DNA from: an uncultured Chloroflexia bacterium
GTDB lineage: Bacteria; Chloroflexota; Limnocylindria; QHBO01
Length of the DNA stretch: 64,000 bases
Reading direction: 5' to 3'
Assembly: GCA_963827475.1 (NCBI GenBank)
Contig: CAWHAZ010000004.1
Span: 96,001-160,000 of the forward strand
The notes under the pieces were generated by a model. The model worked only from the letters and a program-made list of their open reading frames with translations, made no database searches and was not told the origin of the DNA. Made by a program: the position numbers and the translations under genes. Below, piece after piece: positions 1 through 64,000 of the stretch (positions are counted from its first letter, which is position 1; each line of letters starts with the position of its first letter).

Positions 1-159
1 GCCGCTTGCCGCGAGCTCCTCCACGGCTTCGGCGATGCCACCGGGATCGGGGGCGCCGGTCGCCGCGGTCAGGGTTTCCAGCGCCACCGGTCGGCCGTCG
101 CGCACAAGGAGCGCGAAGGCGGTGCGTCGGACGAGCTCGACCTGCTCAGCGCCAGCCAC
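1..159 (-). CDS. 5' part of a gene running off the window edge; winged-HTH N-terminus resembling organomercurial lyase (MerB)-family proteins
   Basis: Open frame from GTG 159: VAGAEQVELVRRTAFALLVRDGRPVALETLTAATG...VEELAASG; overlaps the glycerate kinase 3' end. Only 53 codons are visible. Confidence 0.35.
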   Translation of the reverse strand, partial: MAGAEQVELVRRTAFALLVRDGRPVALETLTAATGAPDPGGIAEAVEELAASG

Positions 160-1323
160 GGGAGCCCAGCCGCCTACCGATGCCGATGCCGCGTGCGAGG
201 CGCGCGGCGGCGTTGGCCAGCAGCCGCTCGGTGTCGGCCATCGCCGTCTCGAGGTCGGTGGGGCGATCGACGATGGGCTGGACCACGGCAAACACGCCGG
301 AGGCCTCGACGATCTCCGCTCCGGGACCGAGTCCCCCGCACAGGAGCAGCACCGGCGCGCGACCCGCGTGGTGGGCCACGCCGAGGGCCGCCTTGCCGGC
401 CAGGGTCTGCTCGTCGGCGCGGCCCTCGCCGGTGATGACGATGTCCGCGCCCTCGCACGCCGCTGCCAGGCCAACCAGCTCGGCCACGACCTCGACCCCG
501 GGCCGGACCTGCGCGTGGGTGAACCCCAGCAGGCCGGCGGTCGTGCCGCCCGCGGCCCCCGCGCCGGGCACGTCGACCACGTCCCGGCCCGTGGCCCGGC
601 GGATCTCGGCACCCCATCGGCCAAGCGAGCCATCGAGCTCGGCCACCGCCGCCGGGTCGGCGCCCTTCTGCGGGGAGAACGAGGCGGCCGCTCCCCGAGG
701 TCCGACCAGGGGGCTGGTCACGTCCGACGCGATGACGAGCTCGACCGCGTCGAGTCGCGGGTCGAGCGTGTCGGTCTCGACATGGTCCACGGCGGCGAGC
801 GCCGCGCCGCCGTCGGCGATGGCCTCGCCTCGGGCGTCGAGCAGGCGCAATCCAAGCTCGGCCAGCAGCCCCGACCCGCCGTCCGTGGTCGCCGACCCGC
901 CGAGACCGATGACCAGGCGCGTGACCCCGGCGTCCAGCGCGGAGCGGATGACCAGGCCCGTCCCCCGGGTCGAGGCCACGCGCGCGATGGCGGGGGTCCG
1001 CTCGGACGGGGCGAGGTGGGCCAGGCCGCTGGCGGCGGCCATCTCGACGAAGGCGGTGGCTCCGTCGTCGAGGGCGAGCCAGTCGGCGGTGATGTCGCGG
1101 CCCAGCGGGTCGACGGTCCCGACCGACCGTCGGTCGATGCCGTCCCCCATCGCGGCCGCGATCGCGGCCAGGGTCCCCTCGCCGCCGTCGGCCATCGGGA
1201 TCATGACGATCTCGTCGTCAGGACGGGCTGACGCCCAGCCGCGGGCCATGGCCGCCGCGACGGCCACCGAGTCGAGCGCGCCACCGAACGAGTCGGGAGC
1301 CACGACCACCCGCAGGGCGGGGC

Positions 1324-1327
<4 letters not shown>
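146..1327 (-). CDS. glxK: glycerate kinase (GlxK/GarK family)
   Basis: Motifs VVVAPDSFGG, PMADGGEGT, VEMAAASGL, IGLGGSATTDGG, GAGAAGG, ITGEG; GTGA coupling to the upstream gene. Confidence 0.92.
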
Positions 1328-3257
<1,930 letters not shown>

Positions 3258-3258
<1 letters not shown>

Positions 3259-4544
3259 CAGGCTTCGCCCGACGCCTGAGCCTGCCACGCCCGCACCAGC
3301 CAGGGCTTGAGGTCCTCGAACTCGCGGGCCTGGCCTTCGACCAGTCGTTCGGCCTGCTCATCGGTCATCTCGCGAGCCTCGCTGATGAAGCCCGCGGTCC
3401 GTCCGAAGTAGAGGCCGGTGAGCCCGGCCAGCAGCGCCTCGCGGTCGGTGCCCGGCCGCTGGAAGGCCAGGAGCGCGTCGTACAGGCAGCGGATCCACAG
3501 CTCGGATGGGAACCCGAACGCCTCGGCCGACTCGGCGGGAAGGGTGAGCACCCGCTCGAGCTGCTCGCCGCCGAGGATGCGCTTCCACACCGCCGCCTGG
3601 GCCAGGCGGGCGGTCTCGAACGCGTCGACGAGCTTCAACTGGTTGACCGTGATCGGCTCCGGCAGAACCACCCGCTCGAAGCCGTATTCGGGCACCGGTT
3701 GCGAGCCCCGGATCGGGAGCCACGTCTCGGCCTGCTCCCCGGCCATCCGGAACAGGGTCCCCACCACCTGGCGGAACATCGGCCCCAGGTCGGACGCGGG
3801 GTCCTTCGGGTCGTGGATCTTGGCCCCCAGGCGGGTCTGGCACACCGCGTAGCCACCGGCCAGGGCGTGATGGGTCATCCACACGTCGATCCCGAAGCGG
3901 GCCGTCGCGTCGTCCCAGTCGGGGTACTCCAGCAGGGCGTGGACCAGGTCACGGCTGATCGCGAACTCGCCGCCGATGGGCTGACGGATCCGGCGGCCGT
4001 ACAGGGACCGGGTCAGCGGGAACGCGATGTTGTTCGTGATCGTGCCGTCGAACTTGTGCCGGGCGTAGAGCGGCGCGACGTAGTCGTAGCCGCCCTTGAG
4101 GATCGGGCCGGCCAGGAGCTCGATCCACTCCGGCACGATGGAGCGCAGGTCGGAGTCGACGAGCACAAGAGCCTCGACCTTCAGCTCACGCGCCACCTCG
4201 AGCAGCGCTCGCACCGCCGATCCCTTGCCGTTGGTGCCTCGGTAGGTCACCGCCATCCGTCGGAGTCGATGCGGCGGACGGACGAGGATCATCCGCTCGA
4301 TGTACTCGGGGCTCTCGGTGCTGACCGCGACCCTGGGGGTGTCGTCCTCCGAGCCGCCGTCGGCGTTGACCAGGACCGGCTTCAGGTCGGGGAAGTACTG
4401 GACCATGCCGGCCATCGCCGCCCGGACGACGTAGCCGATGGTCTCGGCGTTGCCGAAGCTCGGAATCCCGACCATGAGGTCCGCTTGGCCGACCCCACGC
4501 ACCGCGGACCGACCGCGCGCATCGAGGGCGGAGGGGACGCTCAC
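3258..4544 (-). CDS. GT-A glycosyltransferase, glucosylglycerate synthase (Ggs)/mannosylglycerate synthase-like
   Basis: VGIPSFGNAETIGYVV, GKGSA, DSDLRSI, YARHKFDGTITN, RQPIGGEF, FGIDVWMT, KIHDPKDP; adjacent to gpgS and glycerate kinase. Confidence 0.75.
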
Positions 4545-5257
4545 CGCCGGATCTCGTGCTTGCGACGTCCCTTCCAGAACAGCCCCTGAACGCCCGGCGC
4601 GCGATCGGACTCGATCGTGATGATGATCCAGTCAGGGCTCACCGTCCCCGGCTGGTAGCGGGAGTTGGCGTGCTTCACCACCGCCCGGCTGAAGCCGTTC
4701 TCCCGCCAGGCGTGGAACCACGAGCCGACCGGCATCCGGACCGATGGGGTGACTCGCAACCGGACCCCCTCGTTGATCAGGCCGCCGAGCAGCCGGCGCC
4801 GCTCGGCGAAGGGCAGGTCGCCGAGGTTCTGACCATCCAGCTCGAGGACGTCCACCACGACGAAGGCTCGTCGCGTCTCGAGCTCCTCGGGCGCCGGCAG
4901 GACCTCCGGCGGATCGGAGGCTTCCTCCGCCTCCTCGGCGATGGCCTCGGCCCAGCGTTCGGCGGCCGAGCCGTGGCCGAGGAACGGCTGCGCGGTCCAG
5001 ATCCCGTCCAGGATCGCCTGGTCCGCGTCCACCGACGTGGCCAGCACCTGGGCCAGGTCGCGGTAGAAGTCGTCCACCGCGTTTCCCTGGGCATCGGTCA
5101 GCGATACCCGGTCTCCGGAGATCCGCGCCATCAGCCGGTCGCCGATCCAGTACGGCTCGAAGAACCAGTGCGGGCTGTTGATCCCCACCTTCGCTTCCGC
5201 GGCGAACTGGGGCAGGATGGCGTTCGGGTTGACGGGCGCGGTGGTCGGCTCCGTCAT
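4541..5257 (-). CDS. ATP-dependent DNA ligase adenylation-domain homolog with degenerate catalytic motifs
   Basis: WFFEPYWIGDR (cf. WxxExKxDGxR), ILDGI, FVVVDVLELDG, PFAERRRLL, SRYQPG, DWII. ATG 5257 is ATGA-coupled to the helicase stop. Confidence 0.7.
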   Translation of the reverse strand: MTEPTTAPVNPNAILPQFAAEAKVGINSPHWFFEPYWIGDRLMARISGDRVSLTDAQGNAVDDFYRDLAQVLATSVDADQAILDGIWTAQPFLGHGSAAERWAEAIAEEAEEASDPPEVLPAPEELETRRAFVVVDVLELDGQNLGDLPFAERRRLLGGLINEGVRLRVTPSVRMPVGSWFHAWRENGFSRAVVKHANSRYQPGTVSPDWIIITIESDRAPGVQGLFWKGRRKHEIRR

Positions 5258-6534
5258 CGGTACAGGTTGAGCTCCCCTTCCTCCACCTCGACGCCCACCT
5301 CGGCCTTGATCGCCTGCCAGGCGTCGAGATCCCACTCGGCCACGAAGGTGATCGCGGTCCCGGTGCGGCCGGCGCGCCCGGTCCGCCCCACGCGGTGGAT
5401 GTAGGTGTCGGCGTCCTCGGGGATGTCGTAGCTCAGCACGTAGGGCAGGTCGACGATGTCGAGCCCGCGGCTGGCGACGTTGGTCGCGACCAGGAACTGG
5501 ATGGCGCCGGCCTTGAAGGCGGCCAGCGTCCGCTCCCGGTCGCGCTGCGACAGCCCGCCGTGGAGCGCGGCGACGTTCCGGCCGCGCCGCTTCAGCGAGG
5601 TGGTCAGGCGGTCGACCCCGATCTGGGTGTGCCGGAAGACGAGCAGGCGATCGAAGCCGAACGTGTCGGCCAGCTCGACCAGGGCGGCGGCCTTGTCCTG
5701 CTCGGCGACGAAGTACACCAGCTGCCGGGTCGTCGCCACCGTCCGCAGCTCCGGCCGGACGGAGATGTGCTCGGCGTCCCGGCGCATGAACCGGTCGCAG
5801 ATGCGGAGGATGGCGTACGGCATCGTCGCGCTGAACAGCGCGGTCTGCCGCTGCCGCGGGCAGCGGGCCAGGATCGTCTCGACGTCGACGATGAAGCCCA
5901 TGTCGAGCATCCGATCGGCCTCGTCGAGGATCACGATCCGGACCGCATCCAGCCGCAGCTCGCGTCGGCGAATGAGGTCGAGGACGCGGCCGGGGGTGCC
6001 GACCACGACCTGCGTGCCCCGATGGAGCGCGTTGATCTGGCGATCCATGGCCGCGCCGCCGTAGATCGCCACCGTCTTGACGTTTCGGAGGCGGCCGATG
6101 CGCCCGATCTCGTCGGTCACCTGCTGGCACAGCTCGCGGGTGGGGGTCAGGACCAGCGCCTGGACCGATGGGTTGGCCGGATCCACCTGCTCGACGATCG
6201 GGATGCCAAAGGCCGCGGTCTTGCCCGTCCCCGTCTGGGCCTGACCGATGAGATCGCGCCCGGCCCGAAGCGGGGGGATGGACCGGGCCTGGACCTCGGT
6301 CGGGGTGACGTAGCCCATCTGCTCGAGGGCCCTGGCGATGGTGACCGGGACCTCGATCTCGCCGAACCGGTAGCCGGACGCGGCGGCCAGGACGGCGGCC
6401 GTGAGGGCATCGTCGGCGGGTGACGATGGCTCGGTGGGCGGGTCGACGGGGACGGGCTGGCGGCCGTCAGAGGCGGGCGAACGAGATGAGCGGCGGCGGG
6501 TTCGGCGACGGGGTGCGGTGGGAGTTGGCGGCAA
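5254..6534 (-). CDS. DEAD-box RNA helicase
   Basis: Q motif GYVTPTEVQ, AQTGTGKT, PTREL, TPGR, DEAD, SAT, SRGLD, HRVGRTGRAG. TTG 6534 is preceded by GGAG. Confidence 0.95.
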   Translation of the reverse strand: MPPTPTAPRRRTRRRSSRSPASDGRQPVPVDPPTEPSSPADDALTAAVLAAASGYRFGEIEVPVTIARALEQMGYVTPTEVQARSIPPLRAGRDLIGQAQTGTGKTAAFGIPIVEQVDPANPSVQALVLTPTRELCQQVTDEIGRIGRLRNVKTVAIYGGAAMDRQINALHRGTQVVVGTPGRVLDLIRRRELRLDAVRIVILDEADRMLDMGFIVDVETILARCPRQRQTALFSATMPYAILRICDRFMRRDAEHISVRPELRTVATTRQLVYFVAEQDKAAALVELADTFGFDRLLVFRHTQIGVDRLTTSLKRRGRNVAALHGGLSQRDRERTLAAFKAGAIQFLVATNVASRGLDIVDLPYVLSYDIPEDADTYIHRVGRTGRAGRTGTAITFVAEWDLDAWQAIKAEVGVEVEEGELNLYR

Positions 6535-6597
6535 ACAGGGCTCCGAGATGCTGTGAAATGTGGTGCGGTCGGATCGTAGCACGGCGACCCGGCAACC

Positions 6598-6635
6598 TTG
6601 ACCAGGGCTCCTGATCCGGTTGATACTGTGTCTCA
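6598..6635 (+). promoter_or_regulatory. sigma70-like promoter overlapped by a Fur/Zur-type operator
   Basis: TTGACC (6598)-N18-GATACT; near-palindrome TGATAC-TGT-GTCTCA at 6621-6635 immediately before the ZIP-Fur operon. Confidence 0.55.
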
Positions 6636-6638
6636 GGT

Positions 6639-7385
6639 ATGCCACCGCTGCTGTGGGCCATGTCCGCCACCGCCGTCCTCTCCGCCCTCACCGGCGGAGT
6701 GATGGCCCTGCGCCTCGTGCGGCAGGTCGGCTACGTCATCGCGGTCGGGGCCGGTATCCGGATCGGAGCGGCCTTCTTCGACCTCCTGCCGGAGTCGGTC
6801 GAGCTCATGGGCGGGCGCACGACGCTGGCGATGGCGTTCGCGGCGGTCGGGTTCCTCGCCTTCTACGTCATCGAGAAGGTCACCCTCCTCCACCTCGGCC
6901 ACGAGACAGCCACCGAGCTGGACCATGACGACGCCGCCCATCGCCACGTCGGCCTGATCGGGGCCGGGGCCATGTCGGTCCACAGCCTGCTCGACGGGGT
7001 GGCCATGGCGGCCGCCTTCCAGGCCAGCCCCGAGCTCGGTTTCGTGGTCGGCCTGGTCGTCGTGATCCACCGCTTCAGCGACGGGATCGGGATCGTCAGC
7101 CTGCTGCTGGCCAATCGGGTTCCGCGGTCCGCCGCCATGCGATGGGTCTTCCTCGTCAGCCTGGCCCCGGTCCTCGGGGTTGCGGTCACCGCCTTCTTCG
7201 TGATCCCCGACGAGGTGCTCGGCGCGCTGCTCGCCACGTTCGCCGGTTTCTTCCTGTACGTCGGCGCGGCCGAGCTGCTGCCGGAGGCGCACCGCAACGA
7301 GGGCTCGCGGTGGGTCATCGCCGCAACCCTGGCCGGGGTGGCGGCCATCATGCTCATGAGCGTGGGCCTGGAGCCGCAGCTGTGA
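6639..7385 (+). CDS. ZIP-family (ZupT/GufA-like) metal transporter
   Basis: Multi-TM; AFFDLLPES, His-rich loop, HSLLDG, HRFSDG, AGFFLYVGAAELLPEAH. Confidence 0.9.
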   Translation: MPPLLWAMSATAVLSALTGGVMALRLVRQVGYVIAVGAGIRIGAAFFDLLPESVELMGGRTTLAMAFAAVGFLAFYVIEKVTLLHLGHETATELDHDDAAHRHVGLIGAGAMSVHSLLDGVAMAAAFQASPELGFVVGLVVVIHRFSDGIGIVSLLLANRVPRSAAMRWVFLVSLAPVLGVAVTAFFVIPDEVLGALLATFAGFFLYVGAAELLPEAHRNEGSRWVIAATLAGVAAIMLMSVGLEPQL

Positions 7386-7837
7386 GCGCCGCCACGGCCC
7401 GCCGCCTGCGGCGGGCGGGTCAGCGGGTCACGAGCCAGCGGCTGGCGGTCGCGGCCGCGCTGTCCGCGTCTCCCCGCCAGGTCACTGCCCAGGAGCTCTG
7501 GGAGCGCATGCGCCCGCGGCACCGACGGCTCGGCCGCGCGACGGTGTTCCGCACCCTCGAGGCGCTCAGCGAAGCGGGCCTCGCCCGCCGCCTGGAGCAG
7601 GACGGCCACGTCTACGCCTACGTCGCGTGCCGACCGCCGCACCACCACCACCTCGCCTGCCGGGTGTGCGGGACGGTGGAGGAGGTCGGGGAGGACCTGG
7701 TGGCGGACCTGTCGCGCCGCGCCCGGCGCGAGCTGGGATTCGAGATCGAGGATGCGCGGCTGGACTTCTACGGGGTCTGTCGCCGCTGCACGGCCGACGC
7801 GGCCGCGGCCGGCGGGACCGCGACGGGCAGCAGCTAG
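7382..7837 (+). CDS. Fur-family transcriptional regulator, probably Zur
   Basis: RVTSQR, LGRATVFRTL, HHHHLACRVCG, FYGVCRRC; GTGA-coupled to the ZIP gene. Confidence 0.9.
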   Translation: MSAATARRLRRAGQRVTSQRLAVAAALSASPRQVTAQELWERMRPRHRRLGRATVFRTLEALSEAGLARRLEQDGHVYAYVACRPPHHHHLACRVCGTVEEVGEDLVADLSRRARRELGFEIEDARLDFYGVCRRCTADAAAAGGTATGSS

Positions 7838-8967
7838 CCCCTGACCGGGACCGCGACTCGCTCCGATCGGGGTGCGGGTTCGCCGTCAGCCGCTGCCGAG
7901 CCGTCGTCGGCATCGGTCCCACGACCGCCCGCATCCGCGGGCCCGCCGGATCGTCCGTGGTGGCGCGGGGCCCGCGGCTTGCGCTTCGCGTAGCCGGTGG
8001 GGTGCGACAGCTTCCAGGCCCACGCATCGGCCAGCATCTGCTCGAGGGAGGACTCGCGCGGCGACCAGCCGAGGTCACGGCGCGCTCGCCGGGACGAGGC
8101 CACCAGCCGGGGCGGGTCGCCGGAGCGGCGGCGGACGACGCGGGCCGGGATCGCCCGCCCGGTGACCTTGCGGGCGGCCTCGATCACCTCGCGCACGGAG
8201 AATCCCGCGGCCGAACCGAGGTTGTAGACCTCGAACGAGGGCTCGGCCTCGCCGGTCGCCTCCAGGGCGAGGAGATGGGCGGAGGCCAGGTCGCGCACGT
8301 GGATGAAATCGCGGATGCAGGTCCCGTCCGGGGTGTTGTAGTCCTGGCCGAAGATCCGGACGTCGGGCAGCTCCCCGGCCGCGACCTTCAGGACGAGCGG
8401 GATGATGTGGGTCTCCGGGTCGTGGTCCTCCCCGTTGCGCTCGGTGGCGCCGGCGACGTTGAAGTAGCGCAGGCTGATCGCCCGGAAACCGTGGCACGCC
8501 GCATACCAGCGCATCGCTCCCTCGAACGCGAGCTTCGTCTCGCCGTACGGGTTGATCGGCTCGGTGCGGTCGGCCTCCGCGATCGGCACCCGCTTGGGCT
8601 CGCCGTACACCGCGGCGGTGGAGGAGAACACGATCCGCGGCACGCGCCGCTCGCGCAGGGCCTCGAGCAGCTTGACCCCGTTCGACACGTTCTCGCGGTA
8701 GTACAGCTCCGGGTGCTCCATCGACTCGCTGATCAACGAGCGCGCGGCGCAGTGGAGCACGGCCTGGATGCGGTGCTCGCGGAGCACGCGCTCGACGCGG
8801 TTCTGGTCGGACAGGCTGCCGACGATGAGCCGCGCGCCGCGGATGACCGCGTCGCGGTGCCCGGTCTTCAGGTTGTCGTAGACCGTGACGTCGTGACCGC
8901 CGTCGACGAAGCTCTCGACGCTCGTCGAGCCCACGTACCCTGCGCCACCGACAACCAGAATCCGCAC
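7834..8967 (-). CDS. galE: UDP-glucose 4-epimerase
   Basis: GGAGYVGS, FSSTAAVYG, YGETK, LRYFNVAGA, PDGTCIRDFIHVRDLA. Confidence 0.93.
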   Translation of the reverse strand: MRILVVGGAGYVGSTSVESFVDGGHDVTVYDNLKTGHRDAVIRGARLIVGSLSDQNRVERVLREHRIQAVLHCAARSLISESMEHPELYYRENVSNGVKLLEALRERRVPRIVFSSTAAVYGEPKRVPIAEADRTEPINPYGETKLAFEGAMRWYAACHGFRAISLRYFNVAGATERNGEDHDPETHIIPLVLKVAAGELPDVRIFGQDYNTPDGTCIRDFIHVRDLASAHLLALEATGEAEPSFEVYNLGSAAGFSVREVIEAARKVTGRAIPARVVRRRSGDPPRLVASSRRARRDLGWSPRESSLEQMLADAWAWKLSHPTGYAKRKPRAPRHHGRSGGPADAGGRGTDADDGSAAADGEPAPRSERVAVPVRG

Positions 8968-9170
8968 GCCTTCAACCCGGCCGCGTCAGGCGACAGACCG
9001 ATGGACGGGCAGGGCAGCCCGTCGGGCACTGACACTCATGCGGGGAGGGCTCCTCCGATGGGTCCGGCCGCCGATTGTAGCAGCGGCCCACGCGCGCTCC
9101 GAGAGTCGTGAACCTCGCCTGTGGTGCGTTGGCGCACCACTCGGTGCATCGGCGCCGTGCCGACCGTGCC

Positions 9171-10539
9171 TCAGGCGGGCGACGAGCCGTGCGCCTCGCG
9201 GGCCAGGCGGAGCAGGGTGTCGCGCTCGTTCCGCCGCGGATCGTCGAGGGCGGCTTGCAGAAGGAGGTCGAGGAGGCGACCGACCTCCGGGCCGGGCTCC
9301 ACGCCGAGCTCCCGCATCAGGTCGGTGCCATCGACCGCCAGCTCCGAGACGCTGAGCACGGCCGTCGAGGCGAGGGCGGCGACCCGTGCCTCGAGCTCGG
9401 CTGCGGCCGCGTCGCGGGCCTCCGGGCCGGCGGACGCGGCGGTGTCCGCCCGGCGCAGCGCGAACAGGTCGGTCATCGACCGGCCCGGCCCGATGCGGCG
9501 GATGAAGCGCCGGACGGCGGCATCGGTCCAATCCGGGCTGTACAGGATCATGTGGTGGCGGACCAGGTGGGTGACACGCTCGATGTCCGCCCGGGGCAGG
9601 GCGAGGGCGTCGAGCCGCTGTCCCACGAGCTCGGCCCCGACGGCTCTCATGACCGATGAAATGGCCGTCGGCACCGGTGCGCGCCTTGCCCACGTCGTGC
9701 AGCAGTCCGGCAAGGCGCAGCGTCGGGTCGGTGGCCGGGAGCGCGTCCGCGGCCCGCAGGGAGTGGTCCAGCGCATCGCCCCCGAGCAGCTTTCCCTGCT
9801 CCACCCCGCGCAGGGCGGCGAGCTCGGGGAGGATCACGGCCAGGATCGCGAGCCGCTCCATGAGCAGGAACGCGGGCGCCGTCGCCCCGTCGAAGGCCAG
9901 GAGGCGGAGCAGCTCATCACGAATCCGCTCCCCGGAGAGGCGTCCCGCGGCATCGGCCAGGCGGGCCATGGCCGCCTCGGTCGCCGGGTCGAGGCGCAGG
10001 CCGAGGGTCGTCGTGAACCGCACGCCGCGCAGAAGGCGCAGGGCGTCCTCGGTGAAGCGTTGCTCCGGGTCTCCCACCGCGCGGAGGAGCCCGGTGGCGA
10101 GATCCTCCCGGCCGCCGAACGGGTCGACGAGGTGGCCCCGGCCCGCATCGAGGTCATCGGGAACCCAGGCCATGGCGTTGATCGTGAAGTCGCGGCGGCC
10201 GAGGTCATCGGTCAGCTCGGTCGCCCAGCGGACCTCGTCGGGCCGCCGGCCGTCGGTGTAGCCCGACTCCGAGCGGTAGGTCGTGACCTCCACGTCCATC
10301 GGTCCGGAGCGAACCGTGACCGTCCCGAAGATGTTCGTCCAGGTCGTGTCGGGGAAGAGGCCGGCCACCGTCTCGGGGGGCGCGGCCGTCGCTACGTCCC
10401 AGTCGTCCGGGTGGAGGCCGCGGACGAGGTCGCGGACGCAGCCTCCGACCAGCGCGGCCTGGTGGCCGGCGGCAGCGAGGGTCTTCAGGACGGTGGCGAC
10501 GTCAGCGGGGAGCGCCAGCGTCCCCAGGTCGGAGCTCAG
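9171..10539 (-). CDS. cca: CCA-adding tRNA nucleotidyltransferase with HD domain (frameshift near 9645)
   Basis: VGGCVRD, DWDVAT, RRDFTINAMA, EDALRLLR, LLHDVGK; C-terminal part (VRHHM..AVRRF..LAVDGTDLMRELG..PGPEVG) is in another frame. Start is CTG 10539 (CTGA overlap) or GTG 10578. Confidence 0.85.
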
Positions 10540-11063
10540 GTCCGTGAGGGCTCGTCCACGAACAGGAACGTCCGCCACGCATCGTTCCGCTCATCGGTCA
10601 GGTAGGAGCCGTACAGGTAGCGCGCGTCGGCGCGTGGGGCGCGCGGCTCGCGGCGGAGGAACATGTGCGTCTCGGCCAGCGTCTTCGACCCCTTTCGGTG
10701 GTTGCAGCGCCGGCAGGCGGCGACGAGGTTCTCCCATTCGTGGCGGCCGCCGCGGTGGCGGGGAACGACGTGGTCGATGGTCAGGTCGTGGGTCACCGTC
10801 CCGCAGTACTGGCACGTGTGCCGGTCCCGGGCGAAGACCTCGCGCCGGCTGAGCTTGACCCGTGGCTGGGGGCGCTTCACGAGGTACACGAGGCGGATGA
10901 CCGATGGCGCCTCGTAGGCTCGGGTCACGGTGTGGATGACCTGGTGGTTGCGCGCGATGAGCTCCGCCTTCTCCGCGCCGAGCAGCCGGAAGGCACGCCT
11001 GATGTCACAGACGTTGAGCGCTTCGTAGTTCTGATTGAGGACCAGGACCGGTGCGTTGAGCAA
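10536..11063 (-). CDS. HNH endonuclease (stand-alone HNH family)
   Basis: [54 protein letters not shown]. Confidence 0.9.
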
Positions 11064-11113
11064 TCTCCGCCTCCAGTGGCCGCGATCATAGCCGAGCGTA
11101 CAATGCGGGCCTC

Positions 11114-12016
11114 ATGACGACCATCGAGCAGCCCCCGCAAACCTCGACCTGGGCCACCAAGGTCGGGCTGGCCCGCATGCTCGCCGGCGGGGTGATCATG
11201 GACGTCGTCACCGCCGACCACGCCCGCATCGCGGAGGAGGCCGGGGCGGTGGCGGTGATGGCCCTCGAGCGGGTCCCGTCCGACATCCGCAAGCACGGCG
11301 GCGTGGCCCGCATGAGCGACCCGAAGCTGATCGAGGAGATCAAGCAGGCGGTGACCATCCCGGTCATGGCCAAGTGCCGGATCGGGCACTTCGTCGAGGC
11401 CCAGATCCTCCAGTCGCTGGAGGTGGACTACATCGACGAGTCGGAGGTCCTCACCCCGGCCGACGAGGCGCACCACATCGACAAGCACCAGTTCGCCGTC
11501 CCGTTCGTGTGTGGCTGCCGCGACCTCGGGGAGGCGCTCCGGCGGATCGGCGAGGGGGCGGCCATGATCCGGACCAAGGGCGAGGCGGGGACCGGGAACA
11601 TCGTCGAGGCGGTGCGCCACATGCGGGCCGTGCGGTCGGGAATCGCCCAGCTGCGCGCGATGCGCGAGGACGAGCTGTTCGCGGCCGCCAAGGAGCTCCG
11701 CGCCCCGCTCGAGGTGGTCCGCCAGGTGGCGGAGATGGGCGAGCTGCCGGTCCCGAACTTCAGCGCCGGCGGTGTCGCGACCCCGGCCGACGCGGCGCTC
11801 ATGCGCCAGCTCGGGGCGGAAGCCGTGTTCGTGGGCAGCGGAATCTTCAAGTCGGAGCACCCCGAGAAGGTCGCCAAGGCCGTGGTCAAGGCCACCACCC
11901 ATTACGACAACCCCGACATCCTGGCCGAGGTCAGCGCGGGCCTGGGTGAGCCGATGCGGGGCCTGGAGCTGGCCGAGATTCCCGACCAGGAGCGGCTGGC
12001 CTCCCGGGGTTGGTAG
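11114..12016 (+). CDS. pdxS: pyridoxal 5'-phosphate synthase lyase subunit
   Basis: [51 protein letters not shown]. Confidence 0.97.
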
Positions 12017-12615
12017 ACCGCGATCGCCGACCGCGGATCGGCATCCTCGCCGTGCAGGGGGACGTGGCCGAGCACGCTGCCGCGCTGCGCGACGTCGGGG
12101 CCGAGCCGGTCGAGGTCCGGCTGCCGCGTGACCTGGCCGGCGTCGAGGCCCTGATCCTGCCCGGCGGGGAGTCGACCGCCATGCGGCGGCTGATCGACGG
12201 GTACGGCCTGGCCGAGCCCATCCTCTCCCTGGCCGCCTCCGGCGCACCGCTGTGGGGCACCTGCGCGGGCATGATCCTGCTCGCGCGCCGGATCGCGGAC
12301 GGGGATCCTCCGACCCTCCCCCTGCTGGACATCGAGGTGCGACGCAACGCCTACGGGCGCCAGCTCGACTCGTTCGAGGCCGATCTCGCCGTGCCCTCGC
12401 TGGGCGACGAGCCGATCCACGCGGTCTTCATCCGGGCGCCGGTGGTGACCGATGTCGGTCCGGGCGTCGAGGTGCTGGCGACCGATCCGATGGGCCGCAC
12501 GGTGGCGGTCCGCGAAGGGCGTGTCCTGGCCACCGCGTTCCACCCCGAGCTGACCGGGGACCGTCGCTTCCACCGCGCCCTGCTCGAGCTCATCGGCGCC
12601 GAGGCACGGGCATGA
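12010..12615 (+). CDS. pdxT: PLP synthase glutaminase subunit
   Basis: ILAVQGD, PGGEST, GTCAG, RNAYGRQ, FIRAP, FHPEL. Confidence 0.96.
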
Positions 12616-13670
12616 CCACCGTCGCCAACGACGCGGGCGAGGTGCGAGCCGCCCGCCTGACCGATCGCCAGGCCCTCGCCGACCTGTCCGGCCAGGTGCA
12701 CGCCGCGGAGGACGCCTACCGCCGCAGCCTGGGCGTGCCGGCCCCGACCGAAAGCCCCGGCATCTCGCTCTCGACCCTCATCCCGTCCTGGCTGCCCCTG
12801 CGGCCGCCATCGGTTCATCTCGTGGCCGAGTCCGACGGCCAGCTCATCGGCTCGTGCCGGGCGATCACCGAGCCGCATCGCGACGACTGGGTGATCATCG
12901 AGCTCGACGCCGCCGACGGTCCGATGGCCGGCGAGGTCCGCTGGGCGATGCTCGAGGCGCTCATCGAGGAGGGCGCGCGACGGAACGTGGCGCGGTACCA
13001 CGTCGCCTGCGCCGACGTCCACGAGAACCTGACCCTGTTCGGGATGGCCGGCTTCATGGCCTACGCGCAGGAGGAGATCCTCTACCGCCCGCCCGAGACT
13101 CCTGGCCGACGGGGCGGTGGCTTCCTGCGACGGCGTCGTCGCTCGGCGGCCCGTCGCGGGGCGAGCCCGACCGAGATCGCGCTGCAGCCGGCCGGCGCCC
13201 CGGACGCGTGGCACCTGTTCGACCTGTGGACCCACTGCACGCCGCCGGCCATCGCCCGGGTCGAGGATTACCACGCCGCGGACTGGGAGTCGGTGGGCCA
13301 CGAGGCGATCGTCCCGCGCTCGAGCCTGAACCCGATCCTCCATTTCGGAGCGACCAGCGCCTGGCTGTACACGGTGAACCAGCGGGCGGGCGGGTTCGTC
13401 CAGCACGGAGCCAGCCGGGTGGGGCCGCACTACCTGCGCTTCCTGATCCGTGACGGGACCGACGGGGAGGGGCTCCTGGCCGCGGCGCTCGCGCGGCTGC
13501 CCGCCGAGGCGATGGCCGCCGGTATGCTTGCCCCGGTGCGAACCTACGAGGCGGCGGGGCTCAGCGCCGCGGCCAGCATCGGCTTCGCCCCGGTCGGGCG
13601 GGTGACGCTCCTCGTGCGCGAGGTGCGGGCCGCGGTTCGCCAGCCGGCGCTCGTGCCCGCCGTCAACTGA
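12612..13670 (+). CDS. hypothetical protein, probable divergent tandem GNAT fold
   Basis: ATGA-coupled to pdxT; [28 protein letters not shown] and a second unit ending ASIGFAPV suggest two GNAT-like domains. Confidence 0.6.
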
Positions 13671-13684
13671 GCGCCCGACGAAGC

Positions 13685-15421
13685 GTGGAGAAGCGCGTGC
13701 CCCACCTCGAAACGACTGACGACCTCGACGACCTGCTCGAGTCGCTGCCGCCCGAGATCGTCGAGCGCGTCCGCGAGCTCGGCTCCCGGGCCGACCTGCT
13801 CGAGATCGTCCTCGACCTCGGCCGGCGGCCGGAGGCCCGCTTCACGCACAGCGAGGCCGTCCTGCTCGAGCGTGAGGTGACCGAGGCCGACATCGCGTTC
13901 GTGGTGGACCACATCGGCGCCTTCGGCGACGACAACCGCGCCGGCATCGAACGGACCCTGCATCGGATCAGCGCCATCCGGAACCGGGCCGGCAAGGTGG
14001 TGGGCCTGACCTGCCGCATCGGTCGGGCGGTGTTCGGGACGATCGACATCATCCGCGACATCGCCGAGTCGGGGCAGAGCATCCTCATCCTCGGCCGCCC
14101 GGGCGTGGGCAAGACGACCATGCTCCGCGAGGTCGCCCGGGTCCTGGCCGACGACCTCGGCAAGCGCGTGGTCGTGGTCGACACCTCGAACGAGATCGCC
14201 GGCGACGGGGACATCCCGCACCCGGGGATCGGGGACGCCCGACGGATGCAGGTCCGGACCCCGACCGAGCAGCACTCGGTGATGATCGAGGCGGTCGAGA
14301 ACCACATGCCCGAGGTCATCGTCATCGACGAGATCGGGACCGAGCTGGAGGCGGGCGCCGCCCGAACCATCGCCGAGCGGGGCGTGCAGCTGGTGGGCAC
14401 CGCCCACGGCAACACCCTCGACAACCTGATGCTGAACCCGACCCTGTCGGACCTCATCGGCGGCATCCAGACCGTCACCCTCGGCGACGAGGAGGCCCGG
14501 CGGCGGGGGACGCAGAAGAGCGTCCTGGAGCGGAAGGCGCCGCCGACGTTCGACGTGGTGGTCGAGATCGTGGAGCGGGACCGGGTCATCGTCCACCGCA
14601 GCGTGGCCGAGACGGTGGACGCCATCCTGCGCGGCCACATGGTCCCGCCCGAGTCGCGCTGGCGGGACGAGGCGGGTGAGGTTCGAGCGGCGACGAAGTA
14701 CGACTACCGGATCCACGAGGCGACCGCGTACGGGTCGCCCTTCGTCACCGCGGAGCCGGGCGGGGGGCACGGCACCTTCCGGCGGCCCGGCGCGTCCGGT
14801 CTCCAGTCGCTGCCCGGCGGGCGGTCCCGTCCGGTGGCCGAGGCGAGCGAGCCGCGGCGCCAGATCGAGGAGGCGATCGCGGCCTCCGACCGCGGGGCGG
14901 ACGACGGCCAGGGTGAGCCGCGCGCCACGCGGGAAGCGCGGGTCGCCAGCCTCCGACCGATGTCCCTGTTCCCGTACGGGGTCAGCCGCAAGCGCCTGGA
15001 GCAGGCGGTTCGCGAGCTCTCCGTCCCGGTGACCGTGGCCCGCGACCTCGAGGACGCCGATGCGGTCGTGACCCTGCGCACCTACTACCGCCGCAAGCCC
15101 CCCGCCCTGCGCGACGCGGAGGCGGGCGGCACACCCCTGTTCGTGCTGAAGACGAACACCCTGGTCCAGATGGAGTCGATGCTCGCCAACCTGTACGAGC
15201 TGGAGGCCGATCCCCAGGAGGCCGCCCTGCGGGAGACGGCGGAGGCCATCGGCCTGGTCCACGACCACGGCCGGCCGGTCGAGCTGGCCCCACAGAACGC
15301 GTACGTGCGACGCCTCCAGCACCAGATGGCGGAGCAGCACAACCTCATGAGCCGCTCGCGAGGCAGCGAGCCGAACCGACGGGTTCAGCTCCTCCCCGAC
15401 GAGGGGCGCGCCTGGCGCTGA
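13685..15421 (+). CDS. SpoIIIAA/Ycf45-like AAA+ ATPase with C-terminal R3H domain
   Basis: [53 protein letters not shown]. Confidence 0.92.
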
Positions 15422-15428
15422 CCGAGCC

Positions 15429-16073
15429 GTGACCGCGGCGCCCGGCCGCGGCCGGTTCATCACGCTGGAGGGTCCCGAGGGGAGCGGCAAGAGCACGGCC
15501 GCCCGTCACCTCGCCGACTGGCTGGTGACCAAGGGCGTGCGCGCCACGGTGACGGCGGAGCCGGGCGGCACGCGTCTCGGGGAGGAGATTCGCCGCCTCG
15601 TCCTCCACGCCCGCTCGATCTCCGACGACCTCGACCCGCGGGCCGACGCCCTGCTCTTTGCCGCGGGCCGGGCGCAGCACGTCGCGCGCAGGATCCGCCC
15701 CGCCCTGGAATCGGGGGAGTGGGTGGTCTGCGCGCGCTACCTCGACTCGTCGCTCGCCTACCAGGGCGGCGGCTACGGCCTCGACCTCGACACCCTGCGC
15801 ACGCTCCAGGCGTTCGCCACCGACGGCCTGAAGCCGGACCTCACGATCCTGGTCGACGTGCCCGTCGACATCGGCCTGCGACGGAAGCGGAAGGACCGCT
15901 GGAACCGCTTCGAGAGCACGGAGAGTGCCGCGTTCTTCGAGCGGGTGCGGCAGACCTACCTCGACCTGGCCGCCGCGGAGCCGGATCGGTACCGGATCCT
16001 CGACGGCTCCGGATCGGTCGACCAGACCGATGCGGCGATCCGCGCGGTGGTGGCTCCACTCCTGGATCGGTAG
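15429..16073 (+). CDS. tmk: thymidylate kinase
   Basis: FITLEGPEGSGKST, EPGGT, LLFAAGRAQH, RYLDSSLAYQG, PDLTI. Confidence 0.95.
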   Translation: MTAAPGRGRFITLEGPEGSGKSTAARHLADWLVTKGVRATVTAEPGGTRLGEEIRRLVLHARSISDDLDPRADALLFAAGRAQHVARRIRPALESGEWVVCARYLDSSLAYQGGGYGLDLDTLRTLQAFATDGLKPDLTILVDVPVDIGLRRKRKDRWNRFESTESAAFFERVRQTYLDLAAAEPDRYRILDGSGSVDQTDAAIRAVVAPLLDR

Positions 16074-16088
16074 GGCATACTGAAACCG

Positions 16089-16418
16089 ATGAAGCTGGTC
16101 GCAGCCATCGTCCATTCCGAGGACGCCGGAGCCCTGGTCGACGCCCTCCTCGAGAAGGAGTACCGGACCACCCGGCTCAGCTCGTCGGGCGGCTTCCTGA
16201 AGCAGGGCAACGCCACGATCATCGTCGGCGTCGAGGACGATCAGGTCGATGCGGTGCTCGAGCTCATCAGCGCCAACTGCCACGCCCGCAAGCAGTTCGT
16301 GAACCCCATGCCGCCGATCATGGAGCCGGGCGAGTTCTACATGCCGTACCCGGTCGAGGTCGAGGTCGGCGGGGCCACGGTCTTCGTCCTCCCCGTCGAG
16401 CGCTTCGAGCGCCTCTAG
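16089..16418 (+). CDS. darA: PII-like cyclic-di-AMP receptor (DarA/PstA/YaaQ family)
   Basis: MKLVAAIVH, TRLSSSGGFLKQGNAT, C-terminal VEVGGATVFV; lies downstream of tmk as in Firmicutes. Confidence 0.9.
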   Translation: MKLVAAIVHSEDAGALVDALLEKEYRTTRLSSSGGFLKQGNATIIVGVEDDQVDAVLELISANCHARKQFVNPMPPIMEPGEFYMPYPVEVEVGGATVFVLPVERFERL

Positions 16419-16462
16419 CCCGGCAGACCGATGAGTCCGGGGGCGTCGGACGCGGCCGACGA

Positions 16463-17069
16463 ATGACCGGTGCGAGCTGGGTCACCGAGCTCGAGCAGGG
16501 CGCTCCGGACGTGGTCGCCGTCTGGCGGGCGATCGACCCCGACCAGGAGAGCGACGACTACAGCGCCGCACGTGACGACCTCGAGACGCGCTCCGTTCGC
16601 CTGGGAGCCGCCGCCATCCTGGCCCAGCAGGAGGCGGTCGGCCGAGGCCCTGGAGGGCGTCCTGCAGGCGATGCCGGACGACATGCTGCGCGCCCCGGGC
16701 GGCGAGGGGGACTGGAACGTGTCGCAGGCCTTTGCCCACACGACCGGGGCGCGACGCTACCTCCCGGCCGCCGCCGCGATGGCCGCGACGGGGCGGTGGC
16801 CGACCGCCGACCCGCCGCGGGTCACGCCGGGCATCCCCGGACCGGCGGACCTCGACCGCGAGATGCTCATGACCTACCTGAACAAGAGCCGCCGCTCGCA
16901 GGCGGTGTCCGCGGCGGCGATCGCGGGGCACGAGACCGAGCTGTGCCCGATGGACCACCCGCTCATCGGCCATCGCCTGTCGTGCGGGGCGTGGCTCCTG
17001 TTCGCCGGCGTCCACGACCTGATGCATCTCGAGCAGCTCCATGGGCTGCTCGACGCATGGGAGGCATGA
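16463..17069 (+). CDS. DinB/YfiT-superfamily protein (frameshift near 16640)
   Basis: WNVSQAFAH and HDLMHLEQL metal-binding His pattern; the N-terminal 60 aa are in a different frame. Confidence 0.65.
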
Positions 17070-18200
17070 CCGCCAGCGAGCGGCCGGCGCCGCTGGTCCT
17101 GATGGGGGCCGCGGCGGATCCCGATGAAGCGGAGTTCGGCTCGTACCGGGCGGTGCTGGGCACCGGCCGGCATCTCCTGGCCGCGGAGCTGAGCCAGCGG
17201 CTGGCTCGGCAGGGCGCGGCCGTCGCAGCGCATCCCGAGGGACGCGACACCCGGCGGATTCCACTGGGGGAGGTGGTACGCGGCCGGGGCTCGCGCCGCG
17301 CTCGACGCGGCTGGGGACCGCGTCGACGCCGTGGGCTGGGTCGGCGCCGGCGCCCTGGCCCTCGTGGCCGACGAGACGCTCGACGCGCTCCTCTCCCCCA
17401 CCGCCGGCGAGGTCGTCGCCAACAACCGGTTCAGCGCCGACGCGTTCGTGGTCGCCGGGGACCTCGTGGCCGCGCTCGGCGCGCTCGCCGGGCTGGGGGC
17501 GGACAACGGTGCGCCGCGCGCCCTGGAGGCCGCCGGCTTCAGCGTCCGCGATGTCGCCGCGTCCCCGTGGTCCCGTTTCGACGTGGACACGCCGCAGGAC
17601 CTCGCCCTGCTGCGCCTGGCCACCCGGCTGCCCGGCACCCGACCCCTCGACCCGGCGCTGGCCGCGTTCCTCGAGGGTGTGCAGCTGCCCGGCGGCCGGC
17701 CGCTGGCCATTCCCCGCGTCGAGGAGCTGCTCGAGGTCCTGCGCAGCCGGAACGCGGAGCTGGTGGTGGCCGGCCGCGTCCCGGCGGCCTCGTTCGCCTA
17801 CCTCGAGGAGCAGGCCGCCTGCCGGGTGCGCCTCTACGCCGAGGAGCGGGGGATGCGGGCCGCGCCCGCGAATCGGCCGCGGTCGCTCCTCGCGGACTGG
17901 GTGACCGAGCACGGAGCCGCTTCGCTGGTCGAGCGGCTGTCCGACCTGGGCAACGCGGCGATCATCGACAGCCGGGTGGTGATGGCCGCCCTCGTCGGCT
18001 CATCGGATCCCGCGGTGTGGCCCGCCGATGAGGATCGGTTCGCCTCCGACTTCGCCGATCCCTCGCGCGTCGAGACCGAATGGCTGCGCGAGCTGACCAC
18101 CGCGGCGGAAGCCGCATCGGTTCCGATCGTGCTCGGCGCTCACACCCTGGTCAGCGACGGCCTTCGTATCCTCACCGACGCCGCCTGGCTGACCAGCTGA
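17066..18200 (+). CDS. hypothetical protein with nucleotidyltransferase/CofC-like fold (frameshift near 17250)
   Basis: ATGA-coupled; FHWG, ANNRFSAD, DN, FDVDTPQDL (DxDTPxDL is typical of CofC/MobA-like proteins). Confidence 0.55.
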
Positions 18201-18208
18201 AGCGGGGC

Positions 18209-18601
18209 TCAGCCCGCGGCGGGCGGTTCGGCCGGTGGAGACGCCGGGGGAGCGGTCACCACGGGGGACGGCGGCACGGTGGGAACCGGTACGGCCTCGA
18301 GCTTGATCTCGACGCCGCCCGCGAAGCCAGCCACCCAGTTGTAGAGCAGGCACGCGATGGCGGTGAAGATCCAGCCGAAGATGCCGTACAGGGCGGCGGC
18401 GATGGCTCCGAAGATCAGGACGCCGATCGCGCCGACCCCGGCGTCGAATCCGGGCAGGCCGCCCGGCAGATTCGGGGACTGGACCCCGGCGAGCAGCACG
18501 AACACCGCGAAGATCGCGAAGAAGACGAGCGCGGCGAGCGCGTAGATCAGCGCGAGCACGCTCGCCGTGCGCAGGACGCCAAATCGACGAATGCGGACCA
18601 T
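18209..18601 (-). CDS. DUF3566-like two-TM membrane protein
   Basis: RIRRFGV N-terminus, two TMs, LYNWVAGFAGGVEIKL; strong GGAGGTGA SD. Confidence 0.7.
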   Translation of the reverse strand: MVRIRRFGVLRTASVLALIYALAALVFFAIFAVFVLLAGVQSPNLPGGLPGFDAGVGAIGVLIFGAIAAALYGIFGWIFTAIACLLYNWVAGFAGGVEIKLEAVPVPTVPPSPVVTAPPASPPAEPPAAG

Positions 18602-18738
18602 GGTTCACCTCCTGGCGCCGAGTATGCGCGGCGAGAAGGCGCGCCGGAGGGACTGTCCGAGCACCGGCTGATACACTCTGAGCAGGAGAATCAATGCTGC
18701 GGACCGCTTCGAGTCCGCCCTGATCGAACGAGACGACG

Positions 18739-19098
18739 ATGGACCAAACCGGACTGCTCTACGTCCTGGGTTTCGGCTTCGCCGCGACGACCTTCGTCTT
18801 CGGCACGATCATCTTTTCGTGGCTCGTGTCGCACCGGCGCAAGCAGGCCCAGAAGGGGCTGCCCTACGAGTGCGGGATCGACACCATCGGTGACACCTGG
18901 TCCCGCTTCGGACTGGCGTTCTACCTGTACGCCCTGCTGTTCGTCGCCTTCGACGTCGAGATCATCTTCATCTACCTGTGGGCGATCGTGATCCGCGACA
19001 TCGCGGTCAACGGGATCGTGTTGATGGGCATCTTCCTGGTGGTCCTGATGTATGGCGAGTTCTACGCCTGGAGGAAGGGGGACCTGCAGTGGCGGTAG
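18739..19098 (+). CDS. nuoA: NADH-quinone oxidoreductase subunit A
   Basis: PYECG, FYLYALLFVAFDVE, YAWRKGDLQW. Confidence 0.95.
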   Translation: MDQTGLLYVLGFGFAATTFVFGTIIFSWLVSHRRKQAQKGLPYECGIDTIGDTWSRFGLAFYLYALLFVAFDVEIIFIYLWAIVIRDIAVNGIVLMGIFLVVLMYGEFYAWRKGDLQWR

Positions 19099-19790
19099 AG
19101 CAGCCGAAGCGCGCCAAAGCGGCCTCGGTCGCCAAGGCGGCCGCCGACCCCAAGGACGCCCCGCCGCCGAGCACCGCGCTCGCCAAGCCGGAGGCCATCG
19201 TCATCCCCGATCCCACGGGCGACGACGACCTCCTGTCCGAGTTCGGGATGGAGGCCCACCCGCGCGGCGGCTTCCACGGCCTGCTGGAGGTCATCCCGAC
19301 CAGGGCGGACTACATCCTCGACCTGATCCGGGCCAACTCCCTGTGGCCGCTCCTGTCGGGGCTGTCGTGCTGCGCCATCGAGATGATGAGCACCGCCACC
19401 CCGATGAACGACATGGACCGCTTCGGGATGTTTCCGATGCGCGCCTCGCCGCGCCAGGCGGACGTCCTGATCGTGGCCGGCACGCTGACGACCAAGATGG
19501 CCGGCCCCCTCGTCCGGCTGTGGGCACAGATGCCCGAGCCGAAGTGGTGCGTGGCGATGGGCACCTGCACGACCAGCGGCGGGCGCTTCAAGCGCTCGTA
19601 CAGCGTGGTCCAGGGCGTGGACCGGGTCATGCCCGTCGACGTCTACGTGCCGGGCTGCCCGCCCCGCCCCGAGGGCCTGATCTACGGAATGATGAAGCTC
19701 CACGAGCTGGTCAAGCAGCGTCGCGGCCAGTGGGACACGTTCGCCGACCGCGGACCGGAGCTCCGTTCCTGGGAAGGAGACGTCCGCTGA
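19089..19790 (+). CDS. nuoB: NADH-quinone oxidoreductase subunit B
   Basis: SLWP, GLSCCAIEM, RASPRQAD, QMPEPKW, MGTC, VYVPGCPPRPE. Confidence 0.96.
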   Translation: MAVEQPKRAKAASVAKAAADPKDAPPPSTALAKPEAIVIPDPTGDDDLLSEFGMEAHPRGGFHGLLEVIPTRADYILDLIRANSLWPLLSGLSCCAIEMMSTATPMNDMDRFGMFPMRASPRQADVLIVAGTLTTKMAGPLVRLWAQMPEPKWCVAMGTCTTSGGRFKRSYSVVQGVDRVMPVDVYVPGCPPRPEGLIYGMMKLHELVKQRRGQWDTFADRGPELRSWEGDVR

Positions 19791-20365
19791 CCGCTCCCGC
19801 CGCGGCGGGGCCACTCGTCCGGCTGCTCGGTGACAAGCTCGGCGACGCGACGAGCCAGCTGTGGACCGATGAGGACACGGTCGAGGTCCAGGTCCCCGGC
19901 GACAAGATCGTCGAGACCCTTCGGACGCTCCGCGACGACCCCGACTTCGCGTTCTTCTTCCTGGCCGATGCGGCCGCGGTCGACTACGGGGTGGGCGAGC
20001 ACTTCGAGGTCGTCTACCACCTGCACTCCGACAGGCACCCGGTGTGGCTTCGTGTCCGCGTCCCGGTCGACCGCGAGAACCCGCTGACCCCGACCGTCAC
20101 CGGGCTGTGGGAAGGGGCGATGTTCCACGAGCGCGAGATGTACGACATGATGGGCATCGTCTTCCAGGGCAACCGGGACCTGCGCCGGATCTACATGTCG
20201 CCCGACTACCGATCCTTCCCGCAGCGGAAGGATTTCCTGCTCCCCGATGACGCCGCCGACTCCCCGGCTGCCGGCAACATGCCCCTCGAGCGCCCCGAGA
20301 CCTGGGACCTGACCCGGCTCGAGGAAGCGGCCGCCCACCGTGACGAGCCCGGGGGGCCGGTGTGA
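19787..20365 (+). CDS. nuoC: NADH-quinone oxidoreductase subunit C
   Basis: AVDY, FEVVYHL, EREMYDMMGIVF, LRRI, PQRKDF; probable CTG start after AGGAG. Confidence 0.9.
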   Translation: MTAPAAAGPLVRLLGDKLGDATSQLWTDEDTVEVQVPGDKIVETLRTLRDDPDFAFFFLADAAAVDYGVGEHFEVVYHLHSDRHPVWLRVRVPVDRENPLTPTVTGLWEGAMFHEREMYDMMGIVFQGNRDLRRIYMSPDYRSFPQRKDFLLPDDAADSPAAGNMPLERPETWDLTRLEEAAAHRDEPGGPV

Positions 20366-21684
20366 CGACGACGAAGGAACCGCGGGCCCGCAAGCCCCGG
20401 GCCAAGGCTCCGCCGGAGGACGAGGCCGCTCTCCGGGCAGCCGCCGAGGGGCGGATTCCCGACCCGATCGAGCTCGACGCCACGATGACCAGCCCCGCGG
20501 GGACGCGACGCCCGGAGTTCATGGGCTTCGACATCGTCCCGCCGCCCGACCGCCCCCCGCAGACCGAGCGCGAGCGCGAGGTCTACACCCTCGGCGACGG
20601 GGAGATGCTGGTGAACATGGGCCCGCAGCACCCGTCGACCCACGGCGTGATGCGGATCGTGCTCAAGGTCCGCGGCGAGGTCGTCATCGACCTCGACCCG
20701 GTGCTCGGATACCTCCACCGCGGCATCGAGAAGCTGTGCGAGAACGCGACCTACACCACGGTCCTGACCTACGTCGACCCCATGGACTACATGTCGGCGA
20801 TGCACAACGAGCACGCGCCGGCGCTCGCCTTCGAGAAGCTGTACGGGATCAAGGCGCCGCGGCGGGCGGAGTACATCCGGGCCCTGGTGGTGGAGCTGAA
20901 CCGGGTGTTCAGCCACGGCCTGATGATGGGCTTCCTGGCCCTCGACCTCGGCGGCCTGACGCCGATCCTGTACGGGTTCATCAACCGCGACCAGGTCGTG
21001 GACATGCTGTCGGCGATCTCCGGCCAGCGGATGCTGTTCAACTTCTTCCGGGTCGGCGGGGTGAACTTCGACGTGAACGACGAGTTCCTGTCCCGCCTCG
21101 GGAAGTGGCGCGCGGGCGTGCTCGACACGATCGAGATGAACGAGAAGCTGCTCACCGAGAACGAGATCTTCGGGGCCCGGACCAAGAAGATGGGCGTGCT
21201 GACCGGCCAGCAGGCCATCGACCTGGGCGTGTCCGGCCCCAACCTGCGGGCCAGCGGCGTGCCGTTCGACGTCCGCAAGGCCCATCCGTACCCGCCCTAC
21301 CCCGAGCTCGAGTTCGAGGTCATCACCCAGGAAGGCGGCGACACCTACGCGCGGTACATCCAGCGCATCGCGGAGCTGAAGCAGAGCATCCACCTCATCG
21401 ACCAGATCGTCGACCGCATGCCCCACGGCCCGGTCCAGGCCCAGGTGCCGGGCATCATCCGGCCTAGGCCAGGGCGGGCATACGCGGCGGTGGAGTCGCC
21501 CCGGGGGCTGTACAGCGTCTACGCCATCAGCGACGGCGGCCCGAACCCGTATCGGTTCCGCATGCGCGACCCAAGCTTCATCACCCTCCAGGTCATGCCC
21601 AAGGTCATGCCGGGCCGCCTGATCGCCGACACCATGGCGGTGATGGCCAGCCTGGACCCGATCATGGGCGGCGTGGACAAGTAG
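20362..21684 (+). CDS. nuoD: NADH-quinone oxidoreductase subunit D
   Basis: NMGPQHPSTHGV, GYLHRGIEK, GPNLRASG, ESPRG, DPIMGGVDK; no NiFe CxxC motifs, so not a hydrogenase. Confidence 0.96.
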   Translation: MTTTKEPRARKPRAKAPPEDEAALRAAAEGRIPDPIELDATMTSPAGTRRPEFMGFDIVPPPDRPPQTEREREVYTLGDGEMLVNMGPQHPSTHGVMRIVLKVRGEVVIDLDPVLGYLHRGIEKLCENATYTTVLTYVDPMDYMSAMHNEHAPALAFEKLYGIKAPRRAEYIRALVVELNRVFSHGLMMGFLALDLGGLTPILYGFINRDQVVDMLSAISGQRMLFNFFRVGGVNFDVNDEFLSRLGKWRAGVLDTIEMNEKLLTENEIFGARTKKMGVLTGQQAIDLGVSGPNLRASGVPFDVRKAHPYPPYPELEFEVITQEGGDTYARYIQRIAELKQSIHLIDQIVDRMPHGPVQAQVPGIIRPRPGRAYAAVESPRGLYSVYAISDGGPNPYRFRMRDPSFITLQVMPKVMPGRLIADTMAVMASLDPIMGGVDK

Positions 21685-21702
21685 GCCGGACGAGGCGCCA
21701 CC

Positions 21703-22722
21703 ATGGACCAGGGCATGATCGACCTCATCCTTGGCATCGGCCGCTTCGTGGTCGCCACCACCCTGCTCCTGCTGCTCACGGTGCCGACCGCGTTCATCGT
21801 GATCCAGATGGAGATCAAGATCATCGCCCAGATGCAGCTGCGCTACGGCCCGAACCGGGTCGGGCCGCGGGGCATCTTCCAGAGCACGATCCACGGCTTC
21901 AAGTTCCTGGCCAAGGAGGACCAGACCCCGGATCGGGCGGACGTGCCGACGTTCACGCTGGCGCCGTGGATGGTGTTCATGGCCGCCGCCATGAGCCTGC
22001 TGGTCGTTCCCTTCGCGCCCGGCCTGGTGGCGTTCGACTCGCAGATCGGCGTCATCTACTTCTTCGCCGTCATCGGTCTGTCGGTGGTGGGGCTGCTGAT
22101 CGCCGGCTGGGCCAGCTACAACAAGTACTCGCTGCTCGGCGGGCTGCGGAGCGCGGCCCAGATGGTCAGCTATGAGATCCCGCTGACCCTGTCCATCGTG
22201 GGCGTGGTGGTCCTGACCGGGTCGCTGTCGTTCACCGAGATCGTGGAGTGGCAGCGCGAGCACGGGTGGGCGTTCCTGTGGCAGCTGGTCGGCTTCCCGA
22301 TCTTCCTCATTGCCGCCGCGGCGGAGATCAACCGCGCCCCGTTCGACATGATCGAGGCCGACAGCGAGATCGTCGCCGGCCCGTTCACCGAGTACAGCGG
22401 GATGCGGTTCGGGTTCTTCTTCTTCGCCGAGTACGTGGCCCTGTTCATCATGAGCGCCATCCTGGTCACCCTGTTCCTGGGCGGCTACCTCGCGCCGTGG
22501 CCGTTCCCCGCCACCCTCGACGGCTTCGTCGGAACCCTGTACGGCCTGTTCTGGTTCTTCGTGAAGACGTACTTCTTCGTCTTCGTCGCGGTCTGGGTGC
22601 GGGCCACCCTGCCGCGGGTCCGGGTTGACCAGCTGATGGGCGCGTCGTGGAAGGTGCTGCTCCCGCTGGCCCTCGTCAACCTGTTCCTCACGGCCATCGT
22701 CGTTCTCGCCCTCAACCTGTAA
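21703..22722 (+). CDS. nuoH: NADH-quinone oxidoreductase subunit H
   Basis: RYGPNRVG, NKYSLLGGLRSAAQMVSYE, AEINRAPFD, EYSG, RATLPRVR. Confidence 0.96.
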   Translation: MDQGMIDLILGIGRFVVATTLLLLLTVPTAFIVIQMEIKIIAQMQLRYGPNRVGPRGIFQSTIHGFKFLAKEDQTPDRADVPTFTLAPWMVFMAAAMSLLVVPFAPGLVAFDSQIGVIYFFAVIGLSVVGLLIAGWASYNKYSLLGGLRSAAQMVSYEIPLTLSIVGVVVLTGSLSFTEIVEWQREHGWAFLWQLVGFPIFLIAAAAEINRAPFDMIEADSEIVAGPFTEYSGMRFGFFFFAEYVALFIMSAILVTLFLGGYLAPWPFPATLDGFVGTLYGLFWFFVKTYFFVFVAVWVRATLPRVRVDQLMGASWKVLLPLALVNLFLTAIVVLALNL

Positions 22723-22732
22723 GGTTCGACCC

Positions 22733-23575
22733 ATGGCGATACCGGGCTCGGGCATGCTCACCGGCATGGGGGTGACCCTGCGGAACCTGTTCCGGCCCAA
22801 GGTGACGCTGCAGTACCCCGAGGAGCGGCCGCACATCCCCGACCGCTGGCGCGGGCGCCTGGACCTCATCTACGACCCGTTCGGCGAGCACAAATGCGAG
22901 GTCTGCTTCCAGTGCGCCCAGGTCTGCCCGGTCGAGGCCATCGACATGAGCGGGTTCGACAGCGAGGGCAACCGGATCCGATACGGCCTGCCGGAGATCT
23001 ACGACGAGCGGAAGGACCCCAATGCCTACCGTCGGGCCGGCCTGCCCGCTCGCCCGGAGCGCAACGCGGCCCGCTGGCAGGAGGACGTGGACAACGCCTG
23101 GGTCGACTCGGTGATCGACGGCTTCGGCGGCCGGCCCGAGTCGCTGGTCGCGATCTTCGGCGCGGTCCAGGCGAAGTACGGATACCTCCCCGAGCCGGCG
23201 TTGCGCCGGATCAGCGACCGGATGACGATCCACTGGGCCCAGGTCTTCGGCGCCGCCGGCCTGGGCGGGTTCCGGCTCCTGCCCGCCGAGGGCCACCTCG
23301 TGACCGTCTGCTCGTGCGCCGCCTGCCGCTTCGCCGGCGGGGACAGGCTCCTCGCCGCGCTCGAGGAGGAGCTCGGCATCCGGGCGGGCGAGGTGACCGA
23401 TGACGGGTCGTTCACCCTGGAGACCGATGCGAACGTGGGGTCGGGCGCGATCGCGCCGGCGGTCCGCATCGACACCCTGGTCTACGGGCCGCTCTCGGTG
23501 GACGAGGCGCGTCACCTGATCTACGCCCGCCGGGCCGAGGCAAGCCCAGCCGCCTCCGCCCCGGCCCGGGCCTGA
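22733..23575 (+). CDS. fusion of NuoI N-terminal half (one CxxCxxCxxxCP) to a degenerate NuoE/HydC thioredoxin-like domain
   Basis: VTLQYPEE..RWRG..CEVCFQCAQVCPVEAI, then VQAKYGYLP, VCSCAAC, LGIRAGEVTDDGSFTL, AP..YG. Confidence 0.85.
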   Translation: MAIPGSGMLTGMGVTLRNLFRPKVTLQYPEERPHIPDRWRGRLDLIYDPFGEHKCEVCFQCAQVCPVEAIDMSGFDSEGNRIRYGLPEIYDERKDPNAYRRAGLPARPERNAARWQEDVDNAWVDSVIDGFGGRPESLVAIFGAVQAKYGYLPEPALRRISDRMTIHWAQVFGAAGLGGFRLLPAEGHLVTVCSCAACRFAGGDRLLAALEEELGIRAGEVTDDGSFTLETDANVGSGAIAPAVRIDTLVYGPLSVDEARHLIYARRAEASPAASAPARA

Positions 23576-24939
23576 TGGCGGTCACCCTCTCCCCCCAGAT
23601 CCGGATCCTGGACGGGGGGCAGCAACGCCTCCTGAAGGGCATCGGGACCCTGGATCCCGGGTCGCTCGCCGCGTATCGCAAGGCCGGTGGCTACAAGGGT
23701 CTGACCCGGGCGGTGACCCAGCGGTCGCCGGACGAGGTCATCGGCGAGATGGCAGCCGCGCGTCTGCGGGGACGGGGTGGCGCCGGCTTCCCGGTCGCGG
23801 ACAAGTGGCGAGCCGCCCGATCGGCACCCGGCGACCGCAAGATCGTGGTCGCCAACCTGATGGGCGCCGACCCCACGTCCCTCGGCGACCGGACGCTGGC
23901 CGAGGGCAACCCGCATCTCGTCCTCGAGGGGGCGCTGATCGCCGCTGCCGCCGTCGGCGCCAGCGAGGCGATTCTCGCCGTCCGCCGCGACTGGACGCTG
24001 GCCATCGAGCGCCTGCGCGCCGCGGTGGCGGACGCGGAAGCGGCCCACCTGGCCGGCTACCTCATCCTCGGCACGGACGTCTCGGTATCGGTATCGGTCT
24101 GGGAAGGCTCCGGTGCCTACGTCGCCGGGGAGGAGACGGCCCTCATCCACGCCCTCCAGGGTGACCGCGGCATGCCGCTCATCCGGCCGCCCTACCCGGC
24201 CGAGCGCGGCCTGTGGGACGTGCCAACGGTCATCCACAACGCCGAGACGCTCGCCCACGTGGCCTGGATCGCCGGCCACTCGGCTGCGGAGTTCACGAAG
24301 GCCGGGACCGAGGCGGCGCCGGGCACCAAGCTGGTGACCGTCGCGGGTGCGGTGACGACGCCGGGCGTGGCCGAGGTGGCGCTGGGAACATCGGTCGAGA
24401 AGGTCATCAGCCTGGCTGGAGGCTCGACGGGGACGGTCAAGGCCGCGTTCATCGGCGGCCCCGGGGCTGGCGCCCTCGCCGCCGACGAGCTGTCCGCCAC
24501 CGCCTACGCGTACGACGAGCTGGCGGAGGTCGGCGGCCACATCGGCTCGGGAACGGTGCTGGTCACCGACGCCGGCACCTGCATGGTGGCCACCGCCCGC
24601 TTCCTGCTCGACTTCTCGGCCCGCGAGGCGTGCGGCAAGGCCGTTCCCTGCCGCATCGGCACCCGCCGCCTGGTAGAGGCCCTCGACCGGATCCTGGCCG
24701 CGACCCCACGCCCCAATGACCTGGTCCTGCTCCGCGAGCTGTCGGCGAAGATCGCGGACACCGCCCTGTGCCGCCTGGAATCGCTCGCTCCGCGGCCGAT
24801 GCTCACGACCCTCGATCGGTTCGCCGACGAGTACCGCGCCCACGCCGAACGCGGGGTGTGCCTCGCCGGCTCGTGCTCGACCGATGCGGTCCTGCCGCTG
24901 CTGACCCCGCTGGCCGAAGCCGTAGGATTGGACCGATGA
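23575..24939 (+). CDS. nuoF: NuoF/HydB-family flavoprotein subunit, degenerate
   Basis: LRGRGGAGFP, GNPHLVLEG, GAYVAGEETAL, PPYPAERGLW, EACGKAVPCRIG, FADEYRAH..CLAGSC; TGATG-coupled. Confidence 0.85.
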   Translation: MAVTLSPQIRILDGGQQRLLKGIGTLDPGSLAAYRKAGGYKGLTRAVTQRSPDEVIGEMAAARLRGRGGAGFPVADKWRAARSAPGDRKIVVANLMGADPTSLGDRTLAEGNPHLVLEGALIAAAAVGASEAILAVRRDWTLAIERLRAAVADAEAAHLAGYLILGTDVSVSVSVWEGSGAYVAGEETALIHALQGDRGMPLIRPPYPAERGLWDVPTVIHNAETLAHVAWIAGHSAAEFTKAGTEAAPGTKLVTVAGAVTTPGVAEVALGTSVEKVISLAGGSTGTVKAAFIGGPGAGALAADELSATAYAYDELAEVGGHIGSGTVLVTDAGTCMVATARFLLDFSAREACGKAVPCRIGTRRLVEALDRILAATPRPNDLVLLRELSAKIADTALCRLESLAPRPMLTTLDRFADEYRAHAERGVCLAGSCSTDAVLPLLTPLAEAVGLDR

Positions 24940-27320
24940 CCTTCGTCGGCAACGGCAATGGCAAGGGCAACGGCAAGGGCGCCGAGCACATGGAGGACTA
25001 CGCGCCGATCTGGCCGGTCGTCCCCGGCACCCGACCGATCACGGTCACGATCAACGGCCGCCAGGTCCAGGCCGAGGAGGGGCAGACCATCCTCCAGGCC
25101 TGCCGGGTGTTGGACATCGAGATCCCGACCCTGTGCTACGAGCCGAAGCTCTCGCCCTACGGGGCCTGCCGCATCTGCGTGGTCGAGGTCGAGGGCGAGG
25201 AGAACACGCCGATCTCGTGCGGGACGAAGGTCGCGGACGGGATGGTCATCACCACCCACTCGGAGCGGGTCATCGAAAACCGCCGCCTGGTGCTGGAGCT
25301 GATCTTCTCGGACCACGACGCGTACTGCCTGCCGCCGTGCCAGTTCAAGTGCCCGACCCGGGTCGACATCCCCGGCTACCTGAAGGCCAACGCGGAGGGC
25401 AACTGGGAAGAGGCGACCCGGATCCTGAAGCGGTCCCTGCCCTTCCCGGCCATCCTCGGCCGGGTCTGCCCCGCCCCGTGCGAGACCCACTGCCGGCGCG
25501 AGGAGGTCGACATCGCGATCGCCATCCGCGACTCGCATCGCTACTGCGCCGACCGCGTGCTCGAAGTCGACGCGCCAGCCCCCCTGCCGTGGCCGAAGGA
25601 GCCGCCCACCGGGCGGCGGGTCGCGGTGGTGGGCTCCGGACCGGCCGGGATGACGGTCGCGTACTACCTCCAGCTCCGCGGCCACCAGTGCGACGTGTTC
25701 GAGGCCGACCCGGAGCAGGGCGGCATGCTGCGCTACGGAATTCCCGAGTACCGCCTGCCGAAGGCGTGGATGGACCGCGAGCTGAACCACGTCTGGGAGC
25801 TGGGCGCCACGTTCCGGCCGAACATGCGGCTCGGGCGCGACTTCCACCTCGCGGACCTGCTCGACCAGGGCTACGACGCGGTGTTCGTGGGCACGGGCTG
25901 CTACAAGTCGAACGAGCTGGGCATCCCCAACGAGTTCGCGGACGGGACGGTCAACGCCCTCGAGAACCTCTACAACAGCACCCGCGGCGTCCCCGTCCCG
26001 CAGCTGAAGGGGGCGCGAGTGGTGGTCATCGGCGGTGGGTTCACCGCCATCGACTGCACACGGACCTCGCTCCGCCAGGGCGCGGAGGCGGTCACCATCG
26101 TCTATCGCCGCGACCTGAAGGACATGCCGTCGCAGGACGAGGTCCACGAGGCGATCGAAGAGGGCGCGACGGTCATCTTCCAGGCCGCACCGGTCCGCAT
26201 CGTGACCGACGCCAAGGGTCGGGTGACCGGGGTCGAGTTCCAGAAGATGCACCTCGGCGAGCCCGACGAGAAGGGTCGCCGCCGGCCGGAGCCGATGCCC
26301 GGCACCGAGTTCATCGTCGAGTGCGACACCGTGCTGGGGGCCATCGGCCAGGGTCCGGAGCTGAGCTGGGTCGACCTCGAGCCGGACGAGATCCGCGGCG
26401 GGCTGGAGGTCAGCCGCCAGGGTCGCCTGGTCGCCGACCCGAACACCTTCCGCACCGGCGTCCCTCAGGTTTTTGCCGCCGGCGACGTGAACCTCGGCGC
26501 CACGACCGTGGTCGAGGCCATCGGTGACGGCCGCCGCGCCTCGTATGCGATGGACTACTGGCTCCGTGGCCACGACCTCGATGACCCGCAGGTCCGCCGC
26601 ATCGTGTCCGAGCCCCAGCCCTCGTTCCTGACCATCGTGCCCTTCACCGACGACGTGAAGGAGCCCCAGGCGGTGATGGGCAAGAAGGGGCCGGAGGAGC
26701 GGAGCGACAACTTCGGGGAGTACGAGTACGGCTACACCCACGACCAGGCGATGGGCGAGGCGGCCCGCTGCCTGCAGTGCACGTGCGAGGCGATCGGCCA
26801 CTGCGACCTCCGCGAGGCGGCGATCGAGTACGAGACCACGCTGAACATGGCGATCGACGAGCGGTCGATCCAGGACAACCCGTACGTCGGCATCAACCAC
26901 GGCTACGGCCGGGACGAGACCCACTCGTTCATCCTCCGCGACTACAGCCGGTGCATCGACTGCGGCCGCTGCGCCCAGGTGTGCAAGGACATCGTGGGCG
27001 CCGGCTGCTACGACTTCATCGGCAAGGGCTTCGACTCATTGGTCACCACCGCGGACTTCGTCTCGCTGAACGAGACGCCGTGCGTGTCGTGCGGTCGGTG
27101 CGCGGAGACGTGCCCGGTCGGGGCCCTCATGCCGCGGCCGCGGATCCTGGAGACCTATCAGCTCGACGTCAGCCGCTGCATCTTCTGCGGCATCTGCGCC
27201 GACGCCTGCCCGTACGACGCGCTGCGCTGCGGCCCCGAGTTCGAGTTCAGCGAGTACCAGCGCGATCTGCCGATGCTCGACATCCTCGAGATGTCCGACC
27301 GGGAGCGGCCCACCCGCTAG
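24936..27320 (+). CDS. NuoG/HydA-type Fe-S module with inserted GltD/SudA/NfnB-like FAD-NAD(P)H domain and C-terminal NuoI half
   Basis: [2Fe-2S] IPTLC..GACRICVVE..SC; HDAYC; PCQFKCP; LGRVCPAPCE; GSGPAG; GGMLRYGIPEYRLP; GGGFTA; VYRR; AGD; EAARCLQC; CIDCGRCAQVC; CVSCGRCAETCP; YQLDVSRCIFCGICADACPYDAL..EFE. Confidence 0.88.
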   Translation: MTFVGNGNGKGNGKGAEHMEDYAPIWPVVPGTRPITVTINGRQVQAEEGQTILQACRVLDIEIPTLCYEPKLSPYGACRICVVEVEGEENTPISCGTKVADGMVITTHSERVIENRRLVLELIFSDHDAYCLPPCQFKCPTRVDIPGYLKANAEGNWEEATRILKRSLPFPAILGRVCPAPCETHCRREEVDIAIAIRDSHRYCADRVLEVDAPAPLPWPKEPPTGRRVAVVGSGPAGMTVAYYLQLRGHQCDVFEADPEQGGMLRYGIPEYRLPKAWMDRELNHVWELGATFRPNMRLGRDFHLADLLDQGYDAVFVGTGCYKSNELGIPNEFADGTVNALENLYNSTRGVPVPQLKGARVVVIGGGFTAIDCTRTSLRQGAEAVTIVYRRDLKDMPSQDEVHEAIEEGATVIFQAAPVRIVTDAKGRVTGVEFQKMHLGEPDEKGRRRPEPMPGTEFIVECDTVLGAIGQGPELSWVDLEPDEIRGGLEVSRQGRLVADPNTFRTGVPQVFAAGDVNLGATTVVEAIGDGRRASYAMDYWLRGHDLDDPQVRRIVSEPQPSFLTIVPFTDDVKEPQAVMGKKGPEERSDNFGEYEYGYTHDQAMGEAARCLQCTCEAIGHCDLREAAIEYETTLNMAIDERSIQDNPYVGINHGYGRDETHSFILRDYSRCIDCGRCAQVCKDIVGAGCYDFIGKGFDSLVTTADFVSLNETPCVSCGRCAETCPVGALMPRPRILETYQLDVSRCIFCGICADACPYDALRCGPEFEFSEYQRDLPMLDILEMSDRERPTR

Positions 27321-27766
27321 CCCGCGTCCGCGGCGCTCCGGGACGGTGTCGCGCGGTTGAACCCGAAGCGGAGGAGCCGGAACAGCAGGTAGCCGATCAG
27401 CGCGCCAACGACGTTCAGGAGGACGTCGTCCACGTCGGTCATCCGGTTCGGGATCCGCAGCTGGGCGAGCTCGATCGCGACGCTGAGCACGACCGCCACC
27501 AGCAGGACTCGGGCCCACCCGTTCATCGCCGGGAACGCGATCGGTCCGAGCAGACCGACCGGGAGCAGGAGCAGGAGGTTCCCGATCAGCTGGCCGGCCC
27601 AGAACGGGGACTCGAGGTTGTCGAGGTAGACCTGGATCGTCCGGAACAGGACGAAGTTGTCATCCACGATGAAGCCAGGCGGCGGTTCCACGGGCTGCAG
27701 GGTCATGAGCAGTCCAAGGGCCAACCACGCCGCCAGGAGCACGCCGGCGGTCACACGGGCAGTCAT
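27317..27766 (-). CDS. VanZ-family membrane protein
   Basis: GNLLLLLPVG, SVAIELAQ, RMTDVDDVLLNVVGA. Confidence 0.88.
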   Translation of the reverse strand: MTARVTAGVLLAAWLALGLLMTLQPVEPPPGFIVDDNFVLFRTIQVYLDNLESPFWAGQLIGNLLLLLPVGLLGPIAFPAMNGWARVLLVAVVLSVAIELAQLRIPNRMTDVDDVLLNVVGALIGYLLFRLLRFGFNRATPSRSAADAG

Positions 27767-27837
27767 CGGCCGCCCAGTCTGTCAGCCCCGGCGGTTTTCT
27801 GCCGATGCGGGGCGCCGGGCGGTATCCTCGGCGGCGC

Positions 27838-28254
27838 ATGGCCGATCTCCCCCAGCAGCCGATCGAGATGATCCTGCTCCGCCAGCTGGCGGAGCACCTC
27901 GGCATCCCGGTGTGGGTCATCGACAGCGCCGGCGACCTGGTGTTCTTCAACGAGGCCGCCGAGCCCACGCTCGGGTTGCGGGCAGATGACGTGGACCAGA
28001 TGCCGTACGAGGCGTGGACGACCGGGTTCGCGCCACGGGACCTCGCCGGCAACCCGGTTCCCGGTGAGGCGCTGCCGCCGATCAAGGCCCTGCGCGAGGG
28101 AAAGCCGCAGCACGACTCGCTCGAGATCACCGGCGCCGACGGCGTGGCCCGCCAGATCGTGATCACCGCCTTCCCGTTGACCGGCGGGCACGGGGACATC
28201 ATGGGGTCGGTCACGATGTTCTGGGAGTCGAACGGGGAGTCGGAACAGGCGTGA
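27838..28254 (+). CDS. stand-alone PAS-domain protein
   Basis: PVWVIDSAGDLVFFNEAAEPTLG, terminal TAFPL..GSVTMFW; GTGA-coupled to the MBL hydrolase. Confidence 0.8.
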   Translation: MADLPQQPIEMILLRQLAEHLGIPVWVIDSAGDLVFFNEAAEPTLGLRADDVDQMPYEAWTTGFAPRDLAGNPVPGEALPPIKALREGKPQHDSLEITGADGVARQIVITAFPLTGGHGDIMGSVTMFWESNGESEQA

Positions 28255-29084
28255 TCGTCCGGCTGTGGGGCACGCGAGGCTCGGTCGCGAGCGCCGGTCC
28301 CCAGACGGCCCGCTACGGCGGCAACACGGCCTGCGTCGAGGTCCGGGGCGACGACGGCTGCCTGGTCGTCCTCGACGCCGGCACCGGCATCCAGCGCCTG
28401 GGCAACGAGCTGGAGGACGACATCCATCGCATCGACATCCTGCTCACCCACCTCCACATGGACCACATCCAGGGCCTGGGTTTCTTCGCCCCGATCTTCC
28501 GCAAGGGCTGCGAGATCCACGTCTGGGGTCCCCCATCGCCGACGCTCCACCTCCGCGCCCGGGTCACCCGCTACATGTCGCCCCCGTTGTTCCCGATCCG
28601 CCTGCGCGACCTGCGGGCCAACTTCGAGTTCCATGACGCCCCGCAGGACCCGTTCACCATCGGTTCGTTGACCATCAAGGCCGACGAGGTCATCCACCCC
28701 GGCGCCACCCTCGGCTATCGGGTCAGCGAGAACGGCCGGTCACTCACCTATCTCAGCGACCACGAGCCGGCGCTGGCCGCCAACAACGGCGAGCCCGGCC
28801 CCGGCTGGATCAGCGGCCTGGCCCTTGCCCACGACGCGGACGTGCTCATCCACGATGCGCAGTACACCCAGTCCGAACGCGAGGAGCGGCTCGGCTGGGG
28901 GCACTCCTCGGTCCCGGAGGCCATCGACTTCGCCCGCACCGCGGCCGCCAAACAGCTCGTCCTGTTCCACCACGACCCCGCGCGGACCGACCACCAGATG
29001 GACCTTCTCCTTGCTGAGGCGGAGGCTCTCGCGGACGGAATGCCGGTGACGGCCGCGCGCGAGGGTGACGTGCTCGTCCTTTAG
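28251..29084 (+). CDS. MBL-fold metallohydrolase (WGTRGS family, putative phosphodiesterase)
   Basis: WGTRGS, YGGNTAC, DAGTG, THLHMDHIQG, HPG, DHE, HDAQY, WGHS, FHHDP. Confidence 0.88.
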   Translation: MIVRLWGTRGSVASAGPQTARYGGNTACVEVRGDDGCLVVLDAGTGIQRLGNELEDDIHRIDILLTHLHMDHIQGLGFFAPIFRKGCEIHVWGPPSPTLHLRARVTRYMSPPLFPIRLRDLRANFEFHDAPQDPFTIGSLTIKADEVIHPGATLGYRVSENGRSLTYLSDHEPALAANNGEPGPGWISGLALAHDADVLIHDAQYTQSEREERLGWGHSSVPEAIDFARTAAAKQLVLFHHDPARTDHQMDLLLAEAEALADGMPVTAAREGDVLVL

Positions 29085-29113
29085 AATCGGGCTCGGCCTC
29101 CGGAGCGAGGCCC

Positions 29114-29656
29114 GTGAGCGCTCAGCCCGAACGGAGAGTCTCGGCTCTGGACATCTCGATCGTCCTCTTCGTGGTGCTCGCCGTCGGCGTCCTCGGCGGT
29201 GGCCTGGCGGCCGTGCTCCTGCGGAACGTCATTCATTCCGCGGTGGCCATGATGTTCTGCTTCGGCGCGCTCGCCGGGACCTACGCGCTGCTTGGCGCAC
29301 CGATCGTGGCGGCGGCACAGGTCCTGATCTACCTCGGCGCGATCAGCGTCCTGATCCTGTTCGCGATCATGCTCACCCAGGCTGGCGACGCGAACCTGCC
29401 CGCCCCATTCCAGCGCCAGGCGCCGGTGGCGGCGCTGGTCGCGCTCGGGATCGTGTTCCTTGTCGGCTGGGCCATCGTCAGCACCGACTGGCCGAACGCC
29501 ACCGTCGTGATCGCGGTTGACCTCAACAAGCTGGCGACCGCCATCTTCACCGACTACGCCCTGCCCTTCGAGATCGTGGCCTTCCTGCTGCTGGCCGCGA
29601 TCATCGGCGCCATCTACCTGGCCCGACGGCCCGAAGAAGACGAGCGGGCGAACTGA
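29114..29656 (+). CDS. nuoJ: NADH-quinone oxidoreductase subunit J
   Basis: RNVIHSA, AQVLIYLGAISVLILFAIML, YALPFEI; candidate own promoter TAGAAT at 29082. Confidence 0.94.
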   Translation: MSAQPERRVSALDISIVLFVVLAVGVLGGGLAAVLLRNVIHSAVAMMFCFGALAGTYALLGAPIVAAAQVLIYLGAISVLILFAIMLTQAGDANLPAPFQRQAPVAALVALGIVFLVGWAIVSTDWPNATVVIAVDLNKLATAIFTDYALPFEIVAFLLLAAIIGAIYLARRPEEDERAN

Positions 29657-29659
29657 CCG

Positions 29660-29968
29660 ATGGGCCTGCCCGCGTACCTGTTCCTCTCCCTGCTCCTGTT
29701 CGGGATCGGAGCCTTTGGGTTCCTCGCCCGGCGCAACGCGATCATGATGCTGATCTGCATCGAGTTGATGCTGAACGCGGTGAACCTCGCCCTCGTCGCG
29801 TTCAACGCGTTCGACTACGGCGCGACGAATGACGCGGGCGCGGTCTTCTCCCTCCTGATCATGGCCGTCGCCGCGGCCGAGGCGACGGTGGGGCTGGCGC
29901 TGGTCATCGCCATCATCCGGACCCGTCAGACCCCCGAGGTCGACGAGTACTCCGACCTCAAGGAGTGA
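29660..29968 (+). CDS. nuoK: NADH-quinone oxidoreductase subunit K
   Basis: RRNAI, IELMLNAVNL, VAAAEATVGLA. Confidence 0.96.
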   Translation: MGLPAYLFLSLLLFGIGAFGFLARRNAIMMLICIELMLNAVNLALVAFNAFDYGATNDAGAVFSLLIMAVAAAEATVGLALVIAIIRTRQTPEVDEYSDLKE

Positions 29969-29972
29969 TGCC

Positions 29973-32210
29973 CTGACACCGGAGCAGCTCATCCCACTCA
30001 TCCCGGCCCTGCCGCTCGTCGGCTTCCTGTTCGCGGTCCTCCTCGGGTCGCGTCTCGACCGCATTCCCGAGCACGGTGACCACGGGGATGGGCACGGAGC
30101 GGGGGCCGGCCACGACACCGGCGGAGACCCGCACGCGTCGCACGACGAGGCGGTGGACGAGTCCGCGTTCCGCACGATCCCGACCGAGGAGGAACAGCGC
30201 GAGACCTCGCCCCACCGGGGCCACGCCGACGACCTGGCCAACGCCAACGGGGCAGATGGGGTCATCCCGGACGAGCTGAACGACGGACGGGGCCAGCCCG
30301 GCCACGTCTCCCCGGGCGGGCCGCGACCGGTCTACCGCTCGTGGTGGGTCCCCGTGGCCCTTGTCGCGCTCATGTGGGCCGCGGCCATGGTCGTGTTCGG
30401 ATCGGTCATCTTCGACGGTGCCGAGTACCGGGTCACCGTCTACGAGTGGATCGTGTCCGGCGACTTCCGGGTCGAGATCACGTTCTTCGTCGACGCGCTC
30501 ACCGCGGTCCTGCTCCTGGTCGTCAGCACGGTCGGCCTCCTCGTCCACGTCTACTCCATCGGCTACATGGACGGCGACCGGAGCGTGTGGCGCTTCTTCG
30601 CCTACCTGAACCTGTTCATGTTCAGCATGCTGCTGCTGATCCTGGCCGACAATTTCCTGCTGCTGTACGTCGGCTGGGAAGCGGTGGGCCTGTGCTCGTA
30701 CCTGCTCATCGGCTACTGGTACAAGAAGCCCTCGGCCGCCGGGGCCGCCAAGAAGGCGTTCATCGTCAACCGGGTTGGCGACTTCGGATTCGGGCTCGGC
30801 GTGATCCTGATCTGGACGTTGCTCGGCACCCTCGCGTTCGAGGAGGTGTTCGCCGGTGTCGGCGGGCTGGAGGAGTGGCAGGTCACGCTCATCGCGCTGC
30901 TCCTGTTCGCGGGCGCGGTCGGCAAGTCCGCCCAGTTCCCGCTCCACGTCTGGCTTCCCGACGCGATGGAGGGGCCGACCCCGGTCAGCGCCCTGATCCA
31001 CGCCGCGACGATGGTCAACGCCGGCGTCTACCTGGTGGCGCGCTCGAACCCGATCTTCGCCGAGGCCCCGACCGCCATGGCGGTGGTCGCGGCCATCGGT
31101 GTCTTCACCGCCGTCCTGGCCGCGGCCATCGCGCTGACTCAGAACGACATCAAGAAGGTCCTCGCCTACTCGACCGTGAGCCAGCTGGCATACATGTTCT
31201 TCGGGCTGGGCATCGGGGCGTGGGTGGCGGCCATCTTCCACCTGCTGGCCCATGGCTTCTTCAAGGGCCTGCTGTTCATGGCGTCGGGATCGGTCATCCA
31301 TGGCGCCGGCGGCGAGCAGGACATGCAGCTCATGGGCGGGCTGCGGGAAAAGATGCGCTGGACCTACGTGACCATGGTCATCGGGTCGCTGGCCCTGGCC
31401 GGCATCCCGATCTTTGCCGGGTTCTTCAGCAAGGACGAGATCCTGTCGGAGGCGTTCCTGCGCGGCTACGGGGTCTACTGGCTGATCGGGATCGTCGTCG
31501 CGTTCATGACCGCGTTCTACACGTTCCGGATGATCTACCTCACCTTCCACCGATCCTGGCGCGGCCCGGCCGAGGCGTGGCACCACGTCCACGAGAGCGG
31601 ATGGACGATGGTCGTCCCGCTGGTCATCCTGGCCGTGCCCACCGCCCTGGCCGGCCTCCTGCTCGGCATTCCGCCCGAGAGTGGGGCCATCCACACCTGG
31701 CTCGAGGAGGTCTTCGCCGGAGCCGAGGCACTGGGAACGGGCATCCTCCCCGGCTCTATCGCCGCCGAGGCGCTCGAGCATGGTGAAGCCCACGCATTCG
31801 AGCTCTTCGGGCTCGGCGGCCTGCTGCTCCTCGTCGGCGCGGGCATGGGGGTCGGCGGCATCCTGCTCGCCCGCCGCTGGTACGTCCAGAACCCGGAGGC
31901 ACCGGTCCGCTTCGTCGAGCGCATCCCGTTCGGCCTGGGGCCGGGCATGTACCGCGCCAGCGTGAACAAGTACTACTTCGACGACCTGTACCAGCTCCTG
32001 TTCGCGCGGGGCGGCGTCCTCGTCTCGAACATGCTGTGGTGGTTCGACGTCAAGGTCATCGACGGGTTCGTCAACGGCACGGGCTCGGTAGCGGAGTGGA
32101 TCGGCGGGATCCTCCGCCGCCTCCAGACCGGGCGGGTCCAGAACTACGGGCTGGGCATCGCGGCCGGCCTGGTGATCGTCCTGCTGGTCTACGCCACGGT
32201 GGTCCGCTGA
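29973..32210 (+). CDS. nuoL: NADH-quinone oxidoreductase subunit L with long His/acidic insertion after TM1
   Basis: Frame is open back to LTPEQLIPLIPALPLVGFL (TM1); YSIGYM, GWEAVG, NRVGD, GKSAQFPLHVWLPDAMEGPTPVSALIHAATMV, DIKKVLAYST, LQTGRVQNY. Start is CTG 29973 or ATG 29968 with a lost C. Confidence 0.93.
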   Translation: MTPEQLIPLIPALPLVGFLFAVLLGSRLDRIPEHGDHGDGHGAGAGHDTGGDPHASHDEAVDESAFRTIPTEEEQRETSPHRGHADDLANANGADGVIPDELNDGRGQPGHVSPGGPRPVYRSWWVPVALVALMWAAAMVVFGSVIFDGAEYRVTVYEWIVSGDFRVEITFFVDALTAVLLLVVSTVGLLVHVYSIGYMDGDRSVWRFFAYLNLFMFSMLLLILADNFLLLYVGWEAVGLCSYLLIGYWYKKPSAAGAAKKAFIVNRVGDFGFGLGVILIWTLLGTLAFEEVFAGVGGLEEWQVTLIALLLFAGAVGKSAQFPLHVWLPDAMEGPTPVSALIHAATMVNAGVYLVARSNPIFAEAPTAMAVVAAIGVFTAVLAAAIALTQNDIKKVLAYSTVSQLAYMFFGLGIGAWVAAIFHLLAHGFFKGLLFMASGSVIHGAGGEQDMQLMGGLREKMRWTYVTMVIGSLALAGIPIFAGFFSKDEILSEAFLRGYGVYWLIGIVVAFMTAFYTFRMIYLTFHRSWRGPAEAWHHVHESGWTMVVPLVILAVPTALAGLLLGIPPESGAIHTWLEEVFAGAEALGTGILPGSIAAEALEHGEAHAFELFGLGGLLLLVGAGMGVGGILLARRWYVQNPEAPVRFVERIPFGLGPGMYRASVNKYYFDDLYQLLFARGGVLVSNMLWWFDVKVIDGFVNGTGSVAEWIGGILRRLQTGRVQNYGLGIAAGLVIVLLVYATVVR

Positions 32211-33751
32211 TGAGCGGCATCGACACCAGCGGCTTGCCCGTGCTGTCGCTGATCGTGTTCACCCCGCTCATCGGGGTCGCAGCGCTGCTGCTGATCCCCG
32301 GGCGGCGCCATCGGCTGATCCGCTGGGTGGCCCTCCTGGCGGCCCTCGCCAGCCTCGGCTTCAGCCTGCTCCTGCTCGGCTACGACCCGGCTGGTCCGGA
32401 GTTCCAGTTCCGCGAGGACATCCCGTGGATCGACGCCTTTGGCATCCGCTACACGCTCGGGGTGGACGGGATGAGCGCGGTCCTGATCCTGCTCACCACC
32501 GTCCTGAGCGTGGTCGCGATCCTCTACTCCTGGGACCCCATCCAGAACCGGATCAAGGAGTACTACGCCGCGATGCTGCTCCTGATGACCGGCATGCTCG
32601 GCGTGTTCGTCGCCCTCGACCTGTTCGTGTTCTACGTCTTCTGGGAGCTGAGCCTGATCCCGATGTACCTGGTCATCGGGATCTGGGGTGGGCCGAACCG
32701 GATCTACGCCACGGTCAAGTTCGTCATCTACACCCTGGTCGGCTCGCTGCTCATGCTGGTGGCCATCCTGGCCGTGGTCATCGCCCACGCCAACCTCGCG
32801 GGCGGGACGTTCACGTTCAGCTACGAGGCCCTGCGGGGCGTGCCGTACCCCGACCTCCTGCAGGCCGCGGCGTTCATCGCATTCGGCCTGGCGTTCGCCA
32901 TCAAGGTCCCCATGTGGCCGTTCCACACCTGGCTGCCCGATGCCCACGTCGAGGCGCCGACCGCCGGCTCGATCATCCTGGCCGGCGTCCTGCTCAAGCT
33001 CGGCGGCTACGGCTTCCTGCGGTTCTCCATCCCCCTGCTGCCCGACGCGGCCGCCAGCTTCGCGCCGATCATGATCGGCCTGGCGCTGATTGCGATCCTG
33101 TATGGGGCGCTGGTGGCCATGGTCCAGCCCGACCTCAAGAAGCTCATCGCCTACTCGAGCGTGTCGCACATGGGCTTCGTCATCCTCGGGGCGTTCGTCT
33201 TCAACCAGCAGGGGATGCAGGGGGCCATCTTCCAGATGGTCAGCCACGGGATCACGACCGGGGCCCTGTTCCTCCTGGTCGGGGTGATCTACGAGCGCAC
33301 CCACGATCGGATGATCGCCCACATGGGCGGGCTGAACGCCCGCCTGCCGGCCTACGCCGCCCTGTTCGGGCTGTTCACCTTCGCGTCCATCGGCTTGCCG
33401 GGGCTGGCCGGGTTCGTGGGCGAGTTCCTCGTCATGCTGGGAGCGTTCCAGTACTCGGGCTGGGTCGCGGCCTGGGCGATGCTGGTGGTCATCGCCAGTG
33501 CGGTCTACATGCTCTGGATGTTCCAGCGGGCGTTCTTCGCCGTCCCGTCGGACTGGATGCGACGGGCATGGAACGGCCTCCACGACCTGACCCGGATCGA
33601 GTGGCTGTCGCTCGCCCCGCTGGTCATCCTGGTCGTCGCCCTCGGCGTCTTCCCGATGCCGGTGCTGGAGGCCACCGCCGCCCCGGTGGAGCGGATACTC
33701 GACGTGGTGCAGTCGGCCGGCGGCCTGGACGCGGTGGCCTGGCCATGGTGA
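32210..33751 (+). CDS. nuoM: NADH-quinone oxidoreductase subunit M
   Basis: LGVDG, FWELSLIPMY, KVPMWPFHTWLPDAHVEAPT, LLKLG, AYSSVSHMG, GFVGEF; single copy. Confidence 0.96.
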   Translation: MSGIDTSGLPVLSLIVFTPLIGVAALLLIPGRRHRLIRWVALLAALASLGFSLLLLGYDPAGPEFQFREDIPWIDAFGIRYTLGVDGMSAVLILLTTVLSVVAILYSWDPIQNRIKEYYAAMLLLMTGMLGVFVALDLFVFYVFWELSLIPMYLVIGIWGGPNRIYATVKFVIYTLVGSLLMLVAILAVVIAHANLAGGTFTFSYEALRGVPYPDLLQAAAFIAFGLAFAIKVPMWPFHTWLPDAHVEAPTAGSIILAGVLLKLGGYGFLRFSIPLLPDAAASFAPIMIGLALIAILYGALVAMVQPDLKKLIAYSSVSHMGFVILGAFVFNQQGMQGAIFQMVSHGITTGALFLLVGVIYERTHDRMIAHMGGLNARLPAYAALFGLFTFASIGLPGLAGFVGEFLVMLGAFQYSGWVAAWAMLVVIASAVYMLWMFQRAFFAVPSDWMRRAWNGLHDLTRIEWLSLAPLVILVVALGVFPMPVLEATAAPVERILDVVQSAGGLDAVAWPW

Positions 33752-33779
33752 ACGCGAACCGGACCGATGAGATGAACCG

Positions 33780-35261
33780 ATGAACGACCCGGCGAACCTG
33801 TTCCCGCTGCTCCCCGAGCTGGCGCTCGCCATCTCGATCCTGGTCGTCATCACCGTCGACCTGTTCCTGCCCCGCGAGCGGAAGTGGCTGCTGACCCCCA
33901 TCACCGCCCTCGGCCTGCTCGCCACTGCGGCCGCCATCGGGGTTGTGTGGAGCTCCCCTCCGGGCGCGGCCCTGGCCGGGATCTACACCGTCGACGAGCT
34001 TGCCCTGGTGCTCAAGCTGGCCGCGGTTGGCATCGGTCTGTTGTCCACCCTCTTCTCGCCGGGGTACCTCGTCGTCCGCCGCCTGCCCCTGGGCGAGTTC
34101 AACGCGATCCTCCTGTTCTCGACCCTCGGCATCTTCGTTCTGGCCAGCAGCGCGGACCTCATCACCCTGTTCCTCGGCCTGGAGCTGATGGTCATGCCGG
34201 CGTACCTCCTGGCCGCGTTCCACAAGACCGATCGGTTCAGCAACGAGGGCGGGTTGAAGTACTTCCTCCTCGGCTCGTTCGCCAGCGCCATCCTCCTGTT
34301 CGGGGTGGCGTGGACCTACGGCCTGACCGGGACGACCATCTTCAGCGAGATCGCGGAGGTCTTCGCCGGCGGCCTGATGAACGGGGCTGTGCTGGTGGCC
34401 CTCGCCTTCCTGACCGTGGGCGCGACCTTCAAGGTGGCCGCCGTCCCATTCCACTTCTGGACGCCGGACGCCTACCAGGGCGCCCCGACGCCGATCACCG
34501 GCTTCCTGTCTGTCGGCCCCAAGCTCGGCGCCTTTGCGCTGCTCCTCCGCCTGTTCGGCGAGGCGCTCGGCCCGCTTCGCGCCGACTGGCTCGACGTGTT
34601 CGTGATCCTGGCCGTGGTGACCATGACCTTCGGCAACGTCGTGGCCCTGACCCAGACCAACGTCAAGCGGATGCTCGCCTACTCGTCGATCGCCCACACC
34701 GGGTACATCCTGGCCGGGCTGGCCGCCTACGCGGCCGCGCCCACCGAGGCGATCGCGGTGCAGGCCGTGGAAGCGGTGGTCTTCTACCTGGTCGGCTACT
34801 CGGTCATGAACATCGCCGCCTTCGCTGTGGTCGGCATGCTCCAGCGTGACGTCCGCCGCTATGGTGGGCTGGCCTCGTTCGCCGGCCTCGCCTCCCGGCA
34901 GCCGGCCCTGGCCGCGGCCATGACCATCCTGCTCCTGTCACTGACCGGCATCCCGCCGACCGTCGGGTTCTTCGCCAAGCTCTACATCCTGCTGGCCACG
35001 GTCGATTCGGGGCTGGTGTGGCTGGCGATCGCCATCGCCCTCAACGCAGCCCTCGCCGCGTTCTACTACCTGCGGGTGGTGGTCTACATGTACATGCGCG
35101 ACCCGGAGGCGGAGCCGGCGGAAGTCGAGCGGTCCGGGGTCGGACGGCTGGCCCTCGTCCTGAGCGTGGCCGGCGTGATCCTGCTCGGCATCTTCCCCGG
35201 CTTCCTGCTCGGCTGGCTGCCGACCGAGTGGCTGACCGTGGGCCAGGGCATGCTCCGTTGA
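33780..35261 (+). CDS. nuoN: NADH-quinone oxidoreductase subunit N
   Basis: EGGLKYFLLG, FKVAAVPFHFWTPDAYQGAP, KRMLAYSSIAH, GIPPTVGFFAK, FYYLRVV. Confidence 0.96.
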   Translation: MNDPANLFPLLPELALAISILVVITVDLFLPRERKWLLTPITALGLLATAAAIGVVWSSPPGAALAGIYTVDELALVLKLAAVGIGLLSTLFSPGYLVVRRLPLGEFNAILLFSTLGIFVLASSADLITLFLGLELMVMPAYLLAAFHKTDRFSNEGGLKYFLLGSFASAILLFGVAWTYGLTGTTIFSEIAEVFAGGLMNGAVLVALAFLTVGATFKVAAVPFHFWTPDAYQGAPTPITGFLSVGPKLGAFALLLRLFGEALGPLRADWLDVFVILAVVTMTFGNVVALTQTNVKRMLAYSSIAHTGYILAGLAAYAAAPTEAIAVQAVEAVVFYLVGYSVMNIAAFAVVGMLQRDVRRYGGLASFAGLASRQPALAAAMTILLLSLTGIPPTVGFFAKLYILLATVDSGLVWLAIAIALNAALAAFYYLRVVVYMYMRDPEAEPAEVERSGVGRLALVLSVAGVILLGIFPGFLLGWLPTEWLTVGQGMLR

Positions 35262-35271
35262 GGCCGCTGCG

Positions 35272-35968
35272 CTGAACGCCCGTCGATCCCGGGGGCTGGC
35301 GCTCCCACTGACCCTTGCCGTGCTGGGCGTCGCGCTCATCCTCGTCGGCCAGCTGCCGCTGGATGAGCCCCCGACGCCCAGCCTGCCGCCGATCCCCACC
35401 CCGGTGGCGGCCACGGCGACACCATCCCCCGAGTCCGTCGGTCGCGTCGTCCGAGACCCCGGCGCCGACCCCCGTGCCGACGCCGATCCCGGCCGACTGG
35501 GTCGCCACCCAGCTCCAGGTCGATTCGGTGGGCATCAACGTCGCCATTCAGCGGATCCCGGCCGGCCAGCCGCTGGGGACATGCTGCGCGTTCCTCCTGC
35601 CGAACACCTCCGACCCGGGGCGCGGGACGAACTCGTACATCGCCGGCCACGCGCTGTTGCCCCTGCTCAAGGGCCTGTGGAACGTCCAGCTGGGCGCGGA
35701 GATCCGGGTCCTGATGTCGGACGGGGCGGTCCTGCGCTACGCGGTGTCCGAGATTCGGCCGAACGTGTCCTGCCCCGACCCCAACGCCCCGCCGATGACC
35801 GTCACCCCGCCCCTCGCGCTCCAGTACGCCCCACCGGGCTGCATCGAGGGGGCCCGCTGGACGGCGCCCACCGACCACGAGCAGCTGACCCTGCAGACCT
35901 CCCAGGGCTTCAACCGCAACTGGGGCGAGCTGATCGTCATCGCCCTGCCGATCCCGGAGCCGAGCTAG
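35272..35968 (+). CDS. sortase-fold membrane-anchored protein with TLxTS instead of TLxTC (frameshift in the C-run at 35426-35430)
   Basis: N-terminal TM, Pro/Thr linker, PGRGTNSYIAGH, LRYAV, QLTLQTS, LIVIA. Confidence 0.75.
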
Positions 35969-36657
35969 AGGTCGCGGCGGGCAAACCGACGGGCGGCCCA
36001 CAGCCAGGCGAGCGCAGCAAGGGCCAGGCACAGACCGATGGACTGCAGCCCGACCGTGATCGGTCGGTCGCCGGGCACGATGCCGGCCACCAGCCAGTAA
36101 CCGCTGGCCGGGTGGATCACGGCGTCGCCGAGCAGGAAGAGGGGCACGGCCGCGACGGCCGCGGTGCCGATGATCGCGAGCGCCGTCACGCGGCCCGGAG
36201 CGCCGACCCCGATCGCCAGCGCGAGGGCGGTCAGCGGGATGGTCGGGGCGGCCGAGGCGACGACCCCGATGGCCTGGGTCAACGGGTCCGGTGGCTGGGC
36301 CAGCGGTGGCTCGATGGCGAGGCCCGCCAGGATGCCCGCGAGCCCGTACGCCACCAGCACCGCCAGGCTCGGCGCCACCAGCCACGCGCCGATGAGCGCG
36401 GTGCGCGGGATGGCGCGAACCACGAGCCATGCCGCGGCGCCGGAGCGGATCTCCTCGGTGAACCCGGTTCCGACCAGGACGGCGCACACCACGGCGGCCA
36501 CCGCGAACCCGATGGCAAGGCTCACCCGACCCGGCTCCGACCCGCGCTGGCCGTCGACGATCACCGCCGCGATGGCGGCCAGGACCGGGATGCTCAGCAG
36601 GCCGAGGAGCCGGAGCTGGATCCACAGCTGGCGGATGACGTGGACGCCGAGGATCAT
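35965..36657 (-). CDS. ABC-2-type permease-like membrane protein
   Basis: About 6 TMs; EEIRSGAAAWLVVRAIPR motif; ends FARRDL; ATGA-coupled to the ATPase gene. Confidence 0.7.
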   Translation of the reverse strand: MILGVHVIRQLWIQLRLLGLLSIPVLAAIAAVIVDGQRGSEPGRVSLAIGFAVAAVVCAVLVGTGFTEEIRSGAAAWLVVRAIPRTALIGAWLVAPSLAVLVAYGLAGILAGLAIEPPLAQPPDPLTQAIGVVASAAPTIPLTALALAIGVGAPGRVTALAIIGTAAVAAVPLFLLGDAVIHPASGYWLVAGIVPGDRPITVGLQSIGLCLALAALAWLWAARRFARRDL

Positions 36658-37439
36658 TCCTGCCCCACCAGGCCCAGGTCGGCGAGGGCGGTCATGCCCC
36701 GCAGGGAGAGCGGCAGCCGCTGGGCGTCGAGCTCCTCGATCGGGGCATGGAGGGCCACGCGCCCCTCGCGGATCAGGATCACGCGGTCGACGATGCCGCC
36801 CTCCTGCGCCGGGAACCGGCTGGCGATGAGCACCGTCCGGCGTTCCCCGGGAATCCGCAGCAGCCGCAGCCGGTCCGGCGGCGGGTGCGCGCGGAGCGGC
36901 TCGTCGAGCAGCAGGACCTCCGGATCGGGCAGGAGGGCGGCGGCCAGGGCCGTCCGCTCGGCGATGTTCCGGCCGGCATGGCGCAGCGGCCGATCGCGGA
37001 TCGCCCCCAGCTGGAAGCTCTGCAGCGACGTGTCGATGAGGCGCTGGCGCTGCGGCCCGTCGATGCCGGCCAGCCGCGCGGCCAGCTCCAGGCTCTCGGC
37101 CGGCGTCATCCACAGCGGGATGCCCGGGTCGGAGCCCACGAAGCCGATGCGCCGTGCCCAGCCCTCCGGCGTCGACGCCTCCCGCATCAGTCCGGCGAGG
37201 ACGACGGTGCCCCGATCGGCGCGGGCAAGGCCGGCCATGATCCGGAGCAGGAGCGACGGGGCGCTCGGGTTCAGCCCCGCCACCAGGACGCGCGCGCCGG
37301 CCGGGATCGCGAGGTCCACGCCGTCGAGCAGCGGCTCCGCTCCGATGGTGCGGGCAAGGCCGGTGATCTCGATCGCCACCGGGCGCAGGCGCCGGGCGGC
37401 CGGCGAGGACCACAGCGCATCGGGGGTCGAGATCGGCAT
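36654..37439 (-). CDS. ABC ATP-binding protein homolog with degenerate Walker A
   Basis: LDGVDLAI, GLNPSAPS (cf. GxNGAGKT), PEVLLLDEP, DRVILIREG. Confidence 0.75.
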   Translation of the reverse strand: MPISTPDALWSSPAARRLRPVAIEITGLARTIGAEPLLDGVDLAIPAGARVLVAGLNPSAPSLLLRIMAGLARADRGTVVLAGLMREASTPEGWARRIGFVGSDPGIPLWMTPAESLELAARLAGIDGPQRQRLIDTSLQSFQLGAIRDRPLRHAGRNIAERTALAAALLPDPEVLLLDEPLRAHPPPDRLRLLRIPGERRTVLIASRFPAQEGGIVDRVILIREGRVALHAPIEELDAQRLPLSLRGMTALADLGLVGQE

Positions 37440-37481
37440 CGGACGCGACTCTACCGCGTCGGATGCACGACGAACGACCTC

Positions 37482-37531
37482 TTGACATCCCCCACCGTTC
37501 TCAATAGGATAAACGCTCCCTTATATAAGGG
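37482..37531 (+). promoter_or_regulatory. sigma70 promoter and palindromic operator of the ArsR-PI/PIM operon
   Basis: TTGACA (37482-37487)-N17-TAGGAT (37505-37510); perfect 14-bp palindrome CCCTTATATAAGGG at 37518-37531. Confidence 0.75.
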
Positions 37532-37569
37532 TTCCTTTCAGCGTTCCGATTGGAGATCCGCTCCAGGCC

Positions 37570-37935
37570 ATGACCATCCAGCCGCCCGACTCCGTCGCCG
37601 CCCGCGACCTTCGCCTCCTGCGCGACCTGTACCGCGCGCTGGCTGACCCCACCCGCCTGCGCGTCTGCGCCATCCTCGGCGAGTCGGGACCGCTCCCCGT
37701 GAACGAGCTGTCATCTCGCGTTGGTCTGTCGCAGCCGCTCATGAGCTGGCACCTCCGCATCCTGCGCACCGCCGGCCTGATCGAGACCCGCCCGCACGGC
37801 CGGGCGAAGCTGTGCGCGCTGCGACCGTCGGCCTTCGACGCCCTGGCCGCCGCCCAGCGTCGGCTCGTCGCCGGAGAGCTGCGCGTCGCGGCCGCGGCCG
37901 GCCTCGACTCCGGAGGGCTCCTCGGTGTCCGCTGA
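37570..37935 (+). CDS. ArsR/SmtB-family transcriptional regulator
   Basis: [31 protein letters not shown]. Confidence 0.9.
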
Positions 37936-38597
37936 CCCCACGCCGCGCGGAGACTCGATCCTCTCCGCCCGCCTGAAGGCCGGCGGGCGTGCCGCCCTGG
38001 CTCCGCTCATCAACGTCCTGGCCGCGGCCGGCGTGACCCCGAACCAGGTCACCGTGTTCGGGCTCGTCCTGGTCATCGTTGCCTCGATCCTGATCTGGCA
38101 GCACGCGCTCCTGCTGGGCGCCGTCATCCTCGCCGTCGGCGCCGCGCTCGACGCGGTGGACGGCGGCCTGGCCCGGGCCCAGGGCGGCGGCACGCCGTTC
38201 GGGGGCTTCCTCGACAGCACGCTGGACCGGACCGGAGAAGCGGTCGTGTACGTCGGCATCGTTGCCTACTGGCTCGACGCCACGCTCGACCCCTTCGCCC
38301 CGGTGATGCTCGCGGTGCTGGCCCTCAGCGGCTCGTTCCTGGTCAGCTACTCGAGCGCGCGAGCCGAGGCGGCCGGTTTCACGGCCTCCAACGGCCTCGC
38401 GCCCCGCACCGAGCGCCTCGTCATCCTCGTCGTCGGCCTGGCCATCGCCGGGCTCTACCACGTCGCACTTCCCATCGCGATGGCGATCATCGCGCATCCT
38501 CGCCTGGGCGACGGTCGCCCAGCGCATCTGGTTCGTTCGCAAGCAGGCGGCCGCAGCCGCCGAGCCCACCCCCATCGGTCAAGACAAGGAGATCTGA
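37925..38597 (+). CDS. pgsA: CDP-alcohol phosphatidyltransferase, phosphatidylinositol-phosphate synthase-like (frameshift near 38494)
   Basis: [42 protein letters not shown]; native C-terminus [12 protein letters not shown].. is in a shifted frame ending at TGA 38597. Confidence 0.82.
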
Positions 38598-38602
38598 ACA
38601 TC

Positions 38603-39835
38603 GTGGCCACCACCAAGATTCCCGCCACCAAGGTGACGACCGCCAAGGTCGCCACCAACGGTCGCAACGGCAAGCGGCGCTCGGACGGCAAGGTCCGGGT
38701 CGCGCTGGTCGGCATCGGCAACTGCGCCTCGAGCCTGGTCCAGGGGCGCTACTACTACGAGAACGCCCGACCCGGAGATGACATCCCGGGCCTCATGCAC
38801 GTCGACCTCGGCGGGTATCACGTCCGCGACATCGAGTTCGTGGCCGCCTTCGACGTGGACAAGAACAAGGTCGGCAAGGACCTGTCGGAGGCGATCTACG
38901 CCGCCCCGAACAACACCTTTGTCTTCCACCAGGTGCCCAACATCGGGGTGACCGTCGAGCGCGGCATGACCCTCGACGGGCTGGGCAAGTACCTGTCCGA
39001 GATCATCGAGAAGGCCCCGGGCGAGACCGCCGACGTCGTCGGCATCCTGAAGGAGCGCGACGTCGACGTCATGGTCTCGTACCTGCCGGTGGGCAGCGAG
39101 TACGCGACCAAGTGGTACGCCGAGCAGGCGCTGGAGGCGGGCGTCGCGTTCGTCAACGCGATCCCGGTGTTCATCGGTCGCGAGCCCTACTGGCAGCGGC
39201 GGTTCGCCGAGGCCGGGGTGCCGGTCATCGGTGACGACATCAAGTCCCAGGTGGGAGCGACCATCACCCACCGCGTCCTGACCCGCCTGTTCATGGACCG
39301 CGGCGTCCAGGTCGACCGCACCTACCAGCTGAACTTCGGGGGCAACACCGACTTCCTGAACATGCTCGAGCGCGAGCGACTGGAGTCGAAGAAGATCAGC
39401 AAGACGAACGCGGTGACCTCCATGCTCGACTACGAGCTGGGGCCGGACGACGTGCATGTCGGACCGTCGGACTACGTGCCGTGGCTGAAGGACCGCAAGT
39501 GGTGCCACATCCGGATGGAGGGCACGACGTTCGGTGACGTGCCGCTCAATCTCGAGCTCAAGCTCGAGGTCTGGGACTCGCCGAACAGCGCCGGCGTCAT
39601 CACCGATGCCATCCGCTGCGCCAAGCTCGGCCTCGACCGCGGCCTGGCCGGCACCCTCGTCGCGCCGTCCTCGTACTTCATGAAGTCCCCGCCGCTCCAG
39701 ATCCACGACGACGTGGCTCGGGAGCGGGTGGAGGCGTTCATCCGTGGCGAGGACAACGAGACGCTGGTCGGGACCGAGGCGCCGAAGCCGCGATCCCGGC
39801 GGGCGACCAAGGCAAAGGCGTTCGCCCGCCGCTAG
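38603..39835 (+). CDS. ino1: inositol-3-phosphate (myo-inositol-1-phosphate) synthase
   Basis: [60 protein letters not shown]; AAGGAG SD before GTG 38603. Confidence 0.95.
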
Positions 39836-39844
39836 GCTGCCCGC

Positions 39845-40846
39845 GTGGCCGTCGATCGGGCCGTGTCCGGCTACTCGCGTCGCGACGCCGCCCGTGGCGG
39901 TGAGCGATGGCGTGAGCGGCTGACCTACTGGGCCTACCGCGGCGCGGAGCGGGTGCTGAGCACCCTGCCCCGCGGGGTGGTGATCCCCGGGGCGGTCGCG
40001 GTCAGCAACGGCGCCTACGACCTGTCCGGGCCCAAGGGGGCCCTGGTCCGGGCCAACATGGCCCAGGCCATGGGCCTGCCGGTGGACGACCCCCGCGTTT
40101 CGCGGGCGGCCCGGCGCGCCTTCCAGAACTTCGGCCGCTACCTGGTCGAGGTCATGCGCCTGCCGGTCCTCGATCCGGAGGAGGCGCGCCAGCGGGTCAC
40201 CTTCGTCGGCTGGGACGACCTGGCCGCGGCCCAGGGCACGGAGGGCCGGGGCGTGCTCCTGTGCGCCGTCCACACCGGCGCCGTGGACCTCCTCGCCCCG
40301 GCGATGAAGCACGAAGGCGAGACGGTGAGCGCGGTCGCGGACGACACGACCTACGGCCGCCTCTACGAGCACCTCGCCGCGGTCCGGGGCGCGCACGGCG
40401 TGGACGTCATCGGCTGGCGGAACCTGCGGCGCCTGTACAGGGTGCTTCGCGACGGGGGCAACCTCGTCCTGCTGGTCGACGGCCCCTATCGTCCCGGCGA
40501 CGTGCCGGTCGAGCTCCTCGGCGCCCCGACCACCCTCCCCGCCGGACCGGCGCTCCTGTCGGCCCGCACCGGGGCCGCCATCCTGCCGGTGGGTGTGAGG
40601 CGGGCCGACGGTGACCGGCTCGAGGCGTGGGGCTATCCCGTCATTCGCGCCGCGAGCACCGAGCCGGCCGAGGTCTACCGCGCCACGCAGGCGCTCGCCG
40701 ACGCGCTGGGCCAGGTCATCGCCGCCGATCCGGGGCAGTGGTACATGTTCCGGGCGGTCTGGCCCCGGACCGATGCCGCCCGAGCGGCGGCGGCAGCGGC
40801 TCTCGAGCGGGCACGGGCGGGCGAGGACTGGACGACAGCTCCCTGA
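39845..40846 (+). CDS. PatA/LpxL-family lipid acyltransferase 1
   Basis: AFQNFGRYLVE, HTGAVD (HxxxxD), TLPAGPALLS, PGQWYMF..VW. Confidence 0.82.
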   Translation: MAVDRAVSGYSRRDAARGGERWRERLTYWAYRGAERVLSTLPRGVVIPGAVAVSNGAYDLSGPKGALVRANMAQAMGLPVDDPRVSRAARRAFQNFGRYLVEVMRLPVLDPEEARQRVTFVGWDDLAAAQGTEGRGVLLCAVHTGAVDLLAPAMKHEGETVSAVADDTTYGRLYEHLAAVRGAHGVDVIGWRNLRRLYRVLRDGGNLVLLVDGPYRPGDVPVELLGAPTTLPAGPALLSARTGAAILPVGVRRADGDRLEAWGYPVIRAASTEPAEVYRATQALADALGQVIAADPGQWYMFRAVWPRTDAARAAAAAALERARAGEDWTTAP

Positions 40847-41763
40847 TGAGCCACCGCCCTGGCGACCTGCTCCTCCGGGCGGGCCTGGAGCTGGTGGACC
40901 TGTTCTTCCGTGCCCTGCCCCAGGGCGCGGCCTATGGTCTCGCCGACCTCCTGGGAGAGGCGTGGTATCGGTTCGCCCCGGCCCGTCGCCGGCTCGTGAC
41001 CGCCCAGCTGGCTCGGGTCGCGGAGGCGGGCGGCTACGCGGTGACCCGGGCGGGCCTGCGTCGCATGGTGCGGGCGGCGTTCGTGGCCCACGCCCGCTAC
41101 TACCTCGAGGTCATCCGGGTTCCCCGCCTCGATCACCGCCGGATCGACGAGGTCCTGACCTGGGACGACGAGGCGGGAGTGGAGGACCTCGCCCGGCAGC
41201 GTGGGATCATCGCCGTGTCCGCCCACTTCGGGAACTTCGAGCCCGCCGCGGTGTGGCTGGCCAGTCGCGGACTGCGCTGGGTCGCGCCCATGGAGCGCAT
41301 CGAGCCCCGCGCCCTGTTCGAGTACCTCCTCTCGCGGCGAGGCGGACGCAGCACCGGCGGCGAGCTGGTCGTGCCGCCGGATGCGGCACGCCGGATCCTC
41401 CGTGGCCTGCGCGAGGGGGTGGTGGTGGCGATCGCCACCGACCGGGACCTCGGCAGCCCAACCGTGACGGTGACGATGTTCGGCCATCCGGCGGCGGTCC
41501 CGTCAGGGCCGGCCACGCTCGCCCTCCTGACCGGTGCGCCAGTCGTCGTCGGGACCGTGCGGCGGACCGCGCCGGGCCGGTTCGCGGCCCACGTCGAGCG
41601 CGTCGAATGGACCGCCACCGACGACCGTGAGGCCGACGTGGCCGCTCTCTGTCAGCGGATCACCGACGTCCTGTGCCGGCACATCGCCGAGGCGCCGGAG
41701 CAGTGGTGGGGCGCGTTTCAGCCGGTGTGGGCCGACCTCGCACGCGCGTCCCGGCCGGGATGA
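40846..41763 (+). CDS. PatA/LpxL-family lipid acyltransferase 2
   Basis: HARYYLE, AHFGNFE, TDRDL, GPATLAL, PEQWW..QPVW; TGATG-coupled. Confidence 0.85.
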   Translation: MSHRPGDLLLRAGLELVDLFFRALPQGAAYGLADLLGEAWYRFAPARRRLVTAQLARVAEAGGYAVTRAGLRRMVRAAFVAHARYYLEVIRVPRLDHRRIDEVLTWDDEAGVEDLARQRGIIAVSAHFGNFEPAAVWLASRGLRWVAPMERIEPRALFEYLLSRRGGRSTGGELVVPPDAARRILRGLREGVVVAIATDRDLGSPTVTVTMFGHPAAVPSGPATLALLTGAPVVVGTVRRTAPGRFAAHVERVEWTATDDREADVAALCQRITDVLCRHIAEAPEQWWGAFQPVWADLARASRPG

Positions 41764-42527
41764 CCAACCGTCAACCGACTCGGACAGGTGGTCCGCGCAG
41801 CGGAGCGCGCGGGATGGCCGACCTGCACCTCCACACCCTCTACTCCGACGGCACCGCCCGCCTGGCCGACCTGATGGGCTGGATCGAGCAGCGCACCGAG
41901 CTGGACCTGGTGGCCATCACCGACCACGACCGGATCGATGGGGCGCTCCGCGCGGTGGCGATGCACGACGCAGGCGACTACCACTTCGAGCTGGTCGTCG
42001 GGGAGGAGATCACCACCCGGCGCGGTCACGTCGTCGGCCTGTTCCTCAGCGACCCGATCCCGCCCTTCCGGTCGGTGGCCGAGACGGTGGAGCGCATCCA
42101 CGACCAGGGCGGGCTGGCGGTGGCCGCCCACCCGTTGGGGGTGTTCCTCTCCCTGGGCAGCGGCAGCCTGCGCCGGCTCCAGGCCGATCCACGCCCGGAA
42201 CGCCACCTGGACGCGGTCGAGATCATCAACCCCAGCCTCGGCGGCCGCCTGCGGCATCGCGCGCTCGAGGCGCTGAACGCCGACGAGCTCCACCTGCCGG
42301 GCCTTGGCTCATCGGATGCCCACGTCCTCGAGACGGTGGCCAGTGCCTGGACCTGGTTCCCCGGCTCGACCGCGGCCGAGTTTCGCGCCGCGCTCGCCTC
42401 GGGGTCGGTGGAGGCGGCCGGGAGCCACTGGAGCACCGGTCACAACGTGGCGGTCTACGGCCGTCAGTTGGTGGCCAAGGCCCAAAAGCTGCGCCATACT
42501 CTCCGCCCGTCCGGAGAGTGGCGATAA
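41760..42527 (+). CDS. PHP-domain metal-dependent phosphoesterase
   Basis: DLHLHTLYSDG, AITDHD, GEEIT..GH, AHP, GSSDAH; ATGA-coupled. Confidence 0.88.
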   Translation: MTNRQPTRTGGPRSGARGMADLHLHTLYSDGTARLADLMGWIEQRTELDLVAITDHDRIDGALRAVAMHDAGDYHFELVVGEEITTRRGHVVGLFLSDPIPPFRSVAETVERIHDQGGLAVAAHPLGVFLSLGSGSLRRLQADPRPERHLDAVEIINPSLGGRLRHRALEALNADELHLPGLGSSDAHVLETVASAWTWFPGSTAAEFRAALASGSVEAAGSHWSTGHNVAVYGRQLVAKAQKLRHTLRPSGEWR

Positions 42528-42530
42528 ACC

Positions 42531-43722
42531 GTGATTGACGCCCCAGGGGCCGCGCGCCTCGACGTCCCCCTGGCATCCACCGGCCCGTCCGCGGCGCGTC
42601 CGCCGCTGAAGATCGGGATCGTGAGCCCGTACGGCTTCCCCCATCCGGGTGGCGTGAACGAGCACGTGCGCCACACCTACGAGGAGCTCCGCTCACTGGG
42701 CCACGACGCGTGGATCATCACCCCCAAGTACGGCAACGAGCGCGACAGCGAGGGCCACGTCATCCGGATCGGGACCGGATGGGCGGTGCCCAGCAACGGC
42801 AGCGTGGGTCGGCTGACCGTCGGCTGGCGGCTCCGACCCCGGCTTCGGGACCTGCTCGCCGCGCATCGGTTCGACGTCCTCCACTTCCACGAGCCGTTCG
42901 TCCCGTTCCTGGGACCGGCGGTGCTCAACACCTCGGACACGGTCAATGTCGCCACGTTCCACGCGTTCGGGGGGTTCTCGCCGTCGTACTGGCTCGGTCG
43001 CCGGGCCGCGGCCGGGCTGGCGGAGCGGCTCCACGGGCGGATCGCGGTCAGCGGCGCCGCTCGACACTTCATCTCGCGCTACTTTCCCGCGGATTACCGG
43101 ATCATCCCCAACGGGGTCGAGATCGAGCCCTTCGCCAGCGCCCAGCCGTTCGACGAGCTGCGTGATGGCACCCTGAACATCCTGTTCGTCGGCCGCCTCG
43201 AGGACCGCAAGGGCCTGTCCTACCTGCTCCGCGGCTACCACCGCCTCCGAAAGCGGCATGTCGACGCCCGGCTCATCGTGGTCGGCGCCGGCCCGCCGCC
43301 TGCGCGAGTACCGCCGATACGTAGCCACCCGCCGGATCCGCGACGTCGAGTTCGTGGGTCACGTCCCGCTCGAGGCCAAGCTCCGCTACTTCGCCAGCGC
43401 TGACGTGTTCTGCGCCCCGTCCACCGGCCAGGAGAGCTTCGGCATCGTCCTGCTGGAGGCGATGGCCGCCGGCCTGCCGATCGTGGCTTCGGACATCCAC
43501 GGCTACAAGAACGTCGTCTCCCGCGACGTCGAGGGCTACCTCGTCGAACCAAAGAACCCGCGCGCCATCGCCGCGGCCCTCTACAAGCTGGCCGGCGACC
43601 CCGAGCTCCGCCACCGAATGGGCGAGGCCGGGCGAGCCAAAGCGGCCGACTACTCGTGGGAGCGGGTCACCGAGCAGGTCGTCGCCTATTACCACGAGGT
43701 CCGCGACCGGATCCTCGTCTGA
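42531..43722 (+). CDS. pimA: GT4 glycosyltransferase, PimA-like phosphatidylinositol alpha-mannosyltransferase (frameshift near 43292)
   Basis: IGIVSPY..PGGV..H, NGSV, FDVLHFHEP, VATFH, RIAVS, IPNG, FVGR..RKG, then in the shifted frame QESFGIVLLEAMAAG. Confidence 0.78.
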
Positions 43723-43762
43723 CCAGCTCCAGACCGATGCCGCCGCATCCGCGGCGGATGGC

Positions 43763-44782
43763 TCAGCCGTCGAACGGCTTGCGGTACGCCCGCTCCCGCA
43801 GGTGGACGACGAATCCGTTGTCGGTGTACACGCCCAGGGCGCCGGTCGGGTTGTCGGCGTCCACGAAGAGGACCGCATCGGTCATGCCCCGATCGCGGAA
43901 CGCGACCAGGCTCTGCGACACCAGCGCTCGCGCCAGGCCCCGCCCGCGCCAGGGCCGGCGGACGGACACGCCGGCCAGCAGCCCGCGACGGGCGCCCGTC
44001 TGCTCGTTGTACTCCCGCATCACCATGTTGTTGACCTGCCCGGCGACCTGGTCACCGTCCCACGCGACCCGCCACAGCTCCGGCGCGAAGTCCGGGCCGC
44101 TGAAGAACCGCTCGAACGCCTGGTCTGAGGCGTCCATCCCGCCCCAGTGGTCCACGAACGCCTCCGTGTCGGCCGCCCAGATGGCTCGGTGGTGCTCCGG
44201 CCGCACGGGCCGGACCTCCAAGCCCGCGGGCAGCGGGAACTCGGCGACGTCGTCCAGGTTGGGCCGGAGCATTTCGAAGAAGTAGCGGGCGATGCGGAAG
44301 CCCTCCGACTCGAGGAGGGCAATGGCCCCGACCTGCGTATCCGCACACCACGAGTCATACCGCCGCTCGGTTCCGGCCGGGATCTCCTGGCCGGAGGCGA
44401 TCTCGCGCAGCCGCCGCCGGTTGGCATGCAAAATCGCTCGGCCCAGCCCGCGCCGCCGCCACTCCGGATGGATCGCGCCCCACGTGAAGTAGTTGCGGCC
44501 CCCGTCGTTGTCATCGATCCAGTGGACCTTGCCGTAGGCGACCAGGTCGTCGTCCACCTCGGCCAGGAGCACGTCCTCCAGCGGGTTCCACGTGGACGCG
44601 TGGGCGTACCACTCCGCAAGGCCCGCCGCGTCGGACCGGTCGTGGATGTCGTCCGCCTCGTTTACCGCGTTGAACAGGCTGGCGATCGCCTCCAGGTCGT
44701 CGGGCAGGCGCATCCGCCGGAACGCGAGCCCCGGTATCGGGGGCGCCTCCGGCACGTCGACCCGCACCTCGGACATCGTCAT
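43763..44782 (-). CDS. tandem GNAT acetyltransferase (MshD-like architecture) B
   Basis: HPEWRRRGLG, AFVDHWG, VRRPWRGRGLARAL, VDADNPTGALGVY..NGF. Confidence 0.88.
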   Translation of the reverse strand: MTMSEVRVDVPEAPPIPGLAFRRMRLPDDLEAIASLFNAVNEADDIHDRSDAAGLAEWYAHASTWNPLEDVLLAEVDDDLVAYGKVHWIDDNDGGRNYFTWGAIHPEWRRRGLGRAILHANRRRLREIASGQEIPAGTERRYDSWCADTQVGAIALLESEGFRIARYFFEMLRPNLDDVAEFPLPAGLEVRPVRPEHHRAIWAADTEAFVDHWGGMDASDQAFERFFSGPDFAPELWRVAWDGDQVAGQVNNMVMREYNEQTGARRGLLAGVSVRRPWRGRGLARALVSQSLVAFRDRGMTDAVLFVDADNPTGALGVYTDNGFVVHLRERAYRKPFDG

Positions 44783-45786
44783 CGGTCCACCTCGAGAGGA
44801 CGGCGATAGGCGGTGAACTTCTGGGTCACGACGAAGCCGTTGTCGGTGTAGACCCCGAGCGCTCCGGTCTCGTTGTCCGCGTCCACGCCGAGGACACCCT
44901 CCTTCATGCCCCGCTCCTTGAGGACGACCAGGCTGCGGGCCACGAGGGCACGTGCCAGGCCACGGCGCCGCCACGGGCGGCGAGTGAACACCGAGTCCAG
45001 CCAGCCGTGCATGACGCCGAGCTTCTCGTTGGCCTCGTGGTAGATGGCGTTGATCGAGGCCCCCGCGATCTCGTCGCCGTCGAAGGCGACGACGTGGAGC
45101 GACGGGTCGAAGTCGGCGTCCTCGATCCACTTCTGGAATGCGGCTTCGGAGCTGTCGATTCCGCCCCAGTGGTCGAGGAACGCCTCGTTGTCGGCGACGA
45201 ACAGCCGACGGGCATCATCCAGGGTCACCGGCCGAACCTCGATCCCCTCGGGCAGCAGCGGCAGCTCGATCGGCTGGCTCAGGTCGCGGTTCATGGTGAA
45301 GAACCACCGCGCCGGGGCGTAGCCGTGCTGGGTGTACAGCGCATCCGCACCGGCATCGGCCGCCGCAGCCCAGCAGCCGGCCATCCTGGGCCGGTCGACG
45401 TCGTGGCTGGCCGTGAGCTCGTCGATCCGCTGCCGGGCGAACGCGAACAGGGTCGACCCCACCCGGCGGCGACGCCAGGTCGGATCCACCTCGCACCACG
45501 ATCGGTACTCCCGCAGGCCGTCGTTGGTGTCGATCCACTCGACCTTGCAGAAGCCGACCATGGTGCCGTCGACCTCCGCCACCCGCATGTCGGTTGCGGG
45601 GTCGGACTTTTCCTCGGGGCGCAACTCGAGGCCCATCTGCTGCTCGGTCATCCGCTCCTGGATCTGGTCCGCGGCGAAGGCCGCGTTCGCGATCCGGGTC
45701 AGCTCCGGAATGTCGGCGTCGCCCGCGAACGGGCGCAGCTGGATGCGCAGCGCCGCCGTGTCGGTCACATCGGTCACATCGGTCAT
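44779..45786 (-). CDS. tandem GNAT acetyltransferase (MshD-like architecture) A, paralog of the neighbour
   Basis: VDPTWRRRRVG, AFLDHWG, RRPWRRRGLARAL, VDADNETGALGVY. Confidence 0.88.
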   Translation of the reverse strand: MTDVTDVTDTAALRIQLRPFAGDADIPELTRIANAAFAADQIQERMTEQQMGLELRPEEKSDPATDMRVAEVDGTMVGFCKVEWIDTNDGLREYRSWCEVDPTWRRRRVGSTLFAFARQRIDELTASHDVDRPRMAGCWAAAADAGADALYTQHGYAPARWFFTMNRDLSQPIELPLLPEGIEVRPVTLDDARRLFVADNEAFLDHWGGIDSSEAAFQKWIEDADFDPSLHVVAFDGDEIAGASINAIYHEANEKLGVMHGWLDSVFTRRPWRRRGLARALVARSLVVLKERGMKEGVLGVDADNETGALGVYTDNGFVVTQKFTAYRRPLEVDR

Positions 45787-45787
45787 G

Positions 45788-46588
45788 TCAGCCCACCCTC
45801 TTCAACCGGCCGGTCCGCTTGGCGTACCGCTCGGCCCGCCCGAAGGCCCACAGGCCCAGGGGGATGAAGACCACGGCCATCACCAGCAGCGGCCACACGT
45901 CGTGGAGCAACTCGTCAAGGCCAACGCCGTCGATCAGCCCGGCCCGCACGCCGTCGAGGACGTAGGTCGCCGGCGAGAACTGGCTGATGAACTGCATCCA
46001 TTCGGGCAGGACCTCGATGCTGTAGTAGACCCCGCTCACGAGGAGAAGGACCGACTGCAGGACGAAGACCATCTGCGCCCCGCGCTCGACGTACATCAGC
46101 GGCAGGACCGATGCTGCGATCCCGATCCCGATGAAGCTGATCGTGCCCAGCAGGGTGAAGGCGACCACCGTCGCCCAGTTCGCCTGTGTCAGGTCGAGCT
46201 CGAAGAACAGGGCGAGCGCCAACAGGACGAACACGGTATGCACCAGCCCGAAGATCACCGCATAGAACGCCGCGCCGAGCAGCTGGGCATGGCGCCGGAT
46301 GGGCGCCATGAAGGTGTACTCCAGCGTGCCCTCCCAGCGCTCCCACTGGACCGCCTCGGCGATGAACTCGAACACGATCGCCAGGTAGCTCCAGAAGATC
46401 GTCCCGATGACCAGCACCAGGAGCAGGCGCTCGTCGCCCAGGCTCTCGCCGATCAGGGTCACGGCCAGGGCGCCGGCCACGGAGTAGACGAGCCAGGCGA
46501 CTTCCCAGCCCCAGTAGCGCTTGGTCAGGTTGAAGTTGCGCTCGACGAAGGCCATCGAGGCCTTCAGGTCGCGCGTCAGCATGGCCAT
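45788..46588 (-). CDS. ABC-2 type exporter permease
   Basis: WERWEGTLEYTFMAP, LVSGVYY..VLPEWMQ..SPATY. Confidence 0.9.
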   Translation of the reverse strand: MAMLTRDLKASMAFVERNFNLTKRYWGWEVAWLVYSVAGALAVTLIGESLGDERLLLVLVIGTIFWSYLAIVFEFIAEAVQWERWEGTLEYTFMAPIRRHAQLLGAAFYAVIFGLVHTVFVLLALALFFELDLTQANWATVVAFTLLGTISFIGIGIAASVLPLMYVERGAQMVFVLQSVLLLVSGVYYSIEVLPEWMQFISQFSPATYVLDGVRAGLIDGVGLDELLHDVWPLLVMAVVFIPLGLWAFGRAERYAKRTGRLKRVG

Positions 46589-46592
46589 CGGT

Positions 46593-47519
46593 CTAGTCCT
46601 CCTCGTCCTCGGACTCGTCCTCGACGTCGTCGTCGAGCGAGCGACCGGTGAACGTCATGAACACGTTGTGCATCGTCGGCTCCTGCCCGTGATCGGTCGC
46701 GACGAGGGCCTTCAACCGCTCCGGGGTGTCCTCGGCCACGATCCGCCCTTCGTTCAGGATCCCGATCCGCCGGCAGAGGCGCTCGGCCTCGTCCATGTCG
46801 TGGGTCGTCAGCACGATCGTCGCGTCGTGGGTGTCGCGGAGCTGCTCGACGAAGCTCTGGACCTCGAGCTTGGAGCGGGGGTCCAGCCCGGTCGTTGGCT
46901 CGTCCATGAGCAGCAGGATCGGGCTGGTCAGCAGGGCGCGCGCAATGGCCACCTTCTGCTGCATGCCGCGGCTGAGCTGCTCGACCGGCCGTCCCAGGCG
47001 CTTCTCGGCAATCCCGAGCCGCGAAAGGATGCGAATGGACTCAGCTTTCGCCGCCTTCGCGTCCATGCCGTACAGGCGAGCGGCGTAGGCCAGGTTCTCG
47101 AACGGGCTGAGCTTCTTGAAGAAGGCCGCGTCGACGCTGACCCGGTTGATCATCCGCTTGACGGCCATCTCGTCGCGCTCGATGTCCTTGCCGAAGACCT
47201 CGACCCGGCCGGTGTCCAGCGTCAGCAGCGTCGAGAAGAGCCGAATGAGCGTGGACTTTCCGCTCCCGTTCGCGCCCAGCACGCCGTAGATCTCGCCGCG
47301 CTCGATGCGCAGCGAGACGTCGTTGATCGCCATCACCGGTCGCTTCTTGCGCCCGACCTGGAACCGCTTCGTGACGTGCTCGGCGAGCAGGGCCGGGATG
47401 ACCGGCTGGCGCTCGAGCTCGCGGGTGGGCTCGGGCACGACGACCTGCGGCTCCTCCACCGTGGCGGGGCGCTCGTCGGTCATCGTCTTCGACTGGGGTT
47501 CGAGTCCGGTCTGCATCAC
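46593..47519 (-). CDS. ABC exporter ATP-binding protein
   Basis: GANGSGKST, LSRGMQQK, LLMDEPTTGLDP, TTHDM. Confidence 0.93.
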   Translation of the reverse strand: MMQTGLEPQSKTMTDERPATVEEPQVVVPEPTRELERQPVIPALLAEHVTKRFQVGRKKRPVMAINDVSLRIERGEIYGVLGANGSGKSTLIRLFSTLLTLDTGRVEVFGKDIERDEMAVKRMINRVSVDAAFFKKLSPFENLAYAARLYGMDAKAAKAESIRILSRLGIAEKRLGRPVEQLSRGMQQKVAIARALLTSPILLLMDEPTTGLDPRSKLEVQSFVEQLRDTHDATIVLTTHDMDEAERLCRRIGILNEGRIVAEDTPERLKALVATDHGQEPTMHNVFMTFTGRSLDDDVEDESEDEED

Positions 47520-47570
47520 AGGTTCCTGTCTGGGTACCGATGGTCTCTGTCGACCGATGCGGACCGGGCA

Positions 47571-47605
47571 ACAAAAGAGCCGTGGTCCGGATCGGTCCCA
47601 CGGCT
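47571..47605 (-). terminator. intrinsic terminator (attenuator) in the ABC operon leader
   Basis: Minus strand AGCCGTGG-loop-CCACGGCT followed by CTTTTGT, about 50 nt upstream of the ATPase start. Confidence 0.7.
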
Positions 47606-47634
47606 TGGGTCTGGTCGGCGGTTGCCCGCCGGAA

Positions 47635-47697
47635 TCAGCTGGTCGTGGGCATAGATCTCCCGTCGTTTCGCGGGTCGTTGAGCACGGTGCGAATCAT
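47635..47697 (-). CDS. putative leader peptide MIRTVLNDPRNDGRSMPTTS
   Basis: GAGGAG SD 10 nt upstream; the ORF ends about 30 nt before the attenuator hairpin. Confidence 0.5.
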   Translation of the reverse strand: MIRTVLNDPRNDGRSMPTTS

Positions 47698-47905
47698 GAG
47701 GAAACGGCTCCTCGTTGCGAACGGGAATGATGGCAGGTGGCGGCTACACCCGGCGCTGTGAACGCCCGCGGAGTCTACGGGCGCAGCGTCCCCGCGTGTC
47801 AATCAAATCTGCTGATTGGCCCTGCGCGCCCTGCCGGATGGCTCTGGCTCGATGCGTCGGACCGATGCCAGAATGGGACTCAAGTCTCGGAGGGAGCCGG
47901 AATCC

Positions 47906-48875
47906 ATGAGACCCGTATCGCGCGGGGCCGTCTTCTGGGGCACCGCGCTCGTCACCGCCGGTGTCGTCGTGCTCGCCATCCAGCAGGGCTGGATCAGCCA
48001 GGACATCCTCAGCCAGGCGGTTCAATGGTGGCCGCTGTTCCTCATCGGCGCCGGGGTCGCGATCATCTTCGCCGGAGCCCTGGGCGTGGTCGCGACCGCC
48101 CTGGCCGGAGTGCTGCTCGGCCTCCTCGTCGGCGGCTTCATCGGCGGCGGAGCGACGCTCCCCACCTCGTGCGGCACCGGGGAGCCGGCCGCGCTCGAGG
48201 CCTACGAGGACGGGACACTCGCAAGCGGGGCGGAGGTGGACATCGACCTGAACTGCGTGACCCTCGAGGTCTCGGCCGGGGACGGCCAGGTCTTTACCGT
48301 CAGCGCCGACGAGGAGACGGCGAGCCAGCTCGACGTCTCCGCCGATCCCGATCGACTCGAGGTCTCGTCCGATGACACGGTCATCATCGGTTCCGACCAT
48401 CGCCTCCACGTCGGCGTGGTCGTGCCGGGTGACGAGGGCACCAGCCTGTCCAGCAGCCTCAACGCCGGCGACGCGACGTTCGACCTGGCCGATGGGCGGT
48501 GGGGCGAGATCAGCCTGTCGGGCAACGCGGTCGCCATCCGCGTCGACCTGTCGGGTGCCGAGGCGGACGGGGTTTCCGGGTCGATGAACGCGGGAGCGAT
48601 GGAGGTCGTGCTCGACGCGGACAGCGCTCCGGGCTCGATCAGCCTGAGCGGGAACGCGGCCTCGTTCGAGGTCTGCGCGTCGGACGAGATCGGCCTCGCA
48701 GATCACCGTCGGCGAGAACGTGGCCACCGGCCACAACCTCGAGGAGGCCGGGCTGAGCGAGGATGGTGGCGTGTGGCAGACGGCCGGCTACGACTCCGCG
48801 GACACGCAGATCGAGATCACGTTCAGTGGCAATGCCGCGTCCTTCAACCTCAACCCTGACGGAGGCTGCTCGTGA
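47906..48875 (+). CDS. LiaF/DUF4097-like membrane protein with extracellular beta-repeat domain (frameshift near 48700)
   Basis: WWPLFLIGAG TM motif; repeated LNAG/SGNA beta units; C-terminus in a shifted frame, GTGA-coupled to pspC. Confidence 0.65.
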
Positions 48876-49384
48876 ACCGGCCGCTGTACCGGTCCGTCGC
48901 CGACCGGAAGATCGGCGGCGTGGCGGCGGGGACGGCCGCCTACTTCGACATCGACCCGTCCATTTCCCGCGTCCTGTGGCTGCTGCTGGCGATCTTCACC
49001 GGCGGGATTTTCGTGATCGTGTACATCGTGATGTGGGCCATCGTGCCCGAGGAGCCATGGCAGCCAGCAGTGGCTGCACCGGCGGAGGCGGCGAGTGCTC
49101 CGGCAGCCGACAGCGCGGGGGAAGTCGATGGAGCCGACGCTTCGGCGACAGGTGATGAGACGACGGTCGCGCCAGCGGCGGCCAGCTCGACGTGGTCGCC
49201 GTCAGTCGAGGTCTCGAGGGGGCCGGGGCCCCATGTCATCTTCGGGGCCATCCTGATCGTCATCGGCGGCTGGTTCCTCGCCCAGCAGTTCCTCCCCTGG
49301 CTCAACTTCGGGACCCTCTGGCCCATCGGTCTGGTCGTCATCGGCGCGATCATCCTGGTCAGTGCCCTCCGCCGCGGGGGCTGA
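48872..49384 (+). CDS. pspC: PspC-domain membrane protein
   Basis: LYRSVADRKIGGVAAG..YFDIDPSISR..YIVMWAIVPE; C-terminal LWPIGLVVIG TM pair. Confidence 0.88.
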   Translation: MNRPLYRSVADRKIGGVAAGTAAYFDIDPSISRVLWLLLAIFTGGIFVIVYIVMWAIVPEEPWQPAVAAPAEAASAPAADSAGEVDGADASATGDETTVAPAAASSTWSPSVEVSRGPGPHVIFGAILIVIGGWFLAQQFLPWLNFGTLWPIGLVVIGAIILVSALRRGG

Positions 49385-52300
49385 CCCACCGAAGCGCTCG
49401 GGCCAGCGGCTCTGGAGCAGGTCGCGGCCGAACGACGCGAACGAGGCGGCTCCGAGCGACACGAAGGTGGCCAGCGCCAGGACGAGCGGGTTGGAGCTGA
49501 TGAGCGGCGGCCGCTCCCCCTGGGGCGGGTTCGGGAACTGGAATGCGTAGTTCCACGGCGGGAGGGTCCGCGCCGCGTTGATGTACCAGTCCGGCATCGC
49601 CAGCGCGGAGTTCAGCGGGTAGATGAGCAGCCCGGTGATCGCGACCGCGACCAGGAACGCGATGCCGTAGTCGCGCAGGTACCGGTCGCGCAGGATCTCG
49701 TCGAGCACGTAGGCGATGGCCACGAACCCGAACAGCACCGCGGTCAGGTAGTGGTACTGGAAGGTCGCCCGCTCGACGCGCGCCCACGGCACGAACTGGA
49801 AGGCGAAGGCCGCCGCGACCAGCAGCAGCGCCCACGAGCGGCGGCGCCAGGCGAGGAGCAGGCAGGCGAAGACGGCCGGGACGCTGGCCCAGAACAGGGC
49901 CGGGTTGCCGCCGTTGTACGTCACCGCGACCCGGTTCAGGTCGAAGGAGTGGCTGTAGAACCAGACCGGCTTGAGGTCGAGCGGCCAGCTCCACCACGGC
50001 GAGGACGCGACGTGGCCGGCCTGCAGCCCGAAGTGGTAGCCGAACATCTGGGCGTGGAGCTCGTCGAGCGACCACCCGTAACCCACCCCGCCGTTCGGGA
50101 TGGCGATCGTGTGACCGATGTTCAGCCACGGGATGTAGGTCGCCACGTACACCGCGAGCGGGATGACCACCAGGCACGCGAAGATCCACGGCCAGGCGAA
50201 GCCGCCCATCTCCGAGGGCATGTACCACCGGGAATCTGACGCGGGGCGTCGGAGGCTGCGGACCGCGCGCAGCACGAGCAGGACGGCGGTGATGACCAGG
50301 GCGATGACGGCCGGCCACCACGCCTCGATCCCCCGGAACAGGATGCCGAAACCCAGCTCGACGAGGTTCCGCGGCTCGCGACAGCCGCCCTCCCCGCAGT
50401 CGAGGGTCTGGAAGCCGATGGCAAAGGCCAGCCCGATGGCGCCGACCACCAGCAGCGTCGCCGGCACAGCCCACAGCTCCGCCGGCTCGAGGCGAACCGG
50501 CTTGACCCAGGCCACGGCCACGGCCAGGGCCAGGGCCGCGATCATGATCACGAAGAACGGCCATGGGGCCTCGAAGCCGATGGCGAAGGTCGCGAAGCCG
50601 GTCGCGGCCACGACCAGGAATCGGCCGAGCTGCGAGCGCAGGAGGACGAGGAACCACAGGCCGATGAGCGCGTACCAGCCGACCCACTTCGATCCTGCGG
50701 CGAGGCCGATCATCACCCCGACAAGGGGCAGGATGAACCACGCGCTGCGTCGCCAGCGGCCACCCCAGATCGGCCAGAACAGGGCGTAGCCGGCCACGAT
50801 GAACACCGCGACGAAGATGTCGTTCATCGCGATCCGGCTCATGGCGAAGCTCATCAGGTCGATGGCCACGAACACGCCGGCGAGGATCGCGATCGATCGG
50901 CGATGGAACAGCAGGGCCGTCAGCAGGTAGACGAGCCCGGCCAGTAGGGCCCCGAAGACGGTGGCTGCGAAACGCCAGGCGAAGGCGTTCTGGCTGACGT
51001 CGATCCGGACCAGCTCGGGTGGGTCGGCCTCGGTGGCGACGATGAGCCGCCCATGATCATCGGACTGGGAGTAGTCGCTGATGTCGAAGCCCATGACCGT
51101 GGGCACTCCGCTGATCACGACCTGGTCATAGACCCCGAAGCCGGACCGGCCGTCGCCGTGCGGCTCGATGACCCACACCGCGCCTTCGCCGGCGACGTGG
51201 ACCAGGTTCGCGACCGAGTCCCAGCCGAGGGCGGTGGCCGGGCCGGGGAGCGGAATGGTGTCGTCGGGGGTGATCTCGCCGCCACGGAGGACGGTGATCC
51301 CGCCGGTGGTCGCGGGGTGCTCGTCGGTTTCGGCCAGCGGCCCAACCGGTACCCAGGTCAGCTGGCTGGTTCCGCGTCCGCTGGTCATCATCGGGCCCAG
51401 CGGCGTGGACGGCAGGGACTCGCTGCTCTCGGTGGCCAGGGTCGTGGCGTCCAGGGTCTGGACCGTGGCCGCATCGACGTCGAGGACGAGGACTCGCGCG
51501 GTCACCGGCGTGTCGCCACCCACCGCCACGACGTAGGAGATGGCGTCCGCGACGATCTCGCGGCGGACGAGCTCGACGCCGGTGACGCGCTCGAAGACGG
51601 CCACCTCGTCCGGCCCGCGGACGACCAGCACCGGCTCGTTGAGCGGGGCGACGATCTCTTGGACCCCGTCCATGCCGGTCCCGATCCCCACCCCCTCGGG
51701 AGGCGGGGCCCGCGGACCTTCGCGGGTCAGGAAAGCGGTGAGGTCAAACGTGGCGATCGTGCCGTCCGCGCGGAGCCCCACCAGCAGGCGGCGGGTGTCG
51801 GCATCGAACACGAGGGTCGTCACCCGGTCCGCGGCCTCCCAGTCGGCCAGGAGCACACCGCTGGCCGCGTCACGGGCCTCGATCCGTTCGCTCCCGTCGG
51901 AGGTGAACACGATCGAGGTCGGCCAGCCAAGTGAGGTGCGTTGCGGAGCCACCGCGAGAGACGTAGCCGTCGCGTCCAGCTCAATCGTGCCGTCGGGTCG
52001 GTTGGGGTCAGCCACCGCGATCCCGGCCGCGATCAGGTACTTCGCGAGCATCGGGTGCGTCCACTCGTACGGGTCGCGGTTCCAGCCCCACTGCCAGTCG
52101 GACAGGTAGTCGGCGGCCGTCCGAGCGTGATAGACCTCGTCGAAGATCATCTGCCGCGGCAGGTCCAGCCGCCACAGGCGGACCACCAGCGCCAACAGCA
52201 CGATTCCGACCACCAGCCCGAGGTCCAGCCAGTCGAGCCGTCGCGGCGGCGCACGCTCCGCCTCGCTGATCGGGTCCTGCCGCAGCCAGCGCCACCCGGC

Positions 52301-53800
52301 CCGACCACGGGCGGCGCGCACGGCCCGTGAAGCCGCAGCGGCGGTCGCAGCCGCGGCCACGGCCTCCGGGTCCGGTTCCGCATCGCCGGCCGGGCGCGGC
52401 GCGGGCTTGAGCGCCTGCCAGCTGATCCACCCCAGGAGGAGGAGGGAGCTGAACGAGAGCAGCCACACCCCCCACTGGGTGAAGAACACGGCCGCCATCA
52501 GCGGGTCGCGGTCGAACGGCTCGCCGCCAGTCCCCGGGGCGATGGGCGGCAGCCCGGCGTACGACCAGTCGTGCGAGTAGACCCAGTACACGTTCAGGAA
52601 GAACAGCGCGGACAGGCCGACGTAGGCCACCGCCCAGCGAACCGCGGTCCCGACCATCGGGGCGGCGAGGGCCAGGGCGGGGAAGAGGTAGCGCTCGTGG
52701 ACGCGGGTCGGCAGGGCGAAGAAGGCGACCGCCATGGTCAGGGCGCCGAGCAGCAGGCCGGTCATGTCGTCCCGCCGCGCGACGGCGACCAGGGCCAGGA
52801 CCGCGGCCAGGCCGAACAGGAACACGCCAACCATGGCCGTGGTCACGCCGGCACCGTCGCCGCCGACCGTGAAAACGACGGTCTGGTCGCTCCCCCACTG
52901 CTGGACATCCCAGATGCCGGTGAACGGGTTCCGCCACCAGTTCAGGGCGTTGATCGACAGACCCTTGTACGTCTGGGTGGCGGCCAGGAACTTGTCGATG
53001 ATCCCGGTCGCCGGGTCGCCGGTGGGCAGGATCCGCATCCCGAACGGGAACAGGACGAGGACCATCGTCCCGAAGCTGGCCGCCGCCGAGCTGAGGATGC
53101 GGACCGGGTCCGGCCGGGACGCCAGGGCCGGGTCGGACGACCGGCCGAACAGGTGTCGCTTCAGGCCGACCACCAGCACGATGGGGATGAGCCAGCCGAA
53201 CTGGAACTTGATGAGCAGGGCGAGCACGGCGGCGACCCCGGCCGCCTCGGTCCAGCCGCGGCCGAGGGCGTAGAGCCCCGCCAGGAGCACGAACGCGCCG
53301 ACGGCGTCCATCTGTCCCCAGACCGCGGAGTTGAACACGGTCCCGGGGTTGAACAGGTAGACCGCTGCCCCGATCAGGCCGATCCGGGCCCCGGACCCCA
53401 GCCAGCGGACCGGCGGATGGTCGCCCAGGAACCGGGTGCCGATGAGGTAGATCAGCCACGCCACGCCGATGTCGGCGACCATCCCCGGCACCTTGACCAG
53501 GGGCCGGATGGGCGAGATGCCGGTGATCGGCTCGAAGAACTTCGCGATCTCGCCGAGGCCCCACAGGACGTACATGTAGGCCGGGGGGTAATCGGTGAAC
53601 ACCCCCGTCTCGTAGAATCCGGCCGGCCCGACCGCCGCCATGCGCACGGCCCAGGCGGAGAACGAGGCCATGTCGTTGCGGAAGCCCGACTGCGGGAGCA
53701 GGACGTAGGCCACGAACAGGCGCAGCGCAAAGCCGGCGACGAGGAGGATGAGGAGCGTGCCGAACGGATCGAGAAGTCGTCTGCGGCCGGCGCTCGACAA
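49202..53800 (-). CDS. giant GT-C protein: PIG-M/GT87-like mannosyltransferase plus PMT (GT39) protein O-mannosyltransferase with a beta-rich insert
   Basis: DYPPAY, NSAVWGQMD, VHERYLFP; then FDEVYH, EWTHPMLAK, AWRF, SRIAMND, KWVG, SSPWWSWP, GNPALFW, FQYHY. Confidence 0.85.
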   Translation of the reverse strand: MSSAGRRRLLDPFGTLLILLVAGFALRLFVAYVLLPQSGFRNDMASFSAWAVRMAAVGPAGFYETGVFTDYPPAYMYVLWGLGEIAKFFEPITGISPIRPLVKVPGMVADIGVAWLIYLIGTRFLGDHPPVRWLGSGARIGLIGAAVYLFNPGTVFNSAVWGQMDAVGAFVLLAGLYALGRGWTEAAGVAAVLALLIKFQFGWLIPIVLVVGLKRHLFGRSSDPALASRPDPVRILSSAAASFGTMVLVLFPFGMRILPTGDPATGIIDKFLAATQTYKGLSINALNWWRNPFTGIWDVQQWGSDQTVVFTVGGDGAGVTTAMVGVFLFGLAAVLALVAVARRDDMTGLLLGALTMAVAFFALPTRVHERYLFPALALAAPMVGTAVRWAVAYVGLSALFFLNVYWVYSHDWSYAGLPPIAPGTGGEPFDRDPLMAAVFFTQWGVWLLSFSSLLLLGWISWQALKPAPRPAGDAEPDPEAVAAAATAAAASRAVRAARGRAGWRWLRQDPISEAERAPPRRLDWLDLGLVVGIVLLALVVRLWRLDLPRQMIFDEVYHARTAADYLSDWQWGWNRDPYEWTHPMLAKYLIAAGIAVADPNRPDGTIELDATATSLAVAPQRTSLGWPTSIVFTSDGSERIEARDAASGVLLADWEAADRVTTLVFDADTRRLLVGLRADGTIATFDLTAFLTREGPRAPPPEGVGIGTGMDGVQEIVAPLNEPVLVVRGPDEVAVFERVTGVELVRREIVADAISYVVAVGGDTPVTARVLVLDVDAATVQTLDATTLATESSESLPSTPLGPMMTSGRGTSQLTWVPVGPLAETDEHPATTGGITVLRGGEITPDDTIPLPGPATALGWDSVANLVHVAGEGAVWVIEPHGDGRSGFGVYDQVVISGVPTVMGFDISDYSQSDDHGRLIVATEADPPELVRIDVSQNAFAWRFAATVFGALLAGLVYLLTALLFHRRSIAILAGVFVAIDLMSFAMSRIAMNDIFVAVFIVAGYALFWPIWGGRWRRSAWFILPLVGVMIGLAAGSKWVGWYALIGLWFLVLLRSQLGRFLVVAATGFATFAIGFEAPWPFFVIMIAALALAVAVAWVKPVRLEPAELWAVPATLLVVGAIGLAFAIGFQTLDCGEGGCREPRNLVELGFGILFRGIEAWWPAVIALVITAVLLVLRAVRSLRRPASDSRWYMPSEMGGFAWPWIFACLVVIPLAVYVATYIPWLNIGHTIAIPNGGVGYGWSLDELHAQMFGYHFGLQAGHVASSPWWSWPLDLKPVWFYSHSFDLNRVAVTYNGGNPALFWASVPAVFACLLLAWRRRSWALLLVAAAFAFQFVPWARVERATFQYHYLTAVLFGFVAIAYVLDEILRDRYLRDYGIAFLVAVAITGLLIYPLNSALAMPDWYINAARTLPPWNYAFQFPNPPQGERPPLISSNPLVLALATFVSLGAASFASFGRDLLQSRWPERFGGSAPAAEGTDQDDRADDDQTDGPEGPEVEPGEELLGEEPAADDDQDGPEDDMGPRPPRDLD

Positions 53801-53827
53801 GGCGGCGGTGAGTATATCGTGGGGTCT

Positions 53828-54583
53828 GTGAACCGACCGACGGCCACCCGGCCGGCCCTCACCTTCTTCTTTCCCGCCTACAACGAAGAAGCGAACATCG
53901 AGCAGACGGTGGCCCGCGCCCTGGCGGACATCGGTCCGTTGGTCGAATCACTCGAGGTGCTGGCCATCGACGACGGCTCGACCGACCGGACGCCGGAGCT
54001 GGCCGACGCACTCGCCGCCGCCGAACCGCGGGTCCGGGTCGTGCACCAGCCCAACCGTGGCTATGGCGGCGCGTTGCAGGCCGGATTCGCGAACGCCGAC
54101 GGCGAGCTCATCTCCTTCTCCGACGGGGACCTCCAGTTCGACCTGGCAGAGCTCAAGCGCCTGCTCGACCGCCTGGCGGACCGATCGCGCCCGGTGGACG
54201 CGGTCATCGGCTACCGGATCAAGCGGCGCGACCCCTTCCATCGGCTGGTCATCGCCAAGACCTACAACGCGATCGTCTCGGTCCTGTTCGGGCTGCGGGT
54301 GCGCGACATCGACTGCGCGATGAAGGTGTTCCGACGCGAGGTGTTCGACGGGCTGCGGCTCGACGCGGAGGGCCCGTTCCTGTCGGCCGAGCTCCTGATC
54401 AAGCTGAACGCGCGGGGGGTGAAGATGGACCAGGTGGGGGTGACCCACTATCCGCGGCTGGCGGGCGAGAACACCGGCGCCAGCTTCCGCAAGATCCTCC
54501 GGACCTTCCGCGACATCTTCAAGCTGCGCTGGAAGCTGTGGACCGACCGGGAGCGCACGTTGGGGACACAGCCCCGGGGCTGA
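53828..54583 (+). CDS. GT2 polyprenol-phosphate glycosyl (mannose) synthase, Ppm1/DPM1-like
   Basis: FFPAYNEE, IDDGSTD, NRGYG, DGDLQF, RDIDCAMK, HYPR; divergent from the GT-C gene. Confidence 0.88.
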   Translation: MNRPTATRPALTFFFPAYNEEANIEQTVARALADIGPLVESLEVLAIDDGSTDRTPELADALAAAEPRVRVVHQPNRGYGGALQAGFANADGELISFSDGDLQFDLAELKRLLDRLADRSRPVDAVIGYRIKRRDPFHRLVIAKTYNAIVSVLFGLRVRDIDCAMKVFRREVFDGLRLDAEGPFLSAELLIKLNARGVKMDQVGVTHYPRLAGENTGASFRKILRTFRDIFKLRWKLWTDRERTLGTQPRG

Positions 54584-54588
54584 CGCCG

Positions 54589-55110
54589 TTACTCGGCGGG
54601 CGGCCGTCCCTCGGTCGGGCCCAGGTCGACATCGAGCGAGTTCACGAAGTCGCGGAAGACCGCCAGCTTCTCGTCGTCCTCGCCGAGCTCCCCGTTCGAC
54701 TCCGGCTCGACCCCGGCCTCGTCGAGGACCCGCTCGTCGACGTAGATCGTCGACCCGGTCCGGATGGCGACCGCGATCGCGTCGGACGTCCGCGAGTCGA
54801 TCTCGGTCTCCCCGCCCTCGGCCGTCTCGAGGTACAGGCGGGCGTGGAACGTCCCGTCGCTGACATGGGTGACGACCACCCGGCTGAGGTTGCCGTGGAC
54901 CGCGCCCAGCACCGACACGAGCAGGTCGTGGGTGAGCGGCCGCTCGGCACTGATCCCCTGGAGGCGCATGGCGATGGCGTTCGCCTCCGACGGACCGATC
55001 CAGATCGGGAGGTATCGGTCCCGCTCGGTCTCCTTGAGGATGACCACGTGCTGGCTGCTGAGGACGTGGACGCGCACGCTCTCAACGACCATCTCGATGA
55101 GCTGGGTCAC
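54589..55110 (-). CDS. bifunctional nuclease domain protein (DUF151)
   Basis: LPIWIGPSEA, RPLTHDL, FHARL, IDSRTSDAIA. Confidence 0.92.
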   Translation of the reverse strand: MTQLIEMVVESVRVHVLSSQHVVILKETERDRYLPIWIGPSEANAIAMRLQGISAERPLTHDLLVSVLGAVHGNLSRVVVTHVSDGTFHARLYLETAEGGETEIDSRTSDAIAVAIRTGSTIYVDERVLDEAGVEPESNGELGEDDEKLAVFRDFVNSLDVDLGPTEGRPPAE

Positions 55111-55130
55111 GGGCTCGATTCTAGTGTCTG

Positions 55131-57347
55131 CTACTCGAGGACGACGCGGACGACCCGATCCGGTGTCAGCAGGTAGGCCGCTGGTGGCCCGTCGGCGACG
55201 GAGATGACCTCGAGGCCGAGCACCTCGTCGAGCAGGCCGGCGGCATCTCCCCGCCGTGGGGCCATCCACTGCCGGATGAAGGCACCGTCCGCGCGCTGGA
55301 AGGCGACGATCCGGGCGTTGGCCGCGTCGTAGACGAAGAACAGCTCGCGGTCGATCACCGTTGCCGCGTCGAACAGGGTGTAGTCGAGCCCGTCGCGGAC
55401 CGCGGCGTCGGGCGGGCGGTCCAGCGAGAAGTCCGCCTGCGGCACCGGCGTGCCGAAGTTCACCCGGGTGACGGTCGCGCGATGGAGGAGCCACAGGTTG
55501 GCGTCGGCGCGGAGGTCACGCGCGGCGGCCGGGTCGAGGTCCGGCTCGGCGGTGAGGAACGACTCGGGAGCGTCGGGGAAGACGACCGGGATGACCGGCG
55601 GCGGCGTCCACTTCCAGACCTCCCCGCCTCCCCCGTCGACGGCATACAGGTTGAAGATCTCGAGCGGCGGGAGGTGCTGGAGGGCGGTGAGGAGCGTGCT
55701 TGCGGGATCGAGGGCCTCGATGCTTGCCAGCGGCATCCGGCGCATGACCTGCTCCACCAGGTCGGACCGCCAGGCCTGGCGCTCGCGGTCGACCACCACC
55801 ACGTCGGTGGCCGCGGTGGCGATGAGCCACGGGTCGCCGGCCACCGCGCCGTCGATGGTCTGCCCGGCGCGATAAACCGATACGGCCGCGCCACTCAGCG
55901 GATCGATCCGGAGGATTCGCCCGCGGCCGGTTTCGAGCACCCACAGCGACCCGTCCGAAGCGGCCACCATCCGCTGCGGATCGACGCCGGTGAACGCGGC
56001 CGCCAGGTCGGCGACGGTTGCCAGCTCACGGATGCGCGACACGGAGTACAGCGCGTCGAGGCCGCCATCGAGGCGGATCCGCAGCGGCTCGAGGGCCTCG
56101 GCCGTCACGCCGGCGCCCTCCGCTCGGTCCAGGGCGCCTCCGGCATCGGTGAGCAGGTCGCGAGCCCGCTCGGGATCCCGCTCCACGAGGTCGAGGCCGT
56201 CCACCCGGGCCTCCACCTCCGCCAGGAGGGCCCCGCCCTCCGCGATCGCCTCGCGGGCGATGGCGAGCCGGGGGATGGCCTGGGTGGGATCCGCCGATGG
56301 GTAGTTCGCGACCGTCACCCCAGCCGCGAGGAGGCCGGCCACGGCCAGCATGCCCAGCGCGCCGAGCCGGCGGCGACGGCGAGCCTCGACCGCCTCGGTG
56401 GGGACCACGCGGCGGGGGTAGTCCACCCGGCGGTGAGGCATGAGGGCCGCCAACTGCCCGATCCAAAGCTCGACCGAGCTGCCGACCCGCGACTGGGCGT
56501 GGTCCACCGCCCGATCCGCCCGCCGCAGGGCGCCGCCGACCGCGTCGGCGCCGGGGACCGGGCTGCGGTCGGGCAGGCCGGCGAGGGGGTCGGCAGGGCG
56601 CACCGGCTCCAGCCGATGGGTGGTGGCGGTCAGCGGGATGGCAGTCAGCTCGAGAACGAGCAGGCCGTCGGAGCCCGTCCCGCCCCGCTCGAGGAACAGC
56701 TGGTGCAGGTGCCGCGCGGCCGGCCCGGGTCGCAGTCGGAGGAGCGTCTGGCGCGTGTCCTCCGCCCCGACTGTCTCGGCCAGGTTGCGGCTGACGAGCG
56801 CGACTCGATCCCCATCCGTCAGCTCGCCCGACCACGTTACCGGCTCGATCTCGAGCGCCTCCCCCAGCGACTCGGCCAGTCGCCGGCCGGTCTCGGGCTC
56901 GTCGTCGGCCAGGTGCGGCGGCGGCAGCTCGAAGATCCGCTCGCCGCGGACGATGATCGCCCCCGCCGGGCCGATCCTGGCCACGTGCAGCTCGGCGGCG
57001 CGGATCGCGGCTCCGACCACGCTGATTTCGGCCCCGCGCCCCAGGCCCGCGCGGCCCCGGCCGTGGAACAGGCGACGGTTGGCCTGGGCGAGTGCCCGCG
57101 CAAGGGTGTCCGCCGGGCCGGCGGAGAGGTCGTAGTAGTAGTCGTGCTCGATGGTCTCCAGCGCCTGGCGGGCGGCCCGGACGGTGTTCGGTCCCGCGTT
57201 CGTCAGCTGGGCGAGGAGGTACAGGCTGCCCTTCGTCCGGACCGGGGCGCCGACCGTGGGCTCGTTCAGCCGGACCAGGTCCCGCGCTTCGGTCCCCCGC
57301 TCGGCCTCCGGGACGAGACCGATCTTGGTCGCCAGCCGCTGGCTCAT
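55131..57347 (-). CDS. membrane protein: degenerate PP2C-like N-terminal domain, one TM, extracellular NHL/beta-propeller
   Basis: PP2C-like order (SLYLLA..ALAQANRRL..LHVARIG..SLG..GDRVALVS); TM after RRRRR; LWVLE..RILRID and FFVYDAANARIV repeats. Confidence 0.65.
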   Translation of the reverse strand: MSQRLATKIGLVPEAERGTEARDLVRLNEPTVGAPVRTKGSLYLLAQLTNAGPNTVRAARQALETIEHDYYYDLSAGPADTLARALAQANRRLFHGRGRAGLGRGAEISVVGAAIRAAELHVARIGPAGAIIVRGERIFELPPPHLADDEPETGRRLAESLGEALEIEPVTWSGELTDGDRVALVSRNLAETVGAEDTRQTLLRLRPGPAARHLHQLFLERGGTGSDGLLVLELTAIPLTATTHRLEPVRPADPLAGLPDRSPVPGADAVGGALRRADRAVDHAQSRVGSSVELWIGQLAALMPHRRVDYPRRVVPTEAVEARRRRRLGALGMLAVAGLLAAGVTVANYPSADPTQAIPRLAIAREAIAEGGALLAEVEARVDGLDLVERDPERARDLLTDAGGALDRAEGAGVTAEALEPLRIRLDGGLDALYSVSRIRELATVADLAAAFTGVDPQRMVAASDGSLWVLETGRGRILRIDPLSGAAVSVYRAGQTIDGAVAGDPWLIATAATDVVVVDRERQAWRSDLVEQVMRRMPLASIEALDPASTLLTALQHLPPLEIFNLYAVDGGGGEVWKWTPPPVIPVVFPDAPESFLTAEPDLDPAAARDLRADANLWLLHRATVTRVNFGTPVPQADFSLDRPPDAAVRDGLDYTLFDAATVIDRELFFVYDAANARIVAFQRADGAFIRQWMAPRRGDAAGLLDEVLGLEVISVADGPPAAYLLTPDRVVRVVLE

Positions 57348-57354
57348 GAATCGC

Positions 57355-57711
57355 TCACTCGGGGGCGGCAGCGCCGGGACGGACGGTCAGGGTCAGGCTC
57401 CGGAGCTCATACAGCGCCCCGGGCCGGCCGCGCTGGCGTTCGTTCACCGCGCGGACCAGCTGGTCGCCGCGCAGCTTCAGCTCGGCGGCGAGGATCGGTT
57501 CGGAGGCCACCACGGTGGCCACCCCGTTGTTCACCGCGGTCAGCCGGCTCCACATACCCTCCGGCGCCAACCCCGCGTCTCCGACCGTCTCCTGCCACGC
57601 CAGGCGCGCCTGGGCCAGGGCCAGCTGCTCCGCGGCTCCGGGGCCCACGCACTGGAGGAGGGCGCGCTGGACCGCGCTGGCGGCTTCCTCGGTGGTCGTG
57701 CGCGTGCCCAT
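57355..57711 (-). CDS. DUF721/DciA-family protein
   Basis: AWQETVG..LTAVNNGVATV..AELK; canonical position downstream of recF. Confidence 0.7.
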   Translation of the reverse strand: MGTRTTTEEAASAVQRALLQCVGPGAAEQLALAQARLAWQETVGDAGLAPEGMWSRLTAVNNGVATVVASEPILAAELKLRGDQLVRAVNERQRGRPGALYELRSLTLTVRPGAAAPE

Positions 57712-57723
57712 CGTGGCCCAGGC

Positions 57724-58909
57724 TCAGGCGACGCGGGAGGCGAGGGCCAGCCGTCCGTCCCCAACGGTCCAGACCGGCACGCGGTGGCGGTGGCGCGCGG
57801 GCAGCAGGCTCGTGTCGGTGATGGTGACCAGGACCTGGCCCCGCTGCCGGAGGAGGTCCAACCCCCGCTCCGAGCGCTCCGGATCCAGCTCGCTGAACAC
57901 GTCGTCGAGGAGGACGATCGGCGCCGGACCGCCACCCTCGGCCAGCAGGTCGGTCTCGGCCAGCTTCAGGGCGATGATGATCGTGCGCTGCTGGCCGCGG
58001 CTGGCGTGGGCGGCGACCGGGAGGCCGCCGAGGGTGATCCCGATGTCGTCGCGCTGCGGGCCGACCAGCGACACCCCGTTCCAGATCTCCTTTTGGCGCA
58101 CGTCCTCCAGCCGGCGTCGGATGGCCGCGGCCAGTCGATCCGGGTCGAGACGGGCCGCGTCGCCGGCGGGCGCCTCGCGCTCCGGCCAGGCGTCCTTCAG
58201 GACGTCGAGGTAGACCAGGCCCACCCGATCGTCCCGCTCGTCGGCGGGGGCGACCGCGTCATGCAGCGGACCGATCAGCCCGGCCAGCTCGTCGACGAGC
58301 GCCAGCCTGGCGGCGGTGACCCGCGCTCCGACCTGGGCCAGCTGCTCGTCCCACACCCCCAGGCTGCCGATGTCGGCCTCCTCGGCACGGATGGCCCGCA
58401 GCAGGGCGTTGCGCTGGGCGAGGACGCGGGCCAGGTCGGCCTGGTCGCGGGCCGCCGCTCGCGACCGCTGGGCGGAGATGGCATCCAGGAAACGCCGCCG
58501 CTCCGACGGCGCGCCGACCAGGAGCAGCATCTCCTCCGGACGGAACAGCACCGCGCGCAGGGTGTCGGCGACCGATGCCTGGCGGCGGGCCACGCCGTTC
58601 ACGGTCAGCCGCCGACGCACGCGCGGGCGGCGCCTCGGCACCGGGCAGGACGAGCTCGATCCGCTGCGGCGCCTCGCTCCCCTCCGCCACGTCCAGCGTG
58701 ACCCGCGCCAGCGGCGCGCCGTGGGAGACGAGGTCCGCGTCACTCCCGGTCCGGTGGGAACGGCCGGAGACGGTGACCCAGATCGACTCCAGCAGGTTGG
58801 TCTTGCCGGCCCCGTTGGGCCCGGCGATGAGGGTCAGCCCGGGGTCCGGCGCGAGCTCGGCGGTGGCGTAGCTCCGAAAGTGGTCGAGCTGGAGTCGGGC
58901 GAGACGCAC
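57724..58909 (-). CDS. recF: DNA replication/repair protein RecF (frameshift near 58625)
   Basis: FRSY, GPNGAGKTNLLE, SHR; then PSERRRFLD, QRNALL, VGPQRDD, SRGQQR, LLDDVFSELD. Confidence 0.92.
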
Positions 58910-58916
58910 GCCAACA

Positions 58917-60053
58917 TCAGGACGCAGTGCGCACCGGCATGATCACGTGGACGTACTCGTCCTTGCCCACGCCCCGGATGACCCCGGGCGCCAGCGGGCC
59001 GGACAGCTCGAGCACTGCCTCGTCGGCCCCGAGTGCGCCGAGGACATCGGTCAGGTAGCGGGCGTTGAAGGCGATCGTGGTGGGCGACCCCTCCACCGTG
59101 GCGTCCAGCGAGTCGGCGTTGTCGCCGATGTCGACCGCGTGCGCGCTGATCGTCACCCCGGCTGGCTCGCCGTCGGCCCCGCCGACCTCGACCTTGATGA
59201 TGTTCGCCGAGTCGCGGGCGAAGAAGCTCGCCCGCCGGGTGCCCGCCAGGAAGGCCTCGCGGTCCAGGGTGGCGCGGGCCGTCCACGAGTCCTTGGCCGG
59301 GACCACCGGCTCGTAGTTCGGAAACTGGCCCTCGATCAGGCGGCTGACGAGGTCGATGCCCTCCACGTGGAACAGGACCTGGCTGCGATTGGGCGTGATG
59401 GTGATCTCGACCGGCGCCTCGGCGTCGGGCAGGATCCGGACCAGCTCGGCATACGAGCGACCCGGGACCACGATCGTGGTCTCCGCCGCCACCGGCTTGG
59501 CGAGAGTCAGGGTCCGGACCGCGATCCGGTAGTTGTCGGCCGCGGCCAGGGTCATCGTGTCCCCCTCGAGCCGGGTCAGGACCCCGGTCAGGATCGGCCG
59601 CGACTCGTCGGTGGCCGCGGCGAAGACGACCTCTCCGAGTGCTTCGCGCAGGACCCGTGCGTCGACCGAGGTGATCGGCGCCTCGCCGATGGCCCCCACC
59701 ACCGGGAACTCGTCCGCCTCGATGCCCTTGATCGTGGCCCGGCTGCCGCCGCAGGTGACCTTCAGGCTCCGGTCCTTGGGCGACAGCTCGAGCTCGATGG
59801 TCTGGGGTGGGAGTGAGCCGACCAGGTCGGTCAGCAGGCGGGCGGGGACGGTGATCTCGCCACCGGCCTCCACCTTGCCGGGGACCCAGCAGGTGATGCC
59901 GATCTCGAGATTGGTGGCGGTGAGCTTGAGCCCGCCATCCTCGGTCCGAAGGAGGACGTTGGCCAGGACGGGAAGGGTGGCTCGGCTGGCGACCGCCCGG
60001 CTCACGATTCCCAGCCCGCGGGCCAGGTTCTCCTGCATGACGGAGATGTTCAT
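58917..60053 (-). CDS. dnaN: DNA polymerase III beta sliding clamp
   Basis: LPVLANVLL, ATNLEI, SRPILTG, RLIEGQFPNY, IAFNARYL, IMPVR. Confidence 0.97.
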   Translation of the reverse strand: MNISVMQENLARGLGIVSRAVASRATLPVLANVLLRTEDGGLKLTATNLEIGITCWVPGKVEAGGEITVPARLLTDLVGSLPPQTIELELSPKDRSLKVTCGGSRATIKGIEADEFPVVGAIGEAPITSVDARVLREALGEVVFAAATDESRPILTGVLTRLEGDTMTLAAADNYRIAVRTLTLAKPVAAETTIVVPGRSYAELVRILPDAEAPVEITITPNRSQVLFHVEGIDLVSRLIEGQFPNYEPVVPAKDSWTARATLDREAFLAGTRRASFFARDSANIIKVEVGGADGEPAGVTISAHAVDIGDNADSLDATVEGSPTTIAFNARYLTDVLGALGADEAVLELSGPLAPGVIRGVGKDEYVHVIMPVRTAS

Positions 60054-60083
60054 GGACTTCTCAACTACGGTTCCTTGAAGCAT

Positions 60084-60320
60084 AGAGATTTCTATCCGTC
60101 GTCTTTCGTCATAGGGGTGTGGAAGGTGTGGACATCAGCCAGAACCGTGCCCGGAACACCGTCTCGGGCCAGTGGGCCGGCTGGGGATGGGCCGTGCGCG
60201 AGCGCGGCCGGACGGTCGAACGGGCGGGGACGAGACCGATGGAAGGGCGTACCCGAGCCTCGTTCAGCCCCGGTCTTGTCCCCCGTCGGTGACCGCCTTG
60301 CGGCCGGTTGTCCACCGTCG
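60084..60320. other. replication origin oriC
   Basis: dnaA-dnaN intergenic region. Minus strand has tandem DnaA boxes ATGTCCACA-CCTTCCACA (60135-60118), then CCCC, then NAN trios TAT GAC GAA..GAC GAC. Further boxes TTGTCCCCC (60276) and TTGTCCACC (60308). Confidence 0.8.
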
Positions 60321-61661
60321 TCACTCCGAGTAGATCATCTCCCGCACCGCGCTGATCTCGCGCCGCAGCTCGTCGTTGTCCTGCATCTCGCGGTTGATCT
60401 TGTCGCAGGCATGGAGCACGGTGGAGTGGTCGCGCCCGCCGAGCTCGGCGCCGATCCGGAGCAATGAGATATCGGTCTCCTCGCGGATGAGGTACATCGC
60501 GATCTGGCGCGGCACGACGATCGCCTTTTCCCGCTTGCTGCTCCGCAGCTGGTCCAGGTTGACCCCGTAGTAGTCGGCCACCACCCGGACGATCCGCTGC
60601 GGCGTGATCGAGCGCTTGCGCGGGTTGTACATGACGTTTGAGAGGACCGCCGACGCCAGCTCGATGTTGATCGGCGCGCCGCTCATGGAGGCGTAGGCCA
60701 GGACCCGGTTCAGCGCCCCCTCCAGCTCACGGACGTTGCTCACCACCTTGCGAGCGATGAAGTCGATGACCTCCGATGGGATGAGGTGGAGCTGCTCCTC
60801 GGCCTTGGAGCGGAGGATCGCGATCCGGGTCTCGAGGTCCGGCGGGGTCAGGTCGGCGATGAGCCCCATCTCGAACCGCGAGCGAAGCCGCTCCTCGAGG
60901 GTGGTGATCGCCTTCGGTGGGCGGTCCGAGGACAGGACGATCTGCTTGCCGACCTCGTGGATCGCGTTGAACGTATGGAAGAACTCCTCCTGGGTCCGCT
61001 CCCGCTCGGCGATGAACTGGATGTCGTCGATGAGCAGGACGTCGATACGCCGGTATCGGCTCCGGAAGTCCTCCATCTTCTGCTCGCGGATGGAGTTGAT
61101 GAAGTCGTTGGTGAACTTCTCGCTGGTGGCGTACAGGATCCGCTTGCGCGGGAACTTGGCGGCCACCGCATGACCGATGGCGTGCATGAGGTGGGTCTTG
61201 CCCAGCCCCACCCCGCCGTACAGGAACAACGGGTTGTAGGCGTGGCCCGGCCGCTCGGCGACCGACAGGGCGGCGGCATGGGCCAGTCGGTTCGCGCTGC
61301 CGACGATGAAGTTCGAGAACGTGTAGCGGGCGTTGAGGTTGACCGCGTTTCCGCTGGGCGTGGAGGCCGGGACCGGCGTCAGCTCGTCGCTTGACTGCTC
61401 GGGGGCGGGCCCTGGCGCGTCCGCGACCACGAACTCGACGCGGACCGAGCGGCCCACGACCCGGGCCAGGGTCTGGCTGACCAGGGTCCGGTAGCGGTTG
61501 TCGAGCCAGTCACGGGTGAACCCGTTGGGAGCCGAGATGCGGAACAGGTGCTCGTCGATCTCCTCGAGGGAGGTGTCCTTCAGCCACGTCTCGAAGTTGG
61601 CGGCCGAAAGGCTCACCTGCAGCTCGCCGAGGACGGCGCGCCACACCTGCTTCGCATCCAT
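60321..61661 (-). CDS. dnaA: chromosomal replication initiator DnaA
   Basis: YTFSNFIVG, YNPLFLYGGVGLGKTHL, LLIDDIQF, FFHTFN, GGRDHSTV; GGAGG SD. Confidence 0.98.
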   Translation of the reverse strand: MDAKQVWRAVLGELQVSLSAANFETWLKDTSLEEIDEHLFRISAPNGFTRDWLDNRYRTLVSQTLARVVGRSVRVEFVVADAPGPAPEQSSDELTPVPASTPSGNAVNLNARYTFSNFIVGSANRLAHAAALSVAERPGHAYNPLFLYGGVGLGKTHLMHAIGHAVAAKFPRKRILYATSEKFTNDFINSIREQKMEDFRSRYRRIDVLLIDDIQFIAERERTQEEFFHTFNAIHEVGKQIVLSSDRPPKAITTLEERLRSRFEMGLIADLTPPDLETRIAILRSKAEEQLHLIPSEVIDFIARKVVSNVRELEGALNRVLAYASMSGAPINIELASAVLSNVMYNPRKRSITPQRIVRVVADYYGVNLDQLRSSKREKAIVVPRQIAMYLIREETDISLLRIGAELGGRDHSTVLHACDKINREMQDNDELRREISAVREMIYSE

Positions 61662-61782
61662 TTCGACAGACGCCTCCAGGCCGGCCAAGCGAGTGCCAGG
61701 ACCGGGCGAAATCCAAGATTCTGGTGCTCCTCCGGGGCGGGCACGGCCCGTGGGCTGGGCGTCTGGCTCCGGGGGTCGGCGT

Positions 61783-61811
61783 AGTCTACGCCACCCCGAT
61801 GGGCAGGGCAA
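61783..61811 (-). promoter_or_regulatory. probable dnaA promoter
   Basis: Minus-strand TTGCCC-N17-TAGACT; the -10 sits inside the palindrome GGCGTAG-T-CTACGCC (61778-61792). Confidence 0.5.
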
Positions 61812-61955
61812 CGATTCTTGGCCGCGTGGGTTAGAATCGCCGCCACGCGACGCCCAACCGCCAACGTTGCACCGAAGAGGCTGGCGAAGAGCCAGCCTCA
61901 CGCATGTTCCGCGGACCGGCGCCGCTCTGGCTGAACAGAGGGTGAGCCCACGACG

Positions 61956-62090
61956 ATGAAACGGACCTATCAGCCCAAGAAGCGCGCCCGGAAGCGGAAT
62001 CACGGCTTTCGCGCCCGCATGGCTTCCAAGGGCGGTCGTCGCGTGCTGGCCCGCCGCCGGGCGAAGGGGCGCAGCCGGCTGAGCGCCTGA
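61956..62090 (+). CDS. rpmH: 50S ribosomal protein L34
   Basis: [44 protein letters not shown] (44 aa; absent from the ORF track). Confidence 0.97.
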
Positions 62091-62107
62091 TCCCGGAGGC
62101 CACGCCC

Positions 62108-62446
62108 ATGCCGGCCTTCCCGACGCTTCGTCGCCGGGCCGACTTCGAGGCGGTGGTGCGCTCCGGGAGCGTCAGCGCCACTCGGCTGCTCGTCCTGCGG
62201 GCCCGACGAACGGAAGGGCCGACGACCCGTATCGGCCTGGCAACACCGGCCTCCCTGGGAGGGGCCGTCGAACGGAATCGAGTACGACGCCGCATGCGTG
62301 AGCTGGTCCGGGCGCGCCACGGCGAGATGGGAGCGGGCTGGGACCTGCTGGTGATCATGAAACCTGCGGCTGCCGCCGCGACGTTTGCCGAGCTGGGCGC
62401 CGCCCTGGACGCGGCGCTGGCCCGTGCCGGGGTCTCCGGGGAGTGA
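62108..62446 (+). CDS. rnpA: ribonuclease P protein component
   Basis: [25 protein letters not shown]; follows rpmH. Confidence 0.93.
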
Positions 62447-62450
62447 CCGC

Positions 62451-62657
62451 GTGCGGATGATCGGCCTCGGGCTGATCCGGGCGTACCAGGTGCTCACCTT
62501 CTGGATGCCGCCCACCTGCCGCTACACCCCTTCGTGCTCGGCCTACACCTACCAGGCGATCGAGCGCTACGGCTTCTTCCGGGGCTCGTGGATGGGCGCC
62601 AAGCGGATCGCTCGCTGCCATCCCCTCCACCCCGGCGGCTACGACCCGGTTCGCTAG
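62451..62657 (+). CDS. yidD: membrane protein insertion efficiency factor YidD
   Basis: [26 protein letters not shown]. Confidence 0.93.
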
Positions 62658-62669
62658 GAACCGCCGCCC

Positions 62670-63767
62670 ATGTTTGGCATCGAGTCGTTCAACCCGCCGT
62701 GGGACGTCATCTTCCTTCCCCTGTTCAACGCGCTGATCGGGCTGTACGAGCTCCTCTTCGACGACCTCGCCCTGGCGATCATCGTCCTCACCATCATCAT
62801 CCGCACGCTGCTGGCGCCGTTGTTCATCCGCCAGATCCGCTCGCAGAAGGAGATGCAGCGGATGTCGCCGCTGGTCAAAGAGATCCAGCGGAAGCACAAG
62901 GGCAACCAACGAAAGATCAGCGAGGAGACGGCCGCCCTCTACCGCGAGCACAACGTGAACATGTTCGGCGGGTGCCTGCCGCTCGTCCTCCAGCTGCCCA
63001 TCCTGTTCGCCCTGTACCAGGCCCTGACCCGGGCCTCCAGCATCATCACCTTCCAGCCGAGCGAGGAGCAGCAGGCCAGCTTCACGACTTTCCTGGACGC
63101 CACCCCCGCGATCGAGCCGCTGGGCAACAACATGTACCAGATCCCGATCGACGGCTCATGCGCCGTCCCATCGGACTTCCAGCAGTTCCTGCCACTGAAC
63201 TGCCAGCTCATCACCCCGTTGAAGCTCGACGCGCCGGTGGACACCGTCGTCGAGTGGCTGACCAACCCGTTCACCGGCGTATCGCTGAACCTGGCGACCG
63301 TGGACCAGGCGTTCTCGATCTTCCTGTTCGGCAGCTTCGCCATCTCGATGCTGGCGGTGATCGCCGGCATCCTCCAGTTCGTCCAGGTTCGGATGACGTC
63401 GCCACGGAACATGGGCGACGATCCGACCGCCGCCACCACCCAGACCATGACCTACCTGTTCCCGATCATGACCGTGGTCTGGGGCGGCATCTTCCCCAGC
63501 GGCCTGGTCCTGTACTGGGGCGTGTACACCGCCTACCTGATCATCCAGCAGTACCTGATCATGGGCTGGGGCAATCTCTTCCCGCTCTTCGGCTGGCAGC
63601 CGAGATGGGCGCCGGCACCCGACGCCGGTGACCTCGCTGCGACTCGGCCGAAGAGCCCCACACCACCTCCGACCAATGGAAGTCCGACGACGCCCGAGCC
63701 CGCCCGGCCCGGTGGTCAGCGACGCTCCGGTCGGCGACGACGCGGCCGGGAGGGCCGAAGACGATGA
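62670..63767 (+). CDS. yidC: membrane protein insertase YidC/Oxa1
   Basis: AIIVLTIIIR..PL, LYREHNVN..GGCLPLVLQLPI, PSGLVLYW. Confidence 0.95.
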   Translation: MFGIESFNPPWDVIFLPLFNALIGLYELLFDDLALAIIVLTIIIRTLLAPLFIRQIRSQKEMQRMSPLVKEIQRKHKGNQRKISEETAALYREHNVNMFGGCLPLVLQLPILFALYQALTRASSIITFQPSEEQQASFTTFLDATPAIEPLGNNMYQIPIDGSCAVPSDFQQFLPLNCQLITPLKLDAPVDTVVEWLTNPFTGVSLNLATVDQAFSIFLFGSFAISMLAVIAGILQFVQVRMTSPRNMGDDPTAATTQTMTYLFPIMTVVWGGIFPSGLVLYWGVYTAYLIIQQYLIMGWGNLFPLFGWQPRWAPAPDAGDLAATRPKSPTPPPTNGSPTTPEPARPGGQRRSGRRRRGREGRRR

Positions 63768-64000
63768 CCTTCAAGGAATTTTCCGGTAAGAACGTCGAGG
63801 AAGCGATCCGCGCCGCCATGAAAGAGTTCGGCGCGGACCTGGGCGACCTCGACATCGAGATCCTGTCCCAGGGCAGCCGCGGCATCCTGGGCGTGGGCAC
63901 TGACGAGGCTCGGATCCTCGCTGCCCCCAAATCCGCGGTGGCCGAGGCGACCAGCGTGCGGGCTGACGCTCCGCCCGAGCCCGCAGCCGAGCCCGCAGCC
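63764..64000 (+). CDS. jag: Jag/EloR (KhpB) RNA-binding protein, 5' partial
   Basis: ATGA-coupled; MTFKEFSGKNVEEAI..DIEILSQGSRGILGVG (Jag_N domain). Confidence 0.88.
   Translation, partial: MTFKEFSGKNVEEAIRAAMKEFGADLGDLDIEILSQGSRGILGVGTDEARILAAPKSAVAEATSVRADAPPEPAAEPAA

Follow-up and report, generated by a model that had tools for sequence, protein, structure and literature searches.

A three-gene cassette apparently set into nuoI divides a core subunit of complex I in Limnocylindria

Our results support a model in which an uncultured Limnocylindria bacterium makes the complex I subunit NuoI as two halves because a three-gene cassette sits inside nuoI, with the halves rebuilt in trans and NAD(P)H entering mainly through the third cassette protein. 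We give this explanation as a whole a probability of roughly 0.78. The insertion of a new fuel inlet into complex I by way of a split NuoI is conserved and apparently undescribed. Complex I is usually described with fixed core subunits, and its known variation concerns the attached input module and fusions of NuoC, NuoD and NuoB. Natural division of a core electron-transfer subunit is variation of another sort: the ligands of each of two iron-sulfur clusters would come from two separate proteins, and a soluble redox module would have been welded onto the pump through a single insertion. Entire lineages of bacteria common in soil and freshwater, Limnocylindria and Thermoleophilia, carry this form of the complex. 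Models of their energy metabolism would have to be revised should the only complex I they possess accept NADPH or more than one donor at the same time, and a natural split 2x[4Fe-4S] domain is of interest to protein engineering.

The operon and the two pieces of NuoI

The window analysed here, a stretch of 64,000 nucleotides, contains the sole complex I operon of a small, high-GC Limnocylindria genome from an uncultured soil bacterium (Table 1). By open reading frames and synteny nuoA, B, C, D, H, J, K, L, M and N are all present and intact, in the 11-subunit order nuoABCDH-I-JKLMN with the cassette P1-P2-P3 in place of I, and 10 bases separate the end of nuoH from P1. NuoB has the cysteine pattern expected of the cluster N2 ligands, and no NiFe cysteine motifs were seen in the nuoD translation. 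Set against the canonical 14 subunits, NuoE is fused and short of two cluster cysteines, NuoG, which canonically includes a molybdopterin-like domain, is partial and NuoI is split. The three cassette reading frames are intact and translationally coupled, as the earlier note on this DNA had described; stop and start codons overlap as TGATG at 23573-23577 (P1/P2) and ATGA at 24936-24939 (P2/P3). RNA support is weak, the region being covered by short metatranscriptome contigs only.

Table 1. Features of the complex I operon and its cassette (positions in the window)
Feature	Position	Strand	Evidence
nuoA	18739..19098	+	ORF; at operon head in relatives (tblastn)
nuoB, start uncertain (ORF from 18978), CC...C...C pattern	19230..19790	+	77-91% identity to relatives
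nuoC, start approximate	19787..20365	+	tblastn synteny
nuoD, NuoD type	20362..21684	+	ORF, tblastn synteny
nuoH, sole nuoH found in genome	21703..22722	+	Pfam NADHdh 4.2e-111
P1, NuoI N-half fused to NuoE-like domain, 280 aa	22733..23575	+	
NuoI N-half in P1, aa 11-84; first CxxCxxCxxxCP motif aa 55-66 (22895-22930)	22763..22984	+	
NuoE-like thioredoxin-fold domain in P1, aa 125-263; second 2Fe-2S-site Cys pair gone	23105..23521	+	
P2, NuoF/BfuB-like flavoprotein core, 454 aa; altered FMN-pocket and N3 motifs	23575..24939	+	
P3, 2Fe-2S (NuoG N-terminus) + GltD FAD/NADPH + HydA/HoxU-type 2x[4Fe-4S] + NuoI C-half, 794 aa	24936..27320	+	
Fer2_4 (NuoG/HydA-type 2Fe-2S) domain of P3	25032..25262	+	Pfam PF13510 1.3e-22; NuoG model positions 1-95
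GltD-like domain of P3: two 4Fe-4S sites, FAD and NAD(P)H folds	25329..26570	+	Pfam Fer4_20, Pyr_redox_2
P3 motifs A (aa 673-683) and B (aa 716-727), HydA/HoxU/StnC-type 2x[4Fe-4S] domain	26952..27116	+	
NuoI C-half of P3 (NuoI profile positions 71-112): motif C aa 748-759 (27177-27212) and NuoI-type tail	27141..27266	+	six-frame genome search
nuoJ	29114..29656	+	Pfam Oxidored_q3 8.6e-34
nuoK	29660..29968	+	ORF, synteny
nuoL	30153..32210	+	ORF, synteny
nuoM, start approximate	32213..33751	+	ORF, synteny
nuoN	33780..35261	+	ORF, synteny

P1 begins as NuoI. A profile search with its residues 1-100 returned NuoI models as the top matches, TIGR01971 positions 1-73 aligning to residues 11-84 (E 3.9e-17, 62.0 bits); E. 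coli NuoI residues 6-86 align to the same half by BLASTP (E 2e-15), and residues 8-88 of M. smegmatis NuoI (8e9g_I) align to aa 9-90. The NuoI N-terminal segment upstream of the first motif is retained, and the single CxxCxxCxxxCP motif (Cys55/58/61/65, Pro66) keeps its four cysteines in 16/16 aligned sequences. Residues 125-263 match the NuoE/HoxE-type domain 2Fe-2S_thioredx (PF01257, 1.2e-23), in agreement with the initial reading of the gene after nuoH as a NuoI start with one ferredoxin motif that runs on into a NuoE-like domain. The second half of NuoI had been placed at the C-terminus of the NuoG-like protein, and this too held up: the last 60 aa of P3 align to TIGR01971 positions 72-112 (1.2e-13, 50.7 bits), their seven best NCBIfam matches are all NuoI models, and both M. 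smegmatis NuoI (residues 84-127) and, by BLASTP, E. coli NuoI align to this tail. The cysteines of its motif C (C748, C751, C754, C758, followed by P759) are unchanged in 8/8 aligned sequences.

The NuoI profile is thus shared out between P1 and P3 in complementary fashion and with no gap, the division falling after position about 72, and both CxxCxxCxxxCP motifs of NuoI are present, one per chain. Each piece scores under the family cut-off of TIGR01971 (113.05 bits). When the whole assembly (1.92 Mb, 7 contigs, 90% complete) was searched in six frames with the NuoI profile, it gave 7 matches, none above this cut-off, of which the two best were the P1 and P3 halves; the absence of an intact nuoI noted for the window extends to the assembly at this completeness. 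nuoH, the NuoF-like gene and the NuoG-like gene are each present once in the assembly.

Conservation across genomes

We sampled 401 genomes of the phylum, including families f1 to f4 of class Limnocylindria, with the genome studied here in f1. The full-length P1 fusion is present in 44/44 genomes of three families (17/17 in f1, 23/23 in f3 and 4/4 in f4); the f2 genomes (0/2) fell below the E cut-off of this search, and outside the class, among the matches listed, only the NuoE-like part of P1 was covered. The order nuoABCDH-P1-P2-P3-JKLMN is kept in 6/6 f1, f3 and f4 loci examined by tblastn. Family f2 has two loci, nuoB-nuoD-P1-P2-P3 and nuoA-C-H-J-K-L-M-N, and no nuoI lies at the H-J junction of the second; the NuoI halves therefore travel with the module. 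Thermoleophilia, in another phylum, have the same operon in 5/5 loci examined, with the halves between nuoH and nuoJ, and of 80 loci retained from a collection of genomes at species level, 42 match the Thermoleophilia-form fusion starting at its very first residue. Thermoleophilia also have a paralogous module, which is linked to pyruvate:ferredoxin oxidoreductase genes, not nuo genes, and both NuoI halves accompany the module into this cluster. The N-motif of P1 and the third motif of P3 occur together in all 18 assessable split-type loci, which span four gene contexts, and in 0/9 Stn-like outgroup loci, bearing out the idea that the fused halves are conserved and co-occur in relatives.

An assembly chimera or a frameshift could in principle mimic a divided gene, and the window does come from a metagenome-type assembly, but no positive evidence for an artefact was found and we regard this explanation as having next to no chance. 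The same fusions are carried by 37 of 41 relatives (completeness is 71-80% for the 4 that gave no match), by every f1, f3 and f4 genome of the phylum sample and, in the Thermoleophilia form, by the 42 loci matched from the first residue; a database search with P1 gives 545 proteins at E <= 1e-5, and a DNA-run contig spans 22955-23753. Because the eight cysteines are invariant (16 P1 and 8 P3 sequences) and many independent assemblies show this layout again, chance or an assembly effect is excluded.

The halves might also be relics, with a complete NuoI encoded elsewhere serving the complex. We consider this very improbable, even though our genome is only 90% complete and some relatives (G039, G427 and G428) have an intact NuoI besides the halves. 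In G039 the intact nuoI adjoins a second nuoH, as expected for a second, canonical operon, and an intact NuoI was found neither in our genome nor in G025 (91% complete) nor in G429, a Thermoleophilia genome in one contig of 1.8 Mb that has the NuoI halves only. With P1 as query there was no extra NuoI-N-like match in the f1, f3 and f4 genomes, among the matches listed, and the empty H-J junction of f2, the invariance of all eight orphan-motif cysteines and the low within-genus dN/dS (about 0.1-0.2, with a span of 0.03-0.27 for every P1 and P2 part) likewise speak for halves that are in use.

The cassette and a proposed path for electrons

P3, taken to start at the ATG overlapping the stop codon of P2, is a composite. 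The NuoG model matches it at positions 1-95 and 97-203 only; NfnI, GltD and DPD chains align over aa about 132-545, and this GltD domain is intact, its GxGxxG, GGG and YRR columns being invariant in 8/8 sequences. Residues 33-758 align to residues 2-699 of 9bov_A (E 9e-169), with further matches to 8oh5_C (StnC) and 9n5u_A, and NCBIfam PRK12814 matches P3 at 3.1e-164, under that model's cut-off. The best solved relatives of the NuoE-like domain of P1 are 9bov_C, 8oh5_A (StnA) and 9n5u_C (NfnC), and P2 aligns to residues 105-527 of the 584-aa BfuB-type chains 9bov_B and StnB. Judged by these alignments, with E-values from 1e-20 to 1e-169 against Stn/NfnABC chains, the cassette is a module of the Stn/NfnABC (Nfn-Bfu) transhydrogenase family. 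The earlier note had proposed a HydABC-like cassette inserted into nuoI; the insertion is supported by the operon order and the complementary halves, and the HydABC identity gives way to the Stn/NfnABC type, a relative of HydABC. P3 stops 35 residues past motif C. Chains of the StnC/NfnA type, 1172-1178 aa long, align to it only as far as about their residue 700, and P3 has no FdhF/molybdopterin-like C-terminal domain.

Which motif pairs with motif C is central to the model. Motifs B and C of P3 could themselves form a complete ferredoxin/NuoI-like domain, in which case the P1 motif would pair with A or hold one cluster alone and P1 would contribute only a docking segment. Pfam Fer4_7 (1.4e-11) and Fer4_9 cover B and C as one dicluster domain (aa 772-818 of the long ORF), as they are likewise matched in Thermoleophilia; BLASTP aligns P3 aa 713-776 to E. 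coli NuoI residues 57-127 across both motifs with a 7-residue gap (E 5e-17), and phmmer aligns the pair to residues 56-128. The spacer between B and C is 20 residues, a usual ferredoxin spacing. On the Fer4 and BLASTP matches, therefore, sequence alone permits an intramolecular B+C pairing. We nevertheless think it unlikely, as motifs A and B belong to one domain in the solved homologues, which align to P3 unbroken through motif B (E 9e-169 and 9e-148). The A+B stretch is best matched in NCBIfam by FeFe hydrogenase A6 (3.9e-18) and HoxU (2.5e-12) and by NuoI only at 5e-6, whereas the C piece matches NuoI at 1.2e-13; the complementary profile coordinates, and the constant company of the N-motif and motif C in split-type loci and never in Stn-like relatives, point the same way. 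A B+C pairing would break two ancestral pairings at once.

P2 has the Pfam domains Complex1_51K, SLBB and NADH_4Fe-4S only; neither Pfam nor alignment revealed in it the N-terminal (2Fe-2S) and C-terminal (4Fe-4S ferredoxin-type) domains of BfuB. The middle Cys of its N3 motif is A or T in 6/8 sequences, and its CNADEGDPG and NNVET motifs are altered in Limnocylindria and intact in Thermoleophilia and Stn-like loci. The second cluster Cys pair of the NuoE-like domain is absent in 8/8 Limnocylindria sequences and kept in Thermoleophilia-type P1 fusions, and the Thermoleophilia counterpart of P2 (641 aa) has both extra BfuB domains. By these domains and motifs the bifurcation parts are lost and the P2 FMN pocket is eroded in Limnocylindria. 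Of the BfuBC core, as defined in passages of PMC9304861, both the BfuB domains and the BfuC 2Fe-2S site are missing here. Identity to another genus is 86% for P3, the best conserved of the three, 72% for P1 and 68% for P2. Purifying selection on P2 and the NuoE-like domain is as strong as on the NuoI half, so these parts are more than relics, and P2 may have kept NADH oxidation.

Alternatively, the operon could merely house P1-P2-P3 as a soluble Stn/Nfn-like transhydrogenase with no attachment to complex I, as its closest solved relatives are soluble and the paralogous Thermoleophilia module is linked to pyruvate:ferredoxin oxidoreductase genes. We give this reading little credence. It leaves the complex without any NuoI, P1 keeps the NuoI segment before the first motif, and the bifurcating parts that a Stn-type transhydrogenase requires are missing. 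In P3, moreover, the NuoI tail replaces the FdhF-like domain of StnC, which according to passages of PMC10482914 mediates the Stn tetramer.

We favor a model in which the docking segment and first motif at the N-terminus of P1 (the NuoI N-half) and the second motif and tail at the C-terminus of P3 (the C-half) would co-fold into one 2x[4Fe-4S] NuoI domain. If they do, clusters N6a and N6b would each be ligated by cysteines of both chains, and so across two polypeptides. The rebuilt domain would anchor the module on NuoB, NuoD and NuoH and serve as the wire from the P3 clusters to N2 and menaquinone, with the membrane subunits pumping protons as usual. NAD(P)H, probably NADPH, would be oxidised mainly at P3, because the best-preserved part of the module is the FAD/NAD(P)H domain in P3 and the P2 FMN pocket has eroded; the YRR motif we take to indicate a preference for NADPH. 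The NuoE-like domain and P2 would mainly have a scaffolding role, or would provide an altered second point of entry. With gene anatomy, homologies, conservation and ligand states established, it is the trans assembly, the electron path and the donor that we infer. In Stn, according to passages of PMC10482914, NADPH is oxidised at the GltD FAD and the electrons follow the StnC clusters. Our genome also encodes PntB, so redox balance does not require NADPH to feed directly into the chain.

A bolder version, which we offer tentatively and regard as somewhat doubtful, is that these bacteria, abundant in soil and freshwater, run a proton-pumping NADPH:menaquinone oxidoreductase with a GltD-type FAD entry that reaches N2 through the two-chain NuoI. 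In it the less reduced Thermoleophilia form, with a complete Bfu core, would pass electrons from NADH, NADPH and ferredoxin together to quinone by confurcation. The split ferredoxin unit would act as a docking plug that can be moved between complexes, since its two halves also follow the module into the pyruvate:ferredoxin oxidoreductase cluster.

Comparison with known systems

Canonical NuoI (Nqo9/TYKY/NDUFS8; TIGR01971; 7awt_I, 2fug_9, 8e9g_I) has the same N-terminal segment, two CxxCxxCxxxCP motifs and C-terminal tail, and its gene occupies the same position between nuoH and nuoJ (in f2 the halves are in the separate nuoB-nuoD locus). It is one chain, whereas here there are two proteins, with each piece fused to another redox protein. 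We know of no natural split of NuoI, and no description of this architecture was found in the literature searched.

The cassette shares three subunits and their gene order with StnABC of Sporomusa ovata (8oh5; passages of PMC10482914) and with NfnABC/Nfn-Bfu (9n5u and 9bov, the latter assigned to this type by its subunit architecture). The shared parts are a NuoE-like subunit, a NuoF/HydB-like subunit and a large subunit that combines 2Fe-2S, an inserted GltD FAD/NADPH domain and 2x[4Fe-4S]. Stn and NfnABC, however, are soluble enzymes; their large subunit, as described in those passages, ends in an inactive FdhF-like domain and P3 in a NuoI half. The NuoE-like subunit of the Stn type has a ferredoxin half in 0/10 outgroup loci, and the B subunit has extra 2Fe-2S and 2x[4Fe-4S] domains with intact motifs that P2 is without.

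Similar in layout are Nuo-Bfu and Mbh-Bfu, which in passages of PMC9304861 (Schut et al. 2022) are complex I-like or Mbh-like clusters with BfuABC genes in mid-cluster, as here. They are predicted there to be membrane-bound, with BfuABC proposed to replace NuoEFG as input module, and they are described as having 14 subunits (A-N) and as occurring in Deferribacteres, Proteobacteria, Planctomycetes and Nitrospirae. The main text of that paper does not contain 'split', 'NuoI', 'Actinobacteria' or 'glutamate synthase'; its figures or supplements might show related clusters. The same backbone order is seen in the 11-subunit complex I-like operons without an N-module, as the abstract of Moparthi and Hagerhall 2011 (PMC3144371) describes them, and in NUO11 (nuoA-B-C-D-H-(I)-J-K-L-M-N, with no nuoE, F or G before nuoH) in passages of Degli Esposti 2015 (PMC4758237). 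Unlike these operons, the one described here has an input module, and it lies inside nuoI.

A NuoI divided between two proteins

The earlier note had proposed that a three-gene electron-input cassette splits nuoI in this Limnocylindria operon, the gene after nuoH beginning as NuoI, with one ferredoxin motif, before turning NuoE-like, and the missing second half lying at the C-terminus of the third cassette protein. Both halves are where it placed them. In the first protein (P1), residues 11-84 correspond to positions 1-73 of the NuoI model TIGR01971 (E 3.9e-17), 15 of the 17 families listed for this piece are NuoI, NdhI or FpoI models, and residues 8-81 align with residues 6-86 of E. coli NuoI (BLASTP, E 2e-15). 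P1 carries only one CxxCxxCxxxCP motif, and its residues 125-263 form a thioredoxin-like 2Fe-2S domain of the NuoE/HoxE type. The last 60 residues of the third protein (P3) correspond to positions 72-112 of the same model (E 1.2e-13), and NuoI models fill the first seven places among the matches of this piece. The two pieces are thus complementary on the profile, and NuoI of M. smegmatis (8e9g_I) aligns to both, residues 8-88 with P1 residues 9-90 and residues 84-127 with the P3 tail. Taken singly, P1 (62 bits) and the P3 tail (50.7 bits) both score below the family cut-off of 113 bits.

The absence of an intact nuoI, first noticed in the window, extends to the whole assembly (1.92 Mb, 7 contigs, 90% complete): none of seven matches to the NuoI model exceeds the cut-off, and the two best are the P1 and P3 halves. 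The assembly encodes one nuoH and one NuoF-like gene, and its one NuoG-like gene is that of P3.

The stop codon of P1 and the start of P2, a NuoF/BfuB-like protein, share TGATG, and the stop of P2 and start of P3 share ATGA, in keeping with the translational coupling claimed for the three open reading frames. An alternative upstream start for P3, a GTG at 24768, appears in the ORF list; we prefer ATG 24936 on two grounds, its overlap with the stop of P2 and its closeness to the point where relatives start to align. The true starts of nuoD and nuoB are uncertain. The nuoD frame (20362-20560) and the nuoB frame, if started at 18978 (18978-19230), have long Ala/Pro/Lys/Arg-rich beginnings that do not align to other families, NuoD alignments starting at residue 19-81 (tblastn).

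Features of the split-NuoI operon, its surroundings and related loci
Feature	Location	Strand	Remarks
nuoA	18739-19098	+	ORF list
nuoB	ends 19790	+	
nuoC	ends 20365	+	
nuoD	20362-21684	+	
nuoH	21703-22722	+	
P1	22733-23575	+	280 residues
P2	23575-24939	+	
P3	24936-27320	+	794 residues
VanZ-like gene	27317-27766	-	end abuts P3 stop
PAS-domain gene	27805-28254		between P3 and nuoJ
metallo-beta-lactamase-fold gene	28251-29084		between P3 and nuoJ
nuoJ	29114-29656	+	
nuoK, nuoL, nuoM, nuoN	in order after nuoJ, nuoN ending 35261	+	
f2 locus L023 (G025:C9)	4376-10624		
f2 locus L109 (G025:C37)	6692-14339		
f2 locus L110 (G027:C33)			
Por-linked module, L085	6725-14905		also L074, L093, L095, L100; full BfuB; PorB part is TPP_enzyme_C

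Three unrelated genes occupy the 1.8-kb stretch between P3 and nuoJ (27317-29084). The P3-nuoJ distance is about 200-370 bases in relatives from f3 and f4, two other families of the class, and a gap of about 1.5 kb is found in the other genus of the genome's own family, f1. In f1, therefore, the operon is probably divided into two transcription units. A promoter/terminator scan of 18000-36000 found no promoter-like sites and two terminator-like sites, fewer than in shuffles; Rfam and tRNA scans across the window gave 0 matches. Contigs from two RNA-library and two DNA sequencing runs cover the region in 30 of 30 bins, but they are short, come from related strains and demonstrate neither transcription nor the junction between motifs B and C of P3.

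Pairing of the cysteine motifs

Of four full cysteine motifs, P1 has one (N) and P3 the other three (A, B and C, at residues 673, 716 and 748). The sequence favors a model in which A pairs with B and N with C, the latter across two chains as the earlier note had envisaged. We prefer this pairing because P3 residues 33-758 align unbroken to 9bov_A (E 9e-169) and to StnC of the soluble transhydrogenase Stn (8oh5_C, E 9e-148), chains that have no such motifs besides A and B and then continue into a molybdopterin-type domain; because the A+B piece prefers hydrogenase and HoxU models (FeFe-hydrogenase A6 3.9e-18, HoxU 2.5e-12, NuoI only 5e-6) while the C piece prefers NuoI (1.2e-13); and because N and C were ancestrally partners in a single NuoI. 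Judged from sequence alone, the partner of motif B is ambiguous. Pfam dicluster models match B and C together, and BLASTP aligns these two, with a 7-residue gap, to both motifs of E. coli NuoI, as though B were paired with C; such an arrangement would, however, need to break both ancestral pairings, and we regard it as improbable.

Conservation, relatives and selection

The split is real and conserved, and very likely functional. With P1 as query, matches were obtained in 37 of 41 relatives, the remaining four being 71-80% complete; two of the genomes counted, G016 and G021, are unpublished, and every claim also has other support. When 401 genomes were sampled evenly across the phylum, the full-length P1 fusion was present in 17/17 genomes of f1 (own genome included), 23/23 of f3 and 4/4 of f4, so that the halves are indeed kept in relatives; outside the class, all matches listed begin at query residue 95 at the least and comprise the NuoE-like domain only. 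Database proteins nearly identical to P1 carry no annotation beyond "NAD(P)H-dependent oxidoreductase subunit E". The order nuoABCDH-P1-P2-P3-JKLMN holds in six of six loci from f1, f3 and f4. Family f2 has its complex I genes in two loci, nuoB-nuoD-P1-P2-P3 and nuoA-C-H-J-K-L-M-N, and the second has no nuoI between nuoH and nuoJ, which lie about 190 bases apart. We reject a soluble enzyme as the product of the first, since the second locus, in the same genomes, complements it and has none of nuoB, nuoD and nuoI. One f2 genome (G025) has the NuoI halves only, and another (G039) has the halves and a second, canonical nuoI adjoining another nuoH.

The fusion also occurs in a second phylum, in Thermoleophilia. 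A search of 1.84 billion representative proteins yielded 24 matches at E <= 1e-30; beyond these it found full-length fusions of more distant kinship in which the NuoE cysteines are intact. When one distant fusion was compared with species-level genomes, 80 loci were kept, 42 of them matching from residue 1; by name, nearly all of these belong to Thermoleophilia or Actinomycetota MAGs, and a single 3.8-kb contig bears the label Deltaproteobacteria. The Thermoleophilia order is nuoABCDH-P1-P2-P3-JKLMN in 5/5 loci examined, with P3 reaching the NuoI tail. Two of three Thermoleophilia genomes encode an intact NuoI elsewhere, and the third (a single contig of 1.8 Mb) has the halves only. An intact NuoI above the family cut-off accompanies the split pair in G427 and G428 (Thermoleophilia) and in G039; some species therefore hold a canonical and a split-type complex I together.

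Thermoleophilia also possess a paralogous module within a gene cluster for pyruvate:ferredoxin oxidoreductase. There porG, porD and porA are followed by genes for a P1-like protein, for BfuB and for a fusion of a P3-like protein with PorB. The P1-like protein has one cysteine motif at its N-terminus (a half-ferredoxin), and the P3-like protein has a motif C that corresponds to NuoI positions 69-119. A split PorD as the identity of this unit is ruled out by the intact porD in the cluster and by the match of the C-half to the NuoI model. Co-occurrence of the two fusions, a check proposed in the earlier note, is complete: motifs N and C are both present in 18 of 18 assessable loci from four gene contexts, namely Limnocylindria nuo-type (7), f2 (1), Thermoleophilia nuo-type (5 of 7 listed; L046 and L059 not assessable) and Por-type (5 of 6; L077 not assessable), while in Stn-like loci motif N occurs in 0/10 NuoE-like subunits and motif C in 0/9 large subunits. 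One Por-type locus, L100, has a variant motif B. A quick maximum-likelihood tree of P3 (27 rows; L046, L059, L076 and L077 left out) resolves four well-supported clades, Limnocylindria with f2 as sister, Thermoleophilia nuo-type, Thermoleophilia Por-type and Stn-like; it does not fix the order among them and has long branches flagged, and we draw from it no donor or direction of transfer.

P3 is the best kept of the three proteins, with 86% identity between genera of the genome's own family versus 72% for P1 and 68% for P2. Its motif cysteines, the GxGxxG fold for FAD, the second nucleotide fold and the YRR that follows, which may mark a preference for NADPH, are invariant in 8/8 Limnocylindria sequences. 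The NuoE-like domain of P1 keeps CxCxxC and lacks the second cysteine pair in all eight. This domain is truncated in the f2 form, where P1 totals 239 residues, and, to judge from where matches stop and how long the ORFs are, also in a number of f3 genomes: P1 matches stop at query residue 161-192 in G399, G329, G249, G407, G375, G289 and G359, and open frames are about 199-241 residues in four of these (G329, G249, G407 and G375, with G359 in part), which suggests repeated shortening in f3. P2 aligns to residues 105-527 of BfuB-type chains (584 residues) and hence is without both extra cluster domains. Its N3-type motif has A or T for the middle cysteine in 6/8 sequences (intact in L020 and L023), and of the FMN-pocket motifs CNADEGDPG is altered in 8/8 and NNVET in 7/8 (intact in L020). 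Both are intact in 3/3 Thermoleophilia nuo-type and 3/3 Stn-like loci; two Por-type loci have CNADEGDPG intact, one with NNVET and the other with NNVES. Unlike its Limnocylindria counterparts, Thermoleophilia P1 retains its cluster ligands and P2 is a complete BfuB of 641 residues, with an N-terminal 2Fe-2S and a C-terminal dicluster domain. The bifurcating apparatus of the module is gone in Limnocylindria. Within the genus, dN/dS from 11 genus-level loci, including L015 of the unpublished genome G016, is 0.09-0.27 for the NuoI N-half, 0.03-0.21 for the linker, 0.11-0.21 for the NuoE-like domain and 0.10-0.22 for P2, which shows P1 and P2 to be under maintenance rather than in decay.

Electron path and comparison with known complexes

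P1, P2 and P3 all have their best solved relatives among the subunits of one set of enzymes, namely 9bov (chains C, B and A), StnABC (8oh5) and NfnABC (9n5u), which are of the Nfn type within the electron-bifurcating Bfu family. In Stn, the FAD of the StnC GltD domain oxidises NADPH, StnC clusters carry electrons to the bifurcating StnAB core, and the branch leading to the FdhF-like domain survives as a remnant without function (PMC10482914). P3 shares the inserted-GltD layout of StnC, the NuoG model matching before the GltD domain (positions 1-95) and after it (97-203), but in place of the FdhF-like domain it has the NuoI C-half, 20 residues after motif B.

We envision a scenario in which the P1 N-half and P3 C-half form one NuoI domain on NuoB/D/H. 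NAD(P)H would reduce the FAD of P3, and electrons would pass from the GltD clusters to those of NuoG type, cross the A/B domain and reach the NuoI clusters N6a/N6b, then the NuoB cluster N2 and menaquinone, with the membrane arm pumping protons; P2 may still oxidise NADH. The branch that is a remnant in Stn would here be the live wire to NuoI, N2 and the quinone. A membrane transhydrogenase subunit of the PntB type is also encoded in the genome (G000:C7:104195-105562), but its presence does not show which of NADH and NADPH the complex uses.

Our literature searches turned up no description of a split or fused NuoI. Complexes named Nuo-Bfu and Mbh-Bfu, whose gene clusters have BfuABC in their middle, have been predicted (Schut et al. 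2022, PMC9304861); the main text of that paper contains none of the terms "split", "NuoI", "Actinobacteria" and "glutamate synthase". The relevant passages of a 2025 survey of complex I variants describe CD and BCD fusions only, and the term "NuoI" is absent from the survey (PMC12361115). In mbx-like operons a gltD-related flavoprotein takes the place of NuoI (Degli Esposti 2015, PMC4758237), a different arrangement from the split NuoI described here. The split-NuoI operon is a complex I with an alternative input module, and what sets it apart is the splitting of a core subunit.

Follow-up and report, generated by a model that had tools for sequence, protein, structure and literature searches.

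A cut-down NfnABC/StnABC-type module with altered flavin and iron-sulfur sites in the split-nuoI complex I operon of Limnocylindria

The Bfu core comprises a BfuB subunit with five clusters (B1-B5) and FMN and a BfuC subunit with cluster C1, as defined in the survey by Schut et al. 2022 (PMC9304861), which also ascribes a complete BfuBC core with six clusters to the predicted Nuo-Bfu and Mbh-Bfu systems and proposes that these confurcate NADH and ferredoxin. In Nfn, the bifurcation site is formed by B1-FMN-C1, and the electron path published in PMC11829005 runs FAD-A7-A6-A3-A2-A1-B1. For Stn, PMC10482914 describes the branch leading to the FdhF-like domain as a non-functional remnant. Here we compare with these systems a module encoded in the complex I operon of an uncultured bacterium of the class Limnocylindria (7-contig assembly, 90% completeness). 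The window, by which we mean the whole stretch of 64,000 nucleotides analysed, had been the subject of an original prediction made from its sequence, and the ortholog alignment and dN/dS analysis proposed with that prediction were carried out. No published description of the Limnocylindria enzyme was found in the literature searched, to which subscription journals and bioRxiv supplements did not belong.

Module ancestry and the split nuoI operon

The nuo genes A to N of the window are all whole ORFs with Pfam hits (Table 1), and the 11 core subunits of the Q and P parts of complex I are present, namely nuoA, B, C, D, H, I (as two halves), J, K, L, M and N. The three NuoB motifs listed in Table 1 we take to be the ligands of cluster N2, and the two NuoD motifs (the first containing HPSTHG) presumably mark the His/Tyr region of that subunit. 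Frameshifts in nuoB and nuoC, suspected from long overlapping ORFs, were rejected, these being ordinary spurious ORFs of a genome with 70% GC. NuoI is divided between two ORFs that carry one motif each: positions 1-73 of profile TIGR01971 lie on the E fusion (60.4 bits) and positions 71-112 at the end of the GltD fusion (47.6 bits), with complementary coverage and against a cut-off of 113.05. A TIGR01971 profile search found no whole NuoI copy in the genome (90% complete). The predicted complex of the N-half (residues 1-105), the C-half (736-795) and two 4Fe-4S clusters scored 0.27, against a mark of 0.32, a value that speaks neither for nor against assembly of the halves.

The split-nuoI operon layout is found across the class Limnocylindria. 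The order A-B-C-D-H-[I_N-E]-F-[G-GltD-I_C]-J..N occurs in nine of the 12 loci fetched (families f1, f3 and f4), one of which (L035) gave no J-N matches within the fetched stretch; an f2 locus contains B, D and the module alone, and another locus is a paralog. All 44 class matches listed in a search of 401 genomes begin no later than query residue 3 and extend into the E part, and among the matches listed from outside the class none does so without internal stop codons.

The E- and F-like subunits (hereafter E and F) and the product of the next gene are not NuoEFG and constitute a cut-down NfnABC/StnABC (Bfu-type) module. F aligns with NfnB of Caldicellulosiruptor saccharolyticus (9bov_B) at an E-value of 1.1e-113, compared with 1.9e-73 for Thermus Nqo1, and 9bov_B is also its best fold match (TM 0.90, rmsd 1.4 A). 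The AlphaFold model of F (pLDDT 89.4, pTM 0.89), which was made without cofactors and in which pLDDT dips at residues 181-210 and 351-360, has the overall NuoF fold, with TM values of 0.83-0.86 against the Thermus, Aquifex and mycobacterial proteins. The nearest solved relative of E is NfnC (9bov_C, E 1.1e-23), and the third protein aligns over residues 34-759 to NfnA (9bov_A, E 9e-169), the GltD insertion included. It follows the NfnA/StnC plan of an N-terminal [2Fe-2S] domain, an inserted GltD-like FAD/NADPH domain with two [4Fe-4S] clusters, and a 2x[4Fe-4S] domain, and its Cys motifs are invariant in 28 sequences. The C-terminal Fdh-like (molybdopterin-fold) domain of NfnA/StnC is missing, the third protein ending after the NuoI C-half with 795 amino acids vs 1178 in 9bov_A; likewise, F aligns only to residues 105-527 of the 584 in 9bov_B and lacks both the N-terminal domain and the C-terminal 2x[4Fe-4S] domain. 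With these F domains missing and the B1 and C1 ligand sets incomplete, the module falls outside the Bfu definition of PMC9304861, but its descent from the Bfu family is supported by the best hits and the tree. A HydB/HndC-type origin had been proposed from the C-terminal motif of F, and the H..C....C pattern does mark the HydB (Bfu) type; more exactly, the origin is of the NfnABC/StnABC type, placed inside a split nuoI. Among family profiles, F exceeds the Pfam cut-offs for Complex1_51K, SLBB and NADH_4Fe-4S but stays at 319.3 bits vs the NuoF equivalog cut-off of 558.65 (NCBIfam TIGR01959), and E reaches the Pfam PF01257 cut-off (84 bits) but scores 58.4 vs 142.4 for NCBIfam nuoE_fam; the NCBIfam NuoG cut-off is also not reached by the module.

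Electron input through the GltD-like domain, also part of the original prediction, is plausible. The domain is intact, its FAD and NADPH Rossmann motifs (GSGPAG and GGGFTAIDC) and YRR are conserved with five solved, NADPH-dependent relatives and do not vary across 28 sequences, and the YRR shared with these homologs suggests specificity for NADPH. A Cys loss suspected in this domain (CPtrvdI vs CPahtdC of 9bov_A) was rejected, archaeal NfnA, Thermotoga maritima NfnB and Pyrococcus furiosus NfnI also having Val/Ile there.

Table 1. Positions of the complex I genes and of the inserted module in the window.
Feature	Position	Strand	Basis and remarks
nuoA	18739..19098	+	Pfam Oxidored_q4, E 9.8e-32
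nuoB	19200..19790	+	Start approximate; Pfam Oxidored_q6, E 7.4e-28; LSCCAIEM, KWCVAMGTC, PGCPP
nuoC	19862..20365	+	Start approximate; Pfam Complex1_30kDa, E 8.3e-36; placed by tblastn
nuoD	20362..21684	+	Pfam Complex1_49kDa, E 1.7e-81; GPQHPSTHG, GYLHRG
nuoH	21703..22722	+	Pfam NADHdh, E 4.2e-111
NuoI N-half	22733..23032	+	First part of ORF 22733-23575; one CxxCxxCxxxCP at 22895-22930; TIGR01971 1-73 of 121, E 1.8e-16; aligns to TYKY/NuoI chains, residues 8-79
NuoE/NfnC-like domain (E)	23057..23575	+	Second part of ORF 22733-23575; Pfam 2Fe-2S_thioredx, E 1.2e-23; VCSCAAC 23306-23326 (CSCAAC 23309-23326); NVGSG 23432-23446
NuoF/NfnB-like subunit (F)	23575..24939	+	Without N- and C-terminal cluster domains; flavin/NADH loop 23854-23892; N3 motif 24625-24660, with Ala356 (codon GCC) 24640-24642; ALCRLE, with Cys399 and Glu402, 24763-24780; H..CLAGSC 24859-24876
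NfnA/StnC-like part of third protein	24933..27137	+	Pfam Fer2_4, Fer4_20, Pyr_redox_2, Fer4; 9bov_A match
Third protein, N-terminal [2Fe-2S] motif	25131-25220	+	
Third protein, GltD-like FAD/NADPH domain	about 25338-26612	+	VYRR at 26100-26111
Third protein, CxxCxCx5C motif	26769-26804	+	
Third protein, 2x[4Fe-4S] domain	26952-27116	+	
NuoI C-half	27138..27320	+	Fused to end of third-protein ORF; CIFCGICADACP 27177-27212; EFEFSEY 27237-27257
NuoI C-half, profile match	27141-27266	+	TIGR01971 71-112, E 1.7e-12; NCBIfam NuoI at residues 737-778; dN/dS 0.073
nuoJ	29114..29656	+	Pfam Oxidored_q3, E 8.6e-34
nuoK	29660..29968	+	Pfam Oxidored_q2, E 1.2e-25
nuoL	30153..32210	+	Pfam Proton_antipo_M, Proton_antipo_N
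nuoM	32036..33751	+	Pfam Proton_antipo_M, E 2.9e-77; true start probably after 32036
nuoN	33780..35261	+	Pfam Proton_antipo_M, E 3.4e-72

Altered flavin and iron-sulfur sites in E and F

All the altered motifs that had been named in E and F were confirmed on the + strand, at the positions in Table 1, and both ORFs are uninterrupted. The first Cys pair of E is kept and aligns to 'qCqgtaC' of 9bov_C. Further on, the query segment 'danvgsgaiap' aligns to 'vaclgccslap' of the same chain, so both Cys of the second pair are gone, and of the four-Cys set (Cx4C ... Cx3C) of NuoE/HydC/NfnC the second half reads N..G. The flavin/NADH loop of F, NLMGADPTSLGDR, aligns to 'nadegdpgafmdr' of 9bov_B and reads N-L-M-G, the acidic pair of the N-A-D/E-E loop of NuoF being replaced by Met-Gly. 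In the N3 motif, EACGKAVPCRIG, aligned to 'esCgkCtyCrvg' of 9bov_B, the second of three Cys is Ala356; the fourth N3 Cys, Cys399, is present, which gives Cys353, Ala356, Cys359 and Cys399, or three Cys of four. Across 112 diverse canonical NuoF/HydB-type representatives, 66 positions show conservation of 90% or more; F keeps 56 of these, and most of the ten that differ (residues 97, 101, 139, 221, 223, 236, 298, 352, 356 and 402) fall in the flavin/NADH loops and the N3 motif. The changes in E and F affect all three components of the bifurcation site B1-FMN-C1 described in PMC11829005, the NADPH/FAD domain and its Fe-S chain being intact.

These substitutions are fixed, occur class-wide and are not the product of recent decay. 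EACGKA(V/I)PCRIG and an altered NADE loop occur in 68/68 F orthologs, all with G, A or S in place of Glu97 (100% conserved in the 112 canonical representatives), and the second Cys pair is absent from 62/62 E orthologs (four E loci and one G locus with in-match stop codons having been dropped before counting), a sharing of states that exceeds chance. The Asp of NADE is replaced in 26/26 class sequences. Erosion of E and F is stepwise across the class. For example, of the 25 class genomes outside f1, 10 have lost the entire cluster domain of E, which is therefore dispensable, and the Gly-rich loop of F is damaged in two (L140 and L134) of the 22 class sequences where it is readable; in the other class families NNVET and GEETAL drift as well. 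Within f1, the flavin-side GxGAY segment varies (e.g. GSTSL, GPLAL), many sequences having Leu or Met in place of Tyr182, while the N3 motif is invariant; LRGRGGxG(F/Y), Lys77, Trp78, Asn94, Glu186/Glu187 (GEET) and Asn222 are likewise invariant in the 68 f1 sequences. F may have lost flavin binding, though its Gly-rich phosphate loop and GEET are still in place in this family.

The metal sites look remodelled rather than empty. Glu402 occurs in all 90 F sequences that lack Cys356 and Gly402 in the three that have it, a covariation among related rather than independent sequences that rests on about two events. Cys356 is replaced by Ala in f1 and by Thr or Ser in f3/f4, and in the F tree (FastTree, SH-like support only, midpoint root) the group with intact N3 is sister to the rest of f3/f4, with f1 separate; the loss of Cys356 paired with Glu402 probably arose twice. 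In E, CxCxxC with a newly gained middle Cys is kept in 62/62 f1 and 15/15 domain-bearing f3/f4 sequences, all 15 of the latter having His at the old second-pair site, and the fourth ligand position in f1 is variable (D, E, N, S or G). The original prediction had called clusters N1a and N3 vestigial or repurposed: their canonical ligand sets are indeed lost, but 'vestigial' is too simple for a site with three invariant N3 Cys and Glu402 and for the conserved CxCxxC of E. The pattern in F points to an altered-ligand cluster, held by three Cys and Glu or present as [3Fe-4S].

E and F are under purifying selection, with median dN/dS of 0.285 and 0.309, respectively, from simple pairwise Nei-Gojobori estimates in which dS is unreliable at ~95% GC in third positions. 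The same estimates give 0.156 for the GltD domain, 0.047 for the ferredoxin domain of G and 0.073 for the NuoI C-half, with selection about twice as relaxed on E and F as on the adjacent GltD domain. Within F, the 4Fe-4S domain has 0.166 vs 0.265 for the flavin domain. The [2Fe-2S] domain leading toward F has 0.187, and all four of its Cys are invariant.

Proposed electron path and alternatives

We think it probable that E and F are the former bifurcating core of an Nfn/Stn module in which NADPH now enters at GltD, and that they serve mainly as scaffold. An ancestor of Limnocylindria would have spliced an NfnABC/StnABC-type module into nuoI of an 11-subunit-type complex I, E and F being its ex-electron-bifurcating core of C1 cluster, FMN and B1 cluster. 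The intact GltD-like domain would oxidise NADPH at its FAD; electrons would pass through the [4Fe-4S] clusters of the third protein to the 2x[4Fe-4S] NuoI fold, rebuilt from the halves carried by the E and GltD fusions, and then to N2 in NuoB and to quinone. The acidic residues of the flavin/NADH loop and the canonical ligands of N3 (B1) and N1a (C1) may have been lost because reduction of NAD+ and ferredoxin was no longer needed. What may keep E and F in place, under weaker constraint, is their packing against the [2Fe-2S] domain of the GltD protein, together with the half of NuoI that E carries. The predicted persistence of E and F as scaffold with GltD-side input is thus the version that we favour, with the qualification that their metal sites appear re-ligated, not emptied. 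Tentatively, we extend this to the class: Limnocylindria could run a proton-pumping complex I on NADPH, with an Nfn/Stn module spliced into NuoI, the dead Fdh branch rewired to the quinone module, and B1-FMN-C1 turned into a re-ligated Fe-S appendix in which the N3 Cys-to-Glu swap probably occurred twice.

Several observations sit uneasily with a purely structural role. The 56 near-universal residues kept in F would seem more than a scaffold needs, and the branch toward F may still carry electrons, given the invariant [2Fe-2S] and three N3 Cys. The complete lack of an NADH:quinone route would be odd, and F may still oxidise NADH, since no NDH-2 was found: the NDH2_C profile had no match in the genome, although it is a weak control that matches only three of 14 reference genomes, and none of the eight Pyr_redox_2 matches in the genome resembles NDH-2. 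Two further features of the genome favour the main reading: F is its sole Complex1_51K match, and the presence of PntB allows interconversion of NADH and NADPH.

F might accordingly be a working flavoprotein, its altered loop binding FMN or another flavin differently and still oxidising NADH, in an enzyme that takes NADH at F and NADPH at GltD or couples both. The invariant F residues of f1, the invariant A1 [2Fe-2S] and three N3 Cys, and the failure of searches to find an NDH-2 or a second NuoF in the genome (window F being the only Complex1_51K match) speak for this reading, but we consider it unlikely, since Met-Gly stands where canonical proteins have an acidic pair with a fully conserved Glu, the first acidic residue is replaced class-wide, GxGAY and Tyr182 vary in f1, the flavin loops drift in other families, F evolves about twice as fast as GltD, and its 319 bits fall well short of the NuoF equivalog cut-off.

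CxxAxxC is a classic pattern of [3Fe-4S] sites. E and F might be repurposed redox parts, with N3 as a [4Fe-4S] bound by three Cys and Glu402 or as a [3Fe-4S]; together with the three-Cys site of E, it would serve as a side store of higher potential or as a port for another partner, e.g. an electron buffer limiting oxygen radicals in an aerobe. The Cys356/Glu402 pairing and its probable double origin, the retention of CxCxxC in E (with His in all domain-bearing f3/f4 sequences) and the lower dN/dS of the 4Fe-4S domain than of the flavin domain would fit such a function. It is nevertheless distinctly improbable: the E cluster domain is dispensable in other families, the fourth ligand position in f1 is not conserved, the covariation reduces to about two events among related sequences, and no partner gene is conserved beside the module in the fetched loci.

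Complex I is reversible in principle, and the NADPH-type YRR motif would also suit an enzyme working mainly in reverse, in which pmf drives quinol electrons to NADP+ at GltD to make NADPH. This is very improbable: PntB already provides pmf-driven NADPH, this is the sole complex I in a small genome in which searches found no other NADH:quinone enzyme, and the operon indicates no quinol-generating partner. Recent decay, a pseudogene or an assembly error in one genome, which an assembly in seven contigs at 90% completeness might suggest, is refuted by the identical states in orthologs from independent assemblies, the intact ORFs, dN/dS well below 1 and contigs from RNA libraries that carry the same region. 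The latter contigs come from four libraries of a single study, span E and F with 95-99% identity and are a weak hint of their expression; they cannot rank genes, DNA may be present, and low cover at 27384-27877 was left unused.

Complex I is believed to owe its NADH module to the recruitment of a soluble flavoprotein. If E and F are a sidelined bifurcating core, Limnocylindria, which are common both in soil and in fresh water, would represent as a whole class a second, independent module recruitment into complex I whose steps are still visible: a transhydrogenase module first came to lie in split NuoI, after which, across families, the flavin site was lost by degrees and two clusters were re-ligated. 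The system would serve as a natural experiment, showing which residues matter in the Bfu flavobicluster and what becomes of a bifurcation site that is no longer used, and it predicts an NADPH-driven proton pump. Public records name such proteins NuoF or 'NADH-quinone oxidoreductase subunit F', and metabolic models of Limnocylindria therefore probably assume the wrong substrate, a misleading annotation for abundant bacteria.

Comparison with known systems

Within complex I, the off-pathway clusters N1a and N7 are Fe-S sites kept for stability rather than for main-path transfer, and in Campylobacter and Helicobacter NuoE/F are replaced and the input module is swapped. The module of the window differs from these precedents in two ways: it is apparently the entire flavin site that has been sidelined, rather than only a side cluster, and the module brought in as replacement is fused into NuoI. 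The canonical N-module NuoE/F/G (Thermus Nqo2/Nqo1/Nqo3, Aquifex NuoEF) has the same folds and the same operon place between Q-module and membrane genes but is more distant (31-36% identity, E 1e-73); compared with it, the module of the window has no NADE acidic pair, three of four N3 Cys and two of four N1a Cys, and a GltD domain but no NuoG C-terminal domain.

NfnABC (Nfn-Bfu) of C. saccharolyticus (PDB 9BOV/9BP5; PMC11829005) and Thermococcus sibiricus (9N5U/9N5V) has the same three-subunit order of homology, E corresponding to NfnC, F to NfnB and the third protein to NfnA, and these enzymes give the best sequence and fold matches. In contrast to a soluble enzyme, the window module lies inside a membrane complex I operon, its F is without the cluster domains at either terminus, substitutions affect the FMN loop, a single B1 Cys and both Cys of the second C1 pair, and the NuoI C-half replaces the Fdh-like domain of NfnA, with the N-half on the NfnC equivalent. 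The predicted Nuo-Bfu and Mbh-Bfu systems of PMC9304861 also place a Bfu-type ABC set in the middle of a complex-I-like or Mbh-like cluster where it replaces NuoEFG input, whereas in the window the A subunit is of the Nfn type, the BC core is stripped and eroded, and NuoI is split; the survey required a ferredoxin domain in BfuB and would therefore have missed this module. StnABC of Sporomusa ovata (PDB 8OH5/8OH9; PMC10482914) shares the domain plan, matching F at E 2.2e-112 and the GltD protein at 9.2e-148, and has one live Fe-S branch and one described as a remnant, as we propose here. The two branches nevertheless appear to be swapped: Stn uses the branch with the FMN core and its FdhF side is dead, whereas in Limnocylindria NuoI and the pump would occupy that FdhF-side position, and the eroded F/E branch would be the remnant.

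Operon layout and ancestry of the putative input module

The complex I operon is carried on the plus strand at 18.7-35.3 kb of the window, which has a GC content of ~70%. Hereafter, E is the NuoE-like domain, F the NuoF-like ORF, and I_N and I_C the N- and C-terminal halves of NuoI.

Features of the window, with coordinates and strand
Feature	Position	Strand
nuoA, B, C, D, H	18739-22722	+
NuoI-like N-terminus and NuoE-like domain, one fusion	22733-23575	+
NuoF-like ORF	23575-24939	+
795-aa ORF: NuoG-type [2Fe-2S] start, then GltD-like flavoprotein domain, then ferredoxin domains	24933-27320	+
Three unrelated genes (VanZ on the minus strand, PAS, metallo-beta-lactamase fold), GltD fusion to nuoJ	between 27317 and 29084	
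nuoJ, K, L, M, N	29114-35261	+
Very long ORF (1532 aa), coding-like GC3 0.93	49202-53800	-

In sequence, F lies far nearer to the B subunits of Bfu-type bifurcating enzymes than to complex I NuoF: it matches C. saccharolyticus NfnB (9bov_B) with an E-value of 1.1e-113 and S. ovata StnB (8oh5_B) with 2.2e-112, compared with 1.9e-73 for Thermus Nqo1. The AlphaFold model of F (pLDDT 89.4) superimposes on NfnB with a TM score of 0.90 and an rmsd of 1.4 A. F is without both the N- and the C-terminal cluster domain of NfnB. The nearest relative of E is NfnC, and residues 34-759 of the 795-aa protein align with NfnA (E 9e-169), the inserted GltD-like domain included.

The NuoI profile TIGR01971 (121 positions) matches two proteins: its positions 1-73 fall on the beginning of the E fusion and its positions 71-112 on the extreme end of the GltD protein. 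No whole NuoI was found in the window's genome (90% complete). The order A-B-C-D-H-[I_N-E]-F-[G-GltD-I_C]-J..N is repeated in three families of the class Limnocylindria; in family f2, B-D-[I_N-E']-F-[G-GltD-I_C] stands alone as an operon, without membrane genes close by. For example, at 6376-12621 of an f2 locus (L042, genome G025), nuoB, nuoD, the NuoI-N/truncated-E fusion, an F with intact N3 cysteines and GltD/NuoI-C form a peripheral-arm operon of their own amid phosphatase and transglutaminase genes, and none of nuoA, C, H and J-N was found within the 19.5 kb fetched. Among 401 genomes sampled from the phylum, 44 of 44 class matches listed start at fusion residue 3 or earlier and extend into the E part; the matches listed outside the class cover the E part only, three of them beginning at residue 51 and having internal stop codons. 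A further 345 matches lie beyond those listed, and the unpublished genomes G177, G255 and G370 enter this tally only.

The spot between the GltD fusion and nuoJ is variable. PAS and metallo-beta-lactamase genes also occur there in three of three other same-genus genomes checked and VanZ in two of the three, all being absent from it in the other genera checked. Two genera of the window's family (f1) have 1.5-1.9 kb of other sequence at this point, a third (L035) shows no nuoJ and no J-N matches in the fetched stretch, and in families f3 and f4 the GltD fusion leads almost directly into nuoJ. At three f3 loci (L038, L039, L043) the nuoH match falls into two pieces separated by ~200 bases at query residues ~275-280, suggesting that f3 NuoH may contain an insertion. 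The window's genome encodes a second GltD-like flavoprotein outside the window (contig C4, 30041-33820; 657-aa ORF), whose C-terminal 2x[4Fe-4S] part weakly matches NuoI profiles.

Altered motifs and their fixation across Limnocylindria

The motif changes of the original prediction were found as described. The E domain retains its first cysteine pair (VCSCAAC, 23306-23326), whereas the second pair, C...C in NfnC, HydC and NuoE, reads NVGSG (23432-23446). In F, the loop at 23854-23892 reads N-L-M-G-A-D-P-T against N-A-D-E-G-D-P-G in the nearest solved relatives, the N3 motif is C-G-K-A-V-P-C with a GCC codon at 24640-24642, and F still has the fourth N3 cysteine and, at its C terminus, the HydB-type H..C....C. 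According to excerpts of PMC11829005, the bifurcation site of Nfn is the flavobicluster B1-FMN-C1, with an electron path FAD-A7-A6-A3-A2-A1-B1. B1 corresponds to N3 and C1 to the NuoE-type cluster, and the altered parts of E and F are exactly all three parts of this site.

F is the only NuoF-type gene in the window's genome. Orthologs, full or partial, were recovered from 38 of 41 related genomes, and the same loop and N3 changes occur in 19 of 19 aligned rows, which represent seven genera of the same family, a result independent of the two rows from unpublished genomes (L014 and L016; G016 and G021). Using the GltD protein as a query on named public genomes, we obtained 245 encoding stretches and kept 80, labeled nearly all as Candidatus Limnocylindria or Chloroflexota MAGs, with F at least 90% complete in 67 and the E fusion likewise in 65. 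Loci whose match has an internal stop, four for E and one for G, were dropped, and the window was then added to the counts. EACGKA(V/I)PCRIG, ALCxLE and the altered NADE-type loop are each found in 68/68 F sequences; CxCxxC is found in 62/62 E sequences, and a cysteine at the E second-pair site in 0/62. Alignment of orthologs, proposed with the prediction, thus reveals fixed substitutions and no recent change. A stop or garbled stretch lies inside the match in a few public MAGs (E fusion: L078 at 930-1724, L080, L061, L104 and L098; G: L074), and these sequences are left out of the counts; the breaks may be genuine or stem from frameshifts in the assemblies. A search of 1.84 billion library representatives gave 15,318 matches; among the best 150 of them, Cys356 is replaced by Ala or Ser only in five clusters, all with Limnocylindria-type motifs; the clusters looked up carry the names NuoF or SLBB-domain protein of Chloroflexota.

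Erosion is graded in the other families. None of 25 non-f1 genomes retains the loop's first acidic residue; three (L138, L039, L042) have kept Cys356, which is replaced by Thr or Ser in the other 22, and ten wholly lack the E cluster domain. The Gly-rich loop is damaged in two of 22 readable sequences (L140, L134), and both genomes with an E cluster domain and intact N3 retain one cysteine of the E second pair. Some f3 genomes (L041, contig C3 of G036, and others) also have canonical Bfu-type E-F-G sets elsewhere with NADE and N3 intact (rows L026, L029, L030), so that the eroded copy coexists with working relatives in some class members; the small genome of the window has the eroded copy only.

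Gly occupies position 402 of F, three residues past the fourth N3 cysteine, in 97% of canonical representatives. Within the class, Gly402 accompanies a retained Cys356 in 3/3 sequences and Glu402 a lost Cys356 in 90/90 (68 f1 and 22 others). A midpoint-rooted FastTree phylogeny of 181 sequences placed all degenerate forms in one clade (43 rows, SH-like support 95), with f2-type sequences at its base, f1 on its own, and the intact-N3 sequences forming the sister group of the remaining f3/f4. This layout, together with Ala in f1 versus Thr/Ser elsewhere, suggests that Cys356 loss and Glu402 gain arose twice, reversal being the alternative. CxxAxxC is a mark of 3Fe clusters, and the Cys356/Glu402 pattern would fit either a Glu-ligated [4Fe-4S] or a [3Fe-4S] site. 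A newly gained middle cysteine is present in E, CxCxxC versus Cx4C in relatives, which all 15 domain-bearing f3/f4 sequences share with f1; these 15 have His at the old second-pair site. N1a and N3 had been called vestigial or repurposed; with the Glu402 covariation and the new E cysteine the sites look remodelled rather than empty, and plainly vestigial would be an oversimplification.

Selection, possible expression and the probable point of electron entry

Median pairwise Nei-Gojobori dN/dS (400 random pairs from 51 loci) was 0.309 for whole F (flavin domain 0.265, 4Fe-4S domain 0.166), 0.285 for E, 0.187 for the G [2Fe-2S] domain, 0.176 for the NuoI N-half, 0.156 for GltD, 0.073 for the NuoI C-half and 0.047 for the G ferredoxin domain, a ranking more reliable than the values, since third-position GC of ~95% makes dS uncertain. 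The proposed selection test accordingly places E and F under selection ~2x looser than that on the GltD domain. E and F are matched at 95-99% identity by contigs from four RNA libraries of a single rhizosphere study (for example, 23230-23491, 23724-24009, 24166-24943 and 24473-25103), consistent with their expression but not proof of it.

The GltD-like domain retains its FAD motif, second Rossmann motif and YRR, all invariant across 28 class sequences, and YRR is present in five of five NADPH-dependent solved relatives; with these motifs intact, the domain is a plausible input, as had been predicted. We consider it rather probable that NADPH enters there and that E and F serve mainly as scaffold. 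That F is instead a still working flavoprotein oxidizing NADH seems unlikely, although F still has the usual residue at 56 of 66 near-universal positions, phosphate loop and GEET included, and no NDH-2 was found in the window's genome, which seems to be missing an NADH:quinone route; PntB is present, however, and NADH could enter via NADPH. It is mainly the missing NADH:quinone route that holds NADPH input with a scaffold E/F, and the working flavoprotein, at these levels.

Relation to known enzymes

Membrane complexes of the Nuo-Bfu and Mbh-Bfu types, their cores complete, were predicted in a survey of Bfu enzymes (PMC9304861). Many Chloroflexi have 13 of 14 complex I subunits, NuoG alone lacking, according to an older survey (PMC4453560), and a gltD-related protein has been described replacing NuoI in mbx-like operons (PMC4758237). 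The Limnocylindria enzyme is not described in the excerpts of these three papers, and our literature searches found no paper on an eroded-Nfn complex I enzyme of Limnocylindria. In Stn, the side branch to an inactive FdhF-like domain is called a non-functional remnant in the available part of PMC10482914. Limnocylindria have the NuoI C-half in place of this domain; here, electrons would now reach the quinone site through the former FdhF side, leaving the branch toward F and E as the remnant.

Follow-up and report, generated by a model that had tools for sequence, protein, structure and literature searches.

Closest described systems

Canonical complex I consists of 14 subunits, NuoA-N, as in Nqo1-15 of T. 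thermophilus and Nuo of E. coli, with the genes of its flavoprotein head located between nuoD and nuoH. In NuoG, cluster N5 passes electrons to N6a.

StnABC/NfnABC ('Nfn-Bfu'; PDB 8oh5, 9bov and 9n5u; PMC10482914, PMC12018979) are soluble electron-bifurcating transhydrogenases of three proteins, one NuoE-like, one NuoF-like and one with a GltD domain inserted in its NuoG-N part. The FAD of StnC is reported to be non-bifurcating, and a side branch of StnABC, C1/C2, is called a non-functional remnant (PMC10482914).

Complex I forms with BfuABC heads, 'Nuo-Bfu', were predicted by Schut et al. 2022 (PMC9304861) for Deferribacteres, Proteobacteria, Planctomycetes and Nitrospirae. These are 14-subunit A-N complexes with a full bifurcating BfuBC core, in which a Bfu-type module stands in for NuoEFG in the middle of the nuo cluster and which are predicted to reduce menaquinone. 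The BfuB set of that work demanded a ferredoxin-type domain, and NuoI and GltD have 0 occurrences each in its main text. Mbx-like complexes, which are also complex I relatives, are of the Mrp type and linked to sulfur or hydrogen. In them, the place of the NuoI homologue is said to be taken by a GltD-type NAD(P)H flavoprotein, which is described as the site of NAD(P)+ reduction (Degli Esposti 2015, PMC4758237).

Here we describe a nuo locus from an uncultured member of the Limnocylindria (Chloroflexota), found in a window of 64,000 nucleotides (assembly GCA_963827475.1, contig CAWHAZ010000004.1, positions 96,001 to 160,000). The genome is 90% complete. The gene content of the locus, its gene fusions, their conservation and their homology were established directly. 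We consider it probable that the locus encodes the sole complex I of this genome, with NuoI in two parts and a StnABC/NfnABC-like (Bfu) flavoprotein head encoded between them and fused to both halves. This complex would oxidise NADPH at FAD and probably NADH at FMN and would reduce quinone, without the parts needed for bifurcation. The most unusual feature of the locus is the split of NuoI, and literature searches found no description of a complex I with a split NuoI.

The nuo core genes

The order is nuoA, B, C, D and H upstream of the head genes and nuoJ, K, L, M and N downstream, all on the + strand. In brief, nuoA (18739..19098) matches Pfam Oxidored_q4 (E 9.8e-32) and nuoH (21703..22722) matches NADHdh (E 4.2e-111). 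For nuoB (18978..19790; Oxidored_q6, E 7.4e-28, residues 131-241) and nuoC (19052..20365; Complex1_30kDa, E 8.3e-36, residues 279-398, in the last third) the coordinates are those of the listed ORFs, and translation probably starts further downstream in nuoB and near 19800 in nuoC. NuoB has the motifs SCCAIEM, GTCT and GCPP and retains all N2 cysteines. The nuoD product (20362..21684; Complex1_49kDa, E 1.7e-81) is of the quinone-reducing type, with 413.7 bits against PRK06075 (cut-off 360); it contains HPSTHG and DPMDY, the motifs with the His and Tyr of the quinone site, and a motif check did not find the C-terminal NiFe cysteine pair in it. Judging from these motifs, the NuoB/NuoD core is competent. 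Downstream of the head are nuoJ (29114-29656, Oxidored_q3), nuoK (29660-29968, Oxidored_q2) and three Proton_antipo_M genes, nuoL (30153-32210), nuoM (within 32036-33751) and nuoN (33780-35261). Two further genes, assigned by Pfam to a PAS-domain protein (27805-28254) and to an MBL-fold hydrolase (28251-29084), separate the head genes from nuoJ. The conserved design does not include them: families f3 and f4 lack them at the corresponding position, and locus L025 has a different gene there.

The locus shares with canonical complex I a full set of eleven core subunits (A, B, C, D, H, I, J, K, L, M and N), intact motifs for the quinone site and for N2, and a flavoprotein head encoded in the operon. 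Unlike canonical complex I, NuoI is encoded on two polypeptides and the head genes are located between nuoH and nuoJ, within nuoI. The NuoE, NuoF and NuoG family models all fall below cut-off in this head, which has a second flavin (FAD) and an NADPH site and lacks both a molybdopterin-fold domain and an N1a cluster.

The genome has one NuoH match and one NuoF-like gene. No NuoG scores above the family cut-off, the sole matches being in the NuoG-like protein described below, at model positions 1-95 and 97-203. The complex I of this locus is therefore the only one in the genome. The genome also encodes PntB, and thus an NADPH inlet is not strictly required for redox balance.

A NuoG-N/GltD chimera in the position of NuoG

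The gene at 24936..27320 (+) is a single open frame that overlaps the stop of the upstream nuoF-like gene by 4 nt. Its product, a 794-aa StnC/NfnA-like subunit here called G*, has Pfam matches to Fer2_4 (33-109), Fer4_20 (132-210), Pyr_redox_2 (228-532) and Fer4_Nqo3 (666-731). NADH-G_4Fe-4S_3 matches with just its first 17 model positions, at 116-132, and Pfam found no molybdopterin domain in G*. The best PDB matches extend over residues 33-759 (9bov_A, E 9e-169; StnC, 8oh5_C, 9.1e-148; NfnA, 9n5u_A, 4.5e-140).

In brief, G* begins with an N1b-like [2Fe-2S] domain (25032..25262; Fer2_4, E 1.2e-22) with C67, C78, C81 and C95, which are invariant in our alignment A2. It is followed by the motif H127-x3-C131-x3-C135-x3-C139-P (25314..25355), invariant in A2 and in 63/63 loci, where the GltD/NfnB-type domain starts (25329..26570; Fer4_20 and Pyr_redox_2). 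This domain has two [4Fe-4S] sites and motifs for FAD (GSGPAG, 233-238) and NADPH (GGGFTA, 366-371; YRR, 390-392), and many GltD-type NCBIfam families match it, every one under its cut-off. Past the insert the motif resumes as C612-x2-C615-x-C617-x5-C623 (26769..26810), which aligns with 9bov_A and StnC and is invariant in A2. A NuoG/HydA-type ferredoxin domain with 2x[4Fe-4S] comes next (26931..27128; C673..C683 and C716..C726-P, all cysteines invariant). No cluster ligand or nucleotide motif varies among 11 orthologues (46-86% identity) or among the 63/63 further loci that cover them, and A2 shows no change in YRR, R273 or either glycine motif. This conservation indicates that the architecture is not due to chance.

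The translation places each motif where the sequence-only reading had named it: HDAYC at 127-131 (nt 25314-25328), GGMLRYGIP at 262-270, TIVYRR at 387-392, AGD at 515-517 and CLQCTC..CDL at 612-625, besides the two glycine motifs. Its description of a NuoG-N/GltD chimera without molybdopterin domain, embedded in a complete nuo locus, also holds. The FAD and NADPH motifs (GxGxxG, GxGxxA, YRR) agree with those of the NADPH-dependent StnC, and G* may prefer NADPH. The reading had counted two [4Fe-4S] motifs past the insert; there are three CxxCxxCxxxC motifs (673-683, 716-726 and 748-758). It had also looked to free NfnB as the relevant relative, where we find StnC/NfnA of the Bfu family, and its hint of a bifurcating FAD lacks support since the FAD of StnC is reported as non-bifurcating. 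The upstream NuoE- and NuoF-like genes, the kinship to StnABC/NfnABC and the split of nuoI had been overlooked.

The window's module has the same three proteins and gene order as StnABC/NfnABC, with GltD inserted at the same point of NuoG-N; each of its proteins has its best PDB match in these enzymes, and the FAD/NADPH residues R273 and YRR are kept. In contrast to the soluble enzymes, the module is joined at both ends to NuoI halves in a nuo operon, and G* lacks the molybdopterin-like C-terminal domain. Lys170 of StnC, whose role is described in PMC10482914, aligns with His201 of G*, and Cys114 corresponds to Ile145. The Stn side branch C1/C2 is located on the side of the protein that in G* continues into NuoI.

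NuoI is split between two fusion proteins

The N-terminal half of NuoI (22733..23032, +) forms residues 1-100 of a 280-aa fusion with a NuoE-like domain. It contains the first CxxCxxCxxxCP motif (C55, C58, C61, C65) and matches TIGR01971 positions 1-72 (E 3.6e-16; positions 1-73 with 60.4 bits in the genome search), and NuoI/TYKY chains of the PDB match residues 8-79. The NuoI-specific stretch ahead of the cluster motif (model positions 1-40) is retained. The C-terminal half is formed by the last 62 residues of G* (733-794; 27132..27317, +), where the third of the motifs counted above is the second CxxCxxCxxxCP of NuoI (C748, C751, C754, C758; TIGR01971 positions 71-112). The two halves line up end to end with the first and second half of 6 canonical NuoI sequences. 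All 8 cluster cysteines are conserved, the four of the N-terminal half in 73/73 loci and those of the C-terminal half in 63/63. No intact NuoI was found in the genome (0/6 matches above cut-off). The link to the NuoI clusters proposed by the sequence-only reading is thus borne out more literally than it had suggested, as G* is fused to the NuoI C-half. A single-chain structure model of G* is poor over residues 559-794 and yields no geometry.

The NuoE-like and NuoF-like proteins

Directly upstream of the G* gene are the genes for E' (22733-23575), the fusion that carries the NuoI N-half, and F' (23575-24939). The NuoE-like (BfuC/StnA-like) domain of E' (23078..23527, +) matches Pfam 2Fe-2S_thioredx at 125-263 (E 1.2e-23), and its best PDB match is 9bov_C (1.1e-23), with 'aClGccslAP' aligned to 'aNvGsgaiAP' of E'. 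E' lacks two of the four [2Fe-2S] cysteines, the second pair being found in 0/62 loci. In families f2, f10, f20, f25, f29 and f47 the tblastn match of E' stops near residues 153-185 of 280, and hence the thioredoxin-like part appears to be missing there.

F' (23575..24939, +; 454 aa) is a NuoF-like FMN/NADH subunit corresponding to the BfuB/StnB core. It matches only Complex1_51K, SLBB and NADH_4Fe-4S in Pfam and scores higher against 9bov_B (383.9 bits) and 8oh5_B (379.6) than against T. thermophilus Nqo1 (251.3). StnB's extra cluster domains (ferredoxin, thioredoxin-like), an N-terminal [2Fe-2S] and a C-terminal 2x[4Fe-4S] domain, are absent, and so is the ferredoxin-type domain of the Nuo-Bfu set. 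The AFM signature, reported as conserved among bifurcating enzymes (PMC12018979), is replaced. F' retains the FMN loop RGRGGAGFP and GEET, and RGRGGxG and GEET/GEES are present in 12/12 split-type F' covering them, which suggests that an NADH site is probably present too. This is at odds with the earlier proposal of FAD/NADPH as the only inlet. By our own motif alignment, the second Glu of GEET would be the counterpart of Glu-286, which has been linked to NADH selectivity (PMC12018979). The N3/B1 cluster motif is CGKAVPC, in which the second of four Cys ligands is Ala in this genus. Of 76 Limnocylindria loci, 58 have Ala at this position, 10 have Thr and 6 have Ser, and 2 are badly aligned; all four cysteines are present in f2, f20, locus L019 and four Ktedonobacteria-type loci. 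Due to this replacement the FMN branch may be altered or weak. The NADE stretch by the FMN has Met instead of Asp in the window's F', where other families have Tyr or Ile.

Occurrence and evolution

The split-NuoI design was found in 121/121 sampled Limnocylindria genomes, and 41/41 relatives have a G* orthologue. An intact NuoI is additionally present in 4/121; for the remaining genomes the matches listed are half-length only, at model positions 1-62/77 and 69/71-112. Gene order is identical in families f1, f3 and f4. Family f2 has two loci, B-D-[I_N-E']-F'-G* and A-C-H-J-K-L-M-N, which together make exactly one full set. Ktedonobacteria, including cultured strains, also carry the design, alongside a canonical operon and without J-N genes of its own nearby, and its role may differ there. 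In f2 and Ktedonobacteria the cassette accompanies nuoB, or nuoB and nuoD, exactly the genes missing from the other locus.

Single branches part NuoD, NuoH and NuoB of the split systems from canonical copies of the same phylum (support 100/98, 96/94 and 96/89, respectively), and on these trees the split systems are a distinct lineage. Related cassettes occur in Thermoleophilia/Actinomycetota, where 4/4 inspected loci have no nuo genes within 9 kb; one is located in a pyruvate:ferredoxin oxidoreductase operon, showing that the module can serve other partners. RNA-library contigs from one rhizosphere study span the whole operon, which is weak evidence as DNA carry-over is possible.

Proposed function

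The electron-input head is best read as a trimmed three-protein Stn/Nfn (Bfu) transhydrogenase-kind module (E', F' and G*/GltD) placed within nuoI and acquired separately from NuoEFG. For the complex as a whole we propose the following assembly, substrates, direction and proton pumping. The NuoI halves on E' and G* would come together as the 2x[4Fe-4S] domain known from intact NuoI, whose clusters we take to be N6a/N6b; this domain would anchor the head on the NuoB/C/D/H core as well as conduct its electrons onward. Electrons would enter from NADPH at the FAD in the GltD domain and probably also from NADH at the FMN of F', join one Fe-S chain and exit via the ferredoxin domain of G*. From there electrons would pass via the split NuoI to N2 in NuoB and to (mena)quinone, with NuoL/M/N pumping protons. 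As the N5-type motif of G* bears the GltD insert, the geometry of this exit is not transferable from known structures, and the route would differ from that of canonical complex I. The incomplete [2Fe-2S] site of E' in 62/62 loci, the missing F' domains and the replaced AFM motif indicate that the bifurcation parts were lost, and the head would thus oxidise NAD(P)H as an ordinary, non-bifurcating dehydrogenase.

The GltD FAD may instead be the sole working inlet, with E' and F' kept as a scaffold tying the head to the NuoI N-half. The residues checked in the GltD domain are all invariant, in contrast to those of F' and E': the [2Fe-2S] site of E' is incomplete throughout, its thioredoxin-like part is apparently gone in six families, the second N3/B1 cysteine is Ala, Thr or Ser in 74/76 Limnocylindria loci, and neither the AFM motif nor the acidic residue of NADE is retained. 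However, the FMN loop and GEET/GEES persist, some lineages have all four N3 cysteines, and F' is conserved over its whole core (34-45% identity to the window's F' in f2-f4, f10, f20, f25, f29 and f47; 68-69% within f1), which exceeds the need of a scaffold. We regard an NADPH-only complex as unlikely. Still less probable is a complex working mainly in reverse, from quinol and proton motive force to NADPH, or sideways as an NADH/NADPH transhydrogenase via the shared Fe-S chain. Two nucleotide sites on one Fe-S chain are also found in the reversible StnABC (PMC10482914), and two papers on the Ktedonobacteria, which share the design, describe atmospheric chemosynthesis or aerotrophy, a lifestyle that would require NADPH from high-potential donors. 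Yet as the sole complex I in Limnocylindria it must at least also work as a forward NAD(P)H dehydrogenase, PntB covers transhydrogenation, and nothing in the sequence sets the direction.

It is very improbable that the head is a soluble enzyme merely located within the operon, its NuoI halves being dead remnants or serving that enzyme alone. The Thermoleophilia/Actinomycetota cassettes, including the one among pyruvate:ferredoxin oxidoreductase genes, fit such an enzyme; but on this reading nearly the whole class would have a complex I without N6a/N6b (117/121 genomes without intact NuoI), the NuoI-specific N-terminal stretch is retained, and in f2 and Ktedonobacteria the cassette goes with precisely the nuo genes that the other locus lacks. 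Least probable of all is co-oxidation of NAD(P)H and reduced ferredoxin, the confurcation proposed for Geobacter-type Nuo-Bfu. The head is of Bfu descent and complexes with BfuABC heads have been predicted, but 62/62 loci lack the [2Fe-2S] cluster C1 that belongs to the flavobicluster site, the N-terminal and ferredoxin-binding C-terminal domains of BfuB are absent from F', and the AFM signature is not retained.

We therefore retain the NAD(P)H-oxidising, quinone-reducing complex I with a split NuoI as the probable reading. It differs from Nuo-Bfu in its trimmed core and from Mbx-like complexes in keeping NuoI, in two parts, in the context of a quinone-reducing Nuo. If true, this would be an undescribed mode of attaching a fuel inlet to a proton pump.

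Gene layout and the divided NuoI subunit

The genes of the locus follow one another on the plus strand in the order nuoA, nuoB, nuoC, nuoD and nuoH, a gene for a 280-aa protein, a gene for the NuoF-like protein F', the gene for the NuoG-N/GltD chimera G* at 24936-27320, a PAS-domain gene, an MBL-fold gene, and nuoJ, nuoK, nuoL, nuoM and nuoN. The set of eleven complex I core subunits is complete at this locus: Pfam identifies A, B, C, D, H, J, K, L, M and N, and NuoI is present as two halves. The start of the NuoF-like gene shares one base with the preceding stop, and there is a four-base overlap between the NuoF-like stop and the ATG of G*.

There is no separate nuoI at the locus, because the NCBIfam model for NuoI falls in two pieces, one on the 280-aa protein and one on G*. 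Residues 1-83 of the 280-aa protein match NuoI model positions 1-72, and from residue 116 onwards NuoE/HoxE-type models match; the protein is here called I_N-E', the N-half of NuoI fused to a NuoE-like domain, E'. The C-half, model positions 71-112 of TIGR01971, is found at residues 736-777 of G*. A TIGR01971 search of the whole 1.92-Mb genome (90% complete) gave six matches, none of them above the cut-off of 113 bits; the best two were the two halves, with 60.4 and 47.6 bits. We aligned both halves, as separate rows, with six canonical Chloroflexota NuoI proteins. Between them the halves span the whole protein, with the breakpoint in the hairpin that separates the two cluster motifs. All eight NuoI cysteines, in two CxxCxxCxxxCP motifs, are present, spread over the two proteins. 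A complex prediction for the two halves (I_N-E' residues 1-100 and G* residues 733-794, each aligned, with two 4Fe-4S clusters) scored 0.26 against a mark of 0.32, which weighs neither for nor against their assembly.

NuoD contains HPSTHG and DPMDY, with the quinone-site His and Tyr, and its C-terminus has no Cys pair, that is, no NiFe cysteines. NuoB has all four N2 ligands in the pattern CC..C..CP. We take these quinone-site and N2 residues to be functionally important and, judged by them, the complex I core is ordinary. The genome encodes one NuoH and one NuoF-like protein, and model searches found no NuoG in it; the locus is therefore the only complex I of the genome. Elsewhere (G000:C7:104195-105562) the genome encodes PntB, the membrane subunit of the proton-translocating transhydrogenase, and thus has a second route for NADH/NADPH exchange.

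Four metatranscriptome runs from one rhizosphere study contained 31-41% of the sampled words. In three of the runs, contigs from the RNA libraries covered 30 of 30 operon bins; the fourth, X3, reached 29 of 30, with one empty bin and low depth at 27572-28138. Some contigs span the nuoH/I_N-E' and F'/G* junctions. This is a weak sign that the operon is expressed, since the contigs may stem from DNA carry-over and cannot show transcripts.

Two further loci of the window were recorded. At 37925-40846 a CDP-alcohol phosphatidyltransferase and a myo-inositol-1-phosphate synthase are joined in one 636-aa protein, after which comes a homologue of lipid A-type acyltransferases. This region may encode a pathway for an inositol lipid or an inositol-phosphate solute. 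At 13685-15421 a 578-aa protein combines SpoIIIAA-like AAA ATPase, phosphotyrosine phosphatase and R3H domains.

Domain structure and closest relatives of G*

Translation of 24936-27320 gives a single protein of 794 aa. Each motif that the sequence-only reading had listed for it lies where that reading placed it, and the absence of the molybdopterin-fold domain was borne out, with no Pfam match. The count of [4Fe-4S] motifs after the GltD insert had to be corrected from two to three (CxxCxxCxxxC). Pfam places a [2Fe-2S] domain at residues 33-109, the first 17 positions only of the NuoG His/Cys cluster model at 116-132, Fer4_20, the two-cluster domain of GltD/DPD-type proteins, at 132-210, a pyridine-nucleotide oxidoreductase domain at 228-532 and an Nqo3 ferredoxin-like domain at 666-731. 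The ferredoxin domain leads into the NuoI C-half after about 20 residues.

An N-terminal [2Fe-2S] domain, a GltD/NfnL-like insert and NuoG-type clusters make up the layout of BfuA, a subunit of the Bfu family of soluble electron-bifurcating transhydrogenases to which Stn and Nfn belong. In a PDB search G* is collinear over residues 33-759 with 9bov_A (E 9e-169), and over the same residues it matches StnC of Sporomusa ovata (8oh5_C, 9.1e-148) and NfnA (9n5u_A, 4.5e-140). The GltD/NfnB-type feature set is present, with Fer4_20, the FAD motif GxGxxG and the NADPH motif GxGxxA with YRR; G* reaches no NCBIfam equivalog cut-off for GltD-type families (best PRK12814, 548 vs 916). Neither do the proteins of the head reach the cut-offs of their canonical counterparts: NuoG (TIGR01973) gave 98 vs 470 for G*, NuoF (TIGR01959) 319 vs 559 for F', and nuoE_fam 58 vs 142 for E'.

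Among 11 orthologues with 46-86% identity, all cluster Cys, His127 and both glycine motifs are invariant. So are, in 11 of 11, Arg273 (the counterpart of StnC Arg239), Tyr-Arg-Arg 390-392, and His201, which stands at the place of the StnC cluster ligand Lys170. A further 63 Limnocylindria loci cover these 13 positions, YRR and R273 among them, and 63 of 63 show the same residues. From the motifs it has in common with the NADPH-dependent StnC, G* would be expected to prefer NADPH and to bind FAD. A single-chain model built from the 11-row alignment (mean pLDDT 58.7, pTM 0.53) is confident only at about residues 220-555, and residues 559-794 score below 50.

The other two parts of the head have the same kind of relatives. 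F' matches Bfu-type B chains with 384-353 bits and Nqo1 of T. thermophilus with 251 bits, and the best PDB matches of E' are the small subunits of the same solved transhydrogenases. Taken together, the genes show a complex I with a head that descends from an Nfn/Stn-type module, tied to the core through both NuoI halves.

Distribution in Limnocylindria

Near-identical proteins carry source names that place the organism in Chloroflexota, class Limnocylindria. An orthologue of G* was found in 41 of 41 relatives. Intact NuoI occurs in 4 of the 121 Limnocylindria genomes (G039, G080, G083 and G094); the other genomes of the class have half-length NuoI matches only, among the matches listed. We inspected two of the four, G039 and G094. 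The former has a second, canonical 14-gene operon in addition (locus L214). The canonical operon of the latter (L213) gives NuoD and NuoF matches that are each broken into several parts, a sign of frameshifts, decay or errors in assembly.

The gene order A-B-C-D-H-[I_N-E']-F'-G*-J-K-L-M-N is common to families f1, f3 and f4. Family f2 has the genes in two loci, B-D-[I_N-E']-F'-G* and A-C-H-J-K-L-M-N, with none duplicated and none absent, and for family f5 the evidence is one contig end carrying F' and G*. Directly downstream of the first f2 cluster lies a Methyltransf_28 gene (L021, 7786-9630, negative strand); NDUFAF7/MidA, a complex I assembly factor that methylates the NuoD homologue, belongs to this family. 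The slot between G* and nuoJ, which in the window (27805-29084) holds the PAS-domain gene and a gene for an MBL-fold hydrolase, is empty in families f3 and f4. A sister genus has in this slot (L025, 11963-13348) a 461-aa fusion of an SRPBCC (polyketide-cyclase-like) domain with an NAD(P)H-binding SDR, presumably resembling the quinone-binding COQ10 and the NDUFA9 accessory proteins.

We searched 401 Chloroflexota genomes with a profile of the I_N-E' fusion. It found the fusion in 46 of 46 sampled members of the class and, among the matches listed, in at least 45 genomes of five other families (28 in f25, 11 in f29, 4 in f10 and one each in f47 and f20). It should be noted that the tallies over the 41 relatives, the 121 genomes of the class and the 401 Chloroflexota genomes include 15 genomes marked unpublished, and no claim depends on a single one of these. 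Ten diverged I_N-E clusters carry only the labels 'ferredoxin', 'NuoE', Chloroflexota or Limnocylindria, and added no further taxa.

We considered whether the split could be an assembly or frameshift artefact, or a recent mobile insertion. Both readings were rejected, since the fusions keep the reading frame and are seen again in 121 genomes from five families as well as in Ktedonobacteria.

Ktedonobacteria, Thermoleophilia and the trees

The members of families f25 and f29 belong to Ktedonobacteria. Among the named carriers are Thermogemmatispora carboxidivorans PM5, T. tikiterensis T81 and Ktedonobacter racemifer DSM 44963, and species of Dictyobacter, Thermosporothrix, Tengunoibacter and Ktedonosporobacter. 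They possess a canonical 14-gene operon with intact NuoI besides the split system. The latter is dispersed, with a nuoB-[I_N-E']-F'-G* cluster and, apart from it, an A-C-D-H cluster; no J-N genes belonging to it lie within the 20 kb fetched. This arrangement was read from L045 (9419-14678), L204 (5161-9347) and L206 (Thermogemmatispora carboxidivorans). Adjoining the four-gene cluster in Thermogemmatispora is a divergent gene for an isocitrate/isopropylmalate dehydrogenase (L045, 7927-9132, negative strand). Bacterial isocitrate dehydrogenases usually produce NADPH.

In trees of NuoD, NuoH and NuoB a single branch parts the split-type from the canonical sequences, with support of 100/98, 96/94 and 96/89, respectively. 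The trees are unrooted and cover Chloroflexota only, with 13 split-type vs 4 canonical rows for NuoD, 14 vs 6 for NuoH and 13 vs 4 for NuoB. L213 was left out, and rows were dropped if the match covered less than 70% of the window protein (less than 40% for NuoB).

At the four Thermoleophilia loci examined, no nuo genes lie within 9 kb of the cassette, and one of the four cassettes sits inside a pyruvate:ferredoxin oxidoreductase (POR) operon. In this metagenome-assembled genome (L308, 6811-14942) a related E-F-G*/GltD cassette lies amid the genes for POR gamma, delta ferredoxin and alpha. Its F protein is 641 aa long and has the full Bfu extra domains, and the C-terminus of its G* is fused to a TPP-binding POR beta domain. 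The same module seems to have been spliced into a different Fe-S enzyme.

Known systems and alternative readings

In StnABC, electrons pass from NADPH to the FAD of StnC, through the StnC clusters and on to the FMN of StnB (PMC10482914, sections 7-9). The same paper reports that the FAD of StnC is non-bifurcating and describes a side branch of two clusters, directed towards a dead formate-dehydrogenase domain, as a "non-functional remnant". In G* this domain is gone and that side of the protein continues into the NuoI C-half instead. We suggest that the two NuoI halves would reassemble as the N6a/N6b domain, that NADPH would enter at the FAD and NADH, probably, at the FMN, and that electrons would leave through the ferredoxin domain of G* to NuoI, N2 and the quinone. 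Among the four alternatives considered, a mainly reverse or transhydrogenating role is second in likelihood, and a soluble enzyme without relation to the pump comes last.

The most likely of the four is that the enzyme oxidizes NADPH only, with F' and E' serving as a scaffold. F' retains the FMN loop and a GEET motif, and by motif alignment the second Glu of GEET corresponds to Glu-286, a residue that section 7 of PMC12018979 ties to NADH selectivity. The second Cys of the N3/B1 cluster of F' is Ala in the genus of the window; over 76 loci it is replaced by Ala in 58, by Thr in 10 and by Ser in 6, with 2 badly aligned. Family f2, f20, one f3 genome and the four Ktedonobacteria-type loci retain the Cys. 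The E' domain looks truncated in f2 and outside the class, because the tblastn match ends near residues 153-185 of 280.

A further alternative is a confurcating enzyme akin to Nuo-Bfu. The BfuA features are present in the window; the extra domains of BfuB, cluster C1 of BfuC and the AFM and GGPSG motifs are not. F' has only the Pfam domains Complex1_51K, SLBB and NADH_4Fe-4S. Its PDB match spans residues 105-527 of 584-residue StnB-type chains, and neither an N-terminal thioredoxin-like domain ([2Fe-2S] in Stn) nor a C-terminal ferredoxin-type domain was found by Pfam or PDB match. According to section 7 of PMC12018979, AFM and GGPSG are the signature motifs around the FMN in Bfu enzymes. In F' the Bfu signature is lacking, with SLG in place of AFM and GGPGAG in place of GGPSG (GGP[SAT]GG in other families). 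The second Cys pair of the [2Fe-2S] site of E', that of BfuC cluster C1, is missing in the window and in 62 of 62 loci. Together, the losses in F' and E' remove the flavobicluster and the ferredoxin path for Bfu bifurcation. The confurcating alternative ranks third, behind the NADPH-only and the reverse one, and we favor a non-bifurcating enzyme that would feed the quinone pool through both NuoI halves.

The nearest ideas in print, as far as the sources were available, are Nuo-Bfu and Mbx-like complexes with a GltD relative. The main text of Schut et al. 2022 (PMC9304861) describes Nuo-Bfu with a full Bfu head and mentions neither NuoI nor GltD. By that description a Nuo-Bfu would have a full BfuABC in a 14-gene nuo cluster with intact NuoI; the window lacks the BfuB and BfuC features, and its NuoI comes in two parts. 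For Mbx-like complexes, part of PMC4758237 places a GltD relative at the NuoI position. No account of a divided NuoI, nor of a nuo operon with a GltD-containing head, came up in the literature covered; such operons may be listed in the supplement of Schut et al. 2022.

Implications

Complex I is among the best-studied enzymes in bioenergetics. To our knowledge, NADH-oxidising forms are regarded as nearly constant in their 14 core subunits and in the NuoEFG head. Tentatively, and with somewhat less than even confidence, we propose that complex I gained an input head a second time, independently of NuoEFG, when a soluble two-flavin module of the Nfn/Stn type was spliced into nuoI. The NuoI halves would then act as both clamp and wire, and the result would be a proton pump coupling NADPH, and also NADH, directly to the quinone pool. 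Operating backwards, it could use quinol to produce NADPH in trace-gas-oxidising Ktedonobacteria. The cassette may be a portable plug-in for Fe-S enzymes, since it is also found in a POR operon in Thermoleophilia.

A split Fe-S subunit, a head of other descent and a dedicated NADPH site, each lineage-wide, bear on how N-modules were recruited in evolution. The split-type design also bears on whether a proton-pumping complex I can be driven by NADPH or can produce it, and on how much of the NuoG scaffold the docking of a head needs. As the design is present in cultured Ktedonobacteria (Thermogemmatispora, Ktedonobacter and Dictyobacter), these questions are open to bench work now. In automatic annotation the proteins appear as 'NuoE', 'formate dehydrogenase major subunit' or 'glutamate synthase subunit', and the finding is relevant to metabolic models of Limnocylindria, which are common in soil and freshwater metagenomes.
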